From Octopus sinensis (taxonomy: Eukaryota), in NCBI RefSeq assembly GCF_006345805.1, contig NC_043026.1, positions 8,246,001-8,310,000 on the forward strand: a stretch of 64,000 nucleotides of DNA. The letters run 5' to 3'. Shown here in pieces: positions 1 to 64,000 of the stretch (positions are counted from its first letter, which is position 1; every line of letters begins with the position of its first letter). A program made the position numbers and the translations under genes. Below the pieces are notes generated by a model. That model was not told the origin of the DNA and ran no database searches. It saw only the letters and a list, made by a program, of their open reading frames with translations.

Positions 1-29
1 TACATATATATATACATACATACATATAT

Positions 30-66
<37 letters not shown>

Positions 67-1483
67 CATACATATATATATATATATACATACATACACA
101 TACATACATACATATATATACATACATACCTATATACATATATATACATACATACCTATATATATATATATACATATATATATACATATATACATACATA
201 CATACATATATATACATACATACCTATATATATATATATATACATACATACATATATATATATACATATATACATACATACATATATATACATATATATA
301 TAGACATACATTCGTATATATACACAGATGAATTAGTTTGAATCATGTCAATTGTGAAGATTAGCCTGGTATCCTCCAACCTGTATATTTGTGTGTTTAC
401 ATGTATGTATTTATAAATTTAATGGATGTATATAAATATTTAACCTCTAACTTACTCATTAATGACATTATATTTTTTTTCTCTTCTTCAGATATTTGAA
501 ATCCTGAAATTATCCAAGAATTTCGGAAATGGTGCCAACTTTATAAATATACACAGACTGATATATATATTTATACATTTAAGTATATATATATATGTAC
601 ATATATATGTATGTATATATGTTTATTTATATATGTATATATATGTATGTATATTTGTATACGTATATATGTATATTTGTATATGTATATATGTATATTT
701 ATATATGTATGCATATATGTATATATATATGTACATATATATATTATATATATATATGTACATATATATATATATGTATATATATATATGTACATATATA
801 TATATATGTACATATATATATATATGTATATATATATGACATATATATATATATGTATATATATATGTACATATATTATATATATATATATATATGACAT
901 ATATATATGTACATATATATATATATGTATATATACATATGTACATATATATATTATATATATGTATATATATATATATATGTGTATATATACACATTTC
1001 TATAGACATTTATATTTATATATATATCTTGACATTTATATATTTATACATAGACACACACATATATCCAGACACAAAAAGATATATATATATAAATACA
1101 TACGTTTGAACATACATGCAACTACATCTACACGTGTACACACACTCACATGTGCTTATATACGCAAACTCACACACACATATATATACATATATATATA
1201 TATATTTTATATAATTATATATGTATATAGACATTCATATATAGATATATTTATACATACATATTTATACATACATACACAAATGTATATACACACACAC
1301 ATATATACACACACACCCAAAAAGATATATATAAATACATGTATTTGAACATACATGTAACTACATATACAAACATATGTATGTGTATATATATATATAT
1401 ATAATATATATATATATATACACACATATATTAATATATGTATGTATATATATACATATGTATTAATATATATATATACATCA

Positions 1484-1514
<31 letters not shown>

Positions 1515-1624
1515 TTATATCTATATATATTAATATATATATATATATCTATATATATATACATATAAATATATACATATCTATATATACATATATATGT
1601 ATAAATTTATATATGCGTGTATAG

Positions 1625-1664
<40 letters not shown>

Positions 1665-1870
1665 CATACGCACACACAAACATACATACATGCATATATA
1701 TATACATACATACACACACACACACACACATACATATATATATATACATAGAAACACGTGTCTCTCCATGGAGATATATCCATGTATAAATGTGTATGCG
1801 TTTGCATGCACACATTTATATAGAAAATGCTCACGTATACACAAACCTATACACACAAACGCACACATGT
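1..1870. repeat. TA/TACA/CA microsatellite field (similar fields at 8820-9480 and 39380-45470)
   Basis: Direct reading; this is the source of the YI/HI/VC-rich ORFs. Confidence 0.97.
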
Positions 1871-2574
1871 AGACTCATAGACTCACAAAAATTACCAACA
1901 ATTCATCTTCAGTTGACAAGTGGATTGTGAAAAGATTTCGTGGACAACCACCTCTACCACTCCTACTGCCACTACTACTATTACTACAACTATCACCACC
2001 ACTCTCCCACTACTACTACTTCAGCTACTACTACCCCCACCACTCGTCGTCCAATGTGCCTTGGCCACCAAGGGTCGCAACGTATTTTTGCATTTGTCGT
2101 GTGTGTAAAGTGTCACCCTGTGTCAGAAATGATGACCCCCCCCTTTTTTTTCCTTTTTGATTTTCAACCTGGTGGGCTTGAGCAATATGAAATAAAGGGC
2201 CTTGCTCAAAGAGACAATATACCATCCGAGCATTGGAATTGAACTCTCGACATTAACGACGCAGGGACCAACAGCCTAACCATAAGACAATGTACCTTCA
2301 CACTCTCTCTAATATATTACCAAAACTACCACTGCTACTACAACATATACTGTTGCTTCTACTGAGGCCCTTGCTACAGTAGGGGCAGAAGAAGGAGGGA
2401 AGTGTTAGCCAGGATTAAGACCTGTTCATGTGGCCCCTTGTGTGCACATCCGTGACCCTGCACATACGTTCACATAAACAGCATGCAGTGAACCTTTTCA
2501 CATAGATATACAAAATTAGTGACTTGGGCAGTAATATGGACAGTAACATCTCTTAGACACCTTTGTACAGTGTG

Positions 2575-3501
2575 TCTGCCTGTCAATGTCCGAGTGTCCA
2601 TTTCACTGTGTGTTTATCTGCTTGTCAATGTCCGATTGTCCATTTCACTGTGTGTTTGCTTGTCAATGTGTCCGAGTGTCCATTTCACTGTGTGTTTATT
2701 TGCTTGTCAATGTCCGAGTGTCCATTTCACTGTGTGTTTGTCTGCTTGTCAGTGTCCGAGTGTCCATTTCACTGTGTGTTTGTCTGCTTGTCAATGTCCG
2801 AGTGTCCATTTCACTGTGTGTTTGTCTGCTTGTCAGTGTCCGAGTGTCCATTTCACTGTGTGTTTGTCTGCTTGTCAATGTCCGAGTGTCCATTTCACTG
2901 TGTGTTTGTCTGCTTGTCAATGTCCGAGTGTCCATTTCACTGTGTGTTTGTCTGCTTGTCAATGTCCGAGTGTCCATTTCACTGTGTGTTTGTCTGCTTG
3001 TCAGTGTCCGAGTGTCCATTTCACTGTGTGTTTGTCTGCTTGTCAATGTCCGAGTGTCCATTTCACTGTGTGTTTGTCTGCTTGTCAATGTCCGAGTGTC
3101 CATTTCACTGTGTGTTTGTCTGCTTGTCAATGTCCGAGTGTCCATTTCACTGTGTGTTTGTCTGCTTGTCAATGTCCGAGTGTCCATTTCACTGTGTGTT
3201 TGTCTGCTTGTCAATGTCCGAGTGTCCATTTCACTGTGTGTTTGTCAGCTTGTCAATGTCCGAGTGTCCATTTCACTGTGTGCCTGGACACTTGACAGGC
3301 AGATGGAAACATTGTGAAATTGACACTTGGGCTTTGACAAGTGGAAAAACTCACTGGGAAATTTACACTTGAATATTGACAAACAGACAAACACACTGTG
3401 AAATGGACACTCAGTCATTGACAAGCAGGCAGTCACACTAGGAAATTGACAGTGAGACATTGACAAGCGGACAGACACCCTGAGAAATTGACATTCAGAC
3501 A
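2575..3501. repeat. 42-bp minisatellite (~17 homogeneous units) followed by 5 diverged inverted units
   Basis: Unit tgtccgagtgtccatttcactgtgtgtttgtctgcttgtcaa; reverse-complement units run in exact 42-bp register at 3292-3501. Confidence 0.95.
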
Positions 3502-3994
3502 TGGTTACACATTAGCAGAGACAGTTAAGACTGCAAAACATGGGCTCAAAAGCTTTGATGAAAAAAAGGTGAAAATGAACAGGTATGCACACAAATATAT
3601 GCAGATAATTTTTATATACACCCAGACCAACTGAAGGAGAGGCAAGAGAGAGAAAGGGGAATTCTCAAGTGTTGTCTGATATGGGTGGGGACTGGGGTGG
3701 TGGCAGTGGGCATGGGTAAGAGGAGGTAAGTGGTGGCAGCAGTGTTCGTGGTGGCGGAGGGAGGTTAAAAACAAAAATGTTCTGTCTTACTGACAACAGC
3801 CTTTATTATTAGTATTACTACCTTTAAAATCTATTATTATTGTTGTTGTTGTTGTTGTTGTTGTTATACTCAATGTGTGGTGTAGGGTGTGAGCTTGATT
3901 GGCAAAAAGAACAAGACAAGAGGAGTGTACAAATTGCAGAAGAAAGAAAATCTAATTTGTAATTAAAGAGTGAAAAAAAAAATCTATATATTTA

Positions 3995-4450
3995 TAGGCA
4001 CAGGTGTGGCTGTGTGGTAAGGAGCTTGCATACCACACAGGTGACGAGCTGGCAGAAACGTTAGCACGCCGGTCGAAAAGCTTAGCGGTATTTCGTCTGC
4101 TGTTACGTTCTGAGTTCAAATTCCGCCGAGGTCGACTTTGCTTTTCATCCTTTCGGGGTCGATTAAATAAGTACCAGTTATGCACTGGGGTCGATGTAAT
4201 CAACTTAATCCGTTTGTCTGTCCTTGTTTGTCCCCTCTGTGTTTTGCCCCTTGTGGGTAGTAAAGAAATAGGTATTTCGCCTGCCGCTACGTTCTGAGTT
4301 CAAATTCCGCCAAGGTCGAATTTGCCTTTCATCCTTTCGGGGTCGATTAAATAAGTACCAGTTATGCACTGGAGTCGATATAATCGACTTAATCCGTTTG
4401 TCTGCCCCCTCTGTGTTTTGCCCCATGTGGGTAGTAAAGAAATAGGTATT
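3995..4450 (+). mobile_element. tRNA-derived SINE with internal tandem duplication
   Basis: Box A/B-like head, ttctgagttcaaattccgcc core repeated twice. Related copies at 27230-27410 (-) and 62930-63715. Confidence 0.75.
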
Positions 4451-4830
4451 TTGTCTACATGGCCACCACCAATGACGACACATTTCTCCCATCGCTTTAT
4501 GCAGCCATGAAAACCTGGTCTGCAGAAGTTGGTAGGTTGCGTCTGGAGCCAAGATTTTACCTCAGAAATAGGTTTGTCATCACCCGAAAAGTGGTCCCGC
4601 TTCAAAAAGGACTTCATGGTTGGAAATAGGGGTAAGTCAGGAGGATGAGGAAGGATTTCATAGCCGCAAGAGGGTGCTTTCATCCGGGCAACATGTCACA
4701 TTGTGAACTGGGGGGGGGGGGGGGGTCTTGAAGGAGGCAGACTCCTTTGGTCAGCATCCCATGATTCCCAGTGTGGGGCCTGGTAATATTTTGGTGAGGC
4801 ATGTATACACAATGTTTAGTATGCCATTAA

Positions 4831-5112
4831 AAGAAAGGGGTCAATTTGGAAAAATTACTAAAAAAGGTTCTTATGTAAACAATTTTATCAAATTTTGGAC
4901 ACTTTAGAGACATCAGGTCATTTTTATCTATTCATAAATTTGACACTTTAGAGACATCAGATCTTATGAGTAGATCTGCCAAAAATGGCATGACCTGATG
5001 TCTCTAAAGTGTCAAATTTATGAATCTGTCCAAAATTTGATAAAATTGTTCACATAAGGGGTGTAAAGAACTTCTTTTAGTAACTTGTTCCCAAATTGAC
5101 CCCTTTCTTTAT
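4831..5112. mobile_element. MITE-like element with long imperfect terminal inverted repeats
   Basis: aaagaaaggggtcaatttgg at 4831 and ccaaattgacccctttcttt at about 5091, with further internal inverted segments. Confidence 0.7.
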
Positions 5113-5124
5113 ATATTCATAAGA

Positions 5125-5490
5125 TTATGGTAAGTAGCTTGTTTACCAACCACATGGTTCCGGGTTCAGTCCCACTGCGTGGCAGCTTGGGCAAGTGTCT
5201 TCTACTATAGCCTCGGGCCGACCAAAGCCTTCTGAGTGGGTTTGGTAGACGGAAACTGAAAGAAGCCCGTCGTATATATATATATATGTGTGTATTTGTC
5301 CTCCTAGCATTGCTTGACAACCAATGCTGGTGTGTTTATGTCCCCGTCACTAGCGGTTCGGTAAAAAGAGACCGATAGAATAAGTACTGGGCTTACAAAA
5401 GAATAATTCCCGGGGTCGATTTGCTTGACTATAAAGGCGGTGCTCCAGCATGGCTGCAGTCAAATGACTGAAACAAGTAAAAGAGTAAAG
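5125..5490 (+). mobile_element. Major bipartite cephalopod-type SINE (tRNA-like head, internal TA run, conserved second module); about 13 copies in window
   Basis: gtggctgtgtggtaag...ggttcagtccc head and gctccagcatggccgcagtcaaatgactgaaacaag tail. Other copies at 10520-11380(-), 17630-18015, 21255-21860, 25120-25535, 31985-32345, 33945-34340(-), 34752-35145, 36900-37290(-), 46640-47350(-), 60095-60645 and 61690-62090. Confidence 0.9.
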
Positions 5491-7559
5491 AGTATGTGAA
5501 GACATGTAGGTAGAAACGCCTGTGTTTCCTACACATTTTTTTATGTCCGTTGCCCTATTTTTTTTTATTTGTTTCCGGGTAATATTGTAAACACTTACCA
5601 AATTTTGAATAACAAAAAATTAAATATCATAAAGGGACATCAGGATTTTAGAAATGATTCAATGGGGCATGGCCAAAAATCGGTTGAAAAACTACTGATG
5701 CCACGCTGCTCTGCTCTGATGGAGCTCCATAATTTCTGCAGCAGAGAAGTATAATATGCCCCATTAATTGTGGAGCCCTTTGCCAGAAAATCTATCATAA
5801 CTACTTCACACTGGTCCCAAAAGACTGTGAGCATCACCTTGTCTGCTGAGGGTTGGATATGACCCTTCTTTGGTGGCGATGAATTATGCTTCCATTGCTT
5901 TGATGGCATCCTGCAATTTCTGCAGCAGAGAAGCATGATGTGCCCCATTAATTGTGGAGCCCTTTGCCAGAAAATCCATCATCACTACTTCACACTGGTC
6001 CCAAAAGACTGAGCATCACCTTGTCTGCTGAGGGTTGGATATGATCCTTCTTTGGAGGCGATGCGTTATGCTTCCATTGCTTTGATGCATCCTGCAATTT
6101 CTGCAGCAGAGAAGCATGATGTGCCCCGTTAATTGTGGAGCCCTTTGCCAGAAAATCCATCATCACTAATCTGTGCTAGTCCAAAAAGATTGAGCATCAC
6201 CTTGCCTGGTCAGGGCTGGACACGACCCTTCTTTGGAGGTGATGAGTTATCATACTTCCATTGTTTTGACTGGACTTTAGTCTCAGGACCATTGTGATGG
6301 ACCCATGCTTCATCCTGTGGGATAAGTCTGCCAAAAAAAAACCTCCTCATTTTCTTGACACATTGCCAAAAGGGCCTTAGAACAATTGACCCGTTCCTGC
6401 TTTTGAAAAGATGTGAGCATCTGGGGAATCCATTGTGCTGATAACATGTACAAATGGTTGTAAATGAGTTTTTTTCCCACAGATCCTAAGCTTATCTTCA
6501 CTTTTTGGGTTAGTTGCCATAAAGTTCTGTGGTGATCCTCCAAAATGGCAGCTTCCACTTTATGGATGGCATCATCATCAATGGCAGAATGTGGATGTCC
6601 AACAGTTTCCACCAATGTCCAGCCCCATTTGAACAGGTGATGCCAGTGCTTGACTATGTTGTATGATGGTGCATTGTCACCATAAGTGCTTCTTTCATCT
6701 CATCATTTGGTGTACGACCTTCCAAGTATAAGAACCTGATCCCTGATCTGCATTCAACTGCCTCCATTATAACAGCTTAGTCCACTTCAGCAGCCGCAAA
6801 AGACAAACGAATCCGAGTGGAAAGCTGCAATTTACAATGTGACATGGAGAGACAGGTATGACTATACCTGTACAAGTTCCGTTTCCTGCAATAATTGGAA
6901 ATCTTAAACGAACACTATGGAATAAAATTACTTAAACGAAATGCCAACTAATAAAGTGTATATATAAAAAAAAAAAAAGGAATTAGCAAGAACTTAGGAA
7001 GAATTGAACTTGCTTTCTGCAGATTGATATCTCCATGTCTTTACCCACACAACCATCAAGATATAAATGCTAAAAAGGGTTTAAAAATAAGATACTTAAA
7101 TTTATCCCAGCAAAAAGATCATTCATGAAAATAGCTTTAACTATCTCATTTTTTTAGCTACTTTCTGGGGCCCTGCCAGGTGGGTAAGTGGATGAGGATA
7201 TCTGGCGTGGGATGAAGGTTCAACATGCAGCTAAGTGAGCAAGCTGGAGATCTTGGGCCCTGGTATGAGAGTAAGGAAGTATACTTTTTTTTTCCTAATT
7301 TTTCTTAAAACTTCCAGAAAATAAAATTCCATTTCAGCAAGAATTTCTAACACACGCCCTGGAAAGAACTGAACTCTACCCCAGGGTATTCAAAGTTGAT
7401 ATCTCTCTGGTCTTTAACCATAAGACCATCAAGACACCTACAAAATAAAACTGTTAAAACTGAAATACTTAAACACCATTTTTTCTTTCTCTCACTCCCC
7501 AATCCTGTCCCCACTGCCCTGTTGTGACCCCTCCCAGGTTTCACCAGTCACTGCATTTC

Positions 7560-8105
7560 CACCCCTACACTCTTTGCCTCGGCTTCCTACTCATGCACCT
7601 TAGGCAATACTCTCAGTACAGGATTCAGGCCTCTTCTCCTTATCTCCTCAAAGACATACATCATCTCGAAAGAGTCCAGAAGCTGGCTACCCACATGGTT
7701 CTTGGTCTCAAGCATTTGTCTTATGAAGAAAGGCTGAAGACGCTCGACCTTTATTCTCTAGAAAAACGACGACGCCGTGGTGATCTCATTCTTGCTCAAA
7801 ACATCATAAGCGGAAAGTGTAACCTCTCGAAAGAGCTGTTCTTCACTCCTGCTCCAGAGCGTCGGCTGCGGGGTCACTCCGAAAAGCTCTATCTGCGACG
7901 ATTTCATCTCAATCAAAGGAGAGGGGCTTTCTCTGTCCGGGTTGCGGGTCCGTGGAATAAGCTGCTGGACAAGATAATGAAGATGCCGACGATCGCTCAG
8001 TTCAAAGTCTCTCTTGACCAGAAATGGCCTGAACTCTTTGCATGAACACCTTCCTTGTACATAACTCCATGTCCCTGCTTTTTGAGCCAAAAAATTAACT
8101 TAACC
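7560..8105 (+). mobile_element. CR1-type LINE 3' fragment
   Basis: LERVQKLAT..V.GL..LSYEERL..L.LYSLE.RR.RGDLI and FS.RV...WN.L motifs, (TTAAC)n tail. Further fragments at 9883-10122 (+) and 63715-64000 (-). Confidence 0.9.
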
Positions 8106-9196
8106 CGTTTCTATTCTGACCTCCCCATACCTTGACAGTAGCACTTTGCCACCATATCTCTCTCTGACCAGGTAAGCATGTATCTCCACTACAGCAACAC
8201 ACCTGTTTCTGTCTCTAACCTTTCGTTACCTGGCACAAGATGACTTCCTCTAAAGTCCCCTCCTCCCCCTCAAAAGATCTTTGTCTTGCAAGTTACCTGG
8301 TAATTCCACAAATAATGGTGCCACATAAAAAGCATCCGGTCCTCACTGTAAAGTGGTCGGCATTTGGAAAGGTATCCAGCTGTAAAAACCATGCCAAAAC
8401 TGACCTCGCTTGTACTGGTGCCATATAAAAAGCACTCAGTCCATTCTGCAAGGTGTTAGGAAGGGCATCCAGGTTCTTTTACAGGGGCCAAACAGTATCA
8501 AGACCAGCCAAAATGTCATACTTTCCATGTATGTGTAAATGTTGGCAGTGGTTCAAAACAATGGGATGGCTGATTCAGAAGAGCATTGAATAGGTTGCTT
8601 TGTCATATTTGGTCCAACTCTGGTCGACATGTTCTTTCATTCTTTCAGGGGCCAACATATCTTTCATGTTTTCTGGGATCAAAGAAAAAGACTGGAATGT
8701 CAGAAGTGTAAGATTGTCAAACTGTATTGTGACAATTGTTTTAAATCTCTGGTCCCTGAGTTCAAAGCCTGTTGAGGGTAAAGTCCCAATGAGGCAGTGG
8801 AGTGTCAGAAATGTAAGAATATATATATATGTATATATACATATACACATATATATATACATATACACATATATATATATATATACACACACATATATAT
8901 ATACATATATATATATACACACACATATATATATATATACACATATATATATATACACACACATATATATATATACACACACATATATATATATATACAC
9001 ATATATATATATACACACACATATATACATACACATATATATATACATATACATATATATATACACATATATATATACACACATATATATATATACACAC
9101 ATATATATACACACACATATATATACACACACATATATATATTATATATATACACACATATATATACACACATATATATATATATATATATAATAT

Positions 9197-9241
<45 letters not shown>

Positions 9242-9431
9242 TATATTATATATCATCATCATCATCATCGTTTAACATCCATTTTCCGTGCTAGCGTTAA
9301 ACGATGATGATGATGATGATATATATATATATGTATATATCATCATCATCGTTTAACATCCGTTTTCCGTGCTAGCGTTAAACGATGATGATGATATATA
9401 CATATATATATATATACACACATATATATAT

Positions 9432-9483
<52 letters not shown>

Positions 9484-9714
9484 GACATATAACATATATG
9501 GGTTAACCTAGCAAAAACCAAAGTCTTAGAAAGTAGGAAGGCTGATACATCACAAACCCCTTCAGGTAGATGGCCCTGCTTGATGTGTAGAAAGGGCGTG
9601 GGTAGAAACGCCATACTATGTACCCAGTGTAAGATATGGACACATAAAAGGTGCAGCAATATCAAAGGAAGGTTAACCAGGAAGATAGTTTTTGTGTAGA
9701 TGTGCAGGGGCAAT

Positions 9715-10122
9715 AAACACTGAAGGTGTACAGAAAACAGATTCCATCACATGCCAGGGGAAAAAAACTAGTAGTTGATAGCTTCCACTACCTTGGCAAC
9801 TAAATCTGTAGTAGGGATGGTTGCTCTGAGAGTGTAGTGGCTAGAATAAGAATAGCTTGGGCAAAGTTCAGAGAGATCCTACCTCTGCGGGGTCACTCCG
9901 AAAAGCTCTATCTGCGACGATTTCATCTCAATCGAAGGAGAGGGGCTTTCTCCGTCCGGGTTGCGGATCCGTGGAATAAGCCGCTGGACGAGATAGTGAA
10001 GATGCTGACGACCGCTTGGTTCAAAGTCTCTCTTGACCAGAAATGGCCTGAACTCTGCATGAACACCCCTGCACATAACTCCATGTCCTTGCTGTTTGAG
10101 CCAAAAAATTAACTTAACTTAA
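9715..10122 (+). mobile_element. Chimeric LINE fragment: RTE segment joined to a CR1 3' end
   Basis: RTE-like DSFHYLG...ARIRIAWAKFREILP runs directly into CR1-like LRGHSEKLYLRRF at about 9883. Confidence 0.7.
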
Positions 10123-12699
10123 CCTCTGCTGGCCTCTTGCTCAGGATGAAAGGCACAGTGTATGGTGCATGGCAAACTGCCATGCTATGTGGCAGTAAAA
10201 CATGGGCCATGACTGCTGAGGATGTGCGGAGGCTTGAAAGAAATGAATTTAGTATGATCCGTTGGATATATATACAAGAAGATGCCTGATAGTTCCTGGC
10301 TCTGGGTAAAAGAAAATACAGGAGGATCTGTGAATTATGATTTCATTCAACATATTCCCCTCTCAGATACACACCCTTATTGCAGTGGTCCTTCAGTTTT
10401 TCTAAGCCCTGTAAAAGAACTCGGAAGAATGAGCCTTAAAGCCAGGAACTTTTTCAGCACCCACCCCTTTTGTGTGCATCTCTTTGTCTTGATATTGCAT
10501 GATTACACTTTACTCTTTTACTTGTTTCAGTCAGTTGACTGTGGCCATGCTGGAGCACCGCCTTTAATCGAGCAACTCGACCCCCGGGACTTATTCTTTT
10601 CTAAGCCCAGTACTTATTCTATCAGTCTCTTTTTGCTGAACCGCTAAGTAACAGGGACATAAACACACCAGCATCAGTTGTCAAGCAATGCTAGGGGAAC
10701 AAACACAGTACATGCATATATATATATACGACAGGCTTCTTTCAGTTTCCGTCTACCAAATCCACTCACAAGGCTTTGGTCGAGGCTACAGTAAAAGACA
10801 GTGGGACTGAACCCGGAACCATGTGGTTGGTAAATAAGCTACTTACCACACAACCACTCCTACACCTATGATATACATATATACGACGGGCTTCTTTCAG
10901 TTTCCGTCTACCAAATCCACTCACAAGGCTTTGGTCGAGGCTACAGTAAAAGACAGTGGGACTGAACCCGGAACCATGTGGTTGGTAAATAAGCTACTTA
11001 CCACACAACCACTCCTACACCTATGATATACATATATACGACTGGCTTCTTTCAGTTTCCGTCTACCAAATCCACTCACAAGGCATTGGTCGGCCCGAGA
11101 CTATAGTAGAAGACACTTGCCCAAGGTGCCACGCAGTGGGACTGAACCTGGAACCATGTGGTTGGTAAATAAGCTACTTACCACACAGCCACTCCTACAC
11201 CTATGATATATATATACAACAGGCTTCTTTCAGTTTCCCTCTACCAAATCCACTCACAAGGCTTTGGTTGGCCCGAGGCTATAGTAGAAGACACTTGCCC
11301 AAGGTGCCACGCAGTGGGACTGAATCCGGGACCATGTGGTTGGTAAACAAACTACTCACCACACAGCCACTCCTACACCTTTGTTGTAATTAGATGCCAG
11401 TTGTTTCCAGTATTGTGCGAAAACATGTCTAACGATGAGAAAATATTACCTTGCTAGGAAACAGGTTAGCGTTGTCAATGAGAAGGCATTTAGCCATAGA
11501 AAATCTGCTTTCGTAAACTCCGGCCAATGCAAGCCTGGAAAAGTGGACAATAAAACAATTACATATATTAACACATTCATATGTTCAAGAAAAGATACCC
11601 AAACACATACAAGACAGATTATTTAACCCTTTAGCATTCAGATTATGCTTGTTTATTCGTTGTTTTGAATTAATCCTGAGTTGTCTCATCATCATCATCA
11701 TTGTTTAACGTCCATTTTCCGTGCTAGCATGGGTTGGACGGTTCAACTGGGGTCTGGGAAGCCAGAAGGCTGCACCAGGCCCAGTCTGATCTGGCAGTGT
11801 TTCTACAGCTGGATGCCCTTCCTAACGCCAACCACTCCGTGAGTGTAGTGGGTGCTTTTTACGTGCCAGACGGGGCTGGCAAACGGCCACAATCGGATGG
11901 TGCTTTTTACGTGCCACCTGCACAGGTGCCAGAGGAGGCTGGCAAATGGCCACGATCGAATGGTGCTTTTTACGTGCCAGACGAGGCTGGCAAACAGCCA
12001 CAATCGGATGATGCATTTTACGTGCCACCGGCATGGAGGCCAGTCAGGGCGGCGCTGGCAACGACCATGTTCGGATGGTTCTCTTACGTGCCATCGGCAC
12101 TGGTATCACAGCTACAATTTCCACTGCCTCATAGCTTTGAGATTCTGATAATGTGACTGTTTCTAGAAATGACATCAAAGGGTAGGTGTGAGAGGCCAAA
12201 TCCAGCCTGTATGAACATAAACAGGAAGAATATTTTGGTTGCTTAAATGCTAAAGGGTTAAACTCACATATTGCAATGATTAAGTGCAAGTCGTTTACTT
12301 AATTAAGGTTTATTTACATTGGAATAGGTTGTTTCCCTTTCCCTCGGGTTATTGTAATCGGTCAGTTCCTAATGTACGTTTTCACAGCACATTGTCTGCA
12401 GATGTTCACATATCTAACAGTTTCTTAGTGTTATCCAGAAGCTGCTTCACAGAAATCATTCCTTATCAATCAATCCATCAGTCATATTTTCTCTTCTTAC
12501 TTATTGCATAACCACATCCCATTTTGCAAAGCTTGTCACTTATTCATCGGTTGGTTCAACAGCCATCCTATATCTACCAGTTGCTTATGTCATTCATATC
12601 TTGCTTTGCTAACACTGCTTTGTCTACTTCATAAACTTATATTTCATATCAGAAATAGCTTTAGCAGTTTTTGATATACTCTGTGGTGGGTTTGTCTCA

Positions 12700-13640
12700 A
12701 GGCTATCATTCTTTCCTGTAAATTAAATCATTTTCTTGATGTTGAAATTGTAGTATTTCCCAGTTCTATTTTCACTGCTGTTGCATTTATAAATATTTAC
12801 CCTGTTAGTACTTCTTCAATTCTTTTATTAAGTATATTTGCGATGTTATATCTTTATTATTGAAAGTACATTTATTGTCCATTTCCTCAAACTGAAGCAT
12901 GCTTGAATAGAAATGATGGATTTCTTCAAGAAATATTGTGTAACGAGTGTATGTATTGTGTGAAAATGGTTTTGAAAGTTCTTTTTGTTGTTCCGATGTA
13001 GATTTTATTGTTTTGTTATGCAACTTTAATTCAGGGGTATGGCTTTGATCTACTGCATTTTTGTCCATGAATTTTCAGATACATGTTTATAGCTTTCTAT
13101 GGCATGTTTAGATTTCATGTGCAACCGTAGCTCACTTTTACATTGTTCTTATTGAATAGCCTGTGATATCTATGGTCAGTTATGAAATATTTGATGATGA
13201 ATAGTAGGAAGTATATTTTTGTTCGTCACATTTAGACTGAAAGGTGGGTTGAACCAGCTGATTTTTATAGTTTGACTGGTATTTTGTTTCATTGGTATAA
13301 CATTAAATACACGCACGTTCTTTTCTTTGATTCTGCTTGGTTGGATGATAGTGGAAACTCTTTAGTTTATGCTGTTTGTTGACTAGATACTTTATTAGGT
13401 GGTTGGAATACATTTGTATACTGTAGCACAACGTCCAATTTCCCATAAACCCGGTTATCTTTCTGTGGATAGGTTTTTAGTATTACAGGGAAAATTTAAT
13501 AAAGGTAGATTTGTTTGGATGGATGTTTTGAGATTGAACTCTTTGAGGCATTTACGTTTTCTCTTTGTCTTTTACATTTCATTCCAAGCAGAATAATTTA
13601 TGTCTGGTTACTATGTTATCATCTCTCTTCTGGATTTGTT
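12700..13640 (-). mobile_element. Decayed Penelope-like retroelement fragment (RT thumb to GIY-YIG region)
   Basis: Minus strand encodes ISWFNPPFSLNV (13235-13265) and HRLFNKNNVKVSYGCT (about 13120-13170), both typical PLE motifs. Stops and frameshifts present. Confidence 0.65.
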
Positions 13641-13787
13641 GCTTAATCTTTTTAGTGTATGTGTGTGTGTGTATGTATATATATATATATATATATCTCT
13701 AATGTAGGATAAAACTTTTTCGAAAAAAAAATTTGATCAATGGCCAGCATATTAAAAAAAATACCTTTAAAGGTTAAATTTATAAAC

Positions 13788-14137
13788 AACTTATAAATAA
13801 GGGCAAACGAAAAAATTTCTAATGCCAAATATGCCGAAATTGGACATATTGTCCATAACCATATAATTTTTCACAATACGCACGCTACTCGAAAAAAAGG
13901 TCGACAGAAATTTCATTTATTTCTTTGCCACATTTATCACTGCCGGAGGGAGGGTTCTTTCGAACCAACCCTGAAATCGGTCTGATATGGTAATAATGGA
14001 ATTTTTATGAAATTTCTGTCAACTTTTTTTCGAGTAGCGTGCATATTGTGAAAAAATTATATGGTTATGGACAATATGTCCAATTTCAGCATATTTGGCA
14101 TTAGAAATTTTTTCATTTGCCCTTATTTATAAGTTGT
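13788..14137. mobile_element. MITE-like element with ~125-bp terminal inverted repeats
   Basis: aacttataaataagggcaaa... mirrors ...tttgcccttatttataagtt; flanked by TA runs. Confidence 0.75.
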
Positions 14138-14844
14138 ATATATATATATATATATATATATATACCCATACACGTGCTGTTTATGGACATTTTCCTTCTC
14201 AGGATTTTTCTTTTCTCCTTTCTGATGAAGAGCTTATACTTGAAACATGAAAAAACCCACTCTTCTTTCCATCTTCACTGAGCAGTGTTACAGTATTTCA
14301 TTTATCAGCAGTCTGAGCTATTGTAGTACTGCCGGTAGTAGTAGTGGTAGTCAAACAATAGTAGGGCTTCTGTAGTGGTGGCACTACACTTAAAATACTC
14401 TCTGGGTGTTTTGTGATAGCGGCACCATGACAACTAGATGCAGTGTAGACAATTACAATTACAGTACAGGCGGCAGTTGTAGTAAAGCAGAGGTAAAATT
14501 GGTGGCAGTGTAGGTAGCAGTAACACTAAACTTAGCTGCACTTCTAGTTCTGGTAATAACTGACAGGATTGATGTGGCAGTGTTGGTAGTAGTATTATAC
14601 AAACTTGCAGTACAGGCAGTAGCAATAGTGGTGGTAATTGAAATGGTGCTGTTATGACTACAAACCCTCTGGTTTTTTTTACTCTCTCTCTCTCTCTCTC
14701 TAGTTGAAATTCTAGTTCTGGCAGTAGTTGTAGTGGTGATACAGTGGCAGTGTTGGTACTAGTGTCACCCACAACAGGACAGCAGGCAACTGTAGTTGTG
14801 TGGGTAGAAGTGGTTGAATTGATGAAGCTGTCACTACAAGCTTT

Positions 14845-15225
14845 CTGTTCTCTCTCTCTCTGCTACCCTCTCAGATCTCTTACTTCCTCTTCCCCCTTCT
14901 ACCTCCTACCAACACTTTCTGTTCTCTCTCTCTCTCTGCTACCCTCTCAGATCTCTTACTTCCTCTTCCCCCTTCTACCTCCTACCAACACTTTCTGTTC
15001 TCTCTCTCTCTGCTACCCTCTCAGATCTCTTACTTCCTCTTCCCCCTTCTACCTCCTACCAACACTTTCTGTTCTCTCTCTCTCTGCTACCCTCTCAGAT
15101 CTCTTACTTCCTCTTCCCCCTTCTACCTCCTACCAACACTTTCTGTTCTCTCTCTCTCTGCTACCCTCTCAGATCTCTTACTTCCTCTTCCCCCTTCTAC
15201 CTCCTACCAACACTTTCTGTTCTCT
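14845..15225. repeat. ~75-bp CT-rich tandem repeat (5 copies) in probable GUCD1 3' UTR
   Basis: Repeated ctaccctctcagatctcttacttcctcttcccccttctacctcctaccaacac. Confidence 0.9.
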
Positions 15226-15605
15226 CCCTCCCATGCCTCCCACCATCTTTATTTCCACTTCCATCCCTCAGCTCACTCCCACTCTCTATCTCTCTCTCCC
15301 TCTCTTTCCACAATACAGTTGTTCCAGCTATCAACCTCCATCCACCACCACTACCACTCATTCTATAACCTTTTACCACTTCCTTTCCCTCCTTCACTTC
15401 TCTTATCCCCTCTCTCTCTCTCTCTGTTTCCACAATGCAGCTATTCAAGCCTACACCCACCACCACCACCATCTTCCCACTCTTTACTTCCACTTCTCTC
15501 TCTCTCTCTCTCCTTCACTTTCTCTCGCTCCCTTTCTGTCTCTACAAAGCGTCTGTTGCGGCCACCATGCTCCAACCGCCTCCACCATCACCACTAAAGT
15601 GTCTC

Positions 15606-15697
15606 TCAAGAAGTGTAAATGAAGAGAAGGTCTTCATCGGTGCCATAACGTTTGCGGGCCGTGTCAAAGGTCTTCCAACTGCAACTGCTGACTTCAT
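15606..15697 (-). CDS. GUCD1: GUCD1 terminal coding exon: (D)EVSSCSWKTFDTARKRYGTDEDLLFIYTS*
   Basis: Strong polypyrimidine/CAG acceptor (forward ctg at 15698-15700), TGA at 15606-15608. The YGTDEDLLFIY motif matches the GUCD1 C-terminus (recalled human YGTDEDILFVY). Phase 1 fits the previous exon. Confidence 0.93.
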
Positions 15698-16109
15698 CTG
15701 GAGAGAGAAAGAAAGAGAATAGACAATAAAAGAGGAAGTGGGGCAGAAAAGAGACAGAAAGGGAGAAAAGACAGGTAAAAAGGAAAAAAAACCCAGAAAA
15801 GTAAGAGACAAATAGAGGTGGGGGGAGAGTGAAGGGAAGAGAATGGAGGAGGGGAAGAAGAGAGATAGATAATGATGCAAATAAACACACCTGGACTTGA
15901 TATATAAAATTTACATACATATATACATGTAAATATATACAGGGACATTAATGACATGTAGGAACATGGTATTTTGTTATGCAATTACAATATACTGTGT
16001 AGTATATTATGTTTGCATAACAAAATACCATGTCCCTAGAAATCATTAATATTTGCATACCAGCTTCCAGGAGTGTGTTTGTAAAATTGGTATATCCAAT
16101 AACATTACA

Positions 16110-16370
16110 GTGGAGGCGCGTGGCTTAGTGGTTAGGGTGTCAGCACCATGATCGTAAGATTGTGGTTTCAACTCCTGGACCGGGCAACGCATTGTGTTCT
16201 TGAGCAAAACACTTCATTTCACGTTGCTCCAATCCACTCAGCTGGCAAAAGTGAGTAACGCTGTGATGGACTGGTGTCCCGTCCAGCTGGGGAACACATA
16301 CGCCATAGAAACCGGGAAAATGGGCCCATGAGTCTGGCTAGACTTTAAAAGGGCACATTTATTTAATTAT
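16110..16370 (+). mobile_element. tRNA-derived SINE, third family (related copy at 63165-63480)
   Basis: tggcttagtggttag box A, ggtttcaactcc box B, gtcccgtccag body. Confidence 0.75.
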
Positions 16371-16795
16371 TTTAATAACATTACACCACTAGTGGCTATT
16401 GAGTTCGTGGATGATTAAAGGATTGGATGGATACTGATGAAGGAGCAAAAACTCCCGGAATATGGCATATACACCAATTAACCAATTTTCCTCTTCAATC
16501 TCATTGATGTTTACATAAAGCAGTGCTGGTTACACTTTCCATAGGAAATCTGTAGAGATAATCTGAATGAGTGATATAGGGATATGTAGAGAGAGAAAGA
16601 ACAACTGAAAATATTTAGAAGGTGAACGTCTATGTATAAGCATATAGATATTAATGGATTTGTAGAACAAATCTGCACAGAGTACAAAAATTACAGAAAA
16701 CAAAGGAGAGAAGACATGGTATTTCAGGCCTGACAGCTGTTTCTGGGGGTCTTGGAATAACTCAACAGAGCACTATCTACCTAGATATCTCGCTT

Positions 16796-16834
<39 letters not shown>

Positions 16835-17330
16835 GATGATGGCTGCCCCCTCATTATCGAGTATGGCCATTGCACGAAGCTTAACTGTTATTGGTGCAGT
16901 GATCGAATGTGACTTTTTAGCCCAGCTAAAGATCTACAATGTCTTGTACAGAATTGGCAACTAAGACCTTTACTGGTAATAGCTGGCTGTAGTTGTAACT
17001 GGGCTTCATGTACCTTTGCATGTCGTTTAAGTCCTCCTGCCGAATTACACTCTCTTCCACATGCCCGACAGATATGATTTGTATGGTGTGTAACACCACC
17101 ACCATTGGCCAGGTTGTCACTCATCTGTCTCGTTTTATGACTACGAAGATGACTCATGAGTCCAGCTTTACTGAGGCAGGGTCTTGCACAGACATTGCAT
17201 GTCAGAATCAAAGGAAGACCCTTCCCTTCTGGAAGTGTAACAACGATGCCCTTCCTGACATCCTTCCTTACTTTCTCATGTGCAACTCGAGATTTCTCAA
17301 AAGTGGCTGTCCCCTCGTGCACAATCCTTC
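16835..17330 (-). mobile_element. RTE-type LINE 3' end with three C2H2-like fingers
   Basis: CNVC..CLSKAGLMSHLRSH, CRAC..CNSAGGLKRHAKVH and CQFC..CRSLAGLKSHIRSLH, then a stop and a gccatcatcatg tail. Confidence 0.75.
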
Positions 17331-18531
17331 ACCTGCTACGATCAATAGCTATGCCCTCCCATATACACACATATACATACACGCACATATATACACACAC
17401 ATCAATTATCACTAATAGTGACTGAGGGTGCAAGGTAGCGCTTACATTGCTAAAAACAAATGTCAAAGACCCCTTATGGCCACGAAAAGTACATCCCTGC
17501 ACTGACAGGGGAGATAACCACAAATCAGTGAGTGAGGTCACTATACTATACTAGCTTCACTTAGGTCATCAGTAGTAGTCCCTCCATCACAGATGGTTAA
17601 GCTAATTCCCAGCTCTTAGTATATAGGCGCAAGAGTGGCTGTGTGGTAAGTAGCTTGCTAACTAACCACAGGGTTCTGGGTTCAGTCCCACTGCGTGGCA
17701 TCTTGGGCAAGTGTCTTCTGCTATAGCCTCGGGCCGACCAAAGCCTTGTGAGTGGATTTGGTAGACGGAAACTGAAAGAAGCCCGTTGTATATATGTATA
17801 TATATATATATGTATGTGTGTCTGTGTTTGTCCCCCTAGCATTGCTTGACAACCGATGCTGGTGTGTTTACGTCCCCGTCACTTAGCAGTTCGGCAAAAA
17901 GAGACCGATAGAATAAGTACTAGGCTTACAAAGAATAAGTCCCGGGGTCGATTTGCTCGACTAAAAGGCAGTGCTCCAGCATGGCCGCAGTCAAATGACT
18001 GAAACAAGTAAAAGAGTATTTACCATATGAATCAATGGATGGTTGGGCAAAATGGTAAAGTGAAAATTATAAAATAACAAAGGAGGCTAAATGTAATATG
18101 GACCCAAAAAGGAAGAATTCAGTTGTCACTAATTGTAACTGATGGTGCAGGGTGCTAGAAACAAGAGCCAAAGACCCTAGCCTAACCATCAGTGATTGGG
18201 TAGTCACTATTGATGGGCCAAGTGAAACTAGCTAATATGGTGACCTCACTTGCTGTGTGGCAATTATCTCCCCTGTCACTGCATAGACATATGCTCTTTT
18301 GTGGGAGTAAGGGTCTTTGACTCTTGTTTCTAGCATTATAAATGCTACCGCACATCCTCAGTCGCTGTTAGTAATAACTGAAATTTTCCTGTTTGGTACA
18401 AGAGGTGGTGCTGCTCCAGAATGGCCACAGTCTGATGAATCAAAACAAAAAATAAAACAAAATGAGAAAAGAAAGTGTAAGGTATGGGTGGGGGGGGGCA
18501 GACGGATTAATAAGGGATAATCTCTACTTAC

Positions 18532-18606
18532 CATGATTCAGTGCAGGGTTTTTGTAGTAGATTTGTTGTTTGATCTTGTTGTACCCACAGACGACAACAA
18601 AGTGAC
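18532..18606 (-). CDS. GUCD1: GUCD1 exon: (G)HFVVVCGYNKIKQQIYYKNPALNH(D)
   Basis: AAAG acceptor after a pyrimidine tract, GTAAG donor, 75 nt, phase 1/1. Matches GUCD1 GHF..L.GYN....FYNNP. Confidence 0.92.
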
Positions 18607-18729
18607 CTTTGTGGTGGTGGTGGTCGTGGCGGAAAAGAGAAAAGGAAAACTTGGCGTTAATTCAACGGTGGTGGTCATTGTCGTAGGGCTAATGGAGTTT
18701 TTACATCCTGTCGCAAACCCCTAGCTAAG

Positions 18730-19430
18730 CTGTTGCTGTTTAGCCCCAGGTCAGTCCCGATCCAGCAGACCTATGATCAAAGATGTTCCAGCTGTGACCA
18801 TCCTGTCTTTTATTATTCATGCATCGTGTATCTAGGACTACATTATCTAATGTGTCCTTCCTTGTTGTTGTTTAGCCACAGGTCAGTCCTGATCCAGTAG
18901 ACCTATGATCAAAGATGTTCCAGCTGTGACCATCCTGTCTTTTATTATTCATGCATCGTGTATCTGGGAGTACATTATCTAATGTGTCCTTCCTTGTTGT
19001 TGTTTAGCCACAGGTCAGTCCTGATCTAGTAGACCTATGATCAAAGATGATCCAACTGTGACCATCTTGTCTTTTAGTCAGACATAGTGTATCTAGGACT
19101 ACATCATTTAATGTGCCCTTCCTTGTGATTGTTTAGCCCCAGGTCAGACCTGATCCAGCAGGCCTATAATCAAACATGACCCAGCTGTGACCATCCAGTC
19201 CTTTAATTAGACTTAGTGTATCTAGGACTACATTTTCTGAAGTATCCTTTGTTGTTGATTAGCTCCAGATCACTCCTGAACCACCTGTGACCATCCTGTC
19301 TTTTATTTAGACATAGCGTATTGAGGACAAGATAATTTAATATGTTCTCCCTTGTTATTGTTTAACCCCAAGCTGGTCCTGAGCAAGCAGACCTATGATC
19401 AAAGTGGTTCCAGCCATGCCCATATTCAGC
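18730..19430. repeat. ~130-bp tandem repeat (5-6 copies); dispersed relatives at 22960-23220 and 27090-27210
   Basis: ttgttgtttagccccaggtcag...gacctatgatcaaag...ctaggactacattatctaatgtgtcc units. Confidence 0.85.
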
Positions 19431-20173
19431 CTGAAAACAGAGACTCCTACACACTAGACTTGCTGCAGAAACAATAACCTTGGGTTAAACAACTGCAACA
19501 GACATGATTCAATAATGTACTCCTAGATAGACTGTGGCTGGATGTTGGAAATACTGGGAGTTGGAACTTCATGGATCATAGATCTGGATTGTGTGGGAGA
19601 AATAGTGTTGTGAGGATGGTGTTGTGTTGTGTGGGAGAGATAGTGTTGTGAGGATGGTGTTGTGTTGCAGATGGCTTTTGGACTTTGTGGGAGAGAGAGT
19701 GTTGTGATGATGGTGTTGTGTTGCAGATGGGTTTGGACTGTGTGGGAGAGATAGTGTTGTGTAGCAGATGGCTTTAGGACTTTGTGGGAGAGATAGTGTT
19801 GTGTTGCAGATGAGTTTGGACTGTGTGGGAGAGATAGTGTTGTTAGGATGGTGTTGTGTTGCAGAAGGTTTGGGACTGTGTGTGGGAGATAGTGTTGTAG
19901 AAATGTCTATATGTATGAGTGTGATTAAAGAGGTTAAAGAGGGACCAGGGACAAGTAGGGAACAAGTTGCTGCAGTAAGATGTTGTGTCCCTCAAACAAC
20001 CAGGTTGACTTGGATTGAGAAGTAATTGTGAGTAACAGATTTGAGATGTCAATGTTGTTGAGCAAAAGAATATTAACAACAACAACAACGATGATGATGA
20101 TGATAATGATGATGATGTAATAATTTACTTTAATATGACATAAGTAACCATAGCAACATTAATGTCCACTGAC

Positions 20174-20222
20174 CTTGGTAAGAACTGCGGCTGTCTCGGA
20201 AGCATGTCAAATGTCCACATTT
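20174..20222 (-). CDS. GUCD1: GUCD1 exon: KCGHLTCFRDSRSSYQ(G)
   Basis: TCAG acceptor, GTCAGT donor, 49 nt, phase 0/1. Ends in YQG leading into GHF. Confidence 0.88.
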
Positions 20223-21219
20223 CTGATGCGAAAGAGAAATAAAAAAATTAAAAGAGGGAAAAGAAGAGAAAGAAAGCAAAGAAATACTGAAAGGAAAGAA
20301 AGAAAGAAAGAAATAAAGAAGATGTGATTGTGGGTTTAAGAAGCTTGCTTCCCAATCACATGGTTTGGGGTTCAATTCTGCTGCATGGCACCTTGAAAAA
20401 GTGTCTTCTACTATAGCTTTAGAATGACCAAAAGCCTTGTGCATAAATTTGCCAGATGGAAACTGAAAGAAGCCTATCGTGCATATAGGCATCAGGGATG
20501 TGCTGCCTAGGTAGGTAATGCTTACCTTGAATAAACTAGATCAGCAACAACATTTTCCTTTTATGGCAAAATATGCAACATCGATGTTTCCTAGGGCTAA
20601 ATGGTGGTGGTGTAATTCCCCTACGGGACTGTCACATTGAGTTGACAGTATACGACCACTATATCGCTCCACCACTGCTCATGTCTCTCTGAGACATTTA
20701 GAAATTCAATATTTCTAATTTCGGTGATCAGTAAAAATTTTTTTACTGAAAATAGGATATATTTGCGAAGAGGTTGCAGTCATCTCAGCGAGCGAGGCAG
20801 GCTACCCTGGACTGATGACGAGCAATACACTCAGAAACATATGTCTTCAGGTGCTTAGTCCCAGGTGGCGGGGGTGATTGCCTGCCCTTCGCAAATATAA
20901 GGACACAGAAAATGTATCAAAGCCGACAGGAGACGTCGATGCTTCCTAGGGCTAAACAGCGGTGATGTCACATTGAGTTGACAGTATACGACCACTCTAT
21001 CACTCCACCACTGCTCATGTCTCTCTGAGACATTTAGAAATTCAATATTTCTAAAGTATTATATAAGCTTAAAGCTTATACCGATCACCATGTACAGGAA
21101 AACCTACTTTTTCCTGTCGAGGGCTTATATGCCCCATTGTTAGACTATTTTATTTAGTCATTTCACGGTGGTCTCTTATAAGCTCTAAGCTTATAAAATT
21201 CTATTTTCATTATTTACAG

Positions 21220-21250
<31 letters not shown>

Positions 21251-21890
21251 TATAGGTGCAAGAGTGGCTGTGTGGTAAGTAGTTTGTTTACCAACCACAT
21301 GGTTCCGGGTTCAGTCCCACTGCGTGGCACCTTGGGCAAGTGTCTTCTACTATAGCCTCGGGCCGACCAATGTCTTGTGAGTGGATTTGGTAGATGGAAA
21401 CTGAAAGAAGCCTGTCGCATATATGTATATATATATATGCGTGTGTGTGTCTGTGTTTGTCCCCCTAGCATTGCTTGACAACCGATGCTGGTGTGTTTAT
21501 GTCCCCATTACTTAGCGGTTCGGCAAAAGAGACCGATAGAATAAGTACTGGGCTTACAAAGAATAAGTCCCGGGGTCAATTTGCTCGACTAAAGGCAGTG
21601 CTCCAGGATGGCCGCAGTCAAATGACTGAAACAAGTAAAAGAGTAAAGAGTATATATATGTATGTTTGTGTGTCTGTGTTTGTCCCCCCCATCATCGCTT
21701 GAAAACTGATGTTGATGTGTTTACGTCTCCGTGACTTAGCAGTTCAGCAAAAGAGACCAATAGAATAAGTACTAGGCTTACAAAGAATAAGTGCTGCGGT
21801 CGATTTGTTTGACTAAGGCGGTGCTCCAGCATGGCCGTTGTCAAAGGACTGAAACAAATAATAGAATGGTAATAAAACTCGTCCCCTAAC

Positions 21891-21990
21891 CTCATAGAAA
21901 ATGTTCTGTGTGAGTACAAGGGAGTCGAGGAGACAGATGAGGATGTTTCCGAGGCTGAGATGTTGGAGGATGGTTTGGAGTTCAACAGAT
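21891..21990 (-). CDS. GUCD1: GUCD1 exon: (Q)SVELQTILQHLSLGNILICLLDSLVLTQNIFYE
   Basis: TTAG acceptor with long pyrimidine tract, GTTAGG donor, 100 nt, phase 2/0. Similar to GUCD1 TVS..DI..HL..G..AIVLVN. Confidence 0.88.
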
Positions 21991-22071
21991 CTAAGAAGAA
22001 AAAGAATTAGAATTAAAAGTGTGAGTTGCATATGAAGTGGAGACCTTCATTCGTACATGGAGCTGACTGAT

Positions 22072-22915
22072 GCAAGAAAATGATTAATGATTTGTGATTG
22101 TGACTGTTGTAAGAAAATGATTAATGATTTGTGATTGTTGTAAGAAAATGATTAATGATTTGTGATTGTGACTGTTGTAAGAAAATGATTAATGATTTGT
22201 GATTGTGACTGTTGTAAGAAAATGATTAATGATTTGTGATTGTGACTGTTGTAAGAAAATGATTAATGATTGTTGTAAGAAAATGATTAATGATTTGTGA
22301 TTGTGACTGTTGTAAGAAAATGATGAATGATTTGTGATTGTGACTGTTGTAAGAAAATGATTAATGATTTGTGATTGTTGTAAGAAAATGATTAATGATT
22401 TGTGATTGTGACTGTTGTAAGAAAATGATTAATGATTTGTGATTGTGACTGTTGTAAGAAAATGATTAATGATTTGTGATTGTGACTGTTGTAAGAAAAT
22501 GATTAGTGATTGTGACTGTTGTAAGAAAATGATTAATGATTTGTGATTGTGACTGTTGTAAGAAAATGATTAATGATTGTTGTAAGAAAATGATTGATTT
22601 GTGATTGTGACTGTTGTAAGAAAATGATTAATGATTGTTGTAAGAAAATGATTAATGATTTGTGATTGTGACTGTTGTAAGAAAATGATTAATGATTTGT
22701 GATTGTTGTAAGAAAATGATTAATGATTTGTGATTGTTGTAAGAAAATGATTAATGATTTGTGATTGTGACTGTTGTAAGAAAATGATTAATGATTTGTG
22801 ATTGTGACTGTTGTAAGAAAATGATTAATGATTTGTGATTGTGACTGTTGTAAGAAAATGATTAATGATTTGTGATTGTGACTGTTGTAAGAAAATGATT
22901 AATGATTTGTGATCA
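22072..22915. repeat. 37-bp AT-rich minisatellite with deletion-variant units
   Basis: aagaaaatgattaatgatttgtgattgtgactgttgt repeated more than 20 times. Confidence 0.95.
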
Positions 22916-23639
22916 AAAGAACTTCAGATAAGTTTATTTTGGCTTTTATTCAGACACAGTCTACCTAAGACTATATCATCTTGTTGTTTAGCCCAAGGTC
23001 ATTCCTCATCCAGCAGACCTGATCAAAGACGTTCCAGCTGTGACCATCATGCTTTTCATTCAGACAGTGTATCTAGGACCACATTATCTAAAGTATACTT
23101 CTTTCTTGTTGTTTAGCCCCAGGTCGGTCCTGATCCACTACACCTATGATCAAATGCGTTTCAGCTGAGACCATCTTGTCATTATTCCAGCATAGTGTAC
23201 CTAGGACTACACTAATGTGCCCCACCACCACCACCACCACCACCACTACCACCATCACCACCACCACCACACTTTAAAAATTTTTTAGTTGATTTTCCTT
23301 TTTAGCTGGCTGAGTGACCCCAGAAGAGTGTCAGTTTCCATAGGATACGCAGTGTGTGAGTGTGTGTATGTGCATACGTGAGTGTTTGTGTGTATGTGTA
23401 TATGCGTGTGTGCACAGGTGTGTACCTTTGCCGTGATATCACATAATGGTTGCAAATGAACATCAGCATCACACAAGTGATGTTGTTTGTATCTTGTCTT
23501 CTGTGTTTGGTGATGAGGAGAAACATTCTGTTGCTTGGAAACAGATGACGGTTGGCAACATGTAGGGTCTCTGGCTGTAGAAAATCTGCCTCACCAAATT
23601 CCACCTGACCTATTCAAGCCTGGAAAATGGATGTTGACC

Positions 23640-23845
23640 ACATGTGTACCGTTGGTGATTTTTTTCCTCCGTCTTCCCTTCCTTGGATCTTTCCTTTTCT
23701 TATATTTCTGATGAAGAGCGCTCTGCTCGAAATGTTAAATCCTCCCTCTTTCTTTCCTTTCCTGAGCGTCCAATAACACTATACTTGTTCCACGTCCTCG
23801 CGTTGTTGTGTTTTCTCTTGGTGTTTTCCTGTATGGATTAACTAT
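23640..23845 (+). mobile_element. Short PLE-associated repeat carrying a minimal hammerhead (CTGATGA-agagc..gctc-GAAA(T)GTT); relatives at about 47385-47580 (-) and 14170-14290 (+)
   Basis: The three copies align by eye and each has a mutated minimal hammerhead with a palindromic AACGTT-type stem III. Confidence 0.6.
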
Positions 23846-24089
23846 ACATACATACAAGGAGGGGCTGAAAAGTTCCAGGCTTTAAGGGTATCATGGAAGG
23901 GTAGAGCAGTTACCTTTACAGGGGAGGTAGGACAACTATTAAGAAGATATGCAAAAAACTATTAAGGAGAAGATATGATAGTAAGTGAGGTTTGGTGACA
24001 GGGAAGGCATCCAGCTGTAGAAAATCTTTCCATGCAAGCATGGAATATTGAACATAAAAACAATGATGACAAAGACTAAATGTACTCAC

Positions 24090-24181
24090 TGTTTTGTTAC
24101 CGAGACTCCGTTTCTGTGTGCACTTTCAAACAGTTGATTTATCTTTGCCTCGTCACTGTCAAAATGGCTTTGGTAGAATTT
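24090..24181 (-). CDS. GUCD1: GUCD1 exon: KFYQSHFDSDEAKINQLFESAHRNGVSVTK(Q)
   Basis: TTACAG acceptor, GTGAGT donor, 92 nt, phase 0/2. Matches GUCD1 FY.KHFD.EE.RVNQLF. Confidence 0.92.
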
Positions 24182-24249
24182 CTGTAAATTAGAGAAGGAA
24201 CCGATAAACCTTTTTGATACTATAAATCAAAATCAAAATCGATCAACAT

Positions 24250-24910
24250 CAATGGAAATTGCAGCTGTGATACCAGTGCCGGTGGCACGTAAGCGAACCA
24301 TCCGATCGTGGCACGTAAAAAGCACCATCCGATTGTGGCCGTTGCCAGCCTCGCCTGGCCCCGTAAAAAGTACCATCCGACCGTGGCTGTTTGCCAGCCT
24401 CGCCTGGCCTCCCTGCCGGTGGCACGTAAAAAGTACCATCCGACCGTGCCCGTTTGCCAGCCTCGCCTGGCCCCATGCCGGTGGCACGTAAAAAGTACCA
24501 TCCGACCGTGGCTGTTTGCCAGCCTGGCCTGGCCTCCCTGCCGGTGGCACGTAAAAAGTACCATCCGACCGTGGCCGTTTGCCAGCCTTGCCTGGCACGT
24601 AAAAAGTACCATCCGACCATGGCCGTTTGCCAGCCTCGTCTGGCACCTGTGCCGGTGGCACGTAAAAAGTACCATCCGACCGTGGCCGTTTGCCAGCCCC
24701 GTCTGGCACCTGTGCCAGTGGCATGTAAAAAGCACCCACTACACTCATGGAGTGGTTGGCATGAGGAAGGGCATCCAGCCGTAGAAACACTGCCACATCA
24801 GATTGGAGCCAGGTGCAGCCTTCTGGCTTCCCAGACTCCAGTTGAACCGTCCAGCCCATGCTAGCATGGAAAGCGGACGCTAAATGATGATGATGATGAT
24901 GATGATGATT
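24250..24910 (+). mobile_element. SINE-like element with internal ~55-60-bp tandem units and (TGA)n tail
   Basis: About 7 units of ggcacgtaaaaagtaccatccgaccgtggccgtttgccagcc, followed by an RTE-like 3' end. Other copies at 11690-12125(-), 51290-52080, 53530-53800 and 62375-62610. Confidence 0.8.
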
Positions 24911-26113
24911 TCGACTGAAATTAATTATCTTCATTCCGATTAATATATAATCCTCATACTTGTGAACACAAACTTTAGCAAGGTTACCGCTGTCACCCTT
25001 GCCACCAACCACTTCCTTTCAGCCAATTCAACATGTGAAACCATTCATCCAGGAACATTTCTTTTCCTCCCTCTGTCCCCCCCACCCTGATTCCTCTCTG
25101 TTGAAAAATGTATCAATAGGTGCAGGAGTAGCTGTGTGGTAAGTAGCTTGTTTACCAACCGCATGGTTCCGGGTTCAGTCCCACTGCGTGGCACCTTGGG
25201 CAAGTGTCTTCTACTATAGCCTCGGGCCGACCAATGCCTTGTGAGTGGATTTGGTAGATGGAAACTGAAAGAAGCCTCTCGTATATATGTATATATATAT
25301 ATAATGTATGTGTGTATGTATATGTTTGTGTGTCTCTGTTTGTCCCCCCAGCATTGCTTGACAACCGATGCTGGTGTGTTTACGTCCCCGTCACTTAGCG
25401 GTTCGACAAAAGAGACCGATAGAATAAGTACTGGGCTTACAAAGAATAAGTCCCGGGGTCGATTTGCTCGACTAAAGGCGGTGCTCCAGCATGGCCGCAG
25501 TCAAATGACTGAAACAAGTAAAAGAGTAAAAGAGATTAAACCATCGAAGACTCTTCCATTTCTCTTGGGTATCAAACAAATACACATTATTTGCCGTTTC
25601 CTCTCCTGTCTCTGTATTTAGTCTTTTGTACAATTTCAGAGCATACAAAAAATCTAATGCTCTTAGGTTAGACTTTTTGGTGGGCAACCAGATTTGAACA
25701 CTCTCAAGTGTAACTGCCCAAAACTGTAAGGACAATCTGGAAACTTGACTGATGAAAGAAGGCCTTTTTTTTCCTGACCACCTGTGTATCATCTATCTGT
25801 CTGGATATTTTATTGTGCTTTATTGCATTTTTGTTCCATTTTATATATATATATATATATCGACTTAATTAAGTTTAATTTAATTTAATTAGGCTGGTAT
25901 GCCATTAAAAACATCGAAACAATGCATTGTCTAAAGATGAATAGGGTAAATGTTTTTTTAATTTTCCTTTAATTTCTGAATTACTATTAATTGGCGGTTT
26001 GAGTCCTGGCTGCTCTTTCTAGTGGGTCGAATGGCCTATTTGAGGCCGTTCCTCAATTGTTGTTGAATATATATATAAATGAAGTTTAACGCAGGTATAA
26101 ATTAAATACTTTT

Positions 26114-26200
26114 ACTTCCGACACATGTTTCGAAGATTTCACTATTATTATTCAAAAGAATAAATGGTATAAAACAATGCAATCTTCTCTTCAGGGAAGT
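26114..26200 (-). ncRNA. Type I hammerhead ribozyme motif, intact core
   Basis: Minus strand reads ACUUCC-CUGAAGA-GAAGAUU...AAUCUUC-GAAAC-AUGU-GUC|GGAAGU. Stem I is 6 bp, stem II is 7 bp with a G-C closing pair, stem III is short and self-complementary, and the triplet is GUC. Confidence 0.8.
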
Positions 26201-26475
26201 GAAAAAACGAAACTCATCAATAAGACATTTTAACAGAAAATGATGGATATGTATAGTGATTTACTGAACGCTATGTAAATTTCATTTAATCAAGATATCC
26301 TTGGCCTGAAGAGTAGCCTCCGTTCCTTAACGCTTGTATACACACATACACACACGTATTTACTTTGCTTTCAAATGGGTGAGGGTTGGCGACAGTAAGT
26401 GCCACTAGCCATGGAAGATCTGCCTCAAATATGCACAGCCTGACCCATGCAAGCGCGGAAAAGTGGACATGAATC

Positions 26476-26926
26476 GATGATGATGATGACAATTATGATG
26501 ACGATATGATGATGACGATGCTGATGGTAATGGTGAGAAAGATAATTATAAAGATGATGATGATGGTAATGATGACGATGATGGTGATGATGATGATGAT
26601 GGTGATGATGGTGATGATGGTGATGATGGTGATGATGGTGATGATGATGATGGTGATGATGATGATGGTAATGATGACGATGATGGTGATGACGATGGTG
26701 ATGACGATGGTGATGATGATGGTGATGCTGCTGGTGATCCTAATGATGATGGTGATGATGATGGTGATGATGGTGATGATGATGATGGTGATGATGATGA
26801 TGGTAATGATGACGATGATGGTGATGACGATGGTGATGATGGTGATGATGATGATGATGATGGTAATGATGAGAAAGATAATTATAATGATGATGACAAT
26901 GGTGATCCTAATGATGATGATGATGA
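26476..26926. repeat. (GAT/GGT)n trinucleotide tract adjacent to an exon donor
   Basis: Direct reading; the M/V-rich ORF is an artefact. Confidence 0.95.
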
Positions 26927-26941
26927 GTTCAGGGTCCTTAC

Positions 26942-27041
26942 CTGTTCAGCATAATTTTTATCTGCCCCCAAGGTGACCGTGAAGAATTTCGTGACCACCC
27001 CATGGTACTTCAGCAGGTAGGCAAGATGGATTGTCCAGACA
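26942..27041 (-). CDS. GUCD1: GUCD1 exon: (S)VWTIHLAYLLKYHGVVTKFFTVTLGADKNYAEQ
   Basis: TTTCAG acceptor, GTAAGG donor, 100 nt, phase 2/0. Matches GUCD1 IWTIDLAYL...GV.....T.TLGVD. Confidence 0.92.
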
Positions 27042-27419
27042 CTGAAATAGAAAGAGGCTGGCCTATAGTGAAGTAGTTATTATTGTTGTTGTTGTTGTTG
27101 TAGTACAGCCCCAGGTTAGTGTCCATTCCTGATGTGACCATCACTTTATTTTATTCAGAAATTACATTCTTAAGACAACATTATCTGATGTGTCCTTCCT
27201 TATTACTGTTGCCTAGCTACCAATACCTATTTTTTTATTACCCACAAGGGGTTAAACATAGAAGGGACAAAGACAGACATAGGTATTAAGTCAATTACAT
27301 CGACCCCAGTGCGTAACTGGTACTTAATTTATCGACCCCGAAAGGATGAAAGGCAAAGTCGACCTCGGTGGAATTTGAACTCACAACGTAACGACAGACG
27401 AAATATAGCTACCAATACC

Positions 27420-29985
27420 GGACCTACGAGCCAATGAGGGAGACCTCTACATGGTAGTTAGACCTGGTAGAAAAAACAGTCAAATATCCCTCAAATCACA
27501 CCTTGCTTATGTATGTATAAACCAATGAGGCAGACCTCTGTATGGTAACTAGACTGGGAGAAACAGCAGCCAAATCTCACTCAAATCAAGCCCTACTGTC
27601 TTATGCCTACTTGTATGAGCGAATCAGTGGGACCTCTACATGGTAGCTAACTTGGTAGAAATCACAGCCAGATCATAACCTACAATCTTATGTATGAGCC
27701 AATGATGGAGACCTCTACATGGTAGCTAAATCTGGCAGAAATAACAGCCAAATCTCCCTCAAATTACATCCTATTATCTTGTGTATGAGCCACTGAGGCA
27801 GACCACTGCATGGTAGCTAACTTGGTAGAAATAACAACCAAATCTCCCTCAAATCACAACCTACTGTTTTATTAGGAATGAGCCAATGAGGGAGATCTCT
27901 ACATGATAACTAGACCTGGTAGAAATAGCAACCAAATCTCCCTCACATCACATCTTAGTGTCTTAATGTCTATAAGTGAGCCAATCAGGGAGACCTCTAG
28001 ATGGTAGAAATCACAGCCAAATCTCTCTCAAATTTCTACTACCGTATGTATGAGCCAATGATGGAAACCTCTACATCGTAGCTAGATCTGGTAGAAATAG
28101 CAGCCAAATCTCTCTCAAATTTCTACTACCGTATGTATGAGCCAATGATGGAAACCTCTACATCGTAGCTAGATCTGGTAGAAATCACAGCCAAATCTCT
28201 CTCAAATTTCTACTACCGTATGTATGAGCCAATGATGGAAACCCCTACATTGTAGCTAGATCTGGTAGAAATAACAGCCAAATCTCCCTCAAATTACATC
28301 CTATTATCTTGTGTATGAGCCACTGAGGCAGACCACTGCATGGTAGCTAACTTGGTAGAAATAACAACCAAATCTCCCTCAAATTACATCCTATTATCTT
28401 GTGTATGAGCCACTGAGGCAGACCTCTGCATGGTAGCTAACTTGTAGAAATAACAACCAAATCTCCCTCAAATTACATCCTATTATCTTGTGTATGAGCC
28501 ACTGAGGCAGACCTCTGCATGGTAGCTAACTTGGTAGAAATCACAGCCAAATCTCTCTCAAATTTCTACTACCGTATGTATGAGCCAATGATGGAAACCT
28601 CTACATTGTAGCTAGATCTGGTAGAAATAGCAGCCAAATCTCTCTCAAATTTCTACTACCGTATGTATGAGCCAATGATGGAAACCTCTACATCGTAGCT
28701 AGATCTGGTAGAAATCACAGCCAAATCTCTCTCAAATTTCTACTACCGTATGTATGAGCCAATGATGGAAACCTCTACATTGTAGCTAGATCTGGTAGAA
28801 ATAGCAGCCAAATCTCTCTCAAATTTCTACTACCGTATGTATGAGCCAATGATGGAAACCTCTACATTGTAGCTAGATCTGGTAGAAATAGCAGCCAAAT
28901 CTCTCTCAAATTTCTACTACCGTATGTATGAGCCAATGATGGAAACCTCTACATTGTAGCTAGATCTGGTAGAAATAGCAGCCAAATCTCTCTCAAATTT
29001 CTACTACCGTATGTATGAGCCAATGATGGAAACCTCTACATCGTAGCTAGATCTGGTAGAAATAGCAGCCAAATCTCTCTCAAATTTCTACTACCGTATG
29101 TATGAGCCAATGATGGAAACCTCTACATCGTAGCTAGATCTGGTAGAAATCACAGCCAAATCTCTCTCAAATTTCTACTACCGTATGTATGAGCCAATGA
29201 TGGAAACCCCTACATTGTAGCTAGATCTGGTAGAAATAGCAGCCAAATCTCTCTCAAATTTCTACTACCGTATGTATGAGCCAATGATGGAAACCTCTAC
29301 ATCGTAGCTAGATCTGGTAGAAATAGCAGCCAAATCTCTCTCAAATTTCTACTACCGTATGTATGAGCCAATGATGGAAACCTCTACATCGTAGCTAGAT
29401 CTGGTAGAAATAACAGCCAAATCTTCCTCAAATCACAACCTACTGTTTTATGTATGCATGTGTCAATGAGCAAGACCTCTCTATGATAGCTAGCCTTGTT
29501 AGAAATAGAAGCCAAATATCCCTTAAATCACAACCTATGTATATATGCATTAGTCAACAAAGAAGACCCCTACATAGTAACTAGACTTGTTAGAAATACC
29601 AGTCAAATGTCTCATGTCTATATGCATGAGCCAATGAAGCAGACCACTATATGGTAGCTAACTTGGTAGAAACAACAGCCAAAGCTCCCTATACACTGCA
29701 AGTATATGTATTTATGTATGAGCCAATGAGGGACATATCTACATGGTAACTAGAATTGCTAGAAATAGGAGGCAAATCTCCTGCAAATCACATATTACAG
29801 TCTTATGTAAGTATGAATCAATGGGGAAGACCTCTACATGGTAACTAGACCTGGTAGAAATAGCAGGCAAAGCTCCCAAATCACACCCTTACTGTCTTAT
29901 GTATGAGCCAATGAGGGAGGCCTTTACATGATAGCTAGACCTGTTAGAAATGGCAGCCAAATCTCCCTCAAATGGGATGGTGATT
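27420..29985. repeat. 87-bp tandem array (~29 units), homogeneous core with diverged flanks
   Basis: Period of 87 measured at 28621 and 28708; core 28000-29420 is near identical. Confidence 0.95.
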
Positions 29986-30136
29986 GTTGGAACAACGTAT
30001 ATCATAAGTCAGATCAATCAGAGTTAAATGGAATGTTAAATAACTCACTGGGGTCCTATAAAATATAACGTTCTGTGGTTTACCAAATGAAGGCCTGGCC
30101 CTTTCCCAAGCTGAAGGCTGTGGAACTGTCACTCAC

Positions 30137-30202
30137 CTCTGTCCACATTGTAGCTGTTCTAGGTCCGTATTGTAGATGGTGCTGTCGTCTTTGCCCAGGT
30201 AC
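30137..30202 (-). CDS. GUCD1: GUCD1 exon: (R)YLGKDDSTIYNTDLEQLQCGQ(S)
   Basis: TGCAG acceptor, GTGAGT donor, 66 nt, phase 2/2. Matches RYLG..DD.....L..LQ. Confidence 0.9.
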
Positions 30203-30279
30203 CTGCACAAAGAGAATTAGAAAGTTGTTAGTAGGCTTATATCTGATGATGGTGGAGGGGATGATGTGGGTGGTGGCAA

Positions 30280-31400
30280 CGATGGGAGTGGTTGAGATGA
30301 CGGGAGTGGTTGAGATGGTGGGAGTGGTTGAGACGGTGGGAGTGGTTGAGATGATAGGAGTGGTTGAGATGACGGGAGTGGTTGAGATGGTGGGAGTGGT
30401 TGAGATGGCGGGAGTGGTTGAGATGGCGGGAGTGGTTGAGATGATGGGAGTGGTTGAGTTGGTGGGAGTGGTTGAGATGGTGGGAGTGGTTGAGATGGTG
30501 GGAGTAGTTGAGATGATGGGAGTGGTTGAGATGTTGAGGAAGGTTGAGATGATGGGAGTGGTTGAGATGGTGGGAGTGGTTGAGATGATGGGAGTGGTTG
30601 AGATGGTGGGAGTGGTTGAGATGATGGGAGTGGTTGAGATGTTGAAATGATGAGATGATAGGAGTGGTTGAGATGATGGGAGTGGTTGAGATGATAGGAG
30701 TGGTTGAGATGATGGGAGTGGTTGAGATGATGGGAGTGGTTGAGATGTTGAAATGATGAGATGATGGGAATGGCTGAGATGATGGGAGTGGTTGAGATGA
30801 TGGGAGCGGTTGAGATGGTGGGAGCGGTTGAGATGGTGGGAGTGGTTGAGATGGTGGGAGTGGTTGAGATGATGGGAGTGGTTGAGATGATGGGAGTGGT
30901 TGAGATGATGGGAGTGGTTGAGATGTTGAAATGATGAGATGATGGGAGTGGTTGAGATGATGGGAGTGGTTGAGATGATGGGAGTGGTTGAGATGATGGG
31001 AGTGGTTGAGATGATGGGAGTGGTTGAGATGATGGGAGCGGTTGAGATGGTGGGATTGGTTGAGATGTTGAAATGATGAGATGATGGGAATGGCTGAGAT
31101 GATGGGAGTGGTTGAGATGATGGGAGCGGTTGAGATGGTGGGAGTGGTTGAGATGGTGGGAGTGGTTGAGATGATGGGAGTGGTTGAGATGATGGGAGTG
31201 GTTGAGATGATGGGAGTGGTTGAGATGTTGAAATGATGAGATGATGGGAATGGCTGAGATGATGGGAGTGGTTGAGATGATGGGAGTGGTTGAGATGATG
31301 GGAGTGGTTGAGATGATGGGAGTGGTTGAGATGATGGGAGTGGTTGAGATGATGGGAGTGGTCGAGATGATTGGAGTGGTTGAGATGTTAAGATGATGGG
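30280..31400. repeat. 18-bp G-rich minisatellite (gggagtggttgagatgat)n with higher-order variants
   Basis: Direct reading; the (MVGVVE)n ORF is an artefact. Confidence 0.95.
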
Positions 31401-32364
31401 AGGGTGATGGTTTCAGAGGTTGAGATCATGGTAATGGGCAGTAGTGATATTGGTGGAGGTCATAATCCAACATCCGTTTTGCATGCGGGCATGGGTTAAA
31501 CACTTTGACCAGGGTCGGTCGGTCAGAGAGGGCAGCACCAGGCTCCAGTCGCCTGTTGTCGTTTGGTCTCAACAGTCGGATGCCTTTCCCAATGCCAACC
31601 ACCTCCCAATGGAGTGGACTGGGTGCCTTTTATGTGCCACCAGCAGTGGCCACATGCCACTGGCACTGGCCAGCTGCCTGGTTGAGTGGTTAGGGGATTT
31701 ACCTCACAATCATAAAGTCGTGAGTTCAATTCCCAGTGGCACATTGTGTTCTTCAACAAGGTACTTTACTCTTTGCTCCAGTCCATTCATCTGGCAAAAG
31801 CAAGGAGTGCTTGGATTTCAAAGGGGCCAGCCTTGTCACATTCTGTGGTACACTGAATCACCCTGAGAACTACATTAAGGGTATGCATGTCTGTGGAGTA
31901 CCCAGCCACTTTCACTTCAGGTTCACGAGTAGGCTCTTCCTTAGATCGGATCCACTGGAACACTCATTGTTGTAATCAAGGGAGTACCAGGTGTGGCTGG
32001 GTGGTAAGATGCTTGCTTCCCAACCACATGGTTCCGGGTTCAGTTCTTCTGCATGGAACTTGGGCAAGTATCTTCTCTTATAACCTTAGGCCAACCAAAG
32101 CCTTGTGAGTGAATTTGGTACACAGAAACTGAAAGAAGACTGGCAAATATTTATATATATGTTTGTGTCCTTGTAACTCAGTGGTTCAGCAAAAGAGACC
32201 AATAGAATAATTACTAGGCTTACAAAGAATAAGTCGGTTGTCAAGCAATGCTAGGGGAACAAACACAGACACACAAACACATACACACACACACATATAT
32301 ATATATACATATATACAACAGGCTTCTTTCAGTTTCCGTCTACCAAATATACTGGATATAGTTT

Positions 32365-33138
32365 AAGCCTTTAACATTTACACTGGCTCTGTCTGGCCCA
32401 TACTTGAAATCTTCAAAGCCACAGTCGAACCAATTCTACTATATGGCTCAGAAACCTGGACGTTATCAAAGAAGCTTGAGAGGCGGTTGGATGGAACCTA
32501 CACTCGCCTAGTTATGAGAGCTCAAAATCTCTCGTGGAAGCATCATCCAACCAAAATGCAAATATATGGGAAACTACCACCTGTGTCATCTCTTGTGAAA
32601 GGTAGGAGAGTCCAGTTTGCTGGACATTGTTGTAGAGCTGAAAAAGAGGTAATTTCTACTCTTCTCCTATGGAAAACATCTGCTCGTGATACCAGAGGGT
32701 GCACACTCTCCTACCCTGATGTAATCTCCAGGGATACAGGCATCCAGCAACAGGACCTCTGTAATGCTATAGTGGACCGTGATGTCTGGTGTAACATGGT
32801 AAATTCCATTGTCTCGACCACGGTCGAACAATGATGATGATATATATATATATATATATATACATACATACATACATATCTCCTGTGAAAGGTAGAAGAG
32901 TCCAGTTTGCTGGACATTGTTGTAGAGCTGAAAACAAGGTAATTTCTGCTCTTCTCCTCTGGAAGCCATCTACTCCCGATACCAGAGGGCGCACACTCTC
33001 CTACCCTGATGTAATCTCCAGGGATACAGGCATCCAGCAACAGGACCTCTGTAATGCCATGATGGACCGTGAAGTCTGGCGTAGCATGGTAAATTCCATT
33101 GTCTCGATCACGGTCGAACAATGATGATGATGATATAT

Positions 33139-33185
<47 letters not shown>

Positions 33186-33455
33186 CATACATACATATCA
33201 TCTCTTGTGAAAGGTAGCAGAGTCCAGTTTGCTGGACATTGTTGTAGAGCTGAAAACAAGGTAATTTCTGCTCTTCTCCTCTGGAAGCCATCTACTCCTG
33301 ATACCAGAGGGCGCACACTCTCCTACCCTGATGTAATCTCCAGGGATACAGGCATCCAGCAACAGGACCTCTGTAATGCCATGATGGACCGTGAAGTCTG
33401 GCGTAGCATGGTAAATTCCATTGTCTCGACCACGGTCGAACAATGATGATGATGT

Positions 33456-33495
<40 letters not shown>

Positions 33496-33650
33496 TATAT
33501 ACATACATACATATCATCTCTTGTGAAAGGTAGGAGAGTCTAGTTTGCTGGACATTGTTGTAGAGCTGAAAACAAGGTAATTTCTACTCTTCTCCTCTGG
33601 AAGCCATCTGCTCGCAATACCAGAGGGCGAACAATGATGTTGATGATGAT
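32365..33650 (+). mobile_element. RTE LINE 3' end, tandemly repeated about 4 times with (TGA)n(TA)n tails
   Basis: ILLYGSETWT...RRVQFAGHC.R...W....V motifs; each copy is followed by a microsatellite. Confidence 0.85.
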
Positions 33651-33802
33651 ACACAGCTGTTCTTCACTTTCAACAAAGTCATTATTCACTTGAGTCATTA
33701 GTCACCCTGAAGGATGACTAGATGGTCCTTGTCGCTCCAACGGACGGATGGACACATGTGGCAACAACAACAATTATAGCAACCGCTGCTACTACTACTT
33801 AC

Positions 33803-33887
33803 CGAAGTACCATAGAACAACAGGCGAGTCCACAGTCCCAGCTGTACTTCTGTGATTGGAATGGTATTGGGATGGAAAGCGAGGCAG
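33803..33887 (-). CDS. GUCD1: GUCD1 exon: (A)ASLSIPIPFQSQKYSWDCGLACCSMVL(R)
   Basis: TTGCAG acceptor, GTAAGT donor, 85 nt, phase 1/2. Contains the signature Q.Y.WDCGLAC..MVLR. Confidence 0.94.
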
Positions 33888-35137
33888 CTGCAATAGAAAA
33901 CAGTATCATCATCATCATCATTACCACCATCGTAACGGTCACTCTTTACTCTCTTTTACTTGTTTCAGTCATTTGACTGCGGCCATGCTGGAGCACCGCC
34001 TTTAATCGAGCAACTCGACCCCCGGGACTTATTCTTTTTGTAAGCCCAGCACTTATTCTATCGGTCTCTTTTGCCGAACTGTTAAGTGACAGGGACATAA
34101 ACACACCAGCATCGGTTGTCAAGCAATGCTAGGGGGACAAACACAGACACACACAAGCATATGTATATATATATATATATATATATACATATATACGACA
34201 GGCTTCTTTCAGTTTCTGTCTACCAAATCCACTCACAAGGCATTGGTCGGCCCGGGGCTATACTAGAAGACACTTGCCCAAGTTGCCACGCAGTGGGACT
34301 GAACCCGGAACCATGTGGTTGGTTAGCAAGCTACTTACCACACAGCCACTCCTACGCCTAAGATGGTTAATAATTTTCTGGGTGTCTGCCAAGTCAGCCG
34401 CCAGACGTCGGAGTTTCAATGTGTCCATGCCCAGGGAAGTAAGGCATTCAGAATATGGCAAAAGCCTGATGGAGGGTATTCTGAGAGGGGGTCCTTTTGT
34501 TGCCAACAGCTTTCTGAGTTTTCTCCATCCTATAAGCTTATTCTAGCTACAATACTTTCAGAACATCCTTAACTACTGCTACTGTGTGTGTGTGTGTGTG
34601 TGTGTGCACGCCTTCGTATGTCATACACAGCAAGTGATAGAAACCGGTGTTGGTTTGTTTACAGCCCATAGTGGTTCGGTAAAAGAGGTTGATGAAATAA
34701 CTATGACGATGGAGGGTGGGAGAAAGGGAGGGACAAAAAAAACAAAAACCTCGGAGTGGCTGTGTGGTAAGTAGCTTGCTAACCAACCACATGGTTCCGG
34801 GTTCAGTCCCACTGCGTGGCATCTTGGGCAAGTGTCTTCTGCTATAGCCCCGGGCCGACCAATGCCTTGTGAGTGGATTTGGTAGACAGAAACTGAAAGA
34901 AGCCTGTCGTATGTATGTATGTATATGTACGTATGTGTATGTGTTTGTGTGTCTGTGTTTGTCCCCCATAGCATTGCTTGACAACCGATGCTGGTGTGTT
35001 TACGTCCCCGTCACTTAGCTGTTCGGCAAAAGAGAACGATAGGGCTTACAAAAAAGAATAAGTCCCGGGGTCGATTTGCTCGACTAAAGGCGGTGCTCCA
35101 GCATGGCCGCAGTCAAATGACTGAAACATGTAAAAGA

Positions 35138-35187
<50 letters not shown>

Positions 35188-36594
35188 AAGTACTGGTGCT
35201 CAATTAAAATCGTACAATGAAATTCTGTGAGGCATTGAATATGGACGGAGACCAAAGTGAAACAGGATGTTACCTGACTTTTGGCGCCAACTACAATTTT
35301 TTTTACTTATTTCTTTAATATTCATAATTAAAAGAACTGTCTCGAATTAATGAAACGGCGAAAATAAATACATAAGTCCCGGGGTCGAGTTGCTCAATTA
35401 AAGGCGGTGCTCCAGCAAGGCCGCAGCCAAATGACTGAAACAAGTAAAAGAGTAAATGAAAACCTTTACCTTGTTATATAACGGTTATACCATGGTTTCC
35501 GAAATTTGCTATAAAATTGTGGCATTTGGCCGCGTTGGCTGCTATTTCTAGCATGTAAAAATTACCTGTTAAAGGGTAATTTTCTACTTTGAAACATGAA
35601 TATGTTATCTATTGACTTTTTATACATGCTAGGCCCACGGTGGTGATATTTATAACGAGTATTCGCTACCCTATATATATATAATGTTTTGTTTGTTTCA
35701 GCCACTGGACTGTGGCCATGCTACGGCACCGCCTTGACGGGTTTTACTCAAGCGAAGTGACCCCAGGACTTACTTAAAAATTAAAAAAATTAAAAAACTG
35801 GTTGCTATTCCATCGGACTTTTACGCCGAACAGCTACATTACGGAGACATAAACAACCCCAAAGATATACACAGGGACGATATGTTTCTTCCAATTTCCC
35901 CTCTACGAAATCCACTCACAAGGATTTGATAGCCTATGGTTATAGAAAAAGACACACGCCCAGGGCGCCATGCAGTGGGACTGAACCCAGAACTTAGTGG
36001 TTGGAGTGTGTGTGTGTGTGTGTAGTACCACTTTAAGGGATAGGAAGGTTATGCAGTTATCGAAGGCCCTGTTTATTTAAGGGGCACCTAGTGCTAATCT
36101 ATATATGCAAAAAAATAAAAACCCAAAAAAACACCTGGTATATTTTAAATGACTATTGTAGCGAAGTCAGGTAAATGGTTTGCACCAATATATATTATGG
36201 GTTTATGGGTTTCCTGTTACAAGGCTTATCAAGAACGGGGAATGTGGAAGGGCTTTCGTCGCACCCTGTACACACATACAAGCATGTGTGTGTGTGTGTG
36301 TGTAAATCGAGTCCTTAATTCAGGTAAAAATGCACTCTGTCGACAGAGTGGGTACACATTCATCGAAATGTATAGAATACTGAACACTTCGGATAATATA
36401 TATATATATATATACACACAAATTGAGATAGGGGTTGTAAATGCAACCCTCCATGGGATAACATATATCCAATATACTGCCAGTAAAGCAGCCAACAAAG
36501 TTAATACATAAATGTTAAGGATTGCGATGCAATCAATTCATTTACTGTATTACATGGGCAAAGGTAAAATGATTTACCACAAATTACTATCTTG

Positions 36595-36626
<32 letters not shown>

Positions 36627-37047
36627 TTAGGGAGTAAATCCAAACTTACAGGGAAAAATTAGATTTAGGATTGAATCTAATTTTACAGTATAAATATATA
36701 TATATTTATATATTAAATTAGAGATAAAACCACTATTAGGCAAATCAAACAGTGAAAATCATAAACCAATACATAGAAATAAAATTAATTAATATAATAT
36801 ACAATATATCTATCTATCTATCTATCTATCTATATATATATATATATCTATATAAACAAAAGGGTAATAATATAGATTACTACCAGTAGCTCAGCACAAA
36901 AGACCAATTAGTCATTAGGACTTATTCTTTTGTAAGCCCAGTACTTATTCTATCGGTGTCTTTTTGCCGAACCGCTAGGTAACGGGGACATAAACACACC
37001 AGCATCGGTTGTCAAGCGATGCTAGGGGGACAAACACAGACACACAA

Positions 37048-37128
<81 letters not shown>

Positions 37129-37423
37129 ATATATATAATATATATTATATATATACGACAGGCTTCTTTCAGTTTCCGTCTACCAAATCCACTCACAAGG
37201 CGTTGGTCGGCCCGGGGCAATAGTAGAGACACTCGCCCAAGTGCCACGCAGTGGGACTGAACCCGGAACCATGTGGTTGGTAAGTCATATATCTATATAT
37301 ATAGATATAGATAGATAGATATACACACCACAGTGTAGATCCATTCTGGTCCATTTTACCAAAGAGTCCTGCACACGAGTTAGAAGTTACCAACACACAA
37401 GCATAGATATATATACAGGAACT

Positions 37424-37483
<60 letters not shown>

Positions 37484-37829
37484 CATACATACATAGAGGC
37501 ACTAATCGTAAAAGTAGTACGAGACATCGAAATACGAAGAGACAGACAGACACACACACAGAATTATATATTCTAGGATATATATAGTAGCAGACATTTT
37601 ACGATTTGACGGGCGTCACTTCAGATTTCAACTCATCTAATTCTAAGTAATGTTTTCCCCCGACACACACAATGAGTGATCAATGTGTGTGAGCATATAT
37701 ATATATACTGTAGTTAACCCCGACTCAACCCGGGACCTACATATATATATATATATATATATATTGATAAAACGGTAAGATAACAAAAGAAAGAAAGAGA
37801 CCTCAATATTATGTAAATAGAGGAAATTT

Positions 37830-38042
37830 ATCTATACAATATGTTACATTACTCGGTAGTCAAGATAAAACTCTGAGTTTCAGATGCCGAAGTGGAAATC
37901 CACAACACCATCTCTTCGGTTATCTGGCTATTAGCCAGAAATAGCCAGATAACTGAAGAGATGGTGTTGTGGATTTCCACTTCGGCATCTGAAACTCAGA
38001 GTTTTATCTTGACTACCGAGTAATGTAACATATTGTATAGAT
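37830..38042. repeat. Near-perfect palindrome, ~103-bp arms, 7-nt loop
   Basis: Arms differ at one position (hammerhead core U4). Confidence 0.9.
37947..38009 (+). ncRNA. Type I hammerhead motif (right arm of palindrome; mirror copy on minus at 37863-37925 has CCGAAGA)
   Basis: AGAUAA-CUGAAGA-GAUG...CAUCU-GAAAC-UCAGA-GUU|UUAUCU, with a 6-bp stem I. Confidence 0.65.
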
Positions 38043-38287
38043 ATATATATATATAGGTACCTGTGTGAAAAAATCTGGGAGATTTTTCTTATAGTAGAAG
38101 AAATAGTTAAGATTTTTTGGCTGCTATTTCTAAAAAGTTCGGTGTGTGGTAAAGTAAATTATTTTACTGAACCCTAATTATATAACGTAATGTTTTAAAT
38201 ATACCGTAAATGGTCTTTTTACATACTGAACACTACTTGGTAAAATTAATTAATTAATAATTAATTAATCTTACCCTTTTATTATTG

Positions 38288-38318
<31 letters not shown>

Positions 38319-38510
38319 TAAGGGTAGAAATTGATTTGAGAACATAATCTTTGTGGAGAATGGCGATTTGACGTCTATATCTAGCATGTTGACTGTCCAC
38401 TTTTCGTGTTCAGTCCTTAATTGGTATATATATATAGGTACAATAAATTCAGGGTGAATACTTGATAAATGTAAAGCACCTGTATATGCGAGCTAGTAGC
38501 ATAGGTGATA

Positions 38511-38592
<82 letters not shown>

Positions 38593-38785
38593 AGATGTGT
38601 GTGTAGTTTATGTGTATATATCTATATATCTTTTACTGGAGTCAATTATCGAACTGTGATAATTGGAATACTTGCTTGCTAAGGCCTTGCGATCTATTTC
38701 AGTGATCGATTCTACGTTACGTATATCGATCCACCGATCAATTTGATTCCCTCTCTCTCGTCTAAATACTATATTATATTTCTCA

Positions 38786-38821
<36 letters not shown>

Positions 38822-39052
38822 GGTACTACTAGCGAACAGTGGTCCTGGTGCTCGCATCCGCGCTAGCTAGTCGTGACTAGTCGATCCTACAACGACCCCA
38901 TAGCAAAGTGAATAAAACACAAAATATATAATTTTTTTTTAATACAAAGTAAATAACACAAAAACACAAAGTAAAGATCGACTAGTCATGACTAGCTAGC
39001 ACGGATGCGCGACTGCGCGTGTGCACGCACCGGGACTGTTCGCTAGTAGTAC
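38822..39052. mobile_element. MITE-like element, TIR ggtactactagcgaacagt, inserted in TA repeat
   Basis: Terminal and subterminal inverted repeats with an A-rich core. Confidence 0.7.
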
Positions 39053-39125
39053 CTATATATATATATAATATATATATATTATATAATATACTGCATATAG
39101 TACCTATATATATATATATATATAT

Positions 39126-39521
39126 ATTTATTATATAGAAGGAGCTTCTACAGGACTAGTACTGTTTCATTCAAGAGAAATCTTCAGGAAGCTATTTAAC
39201 AAGAATTGTATTAGCATTTATACATTTAGGCAGGTTTAAAGGAGTGGTGGTGGGGGACTTTTTTGGGGGTAGGCATAGCGCAAAATATCATACTTGGGGG
39301 AGTGGTCAAGGAGTCAGTGGTAAGTTAGGTGAAAGAATAGATAAATAAAAAAATAAAAATAAAAAATAAAAAAATAAAAATAAAATGTGTGCACATACAT
39401 ACATAAACACATATACATACACACACACATACGTACACATGTGTGCCTATACATACCTACACATACACACATACACATACACACATACACATACATACAT
39501 ATATACACATATATATACACA

Positions 39522-39566
<45 letters not shown>

Positions 39567-39914
39567 TATATACACAATCCAATACAGGCCCATTCCCTAA
39601 TTTTAATTTTATTATCTTCATTTATTACTTTTGTTATCTTTGATCGCTAGAGCTAAGGATCCTGGCGATGGCAGCATGTCCAAATTGTCTGTCTACTAGA
39701 AGGCAAGTACTCGTTCCCGCACGCACACTCATTAGCACGTACATACACCCATTCGTACACTCATACACATACACGTACGCACGCGTTATATCCATACATA
39801 CAAACATCTACATACGTTCACGTATATACACATACGTACTCGTACCTACAGATTCATGTCTACACTTTAGGAGGCTAGTCTATATATATACACCAATAAA
39901 TATACATATATATG

Positions 39915-39958
<44 letters not shown>

Positions 39959-40331
39959 TACACACACACACACACATATATATACTCCTACATACATATA
40001 CATACCTATATATATATATATATATACCCACACATACATGTACATATATATATATATACATATACATACATATATATACATATATATACATATATATATA
40101 CATATATACATACATACATACACACACACCCATATATATACACCACATACATACACATATATATACATACACAAACATATATACACACACATATATATAT
40201 ACATATACATATATACACATACATACACACACCTACATACATATACACACAAACACATACATACGTAAACATACATACATACATCCATACATCCATACTT
40301 ACATGCACTTATACGCATACACACACCCCCA

Positions 40332-40386
<55 letters not shown>

Positions 40387-40925
40387 TCACACATACATAT
40401 ACAAATATACGCCCACACATACATACATACATACACGTATACGCATACACGCACATACACATATACATGCGTACCCATACACGTGCCCACACGCACATGC
40501 ATCCATATGTATACACCACCACACATATATACACGTGTGCAAGCATACATACATACTCATACACGCACACATACTTACATATACATATATGCACACACTT
40601 ACACACATATATACATACACATATACATGCATACATACATATATGCATACATACACATACACGTACATACACATATACACATGCGTACCCATACACGTGC
40701 ACGCACGCACGCGCATCCATATATATACACACCACACATATATACACGTGTGCAAGCATACATACATACTCATACACGCGCACATACTTACATATACTTA
40801 TGCACACACTTCCCCACATATATACATACACATATACATGCATACATACATATATGCATACATACACACACGCGCACTCATATATACATATATATATACA
40901 CACACATACACATATATACATATAC

Positions 40926-40983
<58 letters not shown>

Positions 40984-41189
40984 CACATATACATACATAT
41001 ACACATACATATATATACACATATACACATACATATACATGCACACATACACACACATACACATACATACATATATATATATATATATACACATATATAC
41101 ACACACATACACATATACACATACATATATACACACATACATACATATACATACACACACACATACATATATACACGGATACACATACC

Positions 41190-41235
<46 letters not shown>

Positions 41236-41722
41236 TATACACATGCATATACTTGTATCTCTACATACTCACATATAAACATATATATATATACACACAC
41301 ACATATATATACATGTACACACACATACACATATACATACATATATACACATGCACACATACACACATATATATATATATACACATATACATATACATAC
41401 ATATATACACATGCACACATACACACATATATATATATATACACATATACATATACATATATATACATATATATACACATACATATACATATACATATAC
41501 CCCCATATATATACATATATATATTATATACACATATACATACTACACACACACATACATATACACATATACATGTATACATACGCAATAATGATACACA
41601 TATATACACATACACACACACAGACAGATGCATATACATACATATATATATAAAATTACATATCTATATAAATACATACATAGAACACATATACACACAC
41701 ATATATACATACATATACATAC

Positions 41723-41754
<32 letters not shown>

Positions 41755-42309
41755 CATATATATACATACATATACATATATATACATATACACATACACA
41801 TGCATATACATATACAAATATACATACACATGCATACACACACACGCGCGCACATACATATACACACACACATATACAAATACATACATACACACATACA
41901 CACACACACATATATATACATACATGTACACATACACATACATATATATATCAACAAGGGAGGGTAAAGTTAATTAGTTATTAATCAAATTCACCAAGAA
42001 TTCAGTATGTAAAGGGACCATTATTATTTTGAGTAAACAATGTTAGAGGGAAAAAATTCTCTAAGTAGTGGAAGAGGCTAAAACCCTTTATTGGCTGCTA
42101 TTTCTAGAAAGTTTAGTATGTGGCAAAGTAATTTATTTTATTTTATTTTACTAAGCCCTAATTATATAATATAATATTTTATACATACATACACATACAA
42201 AACCACATACATTTACACGTATATACACATATACGTACAAGCACATATACATATATACACACACACGCACACGTACAAGCACATACATATATACACATAT
42301 ATATACATA

Positions 42310-42341
<32 letters not shown>

Positions 42342-42566
42342 TCACATATGTATGTATATATGTATAGAATGCATGGGTACAGTAGGAATATACGCATGTA
42401 TTATGTGTGTGTGTGTGTATGCATGCATATTAAAAAAAAAAAAAAAATAAAAAAAAAAAAAAAAAAATAAAAAAATAAAAATAAAAATAAAAAAAAATAA
42501 AAATAAAAAAAAAAAATAAAAAAAAAAATATATATATGTATATATGTTTGCATATGTGAATATATA

Positions 42567-42639
<73 letters not shown>

Positions 42640-43160
42640 GTATGTGCTTGTACGTGTGCGTGTGTGTGTATATATGTATATGTGCTTGTACGTATATGTG
42701 TATATACGTGTAAATGTATGTGGTTTTGTATGTGTATGTATGTATAAAATATTATATTATATAATTAGGGCTTAGTAAAATAAAATAAAATAAATTACTT
42801 TGCCACATACTAAACTTTCTAGAAATAGCAGCCAATAAAGGGTTTTAGCCTCTTCCACTACTTAGAGAATTTTTTCCCTCTAACATTGTTTACTCAAAAT
42901 AATAATGGTCCCTTTACATACTGAATTCTTGGTGAATTTGATTAATAACTAATTAACTTTACCCTCCCTTGTTGATATATATATGTATGTGTATGTGTAC
43001 ATGTATGTATATATATGTGTGTGGTGTATGTGTGTATTATTGTATTGTATATGTGTGTGTGTATATGTATGTGCGCGCGTGTGTGTGTATGCATGTGTAT
43101 GTATATTTGTATATGTATATGCATGTGTATGTGTATATTATATATGTATATGTATGTATA

Positions 43161-43199
<39 letters not shown>

Positions 43200-43621
43200 A
43201 TGTATGTATATATGTGTGTGTATATGTGTACTATGTATGTATTTATATAGATATGTAATTTTTATATATATATGTATGTATATGCTTCTGTCTGTGTGTG
43301 TGTATGTGTATATATGTGTATCATTATTGCGTATGTATACATGTATATGTGTATATGTATGTGTGTGTGTGTATGTATATGTGTGTATATATATATATAT
43401 ATGTATATATGTGGGGGTATATGTATATGTATATGTATGTGTATATATATGTATATATATGTATATGTATATGTGTATATATATATATATGTGTGTATGT
43501 GTGCATGTGTATATATGTATGTATATGTGTATGTGTGTGTACATGTATATATATGTGTGTGTGTATATATATATATGTTTATATGTGAGTATGTAGAGAT
43601 ATAAGTATATGCATGTGTATA

Positions 43622-43673
<52 letters not shown>

Positions 43674-43879
43674 GGTATGTGTATCCGTGTATATAGATGT
43701 GGTTGTGTGTATGTATATGTATGTATGTGTGTATATATGTATGTGTATATGTGTATGTGTGTGTATATATGTGTATATATATATATATATATGTATGTAT
43801 GTGTATGTGTAGTGTGTGTGTATGTGTGCATGTATGTGTATGTGTATATGTGTAGATATATGTATGTGTATATGTATGT

Positions 43880-43944
<65 letters not shown>

Positions 43945-44492
43945 TGTATATATATGTATATGTATATATGTGTATGTGTGTGTATAATATATGTATATAT
44001 GAGTGCGCGTGTGTGTATGTATGCATATATGTATGTATGCATGTATATGTGTATGTATATATGTGTGGAAGTGTGTGCATATATGTATATGTAAGTATGT
44101 GCGCGTGTATGTATGTATGTATGCTTGCACACGTGTATATATGTGTGCGTGGTATATATATGGATGCGCGTGCGTGCGTGCACGTGTATGGGTACGCATG
44201 TGTATATGTGTATGTACGTGTATGTGTATGTATGCATATATGTATGTATGCATGTATAGTGTATGTATATATGTGTGTAAGTGTGTGCATATATGTATAT
44301 GTAAGTATGTGTGCGTGTATGAGTATGTATGTATGCTTGCACACGTGTATATATGTGTGTGTGTGTATACATATGGATGCATGTGCGTGTGTGCACGTGT
44401 ATGGGTACGCATGTATATGTGTATGTGCGTGTATGCGTATACGTGTATGTATGTATGTATGTGTGGGCGTATATTTGTATATGTATGTGTGA

Positions 44493-44545
<53 letters not shown>

Positions 44546-45743
44546 TGGGGGTGTGTGTATGCGTATAAGTGCATGTAAGTATGGATGTATGGATGTATGT
44601 ATGTATGTTTACGTATGTATGTGTTTGTGTGTATATGTATGTAGGTGTGTGTATGTATGTGTGTATATATGTATATGTATATATATATGTGTGTGTATAT
44701 ATGTTTGTGTATGTATATATATGTGTATGTATGTGTGTGTATATATATGGGTGTGTGTGTATGTATGTATGTATATATGTATATATATATGTATATATAT
44801 GTATATATATGTATGTATATGTATATATATATATATGTACATGTATGTGTGGGTATATATATATATATATATAGGTATGTATATGTATGTAGGAGTATAT
44901 ATATGTGTGTGTGTGTGTGTATGTGTATATGTGTATATATATATATGTATATATATATACATATTATGTATATTTATTGGTGTATATATATAGACTAGCC
45001 TCCTAAAGTGTAGACATGAATCTGTAGGTACGAGTACGTATGTGTATATACGTGAACGTATGTAGATGTTTGTATGTATGGATAAACGCGTGCGTACGGT
45101 ATGTGTATGAGTGTACGAATGGGTGTATGTACGTGCTAATGAGTGTGCGTGCGGGAACGAGTACTTGCCTTCTAGTAGACAGACAATTTGGACATGCTGC
45201 CATCGCCAGGATCCTTAGCTCTAGCGATCAAAGATAACAAAAGTAATAAATGAAGATAATAAAATTAAAATTAGGGAATGGGCCTGTATTGGATTGTGTA
45301 TATATATATGTGTATATATATATATATATATAATATATATATATATGTGTGTGTATATATATGTGTATATATGTATGTATGTGTATGTGTGTATGTGTAG
45401 GTATGTATAGGCACACATGTGTACGTATGTGTGTGTGTATGTATATGTGTTTATGTATGTATGTGCACACATTTTATTTTTTTATTTTTTTATTTTTTTA
45501 TTTTTTTATTTTTTATCTTTTTATTTATCTATTCTTTCACCTAACTTACCACTGACTCCTTGACCACTCCCCCAAGTATGATATTTTGCGCTATGCCTAC
45601 CCCCAAAAAAGTCCCCCACCACCACTCCTTTAAACCTGCCTAAATGTATAAATGCTAATACAATTCTTGTTAAATAGCTTCCTGAAGATTTCTCTTGAAT
45701 GAAACAGTACTAGTCCTGTAGAAGCTCCTTCTATATAATAAAT
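39126..45743. repeat. Giant inverted repeat: arms 39126-42350 and 42551-45743, ~200-bp A-rich spacer
   Basis: Unique segments mirror exactly (39140-39340 vs 45530-45730; 39600-39900 vs 44970-45290; 41965-42180 vs 42750-42975). Confidence 0.95.
45676..45726 (+). ncRNA. Type I hammerhead motif at outer end of giant inverted repeat (mirror copy on minus at 39143-39193)
   Basis: AGCUUC-CUGAAGA-UUUCUCUUGAAU-GAAAC-AGUACUAGUCCU-GUA|GAAGCU. Stem I is 6 bp and stem III is a near-perfect palindrome; stem II closes with U-U, so it is degenerate. Confidence 0.6.
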
Positions 45744-45809
45744 TAATTTTACTCTGCTATGTATTGAGTACCTTACTTACTGTGGTTAACCCCGGATCAA
45801 CCCGGGACC

Positions 45810-45841
<32 letters not shown>

Positions 45842-45898
45842 CTGCATATAGTACCTATATATATATATATTATATATATATATATACTGCATATAGTA

Positions 45899-45941
<43 letters not shown>

Positions 45942-46213
45942 TGCATTAGTACCTATATATATATATATATATATACTGCATATAGTACCTATATATATAT
46001 ATACCCGTCTATTAAATATCACCCTGAGCACTGCTAGGCTCCCGTATTACAAGACGTCCGATACAAGGAAGTTTGCCCGCGGTTTGGCGCGTGAAACGTG
46101 TTAATATATACATAGAAAAACATGTGTGTGAGTATATATATATATATCTCAGACAGAGAAACTGTGTCAATAAGAGCGGTAGATAAAAATAGAAAGAAAA
46201 AATAAAGACGAAC

Positions 46214-46385
46214 CGTTTTCTTCTCTTCGCGGATCGGCGGCTTTGCATCTGACGGGCACCTTGCTCTCTCCTCCGTTTTTCTTCTGCAGACACTCGTCGA
46301 CAGAAGGCGCCGTAGTGGAGACATTGGTAGTGTTGTAATGTTGGCGATTCACCGAAGCCGTGACTGGCTGAACACACTCCAACAT
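46214..46385 (-). CDS. GUCD1: Candidate GUCD1 first coding exon (proximal): MLECVQPVTASVNRQHYNTTNVSTTAPSVDECLQKKNGGESKVPVRCKAADPRREEN
   Basis: Single-copy, CpG-rich island. ATG-initiated 57 codons + 1 nt ending at a GTTCGT donor; phase 1 matches exon 33803-33887. No sequence homology support. Confidence 0.5.
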
Positions 46386-46568
46386 TTTTCTTGAGCTTTT
46401 TACTAAAAATAGGCCGCGAGAGTGGAAGGTACAGGAATAGTATAAAGAGAGACGGAGAGAGAGAGAGAGAGAGAGACAGACGGAAATAGAAAGACGGAGA
46501 GAGTGAGTGAAAGAAAGAGAGAGAGAGAGACAGAAAGAGTGAAAATGGTAGAGATAGAGACAAAGAAA

Positions 46569-46578
46569 GCGCGGGAAA
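46569..46578 (-). promoter_or_regulatory. E2F-like motif (TTTCCCGCGC) in putative GUCD1 proximal promoter
   Basis: Matches TTTSSCGC, about 185 bp upstream of the candidate ATG in a CpG- and GA-rich single-copy region. Motif match only. Confidence 0.3.
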
Positions 46579-47344
46579 GCTCGTTGGGTTTGCAAGATAA
46601 AGTGTTGTGTGTGTGTGTGTGTTTATGTACCCATTATTCTTCCAGTCATTTGACTGCAGTTGTGCGCTCTTTTTTGCCAAACGGCTAACTTACGGGAACG
46701 TAAACACACCAGCATCGGTTGTCAATGACGGTGGGTAGCAAAAAAACACACACACACACACACATAACTATATATATACTCTTTATTCTTTTAATTGTTT
46801 CAGTCATTTGACTGTGGCCATGCTGGAGCACCGCCTCCTATATAGTCGAGCAAATTGACCCCAGGACTTATTCTTTTGTAAGCCTAGTATCGGTCTCTTG
46901 TCGAACCGCTAGCTTACGGGAACGTAAACACACCAGCATCGGTTGTCAATGAGGGTGGGTGGCAAAAACACACACACACATAACTATATATACTCTTTAT
47001 TCATTTGACTGTGGCCATGCTGGAGCACCGCCTCCTGTATAGTCGAGGAAATCGACCCCAGGACTCATTCTTTGTAAGCTTAGTACTTATTCTATCGGTC
47101 TGTTTTGTCGAACCGCTAGATAACAGGGTCGTAAACACACCAGCATCGGCTGTCAGGCGATGTTGGGGGGACAAACACAGACGTATACATACACATATAT
47201 ACGACGGGCTTCCTTCTGTCTCCGTCTACCAAATCCACTCACAAGGCTTTGGTCGGCCCGAGGCTATAGTAGAAGACACTTGCCCAAGGTGCCACGCAGT
47301 GGGACTGAACCCGGAACCATTTGGTTGGTAAACAAGCTACTTAC

Positions 47345-47388
<44 letters not shown>

Positions 47389-48199
47389 ATCCAAACAAGA
47401 AAGTACAAAAAAAAAACACAACAACGCGAGGACGTGGAACAACTATAGTATTACTGGACGCTCAGGAAAGAAGGAGGGTTTAACGTTTCGAGCGGAGCTC
47501 TTCGTCGTAAACAAAGGAGAAGGAAAGATCCCGAGAAGGGAAGACAGAGGAAAAAAATCGCCAACGGTACACACGAGGTCACATTAATATTATAATATCG
47601 TGGTATCGAAGGGTTAACAAAACTAATGTGGCGACCACACACGATAATTTTAATTAAGACCAAATCTACAGACAGGTCAATGACCAACAAAACTGATCAA
47701 GGGCAACGTGTTAAGAGCAAACGGGACGTTTTTATGAGCTGATAATGAAAAGTGGGGATAGTTTAGGCGATATTTCGGTGACTGTAATACTGATGACACC
47801 GTTTTCGGTGATATTTGAGTCTTAGTAAAACAGCTGTCTCATTCATTGCTGTGAAATTTGAGAATGAAGATAGGGCATGACCTTTAAAAACCCATTCAGT
47901 ACTTTAGTAACATTTGCGAATATCAAGGGCAATTAAGGGATGGCAGAAGAATATGCTAAAGGAAGGTTTTAATGATTTTGAGATGGACGAGAGGGAGAGA
48001 AAGAGAGAGAGAGAGATAGAAAGAGAGAGAAAGAGAAATATATAGAGAGAAAGAGAGAAATATATATATGTATAGAGAGAGGGAGAGAAAGAGAGAAATA
48101 TATATATATATATAGAGAGAGAGAATGAGAGAGAAAGAAAGAGAGAGAGAAAAAGAGGAAAGCAAGAATGCTTACTTATTGAACGTTCTGTGTTGTCTT

Positions 48200-49215
48200 T
48201 CAAGCTACAACGACCGAGTTGTCTCCTCTGAGAGAACGGACGATTGAATTATCGCCCCTGAAATTGTCCACCTCTAAGCAGGAAAAGGAAGAGATTGAAG
48301 TGGTTGGTGATTTCATCTTCCTTGGCTCCAAAATAAATCGAGATGGTGACTGCACTCCAGAAATAAGACGGCGGATAGTACTAGGCAGAGAGGCAATGGT
48401 CAGCATGAGCAGGGTCTGGAAGAGTAGAGACATCAGGCTCACTACCAAATGCAGATTGGTGAATGCAATTGTCTTCCCAATAGCAACATATAGATGCGAG
48501 ACCTGGACACTAAAGAAAGCTGACCAGAAGAGAATTAATGCATTTGAGCTTTGGTGTTGGAGAAGACTTTTACGGATTCCATGGACAGCGAGGCTCACCA
48601 ATGGAGAAGTTCTTAAGCAGATCAGGCCGAAAATGTCGCTAGAAGCTGGGATCACCAAGCATAGATTGGCATATTTTGGTCATATTATACGGAGAAAATC
48701 CCTGGAGAAGGACATCATGCTCGGAATGGTCAGTGGCAAGAGAGGAAGAGGCCGACCAATGGAGAAGTTCTTAAGCAGATCAGGCCGAAAATGTCGCTAG
48801 AGGCTAGGATCACCAAGCATAGATTGGCATATTTCGGTCATATTATGTGGAGAAAATCCCTGGAGAAGGACATCATGCTTGGAATGGTCAGTAGCAAGAG
48901 AGGAAGAGGCCGACCAATGGAGAAGTTCTTAAGCAGATCAGGCCGAAAATGTCGCTAGAAGCTGGGATCACCAAGCATAGATTGGCATATTTCGGTCATA
49001 TTATGCGGAGAGAATCCCTGGAGAAGGACATCATGCTTACAATGGTCAGTGGCAAGAGAGGAAGAGGCCGACCAAGAACCCGCTGGTTTGACTCCATCAA
49101 GAGTGATACCGGAATGGACATAGCTAATCTGAAAGAAGCGGCCCAGGATAGAACTGACTGGAGGACACTGATCCAACGAGTAACCGAGGGTCGACTTCGA
49201 CTGAGCGGATAGATA
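48200..49215 (+). mobile_element. RTE (BovB-like) LINE 3' fragment with 158-bp internal triplication
   Basis: FIFLGSKI...EIRRRI..GR, YRCETWTL...INAFELWCWRRLLRIPW, GKRGRGRPR.RW motifs. Extra tail fragment at 49550-49735. Confidence 0.9.
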
Positions 49216-49221
49216 GATACA

Positions 49222-49254
<33 letters not shown>

Positions 49255-49331
49255 TTAAAATTACTAAGTCTCTAGGTAAATAGAAACCTTCGAACAGAGA
49301 CGTCAGTGGCGACACCTGCGGGTCTGACTGC

Positions 49332-49373
49332 GCTACATTGACAAAGGGCAATACCCCGAAACACGTCTGTAGC
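49332..49373 (+). ncRNA. Decayed hammerhead motif inside a short element with inverted ends
   Basis: GCUACA-UUGACAA-AGGGCAAUACCCC-GAAAC-AC-GUC|UGUAGC. Stems are intact but the core CUGACGA is mutated. Flanked by aaccttcgaaca/tgttcgaaggtt. Confidence 0.5.
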
Positions 49374-52162
49374 TGTCGGACTGGCAGTGTGAAGCGGCTG
49401 ACCTCCCTTGTTCGAAGGTTATAATGGATACAGATCGTGTATCAATAGCTATCTTGATGGCGGTGGCCTCATGGAGCTGACTAGCGGCAGCGATTATTCT
49501 TATATCTATAAGAATGCCATATTAATGTGGCGATAACAATTAATTATATATATATGCTCGGAATGGTCAGTGGCAAGAGAGGAAGAGGTCGACCAAGAAT
49601 CCGCTGGCTTGACACCATCAGGAGTGATACCGGAATGGACATAGCCAGTCTGAAAGAAGCGGCCCAGGATAGAACTGACTGGAGGACACTGATCCAACGA
49701 GTGACCGAGGGTCGACTTCGACTGAGCCGATAGAGGGAAACAGGAAAAAAAATTAGTAGGAAAAGTTAGGTTTAAGAGTCTCAATCTTCATCTTATTTTT
49801 CATATGAATTAATAGTGGAGTGGGTATATACACGTCAGTTAATTGCAGGGTTTGTTAACCCCTTACCCAACAATTATTTTGAAAATAAATGTATTTTTTC
49901 AGACATTTTTTATTAGTTTCAGTCAATACATGCTCTATAACTCTTTCATCTATATACAAAGAAAAAAAAATCAAAAGGACTCATTGTCACTGCCAGACGT
50001 ATAAAGTGAGTGAATATACTCTTATATGTCAAAAAAGAGTTTATAATAGACGAAGGAACTCGTTTGCTGTCGATTTTGGCGAGTATCTTTTGACGAGTTA
50101 ACTCGCCAGAGATAGAAAAAAACGATTTCGGTCAAAACGCATATATTCGTTTCTGCCGGGTAAGGGGTACGAGTCCAATCAATCTATATATAAAAATAGG
50201 GAGCTTGACTCAGAGATTGGTGAGGGTTAATTGTGTGCCTTGCTGTTCTGAGGAATATTGATAATACCCTGCTTTCGCTTATTGCTTTAGTAATAATCCT
50301 GTCTTCTATGGGCTTGGATTTGTGGGGCAGTTGATCACAGACCCTGGTATTTAATTTAAATTTACGAACCCCGAAAGGCTAAGTTGACCTCGGCAGACGA
50401 AATTTTCGTTGGCCGACTAACGATTGTGAGAGCTCGCTACTTTATTAATAACTATCAGTATTGCCCGGCATTGTTCGGGTTTGTTTCGACCCTTTAGAAT
50501 GGAATTTTTGAAAAGTAAAAATTTTGCATTATGTAGCTTGTTATTCTCTTTAAGCGAACATTTTTCTGGTTGAAATACACCGAAAAATGGCGACACAGCA
50601 GTAAAAAAAATCGTATAAAATAGGGATTTTCATAGAAAATAAGCACCTTTTTGATGTAAATAATTTTTGGTGTTAACATGGTCCGATTTGAATTTTGTCT
50701 TCTATGGAAGGAAGAGCAAGCCTTCTTCTATCGTACTCTCAATTTTGGTCATCTTGTGCCACAGGGTCTCGGAGGAGATAGTGTTAGTTGAAGGCTACCA
50801 AACCTGCCACACACAGACAACTTCAGCTTTATATATAGAGAGATAATAAAAAAACAAAACAATTTTTCACGTTTGTTTATTTCAATTTATTCCCATGCAA
50901 ACATGGGCAATTAGTATACATATATCATTAGAAAAACTGAAAAAATAAAACAAAAAGAAATATGGAAATAAAATAAATATACAAGTTAAAAAAAAAAACC
51001 CACACAACTTGCCATTCGTCGCCAGATTAAAGAAATGAAATAAAAAGGAGGGGGGTAGGGGCACAGTCTGAGATGTACTCCAGCTTTGGGTTGTCAACTT
51101 CTGACGTTGTCTCAAAGGGCACCTTTGAAACATTTAGGGTATCTTGAGGGCTGTAAATTCAACAGCTTTCTTTCCTTACCCAGGCCTCAATGTAAGGAAA
51201 GGGTGCCACTTATATGTGACACCAGTTATGAGTCTCCTCAAGCACGGCATATTGCCAAAGCTCTTGGGTCACTTATTGTTTATCGGCATTGGAAATTACA
51301 GCTGTGATACCAGTGCCGGTGGCACGCAAGAGAACCATCCGAACGTGGCTGTTGCCAGCGCCGCCCCGACTGGCTTCCGTGCCGGTGGCACGTAAAAAGC
51401 ACCAATCCGATTGTGGCCGTTTGCCAGCCTCGCCTGGCACCTGTGCCGATGGCACATAAAAAGCACCCACTACACTAACGGAGTGGTTGGCGTTAGGAAG
51501 GGCATACAGCAGTAGAAACACTGCCAGATCAGACTGGGCCTGGTGCAGTCTTCTGGCTTCCCAGACCCCAGTTGAACTGTCCAAACCATGCTAGCGTGGA
51601 AAGCGGACGCTAAATGATGATGATGATATATATATATATATATATATATGGCACATAAAAACACCATCCGAGCGTGGCCGTCTGCCAGCCTCGTCTGGCA
51701 CCTGTGTCGGTGGCACATAAAAACACCATCCGAGCGTGGCCGTCTGCCAGCCTCGTCTGGCACCTGTGTCGGTGGCACATAAAAACACCATCCGAGCGTG
51801 GCCGTCTGCCAGCCTCGTCTGGCACCTGTGTCGGTGGCACATAAAAACACCATCCGAGCGTGGCCGTTTGCCAGCCTCGTCTGGCACCTGTGTCGGTGGC
51901 ACATAAAATCACCCACTACACTCTCGGAGTGGTTGGCGTTAGGAAGGGCATCCAGCTGTAGAAACACTGCCAGATCTGACTGGACTGGTGCAGCTTTCGG
52001 GCTCCCCAGACCCCAGTTGAACCGTCCAACCCATGCTAGCATGGAAAGCGGACGTTAAATGATGATGATGATGATGATGATATATATAAGTTAGGTACAA
52101 TAAATTCAGGGTGAATACTTGATAAATGTAAGCACCTGTATATGCCATAGGTGATAGGATAT

Positions 52163-52575
52163 ATGTATCAAATGAAGTAAATGAAAAACAGGATGCAAAG
52201 GATTTTGCGGTACATATGTTTCGGGCTTTATTGAACAACTTATTCTTATATCAATGCATAATTGATATAACAGATAGATCAAAAGCCTTCTTCAGCCGCG
52301 TACAATTACCACATCGAAGACATGTATCACATTATAACAGGTTTGAGAAAAAACCGAGTTTCATTAGGAAAGTAAATCCTCGGTTTATTCTCAAACTTTT
52401 TATAATGTGATACAAGTCTTTGGTGTGGCAATTGTACGCGGCTGAAGAAGGCTTTTGATCTATCTGTTATATCAATTATGCATTGATATAAGAATAAGTT
52501 GTTCAATAAAGCCCGAAACATATGTACCGCAAAATCCTTTGCATCCTGTTTTTCATTTACATCATTTGATACATA
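52163..52575. repeat. Palindrome with ~190-bp arms
   Basis: Identical ORF starts on both strands (52216+ and 52521-); the arms diverge only towards the centre. Confidence 0.9.
52438..52530 (+). ncRNA. Type I hammerhead motif (right arm of palindrome; mirror copy on minus at about 52207-52299)
   Basis: GCGG-CUGAAGA-AGGCUUU...AAAGCCC-GAAAC-AUAU-GUA|CCGC. Stem III is palindromic; A-C mismatch at the base of stem II. Confidence 0.7.
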
Positions 52576-53024
52576 TATATATATATATATACATCTTCCT
52601 ATCTAACTTTTTACATACACACACATGTGAGTGTGTGTGTGTATATATAAAGTTAGATAGGTATAAAAATAGGTAATCTGCTGCAAAGGCAGACAGAAAG
52701 TTGGCCACACAGACAGACAGAGGTACAAAAAGATATAGAGATAGCCGAGATAAACATATAGACAAACAGGACAGACAGACGAAACAGACAGGTAGACAAG
52801 ACAGATACAGATACAGATAACCTGGTGGGTAGGCAGACAGACAGAATGATAGACGTGTAGATATACAGATAGATATACAGGTAGTCTGCTGGGCAGGTAG
52901 ACAAAGAGGTAGAATATGTAAATAATGAGATAAATAGTTTGGAAGGGTGACTTAATCGATGCCATAGAAATTAAACAACTGGCTTCACATATGCTGAACC
53001 AATAGAGCCCAACATTATACAAAC

Positions 53025-53070
53025 CTGTGTCCCATTTGGCTTGTGGGTGTTTAGGGTCACTACAGCACAT
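53025..53070 (-). CDS. Candidate GUCD1 first coding exon (distal): MCCSDPKHPQAKWDT
   Basis: ACGACC-ATG, 15 codons + 1 nt, CAG|GTTTGT donor. Phase 1 is compatible with exon 33803-33887 and the length resembles the short vertebrate GUCD1 N-terminus. Linkage is inferred only. Confidence 0.35.
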
Positions 53071-53929
53071 GGTCGTCGTCGGGTTGTTGATATGATTATC
53101 TGTTGCATGGCTATGCCAACCCCTGTTGAATGCCTTGGTGATGATTGTCTGGCACGAGCAAGTGGACTTTTAAGTGATTAGTTCAGAGTAGAATGGAGTT
53201 GTAACAGAGAACCCCTTCTCACAACATCAACTTTTCTCTAGGATTTCATATTGTCAGTACTATTACAACACACACACACACACACACACACAGAGAAACA
53301 TTTGTTATTCTTACACAAGAAAATTATTGACAGTAACTTTAAAGTTCTGGCCAGCTGAGCCTTCATCTGAGGATGGCGTACAGAGTAGAGAGTAACTCAT
53401 CAGATTGATGGAAAATGATTTTTATTTTAATTGAACATTGAAGCATTTATATACACATATACAGATATTTATACACACATGAAAATGGACATATATGTGT
53501 GTGTGTGTGTGTGTTGTGTGTGTGTGTGTGTGCCAGCCTCGCCTGGCCCCTGTGCCGGTGGCACGTAAAAAAGCACCATCCGATCATGGCCGTTTGCCAG
53601 CCTCGTCTGGTACCTGTGCCGATGGCACGTAAAAAGCACCCACTAAACTCTCGGAGTGGTTGGCGTTAGGAAGGGCATCCAACCGTAGAAACATTGCCAG
53701 ATCAGACTGGGCCTGGTGCAGACTTCTGGCTTCCCAGACCCCAGTTGAACCGGCCAACCCATGCTAGCATGGAAAGCGGACACTAAACGATGATGATGAT
53801 ATATATATATACACACATATATATACAAGGAGAAGTTAAAAATTATCTGCACTTTTGCTATAACATTTTAATTATTGTCTTACTCCCTTCTGCACATGTG
53901 TGCTTATAGTTGGTATTATTTTGGTCACG

Positions 53930-54812
53930 TAACATATGGATGCGAGACCTGGACACTAAAGAAAGCTGACCAGAAGAGAATTAATGCATTCGAGCTTTGG
54001 TGTTGGAGAAGACTTTTACGGATTCCATGGACAGCGAGGCTCACCAATGGAGAAGTTCTTAAGCAGATCAGGCCGAAAATGTCGCTAGAAGCTGGGATCA
54101 CCAAGCATAGATGGCATATTCGGTCATATTATGCGTGAGAAAATCCCTGGAGAAGGACATCATGCTCGGAATGGTCAGTGGCAAGAGAGGAAGAGGCCGA
54201 CCAATGGAGAAGTTCTTAAGCAGATCAGGCGAAAAATGTCGCTAGAAGCTGGGATCACCAAGCATAGATTGGCATATTTCGGTCATATTATGCTGAGAAA
54301 ATCCCTGGAGAAGGACATCATGCTAGGAATGGTCAGTGGCAAGAGAGGAAGAGGCGCGACCAATGGAGAAGTTCTTAAGAGATCAGCCGAAAATGTCCTC
54401 TAGAAGCTGGGATCACACCAAGCATAGATTGGCTATTTCGGTCAATTATGCTGAGAAAATCCCTGGAGAAGACATCATGCTCGGAATGGTCAGTGCAAGA
54501 GGAAGAGGCCGACCATGGAGAGAGTTCAATCTTAGCATCAGGCCGAAAATGTCGCTAGAAGCTGGGATCACAAGCATAGATTGGCATATTTCGGTCATAT
54601 TATGCTGAGAAAATCCCTGGAGAAGGACATCATGCTCGGAATGGTCAGTGGCAAGAGAGGAAGAGGCTGACCAAGAACCCGCTGGCTTGACACCATCAAG
54701 AGTGATACCGGAATGAACATAGCTAATCTGAAAGAAGCGGCCCAGGATAGAACTGACTGGAGGACACTGATCCAACGAGTAACTGAGAGTTGACTTCGAC
54801 TGAGCGGATAGA
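53930..54812 (+). mobile_element. Second RTE (BovB-like) 3' fragment with about 4 copies of the same 158-bp unit
   Basis: Near-identical to 48500-49215; the middle copies are indel-rich. Confidence 0.88.
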
Positions 54813-54829
54813 GAGATAGAATCTAAGTT

Positions 54830-55085
54830 TGAGCCTTATTGCACCAATGAAGAACAAAGAGCAGTGATCCAATTTCTCTGATCAAAAGGTGTGTCAGGAG
54901 CTGAAATTCATCAAAGGCTTTCAGTACTATACAGGGACAGTGCACTACCGCACAGATGTGTGTATGAGTGGATTGAGGAGTTTAAAGGTGGCCAGACAAA
55001 CATGATGCATGAAGGAGCAGGATGCCCATCAACCTCCACCACTGACGAGAAGATACAGGAAGCTCAAGAGATGGTAAACGTGAAC
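54830..55085 (+). mobile_element. Mariner transposase N-terminal (HTH) remnant
   Basis: GAEIHQRL..LY.DSAL....VYEW.EEFKGG...RPSTS pattern. A mariner C-terminal and TIR remnant lies at 58760-59050. Confidence 0.7.
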
Positions 55086-56442
55086 CGGTTCACCATTACT
55101 ATCACTTAGATCACTGTTCTTTGTTCTCCATTGGTGCACATTGCTATATGAGTGGCTGTGCTTACACTGTAAAGCCAGAAAGGAAAATGGTGTTATAAGG
55201 CACAAACTTCGATCATACAACCACAATAGCACCAACTATAAGCATCATACGCAGAAGGCAGTGTGACAATAATGAAAATATGTTATGGCGAAAGTGTAGA
55301 TAATTTGAACATAAAACGTGTAGAATGTTTGACCTGGATATGACTAGTTTGAAAACTAAATGATTAACTATTAGCATTCAGATTATTCTGTCAAATGTAA
55401 TCCTTATTTATTGTTTTGGATTAATCATGGATTATCTCATAGCATTGAGATTTTGATGATGTGATTGTCTATTTTTAGAATGACAGTGTAAGATAAGTGA
55501 GAAAGACCAGATATGGTCAGTTTGAATATATAATGGGGAGAAAATTTTGGCTGGATATGGCTGGTTTAAACACTAAAAAGTTGAAGGGGCTCAAGACCTG
55601 ACCACAATGTTGTTTGGTTCAAATCCTACTAGTGGACGACAACGTATTGTTGATTACATCTCAGTAATGTTTCCATTAAGCCAAACAAAGGATCACAATT
55701 CCTTATCAAAATACTGTAGGTTCAAACCCCACTGCTCAACAATGCACCACAGACTCTTAAAGACCAAGCCCCTGCCCCAAGGAGGTTTGATTTTCTTTTC
55801 CTACATAGTTCTTAAGTAAGACAAACCCAAGGTCCTCATATCTTTTTGTATCCCATAGAAACGAGATCCCTCTGGTGTAAAAATATGTCAGAGGGATTTA
55901 GTTTCCGTGGGATACAAAAAGAAACCAGGACCTTGGACTTTATTTAAAAGCTATGTAGCAAAAAAAACTAGAAGATACAAACCACACTGTCACAGGTTCA
56001 AATCTTACTTCAAGTAGACAGTATTACCCCAGTGTTGCCATCGACTCTTTGTAAACATCAACAGACACATATTTTTTTTACTTGTGTTGGTCATCAGACT
56101 GTGGCCATGCTGGAGCACCTACACACACATTATATATATATACATACATGAGTCTACAGATGAGAACCAGGTGTCCAATATAGAAAACACTTAATAGCAC
56201 TTAAATGATTTGAACTTACATCCCAATATCTTTATCAAGGAGTAAAATCCGCAGGGGCTAAAAAGTGGCTATGAGGGGAATCCAGGTGAGTAGACATGGA
56301 GACAATGATTCAAATAAACAGATAAAACTGCTTGGGTTTGATATAGATATAAATGTATATATATACCGGAGTAAACACATAAATGTGAAACAAGGTGGAA
56401 AAAAGAGTACTCAAATACCAGTGGTAGAGTAAAATGCTTTAT

Positions 56443-56588
56443 TTAAAGCAGCAGAAAATTCAACAAAACCTGTTACTCTGAGTTTCCCGTTGCCGTTCAT
56501 CGGACAGTTTTTGCTAGCAAAAACTGTCCGATGAACGGCAACGGGAACTCAGAGTAACAGGTTTTGTTGAATTTTCTGCTGCTTAAAA
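56443..56588. repeat. Near-perfect loop-less hairpin centred on GCTAGC
   Basis: ~70-bp arms with a one-base indel. Confidence 0.9.
56470..56507 (-). ncRNA. Degenerate hammerhead motif in perfect hairpin (mirror copy on plus lacks one A of GAAA)
   Basis: CUGU-CCGAUGA-ACGGCAACGG-GAAAC-UCAGA-GUA|ACAG. Core U4 is changed to C. Stem III is identical to that of the 37.9-kb motif. Confidence 0.5.
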
Positions 56589-57089
56589 TAAAGTATGTAT
56601 ATGTATATATATATATATATAATATATATATATACATACATACACACACACATAAATCAAGTGAGAGTAAAAACTGAAAATTTTCAGATGAATATTCAAG
56701 TATTAATTAATATATAGATATCTCTTAATATAATAATGAGCATAGTGTAACCATTTCCAAGTACATATATACACATATATATATATATGTATACAAGAGT
56801 GTGTATTTGTCTATAACAAATCTTCATTAAAACATTAATAAATAAAATATAATAAAAAATTTAAAAACAACAAATTAAAGTAAAACAACACAAAAAATTC
56901 AAAGAGTGTGTGTGTGTGTGACAATACCCTGAGAATTGCACAAAAGCTTTTGCTTTTGAATACTTATGTGTATTTATGATCACATGACAGAAAACTTGTG
57001 TGTGGGCGTGAATGCAGGTCTATGAATATATATATATGTATATATGTATATATAAACATATGTATAAAAGTAGTAATGTGTATGTGTAT

Positions 57090-57197
57090 ATAAATATATC
57101 GTGTATTATATAAATAATCCAATATATATACATACATACATACATATATATATATATATATTGTGTATTATATAAATAATCTAATATATATACATAC

Positions 57198-57252
<55 letters not shown>

Positions 57253-57584
57253 TGTGTATTATATATATATATATATATATCGTGTATTATATAAATAATC
57301 TAATATATATACATACATATATATATATAATATCGTGTATTATATAAATAATCTAATATATATACATACATATATATATATATCGTGTATTATATAAATA
57401 ATCTAATATATATACATACATATATATATATATATATAATATATATATAATATATATATATAATATATATATATCGTGTATTATATAAATAATCTAATAT
57501 ATATACATACATATATATATATATAATATATATAACTATATATATATATATATATATCGTGTATTATATAATAATCTAATATAT

Positions 57585-57618
<34 letters not shown>

Positions 57619-57700
57619 ACTATATATTATATATATATATATCGTGTATTATATAAATAATCTAATATATATACATACATATATATATATAATATATATA
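57090..57700. repeat. Compound minisatellite (cgtgtattatataaataatctaatatatatacatac + variable TA) in probable WSB1-like 3' UTR
   Basis: About 9 copies of the constant motif separated by TA runs of variable length. Confidence 0.85.
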
Positions 57701-57948
57701 TATATATAATGTAGGTTATATTTTATATAAATATAATACGCAAATATAAATATGACATTTTTATATATTATATATAATATATATATATATATATATGTTC
57801 TATATAAATATAAACATACATATGTGAGTAGATGTGAGTGTGTGTATGTGTGTGGTGTGTGTGCGTGATTGTCCCCTTCCCCCTTCTGCCCGTTCCTGAC
57901 CGATTCCTTCGGTCAGAGTGTCTCTTGAGGTTAACAAATTGGTGTGCC

Positions 57949-58114
57949 TCACCAAACCTTGTAGGAAAGGTATTTCTTAAGGAAGGCCGGTATGTCTAAC
58001 CGAGAGATGGAGTCTGGCTGGCTCAAATGGAAGCGCAAAACTCTGCGACACAGGTGCTGCAGCTTGGGCGGTTGGTAGGGTATTGTGTAGAAACAGACAT
58101 CTCCAGTTTGGGTC
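57949..58114 (-). CDS. WSB1: WSB1-like terminal coding exon with SOCS box: (G)TQTGDVCFYTIPYQPPKLQHLCRRVLRFHLSQPDSISRLDIPAFLKKYLSYKVW*
   Basis: TTACAG acceptor, TGA at 57949-57951. P.LQHLCR...R BC-box and L.IP..L..YL.Y cullin box define a SOCS box. Phase 2 fits the upstream WD40 exon. Confidence 0.88.
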
Positions 58115-58138
58115 CTGTAACAAGAGAGACAGAATGAG

Positions 58139-58176
<38 letters not shown>

Positions 58177-59064
58177 TTATACACACGCAAACACACTTAT
58201 TATATACACATACATACATGTGTGTGTATATGTGTAGTAATAATAACAACAATAAATTTATAAATATTTAATGCATCACTACAGTGCATGCCATCAAAGT
58301 GACACTGGGGCAAAATATACGAAGCCCAGTATACCCATCATAACTACCCATCTGATAAGGGTACACTAGGCACATGCATCACAACCATACGTGCGTGACA
58401 TGGTGATCTCGTATCAAGATAAACAGCACATGACCTTGCAAGTGGGGCCCAGTTAGAATTTTCTCCAGGTTGAGTAGCCCATCCCGCTCAAAAGGTCCCT
58501 GAATAAGGGTTGTTTAAGGATGTTGAAAGAACCACCCATGTTTCCAGAGGTGAATTATTCAAACCCCAAAGAATCCCTCTCAACACATGGCTATGATGCT
58601 CCCCCACTACTTCTGCTCGTGATCAGAGATGCACATATCGTCAGCCACCAAGGGACATGCTCAACTGGTTAAGGTCAAACAACTGACAAGCAAATCTGTG
58701 GTATTGAGCAGAATATTTGCTGTAGCCCTATTACAACTATATTTACCCTACTGGAATAATGTTTGCCTTTCAAACCCTCTTTCATGGGGCCGAAGAGATG
58801 ATAGTCAAGTGACGAGGAAGTGAAAACTGTAGTGAAAAAGCGGCTCAAAGAACAGCCTACAGAATTTTACGGGGCAGGGATACATGCTCTCATTTGAAGG
58901 CGGAACATTGCTATTGAGAGAAACAGTAACTATGTTGAGAAGTAGGGATGTGATCCACAGAGGACCAGCTTCATTTTGATGTATGATACATGTTCCTGTG
59001 TTGGTAATTATACCTATCCTAAACAAAATGGCATTACTTTTTGACTTACCCTTGTGTGTGTGTG

Positions 59065-59170
<106 letters not shown>

Positions 59171-59363
59171 ATACATCTCCACACCCACATCCAGACCACC
59201 AGCCCTCTTTCACATGCACATACATACTCTCTTATACACACATGCACCGTTGTGTTGGGGGCACCTTCGTTTTGGAAGTCACTTGACCCTGTTATCTCCC
59301 CTACTATCCCTCTAGCGCCTGACCCCTGCCTGAAGTCAGAATGCCATGATAGACTGTAAGCTC

Positions 59364-59950
59364 CTACACGCATATTTTTCTCTCCTTGTTTCTTTTCTGT
59401 GTATCTTTCTGTCGAAGAGAGTTCGATGCAGCTGCCCTCATCTGCACCTCCTGCCGTGAAGTTGGTTCATCCGGGACACCTGACAGGAAGAGATCCAGTC
59501 CTACTTTAAAGACATCTGCATCCACCCCATGCAGGTCCCTCAGGTTCTTCGGGAGGATATTGAAGAGCTGTGGGCCTCTGAAGCCCAGGCTATCACAGTA
59601 TCTTGTCCTACATCTTGATGGCAAATTTGGAGTCCTTGGCACCACGCAGTGGCGTCCAGTTCTCTTTTTTTTTTTTTCTTTGTTCTAACTCGGTGTCATC
59701 ATTTTTGTCATCATCCTCATGCGACTGTTCGTCCACCCCCCGCACACCGCCAACCACCCCCACTGTACTCTCTTCATTGCCACTGCAACCAACACCCACC
59801 ACCCACCACCACCACCATACCTGACAGAAAGAGATCCAGACCTGCATGGGGTGGATGCAGATGTCTTTAAAATAAAACTGGATCTCTTCCTGTCAAGAAC
59901 CAACTTCACAGCAGGAGGTGCAGATGAGGGCAGCTGCGTCAAACTCTCTC
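59364..59950. mobile_element. LINE 3' fragment (FRGPQLFNILP..LR...FK..LD.FL) on minus with an inverted partial copy at 59828-59950
   Basis: Translation resembles L2/Jockey-type RT C-termini; the inverted copy is visible by eye. Confidence 0.65.
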
Positions 59951-60217
59951 ATGCACCAAATGGCAATTGCTAAAAAGCACTCGTGAATTAAAATCATGTA
60001 GCAACACCGAATGGCGGTGCCCCAGCATGGCCACAGCTTGTGAGCTGAAACTAGATGAAATGAAATAAAATAAAATAAAGAGAAAAAAATGGTCACCAAC
60101 CACACAGTTCCGGGTTCAGTCCCGCTGCGTGGCACCTTGGGCAAGTGTCTTCTACTATAGCCTCGGGCAATGCCTTGTGAGTGGATTTGGTAGACGGAAA
60201 CTGAAAGAAGCCCGTCG

Positions 60218-60252
<35 letters not shown>

Positions 60253-60715
60253 TATATATGAGTGGCTGTGTGGTAAGTAGCTTGTTTACCAACCACATGG
60301 TTCCGGGTTCATTCCAACTACGTGGCACCTTGGGCAAGTGTCTTCTACTATAGCCTCGGGCCGACCAAAGCCTTGTGAGTGGATTTGGTAGACGGAAACT
60401 GAAAGAAGCCCGTCGTATATATGTGTGTGTGTTTGTGTGTCTGTGTTTGTCTCCCCAACATTGCTTGACAACCGATGCTGGTGTGTTTACGTCCCCCGTT
60501 ACTTAGCGGTTTAGCAAAAGAGACCGATAGAATAAGTACTAGGCTTACAAAAGAATAAGTCCCCGTGTCGATTTGCTCGACTAAAAGGCGGTGCTCCAGC
60601 ATGGCCGCAGTCAAAATGACTGAAACAAGTAAAAGATAAAAGATAAATAAGAAATTCTTGTGACAACACAGAGAAAGAAATACTGAAGAAAACTTTCAGA
60701 TTCTACAGGACTCAC

Positions 60716-60829
60716 CCCACGGCCACCAAGCTGTTGTTGGGACAAAACGAACAACACAGAGCATTCTTCAAATGAACAATAACTTCAGGGTTTTTGCTGA
60801 GGGACAGGAGATTCCAGACTCTCACATAA
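60716..60829 (-). CDS. WSB1: WSB1-like penultimate coding exon, WD40 repeat: YVRVWNLLSLSKNPEVIVHLKNALCCSFCPNNSLVAV(G)
   Basis: TTTTCAG acceptor, GTGAGT donor, 114 nt, phase 2/2. VRVW and L.NALCCSF resemble WSB1 VRFW...LSNGLCCAFS. WSB1 vs WSB2 cannot be resolved. Confidence 0.85.
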
Positions 60830-63800
60830 CTGAAAAGACAATCAAGGATTATACAGAACTAGCAGTATCGCCCGGCGTTGCTCAGGTTTGTAAGGGAAAT
60901 AACTATAAAGCATTTTAGAGAGTTATAGCCAAAAAATAGCAAAAAAATGGGGAAAAAATGATGGTAAATTTTTTTTGAGAGTTAAAAAAGGTGGAGTTGC
61001 GTCCCCTAGACGGTCTGTGGTTTGGGTTTCTGATTCTCGACCCCATGTCGAATTTATCGATTTTTTTCAGAACTGGGGGAACTTTTCAAAATTTTCGCTG
61101 CGTTAGTTTTGAATTATGACATTGGGCTATGTGTGTGTCAAGTTTCATCAGAATCGGTTGAAAGCCGTGGTCAGGGTGAGGGTACAACCAGACAGACACA
61201 CAGAAACACACACAGACAAACTGCCGTTTATATAGAGAGAGATTTGTTTCTTCTTACGTCCACTTTCCCATGCTGGCATGGGTTAGAGTAGTGTTTCTCA
61301 AACAGTGTTTTTCCCCCATTTGATTTCTATTTTGCTTAAATGGACCTTAACCCTTTAGTGTTCAGATTACTCTGTTAAATGTAATGCTTTTTTTTATTAA
61401 AATTGTTTTGAATTAATCATGCATTATCTTATAGCTTTGAGGTTTCAATGATGTGATTGTTTATTTTCAGAATGGCATTGTAGGTTAGGAGTGAGAGGCC
61501 AGATATCACCAGTTTGAATATAAAACATGTAGAATATATTGGGCCAGATTTGGCCGGTTTAAACACTAAAGGGTTAAATACCCAGTCAGTGTTTTAAAAA
61601 ATCCTATTATTGTATTTTCATATTTAAATTTTTTTATTAGAAATTGTATAAAAAAAAAGTTTTAAATACATTTTGTGCATAGATGCAGACATGGCTGTGT
61701 AGTCAGAAGCTTGCTTACCAACCACGTGGTTCTGGGTTCAGTCCCACTGCATGGCACCTTGGGCAAGTGTATTCCACCATAGCCTTGGCTGACCAAGGCC
61801 TTGTGAGTGGATTTGGCGGTAGACGGAAACTGAAAGAAGCTTGTCATATATATGCATATATTTGGGTGTGTGAGTGTGTGTCTGTGTTTGTCCCCTCACC
61901 ATCGCTTGATAACCGATGTTGGTGTGTTTATGTCCCCATAACTTAGCTATTTGGCAAAAGAGACCGATAGAATTAGTACTAGGCTTACAAAGAATAAGTC
62001 TTGGGGGTTGATTTGCTCAACTAAAACCCCTTAAGGTGTTGCTCCAGCATGGCCACAGCAAAATGACTGAAACAAGTAAAAGAATAAAAGAATTGTAGAA
62101 GTATAAACCAATTTCTTGCTCATAAACTTTAACCTTTTTGTTACCAGATTTAGGCTATTATTTCTAGCATACAGAGTGACCACATTGAGGTCTCCTCGTT
62201 TCATGTCTTCTGCTGATTATTTTTCTTAACCCTTTTGTTACCCTATTTCTGTTGAGATGCTCTGTGTTTCTTTCAATTAATCTTAAATGCAGTAATCCTG
62301 AGCCACTTTGCAGTTCACCCATCGCTGTTTATCATTTAAACTTACGTTGATTCCTCTGTGGTGTTGTTTTGCATTTCCAATCCGATTGTGGCCATTTGCC
62401 AGCTCCGTCTGGCACCTGTGCGGGTGGCACGTAAAAAGCACCCACTACACTTACGGAGTGGTTGGCGTTAGGAAAGGCATCCAGCTATAGAAACATTGCC
62501 AGATCAGATTAGAGTCAGGTGCAGCCTCCTGGCTTCCTAGATCCCCGGTCGAACCGTCCAACCCATGCTAGCATGGAGAACGGATGTTAAACGACGATGA
62601 TGATGATGAATACAATAGATAAATACAAAGTATAAAAATAATAATAAAAAAGAAATAATAAATCTCTGAACGAGATGTAAACAGTAACTGCACGACAAAG
62701 TGAGGTATATTTGCCATCTCAATATGGCTAACCACTAAGCGTGGGTGTTACTGTAGCTTTTAGCCCCAGGAGAACATCGTCTCCAGCTGGCTTTAGGCAC
62801 ACTTTCTGTGCCCTTATGGTATTTGCAAAGGGAGGTCATCCCTCTCTCATAAGCCGAAGTGATACACATGGACTGCAGTTTCTAGGTATTGACCTGTCGT
62901 CGGCGTACAACAATCACCGGTTTTAGGGGTCAATAAATTAAGTACCAGTTACACACTGGGGTTGATATAATCAACTTATTTCCTCTCACAAAATTTTAGG
63001 CCTTGTGTTTATAGTAGAAAGGATTATTATTATTATTATTATTAACATGGTAAGCTGGCAGAATCATTAGCATGCTGGGCAAAATGCCCAACAGTATTTC
63101 GCTTGTCACTCAGTTCTAAGTTCAAATTCTGCTGAGGTTGACAAATTAAGCTCCAATTGTGTACTAAGTGGAAGCACATTGCCTAGTGGTTAGAGCAGCA
63201 GACTTGCGGTCGAGGGATCGTGGGTTCAAATCTCAGACCGGGCAATGTGTGTGTTTATGAGCGAAACACCTAAGCTCCACACGGCTCCGTCAGAAGGTAA
63301 TGGCGAAACTATTGCTAACTCTTTCGCCACAACTTTCTCTCACTCTTTCCCCCTGCATCTTGCAGCTTACCTGCGACGGACCAGCGTCCCGTCCAGGTGG
63401 GGAACCTATACGCCAAGAAATCGGGAAACCGACCCTTATGAGCCAGGCATGGCTCGAGAAGGAACAAACAAACAAAAACAATTGTGTACTGGGGTCGACG
63501 TAATCAACTAGTCCCCTCCCACCAAAATTTCAGGCCTTGTGTTTATAGTAGAAAGGATTATTATTATTATTATTATTAACATGGTAAGCTGGCAGAATCG
63601 TTAGCATGCTGGGCAAAATGCCCAATGGTATTTCGCCTGTCACTCAGTTCTGAGTTCAAATTCTGCTGAGGTTGACAAATTAAGCTCCAGTACTGGGGTC
63701 GACGTAATCGACTAAGTTAAGTTAAATTTTTTGGCTCAAAAAGCAAAAGCAAGGTCATGTAGGGGGACATGGAGTTATGTACAGGGAGTGTGTTCATGCA

Positions 63801-64000
63801 AAGAGTTCAGGCCATTTCTGGTCAAGAGAGACTTTGAACCGAGCGGTCGTCAGCATCTTCACTATCTCGTCCGGCAGCTTATTCCACGAATCTGCAACCC
63901 GGACGGAGAAAGCCCCTCTCCTTCGATTGAGATGAAATCGTCGCAGATAGAGCTTTTCGGAGTGACCCCTGCAGCCGACGCTCTTTAGCAGGAGTGAAGA

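What the first reader, a model, noticed from the sequence alone, without database searches (positions are those of the whole stretch)
26114..26200. Intact-looking hammerhead ribozyme on the sense strand of a GUCD1 intron
Seen: the minus strand folds into a complete type I hammerhead with all conserved core bases (CUGAAGA, GAAA, GUC), a 6-bp stem I (ACUUCC/GGAAGU), a 7-bp stem II (GAAGAUU/AAUCUUC) closing a ~42-nt AU-rich loop, and a self-complementary stem III (ACAUGUGU, with G-U pairs). It lies between GUCD1 exons 26942-27041 and 24090-24181, so every GUCD1 pre-mRNA would contain it. Known: short type I hammerheads with palindromic stem III are associated with Penelope-like elements and can cleave as dimers. 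Inference: it may cut nascent GUCD1 RNA, perhaps only at high local concentration or on dimerisation. It is the least decayed of the hammerheads in the window, which hints at either youth or retention.
Basis: partly seen in the sequence, partly recalled or inferred. Interest (0 to 1): 0.82.

Follow-up and report, generated by a model that had tools for sequence, protein, structure and literature searches.

The report
Retroelement hammerhead ribozyme in GUCD1 intron
The motif is a real, intact-looking hammerhead ribozyme, but it is the ribozyme module of a mobile-element family scattered through octopod genomes that landed in this GUCD1 intron recently, so it is an ordinary transposon relic rather than a conserved gene regulator.

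Summary
Window 26114-26200(-) has a complete type I hammerhead: 6-bp stem I, CUGAAGA, 7-bp basal helix II with G10.1-C11.1, GAA, the palindrome-like ACAUGUGU, C17, and a cut site at 26120|26119. It lies sense-strand in the GUCD1 intron between exons 27041-26942 and 24181-24090.

It is not a chance motif. A looser descriptor hit 3 of 300 shuffled windows. Related copies exist elsewhere in the window (inverted pair 52199-52306/52431-52538), in Octopus bimaculoides and in Argonauta hians. Across five distinct copies, 15 of 28 pairs show compensatory changes (0/500 shuffles).

The "42-nt loop" is a conserved long helix II extension (56-70 nt). This pushes the Rfam Hammerhead_1 score below threshold (26.4 vs 34 bits).

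Every copy ends 45-75 nt after the cut site in a (TA)n tract, and one is an inverted truncated pair. That matches Penelope-like or retrozyme-type elements, though no reverse transcriptase was found nearby.

The orthologous introns of O. bimaculoides (371 bp) and A. hians lack it, so it is young, not retained.

As a lone copy its 2-bp helix III is predicted unstable (pair probability 0.04) and the self-duplex is weak (-6 kcal/mol). Efficient cleavage of GUCD1 pre-mRNA is therefore unlikely but untested.

The parts
26114..26200 (-). Complete type I hammerhead ribozyme motif. Stem I 5' strand 26200-26195; core CUGAAGA 26194-26188; helix II with long extension 26187-26132; GAA 26131-26129; helix III/palindrome ACAUGUGU 26128-26121; C17 26120; stem I 3' strand 26119-26114. 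Predicted scissile bond 26120|26119.
26132..26187 (-). Helix II: 7-bp basal stem (G10.1-C11.1), 1x1 mismatch, 7-bp middle stem, 6-bp distal hairpin with UUUU loop. This 56-70-nt extension is a trait of the whole family.
   Evidence: (3 compensatory changes against the O. bimaculoides copy)
26064..26113 (-). 3' tail of the element: AAAAGUAUUUAAUUUAUACCUGCGUUAAAC... ending in a (TA)n tract. A homologous block (..AUGCGUUUU.CUCCA.., then (TA)n) follows the ribozyme in the other copies.
26201..26319 (-). Probable 5' part of the same inserted unit. The boundary is uncertain. It is bounded upstream by a (GT)n tract, a SINE-like fragment (26365-26470) and (GAT)n (26476-26926). Imperfect direct repeats at 26320-26337 and 26046-26063 could be a target-site duplication or a partial tandem.
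   Evidence: weak similarity to the 5' flanks of other copies
26942..27041 (-). Upstream GUCD1 coding exon (..SVWTIHLAYLLKYHGVVTKFFTVTLGADKNYAEQ)
24090..24181 (-). Downstream GUCD1 coding exon (KFYQSHFDSDEAKINQLFESAHRNGVSVTKQ); 1.94 kb downstream of the predicted cut site
52159..52578 (.). Head-to-head inverted pair of 200-nt truncated units of the same hammerhead family (arms 52159-52358 and 52379-52578, 96% complementary). Ribozymes at 52199-52306(-) and 52431-52538(+): GCGG|CUGAAGA|A-GGCUUU..AAAGCC-C|GAA|ACAUAUGU|A|CCGC. Each arm ends in (TA)n. About 5.8 kb upstream of GUCD1 coding exon 1 (46385-46170).
20801..20852 (+). Compact hammerhead-like motif with the same ACAUAUGU palindrome and a short helix II. 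It has a C.A apposition at the base of helix II, is antisense to GUCD1, and sits inside a 146-nt very stable hairpin. Weak match (18.2 bits).

Best explanation
The motif is the self-cleaving module of a short, probably non-autonomous or 5'-truncated copy of a hammerhead-bearing retroelement family of the Penelope-like / animal-retrozyme kind. The family is dispersed in octopod genomes. This copy (about 140-270 nt) inserted among microsatellites in a GUCD1 intron, in the sense orientation, after this lineage split from O. bimaculoides. In the element's own life cycle the ribozyme would cut multimeric or tandem transcripts, with the 8-nt palindrome of two neighbouring copies forming the extended helix III of a double hammerhead. 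That step is inferred from the family architecture and the literature. In this solo intronic copy the ribozyme is transcribed within every GUCD1 pre-mRNA but lacks a partner. Its monomeric helix III (2 bp plus a tetraloop) is marginal. It is therefore expected to cleave slowly or not at all compared with the roughly 1 min Pol II needs to reach the next exon 1.9 kb away, leaving GUCD1 expression essentially unaffected. Its intact look reflects recent insertion.
For: Shown. (1) The motif is real and rare by chance. (2) Homologous copies sit at non-orthologous sites: O. bimaculoides L001 7458-7553 (about 70% identity, same architecture, perfect palindrome ACAUAUGU); window 52199-52306 and 52431-52538; A. 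hians L002 11469-11578 and 15527-15635 (palindrome ACAAUUGU); and a truncated O. bimaculoides copy at L001 about 26625-26700(-). (3) Covariation: among 5 distinct copies 87% of cells pair, against 33-46% when partners are slid. 15 of 28 pairs have compensatory double changes, including all 6 stem I pairs, and 0 of 500 shuffles reach this. (4) Rfam Hammerhead_1 aligns full length but below threshold. (5) Element-like features: every copy ends 45-75 nt after the cut site in (TA)n, and one is an inverted 5'-truncated pair. These match published Penelope-like element traits: ribozyme near the 3' end, (TA)n targets, adjacent inverted truncated copies (PMC8557442) and a short palindromic helix III with dimeric action (PMC4209133, PMC6765202). 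(6) The motif is absent from the orthologous introns of O. bimaculoides and A. hians, and no copy is shared between species. (7) Monomer helix III pair probability is 0.04, self-duplex energy is -6.0 kcal/mol, and there is no second same-strand copy inside the gene. Published Penelope-like hammerheads cleave poorly in vitro even as dimers (PMC4209133).
Against: No reverse transcriptase or GIY-YIG reading frame was found next to any copy or among ten window ORFs, so the link to Penelope-like elements rests on architecture only. Only about 133 kb of octopod DNA could be searched, so copy number, consensus and age are unknown. Invertebrate type I hammerheads with a 2-bp helix III plus tetraloop can cleave efficiently as monomers when loop-loop contacts exist (coral retrozyme, about 0.8 per min; PMC7229834). 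Activity of this copy therefore cannot be excluded by folding alone. The covariation alignment was fitted to the model, which favours the structure. O. bimaculoides could have lost the segment by deletion rather than never having had it.
Confidence: 0.8

Rival explanations
1. The intronic hammerhead is active in cis and tunes GUCD1. It would cleave the nascent pre-mRNA, as a monomer or with chaperone help, in kinetic competition with splicing of the 2.76-kb intron, as proposed for the CPEB3 ribozyme.
For: The core is fully intact, with G10.1-C11.1, stable stems I and II and sense orientation. Helix III of 2 bp plus a tetraloop is the form that works as a monomer in invertebrate retrozymes (PMC7229834). 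There is precedent for an intronic ribozyme whose half-life matches the time for the polymerase to reach the next exon (PMC10919898).
Against: It is not conserved at the orthologous site in two other octopods. No loop 1 / loop 2 tertiary motif is recognisable because helix II is a long rod. Helix III pair probability is 0.04. In a 240-nt context the minimum-energy fold replaces stem I with other pairings. Penelope-type hammerheads are slow in vitro (PMC4209133). From general knowledge, co-transcriptional intron cleavage need not block splicing (exon tethering).
Confidence: 0.07
2. The motif acts only as a dimer in trans, pairing through the palindrome with another GUCD1 transcript or with transcripts of other family copies. 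Cleavage would then depend on local RNA concentration.
For: The palindromic 8-mer is the most conserved part of the family (ACAUAUGU / ACAAUUGU / ACAUGUGU). Dimeric cleavage is documented for this hammerhead class (PMC4209133, PMC6765202).
Against: The self-duplex is only -6.0 kcal/mol, corresponding to a dissociation constant in the tens of micromolar and far above nuclear pre-mRNA concentrations (inference). Documented dimers come from tandem copies on one RNA. The only other strong copies are more than 26 kb away and outside the coding part of the gene.
Confidence: 0.05
3. It is a chance hammerhead look-alike in AT-rich intronic DNA with no evolutionary history as a ribozyme.
For: Rfam reports nothing at gathering threshold. 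A genome of more than 40,000 such windows would yield some chance hits to loose descriptors (0.01 per window).
Against: Homologous copies in three species carry the same core, the same palindrome and extensive compensatory changes. The strict descriptor hit 0 of 300 shuffles.
Confidence: 0.02
4. It is an intronic box C/D snoRNA (UGAUGA at 26218-26213 and CUGA in the 'core') rather than a ribozyme.
For: There are weak Rfam C/D-box matches overlapping the site (snR75, 16-19 bits, E 0.16-0.24). Introns are the usual home of snoRNAs.
Against: All scores are far below gathering thresholds. The boxes are only about 20 nt apart. The family conservation pattern follows hammerhead helices, not C/D boxes or guide regions.
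Confidence: 0.01

Closest known systems
Hammerhead ribozymes of Penelope-like elements (Cervera & de la Pena 2014, PMC4209133; Lunse, Weinberg & Breaker 2017, cited in PMC6765202)
   Same: Type I topology, a very short helix III with a palindromic sequence implying a double-hammerhead dimer, and a helix II larger than in the canonical form (7-8 bp in Schistosoma min-HHRs). Also high sequence variability with covariation within a genome, position near the element's 3' end, (TA)n insertion sites and inverted truncated copies (PMC8557442).
   Different: Helix II here is a 56-70-nt rod, far longer than the described 4-8 bp plus a small loop. Stem I is a clean 6 bp. No RT/GIY-YIG reading frame or pseudo-LTR pair was found beside any copy, so membership in a Penelope-like element is not shown.
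Animal non-LTR retrozymes (PMC7229834; bioRxiv 10.64898/2026.07.22.740005)
   Same: Low-GC, roughly 200-400-nt non-coding units carrying a type I hammerhead whose helix III is 1-2 bp plus a palindromic tetraloop. They are present in molluscs and are reported to be related to pseudo-LTRs of Penelope-like elements.
   Different: Retrozymes are defined by head-to-tail tandem repeats that release circular RNAs. Here the copy is solo and the other window copies form an inverted pair, not a direct one. Canonical loop 1 / loop 2 contacts are not recognisable.
Rfam Hammerhead_1 (RF00163)
   Same: Full-length alignment to all 45 model positions, including the paired 8-mer at helix III.
   Different: 26.4 bits against a gathering score of 34, because of the 52-nt insertion in helix II. 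Standard Rfam annotation therefore misses it. Counts such as the 235 Hammerhead_1 hits in giant squid (PMC6962438) would miss this subfamily.
Conserved intronic hammerheads of amniotes (HH9/HH10; de la Pena & Garcia-Robles 2010, cited in PMC6765202) and the intronic CPEB3 ribozyme (PMC10919898)
   Same: A self-cleaving motif on the sense strand of an intron of a protein-coding gene.
   Different: Those are conserved at orthologous positions over long evolutionary times. This one is absent from the orthologous intron of two other octopods.
Schistosoma Sm-alpha / Sj-alpha SINE-like elements with hammerheads (described in PMC6765202)
   Same: A short dispersed non-autonomous retroposon carrying a type I hammerhead.
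   Different: No Pol III promoter boxes or tRNA-like head were identified here, and this was not specifically tested.

Membership tests
Hammerhead ribozyme, type I | Conserved catalytic core: C3 U4 G5 A6 N7 G8 A9, G12 A13 A14, A15.1-U16.1, H17 | tested here: met
   CUGAAGA / GAA / A..U / C17 all present. The same core is present in related copies.
Hammerhead ribozyme, type I | Three helices around the core, with helix I open-ended and helices II and III closed | tested here: met
   Stems of 6/7/2 bp. Stems I and II have pair probability of at least 0.98. Helix III is only 2 bp plus a tetraloop, with probability 0.04 as a monomer.
Hammerhead ribozyme, type I | Helices supported by compensatory changes among relatives | tested here: met
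   15 of 28 pairs have double changes, 0 of 500 shuffles reach this, and slid controls give 2-4. Caveat: only 5 distinct sequences, and the alignment was fitted to the model.
Hammerhead ribozyme, type I | Reaches the Rfam RF00163 gathering score | tested here: not met
   26.4 bits against 34. No hit at gathering threshold.
Hammerhead ribozyme, type I | Site-specific self-cleavage giving 2',3'-cyclic phosphate and 5'-OH ends | not testable with these tools
   Needs in vitro transcription or RNA end mapping.
Penelope-like-element hammerhead | Short helix III with a palindromic sequence able to form a double hammerhead | tested here: met
   ACAUGUGU here; ACAUAUGU and ACAAUUGU in relatives.
Penelope-like-element hammerhead | Lies in the pseudo-LTR of an element encoding RT plus GIY-YIG endonuclease | tested here: inconclusive
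   No RT or endonuclease domain in ten window ORFs, and no long ORF upstream of the A. hians copy. All copies seen are 110-270-nt fragments. No full-length element was available.
Penelope-like-element hammerhead | Insertion signatures: (TA)n target, ribozyme near the 3' end, adjacent inverted 5'-truncated copies | tested here: met
   compared with PMC8557442.
Non-LTR retrozyme | Two or more head-to-tail tandem units (about 170-400 bp), each with a hammerhead | tested here: not met
   The region is single-copy in the window and has no tandem period. The 52-kb copies are inverted. Only a faint 14-18-nt direct repeat flanks the unit.
Exapted conserved intronic ribozyme (HH9/HH10- or CPEB3-like) | Presence at the orthologous intron position in related species | tested here: not met
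   The O. bimaculoides intron is 371 bp without the motif. The A. hians intron (L002 24674-26641) has no model hit.

The most novel reading that the evidence does not exclude
A recently inserted but catalytically competent hammerhead with an unusually long helix II cleaves GUCD1 pre-mRNA co-transcriptionally. This would make it a young, lineage-specific ribozyme attenuator of a host gene, caught at the very start of possible exaptation.
Probability: 0.05. Interest if true: 0.6.

Novelty: new member of a known kind. Interest (0 to 1): 0.25.

Why it matters
The practical value is for annotation. Octopod genomes carry a hammerhead subfamily whose 56-70-nt helix II drops it below Rfam's threshold, so standard pipelines undercount ribozymes in cephalopods. 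The covariance model built here (R2) could be run genome-wide to find them. Biologically it adds one more case of transposon-borne hammerheads sitting in the sense strand of introns. If the solo copy were active, it would offer a natural test of how much intronic self-cleavage a gene tolerates, but nothing here suggests that it is.

Tried and rejected
- Rfam at gathering threshold on the whole window, and at E<=10 on 1.1 kb and 64 kb, gave no hammerhead. The filters drop it; it appears only on a 136-nt stretch.
- A homologue search with the 63-aa two-exon peptide found nothing. A 204-aa composite worked.
- nhmmer with a three-sequence alignment returned nothing usable. I replaced it with covariance models R1 and R2.
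- A three-frame translation of 3 kb upstream of the A. hians copy and a Pfam scan of ten window ORFs showed no reverse transcriptase or endonuclease.
- The energy of the trans double-hammerhead could not be evaluated, because the complex is pseudoknotted in cofold notation. Only the energy of the 8-mer duplex is given.
- The weak hit at 50856-50942(-) (21.7 bits) has a degenerate core. It lies in a block orthologous to O. bimaculoides L001 4761-5133 and is not counted as a hammerhead.
- The sequence upstream at 26365-26470 looked like a second ribozyme tail but is a SINE-like repeat also present at 23531-23631.
- The paper by Lunse et al. is not held in the library.
- The sub-threshold 'mir-9' match at 37904-37968 is a perfect 43-bp inverted repeat without the mature miR-9 sequence.

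Full report
**1. The observation**

On the minus strand, 26200..26114 reads ACUUCC CUGAAGA GAAGAUU[42 nt]AAUCUUC GAA ACAUGUGU C GGAAGU.
- All invariant hammerhead positions are present: C3-A9, G12-A14, A15.1/U16.1 and C17, together with the G10.1-C11.1 pair typical of natural hammerheads.
- A descriptor I wrote (stems I/II/III of at least 4/4/2 bp) finds this as the only hit in the window, with stems of 6/7/2 bp.
- The same descriptor hit 3 of 300 dinucleotide-preserving shuffles. A version requiring at least 6 and 7 bp hit 0 of 300.
- RNAfold keeps stems I and II (pair probabilities at least 0.98).
- The '42-nt loop' is not a loop. It forms a further 7-bp helix and a 6-bp hairpin.

**2. Rfam**

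Nothing reaches the gathering score, and the speed filters drop the site in larger searches. On a 136-nt stretch, Hammerhead_1 (RF00163) aligns over all 45 model positions at exactly 26114-26200(-). The score is 26.4 bits against a gathering score of 34, E 7.6e-05, with a 52-nt insertion in helix II. The insertion is what makes this copy invisible to routine annotation.

**3. Gene context**

Their joined translation matches Pfam Guanylate_cyc_2 at E 1.4e-19. The ribozyme is therefore sense-strand and intronic, 1.94 kb upstream of the next exon.

**4. It belongs to a repeat family**

A protein search returned GUCD1 of Octopus bimaculoides (90% identity) and Argonauta hians (62%). Their loci were fetched as L001 and L002.
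- BLAST of the intron against L001 gave a 113-nt match at a non-orthologous place, L001 7464-7573.
- The alignment shows the same ribozyme there: CUUUCC CUGAUGA GAAGGUU...AAUCCUUU GAA ACAUAUGU A GGAA. It has a perfect palindrome and a similarly long helix II.
- Between the two copies, three pairs change on both sides while keeping the pair.
- Covariance model R1, built from them, found an identical inverted pair in the window (52199-52306(-) and 52431-52538(+)) and two copies in A. hians (L002 11469-11578 and 15527-15635).
- A 5'-truncated copy lies at L001 about 26625-26700(-).
- Over the five distinct sequences, 87% of cells pair, against 33-46% when partners are slid. 15 of 28 pairs carry compensatory double changes, including all six stem I pairs. 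None of 500 shuffles reaches any of the five measures.
- The alignment was fitted to the model, which favours the structure, but the slid controls and the completely different stem I sequences (ACUUCC/GGAAGU vs GCGG/CCGC vs UAUCGC/GCAAUA) make chance untenable.
- Model R2 with filters off found no further strong copy in the window. It did pick up a compact variant at 20801-20852(+).

**5. What kind of element**

- Every copy is followed by 45-75 nt of related tail (..AAAGUAU..UGCGUUUU.CUCCA..) and then a (TA)n tract.
- The 52-kb copies are two 200-nt units joined head to head (96% complementary, 20-nt spacer).
- Several copies are cut off just 5' of the ribozyme by a microsatellite or an assembly gap.
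- These traits match published descriptions of Penelope-like elements. Hammerheads sit near the 3' end within pseudo-LTRs. There is a strong bias for (TA)n targets. An inverted 5'-truncated copy often lies adjacent (PMC8557442). Helix III is 1-2 bp with a small palindromic loop that implies dimeric action (PMC4209133, PMC6765202).
- A 2026 preprint relates animal non-LTR retrozymes to pseudo-LTRs of Penelope-like elements (10.64898/2026.07.22.740005).
- I could not show the link directly. No RT or GIY-YIG domain was found in ten window ORFs or upstream of an A. hians copy.
- The locus is not a tandem array, so it fails the defining feature of a retrozyme.
- Imperfect direct repeats at 26320-26337 and 26046-26063 (14 of 18) and at 26327-26340 and 26086-26099 (12 of 14) might be a target-site duplication or a trace of a partial tandem. 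They may also be chance.

**6. Age**

- In O. bimaculoides the orthologous exons are at L001 14141-14242 and 14614-14706. The intron between them is 371 bp, contiguous, and has no ribozyme.
- In A. hians the intron (L002 24674-26641) has no model hit.
- The O. bimaculoides copy at 7.4 kb lies between blocks orthologous to window 50.4 kb and 34.3 kb, where the window has no copy. The window's 52-kb pair lies on the other side of that block.
- No copy is shared between species, so the family was mobile, or turned over, after these lineages split. The GUCD1 copy is a lineage-specific insertion.
A deletion in O. bimaculoides cannot be strictly excluded, because the intron has been heavily remodelled and no clean empty site can be drawn.

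**7. Likely activity**

- In the 87-nt RNA the two helix III pairs have probabilities of 0.04-0.05. The exact hammerhead fold is 0.3% of the ensemble.
- In a 240-nt context the minimum-energy fold keeps helix II but replaces stem I.
- The self-duplex of ACAUGUGU is -6.0 kcal/mol, against -7.0 for the family form ACAUAUGU. By my estimate that corresponds to a dissociation constant of tens of micromolar, so pairing between separate pre-mRNAs is implausible.
- No second same-strand copy lies within the gene.
- Published Penelope-type hammerheads show no detectable cleavage as single motifs and low cleavage as dimers (PMC4209133). Salamander hammerheads with a 2-bp/tetraloop helix III reach about 22% in an hour. 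A coral retrozyme hammerhead with full loop-loop contacts reaches about 0.8 per min (PMC7229834).
- This copy has the 2-bp/tetraloop form but no recognisable loop 1 / loop 2 contact, because helix II is a long rod.
- To interfere with splicing it would have to cut within roughly the minute that Pol II needs to cover 1.9 kb. That is my inference, using the kinetic argument made for CPEB3 in PMC10919898.
- I therefore expect slow or no cleavage and no measurable effect on GUCD1. This is a prediction, not a result.

**8. Verdict**

This is a new member of a known kind: a transposon-borne type I hammerhead. It has one notable family trait, a conserved 56-70-nt helix II that hides it from Rfam thresholds. 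For comparison, a giant-squid genome paper reports only 235 Hammerhead_1 hits by Rfam (PMC6962438). In the 133 kb examined here there are six clear copies that Rfam would miss. If representative, that implies many thousands per genome, though this is a rough extrapolation from one locus.

Noticed in passing
window 20801-20852 (+), within hairpin 20755-20900: Compact hammerhead-like motif (CCUGGA|CUGAUGA|C-GAG..7 nt..CUC-A|GAA|ACAUAUGU|C|UUCAGG) antisense to GUCD1. It is embedded in a 146-nt rod-like hairpin of -61 kcal/mol (z = -4.6). It is single-copy in the 133 kb searched and is not matched by Rfam even at E<=10. It has a C.A apposition at the base of helix II, as do the 52-kb copies (A.C) and one A. 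hians copy (U.U).
   Followed up: partly
window 52159-52358 and 52379-52578: Head-to-head inverted pair (96%) of 200-nt hammerhead-bearing units, each ending in (TA)n, about 5.8 kb upstream of GUCD1 coding exon 1. This is the arrangement described for truncated Penelope-like insertions.
   Followed up: partly
window 26320-26337 / 26046-26063 and 26327-26340 / 26086-26099: Imperfect direct repeats (14 of 18 and 12 of 14) flank the roughly 270-nt unit that holds the ribozyme. They could be a target-site duplication or a remnant of a partial tandem, or they could be chance.
   Followed up: partly
window 24182-26941 vs L001 14243-14613; also window 30148-27041 and 33802-30204 vs L001: GUCD1 introns are 3-7 times longer here than in the O. 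bimaculoides assembly (2.76 kb vs 371 bp; about 3.1 kb vs about 0.7 kb; about 3.6 kb vs about 0.8 kb). The extra DNA is microsatellites, SINE-like repeats and tandem repeats.
   Followed up: partly
window 37890-37982 (+): Perfect 43-bp inverted repeat hairpin (-76 kcal/mol) that Rfam scores as sub-threshold mir-9 (43.9 bits against 58.6). One arm resembles miR-9 but has more than 3 mismatches to the mature sequence. It is more likely a foldback or transposon end than a miRNA gene. It lies in GUCD1 intron 1, antisense.
   Followed up: partly
window 56475-56555 (-): Sub-threshold Rfam matches to mir-981 (33.1 bits, gathering 51, E 7e-6) and mir-745. Possible miRNA hairpin, not examined.
   Followed up: no
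window 25304-25535 and at least 12 other sites (e.g. 5272-5489, 17803-18018, 21419-21647, 34925-35147, 60424-60643): An abundant SINE-like repeat of about 220 bp (84-95% identity between copies), also present several times in the O. bimaculoides locus. A second SINE-like family with an (ATC)n head occurs at 26365-26470, 23531-23631 and around 52040.
   Followed up: no
window about 39400-46000: About 6.5 kb of TA/CA-type microsatellite arrays fill much of GUCD1 intron 1. They produce dozens of spurious mir-297/mir-466 Rfam matches and long artefactual ORFs.
   Followed up: no
window 24282-24736; 27428-27954; 3157-3433: GC-rich 63-nt tandem repeat (3.7 copies or more), a 91-nt tandem repeat (5.8 copies), and a roughly 270-nt palindromic region that matches MIR2646 on both strands (90 bits, gathering 245), probably a foldback element.
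   Followed up: no
L001 (O. bimaculoides GCA_001194135.2, CM046628.1), gene model P0003: The annotated O. bimaculoides GUCD1 protein (176 aa) stops after the exon at 14614-14706, although a further conserved exon is present at L001 19352-19426. The model looks truncated. Assembly gaps (runs of N) abut both hammerhead copies in this locus, as expected for repeats that are hard to assemble.
   Followed up: no
L002 11469-11578 and 15527-15635 (A. hians): Both A. hians hammerhead copies lie in GUCD1 intron 1 (L002 10169-21774) in the sense orientation, like the window copy. With so few copies this orientation pattern cannot be distinguished from chance.
   Followed up: no
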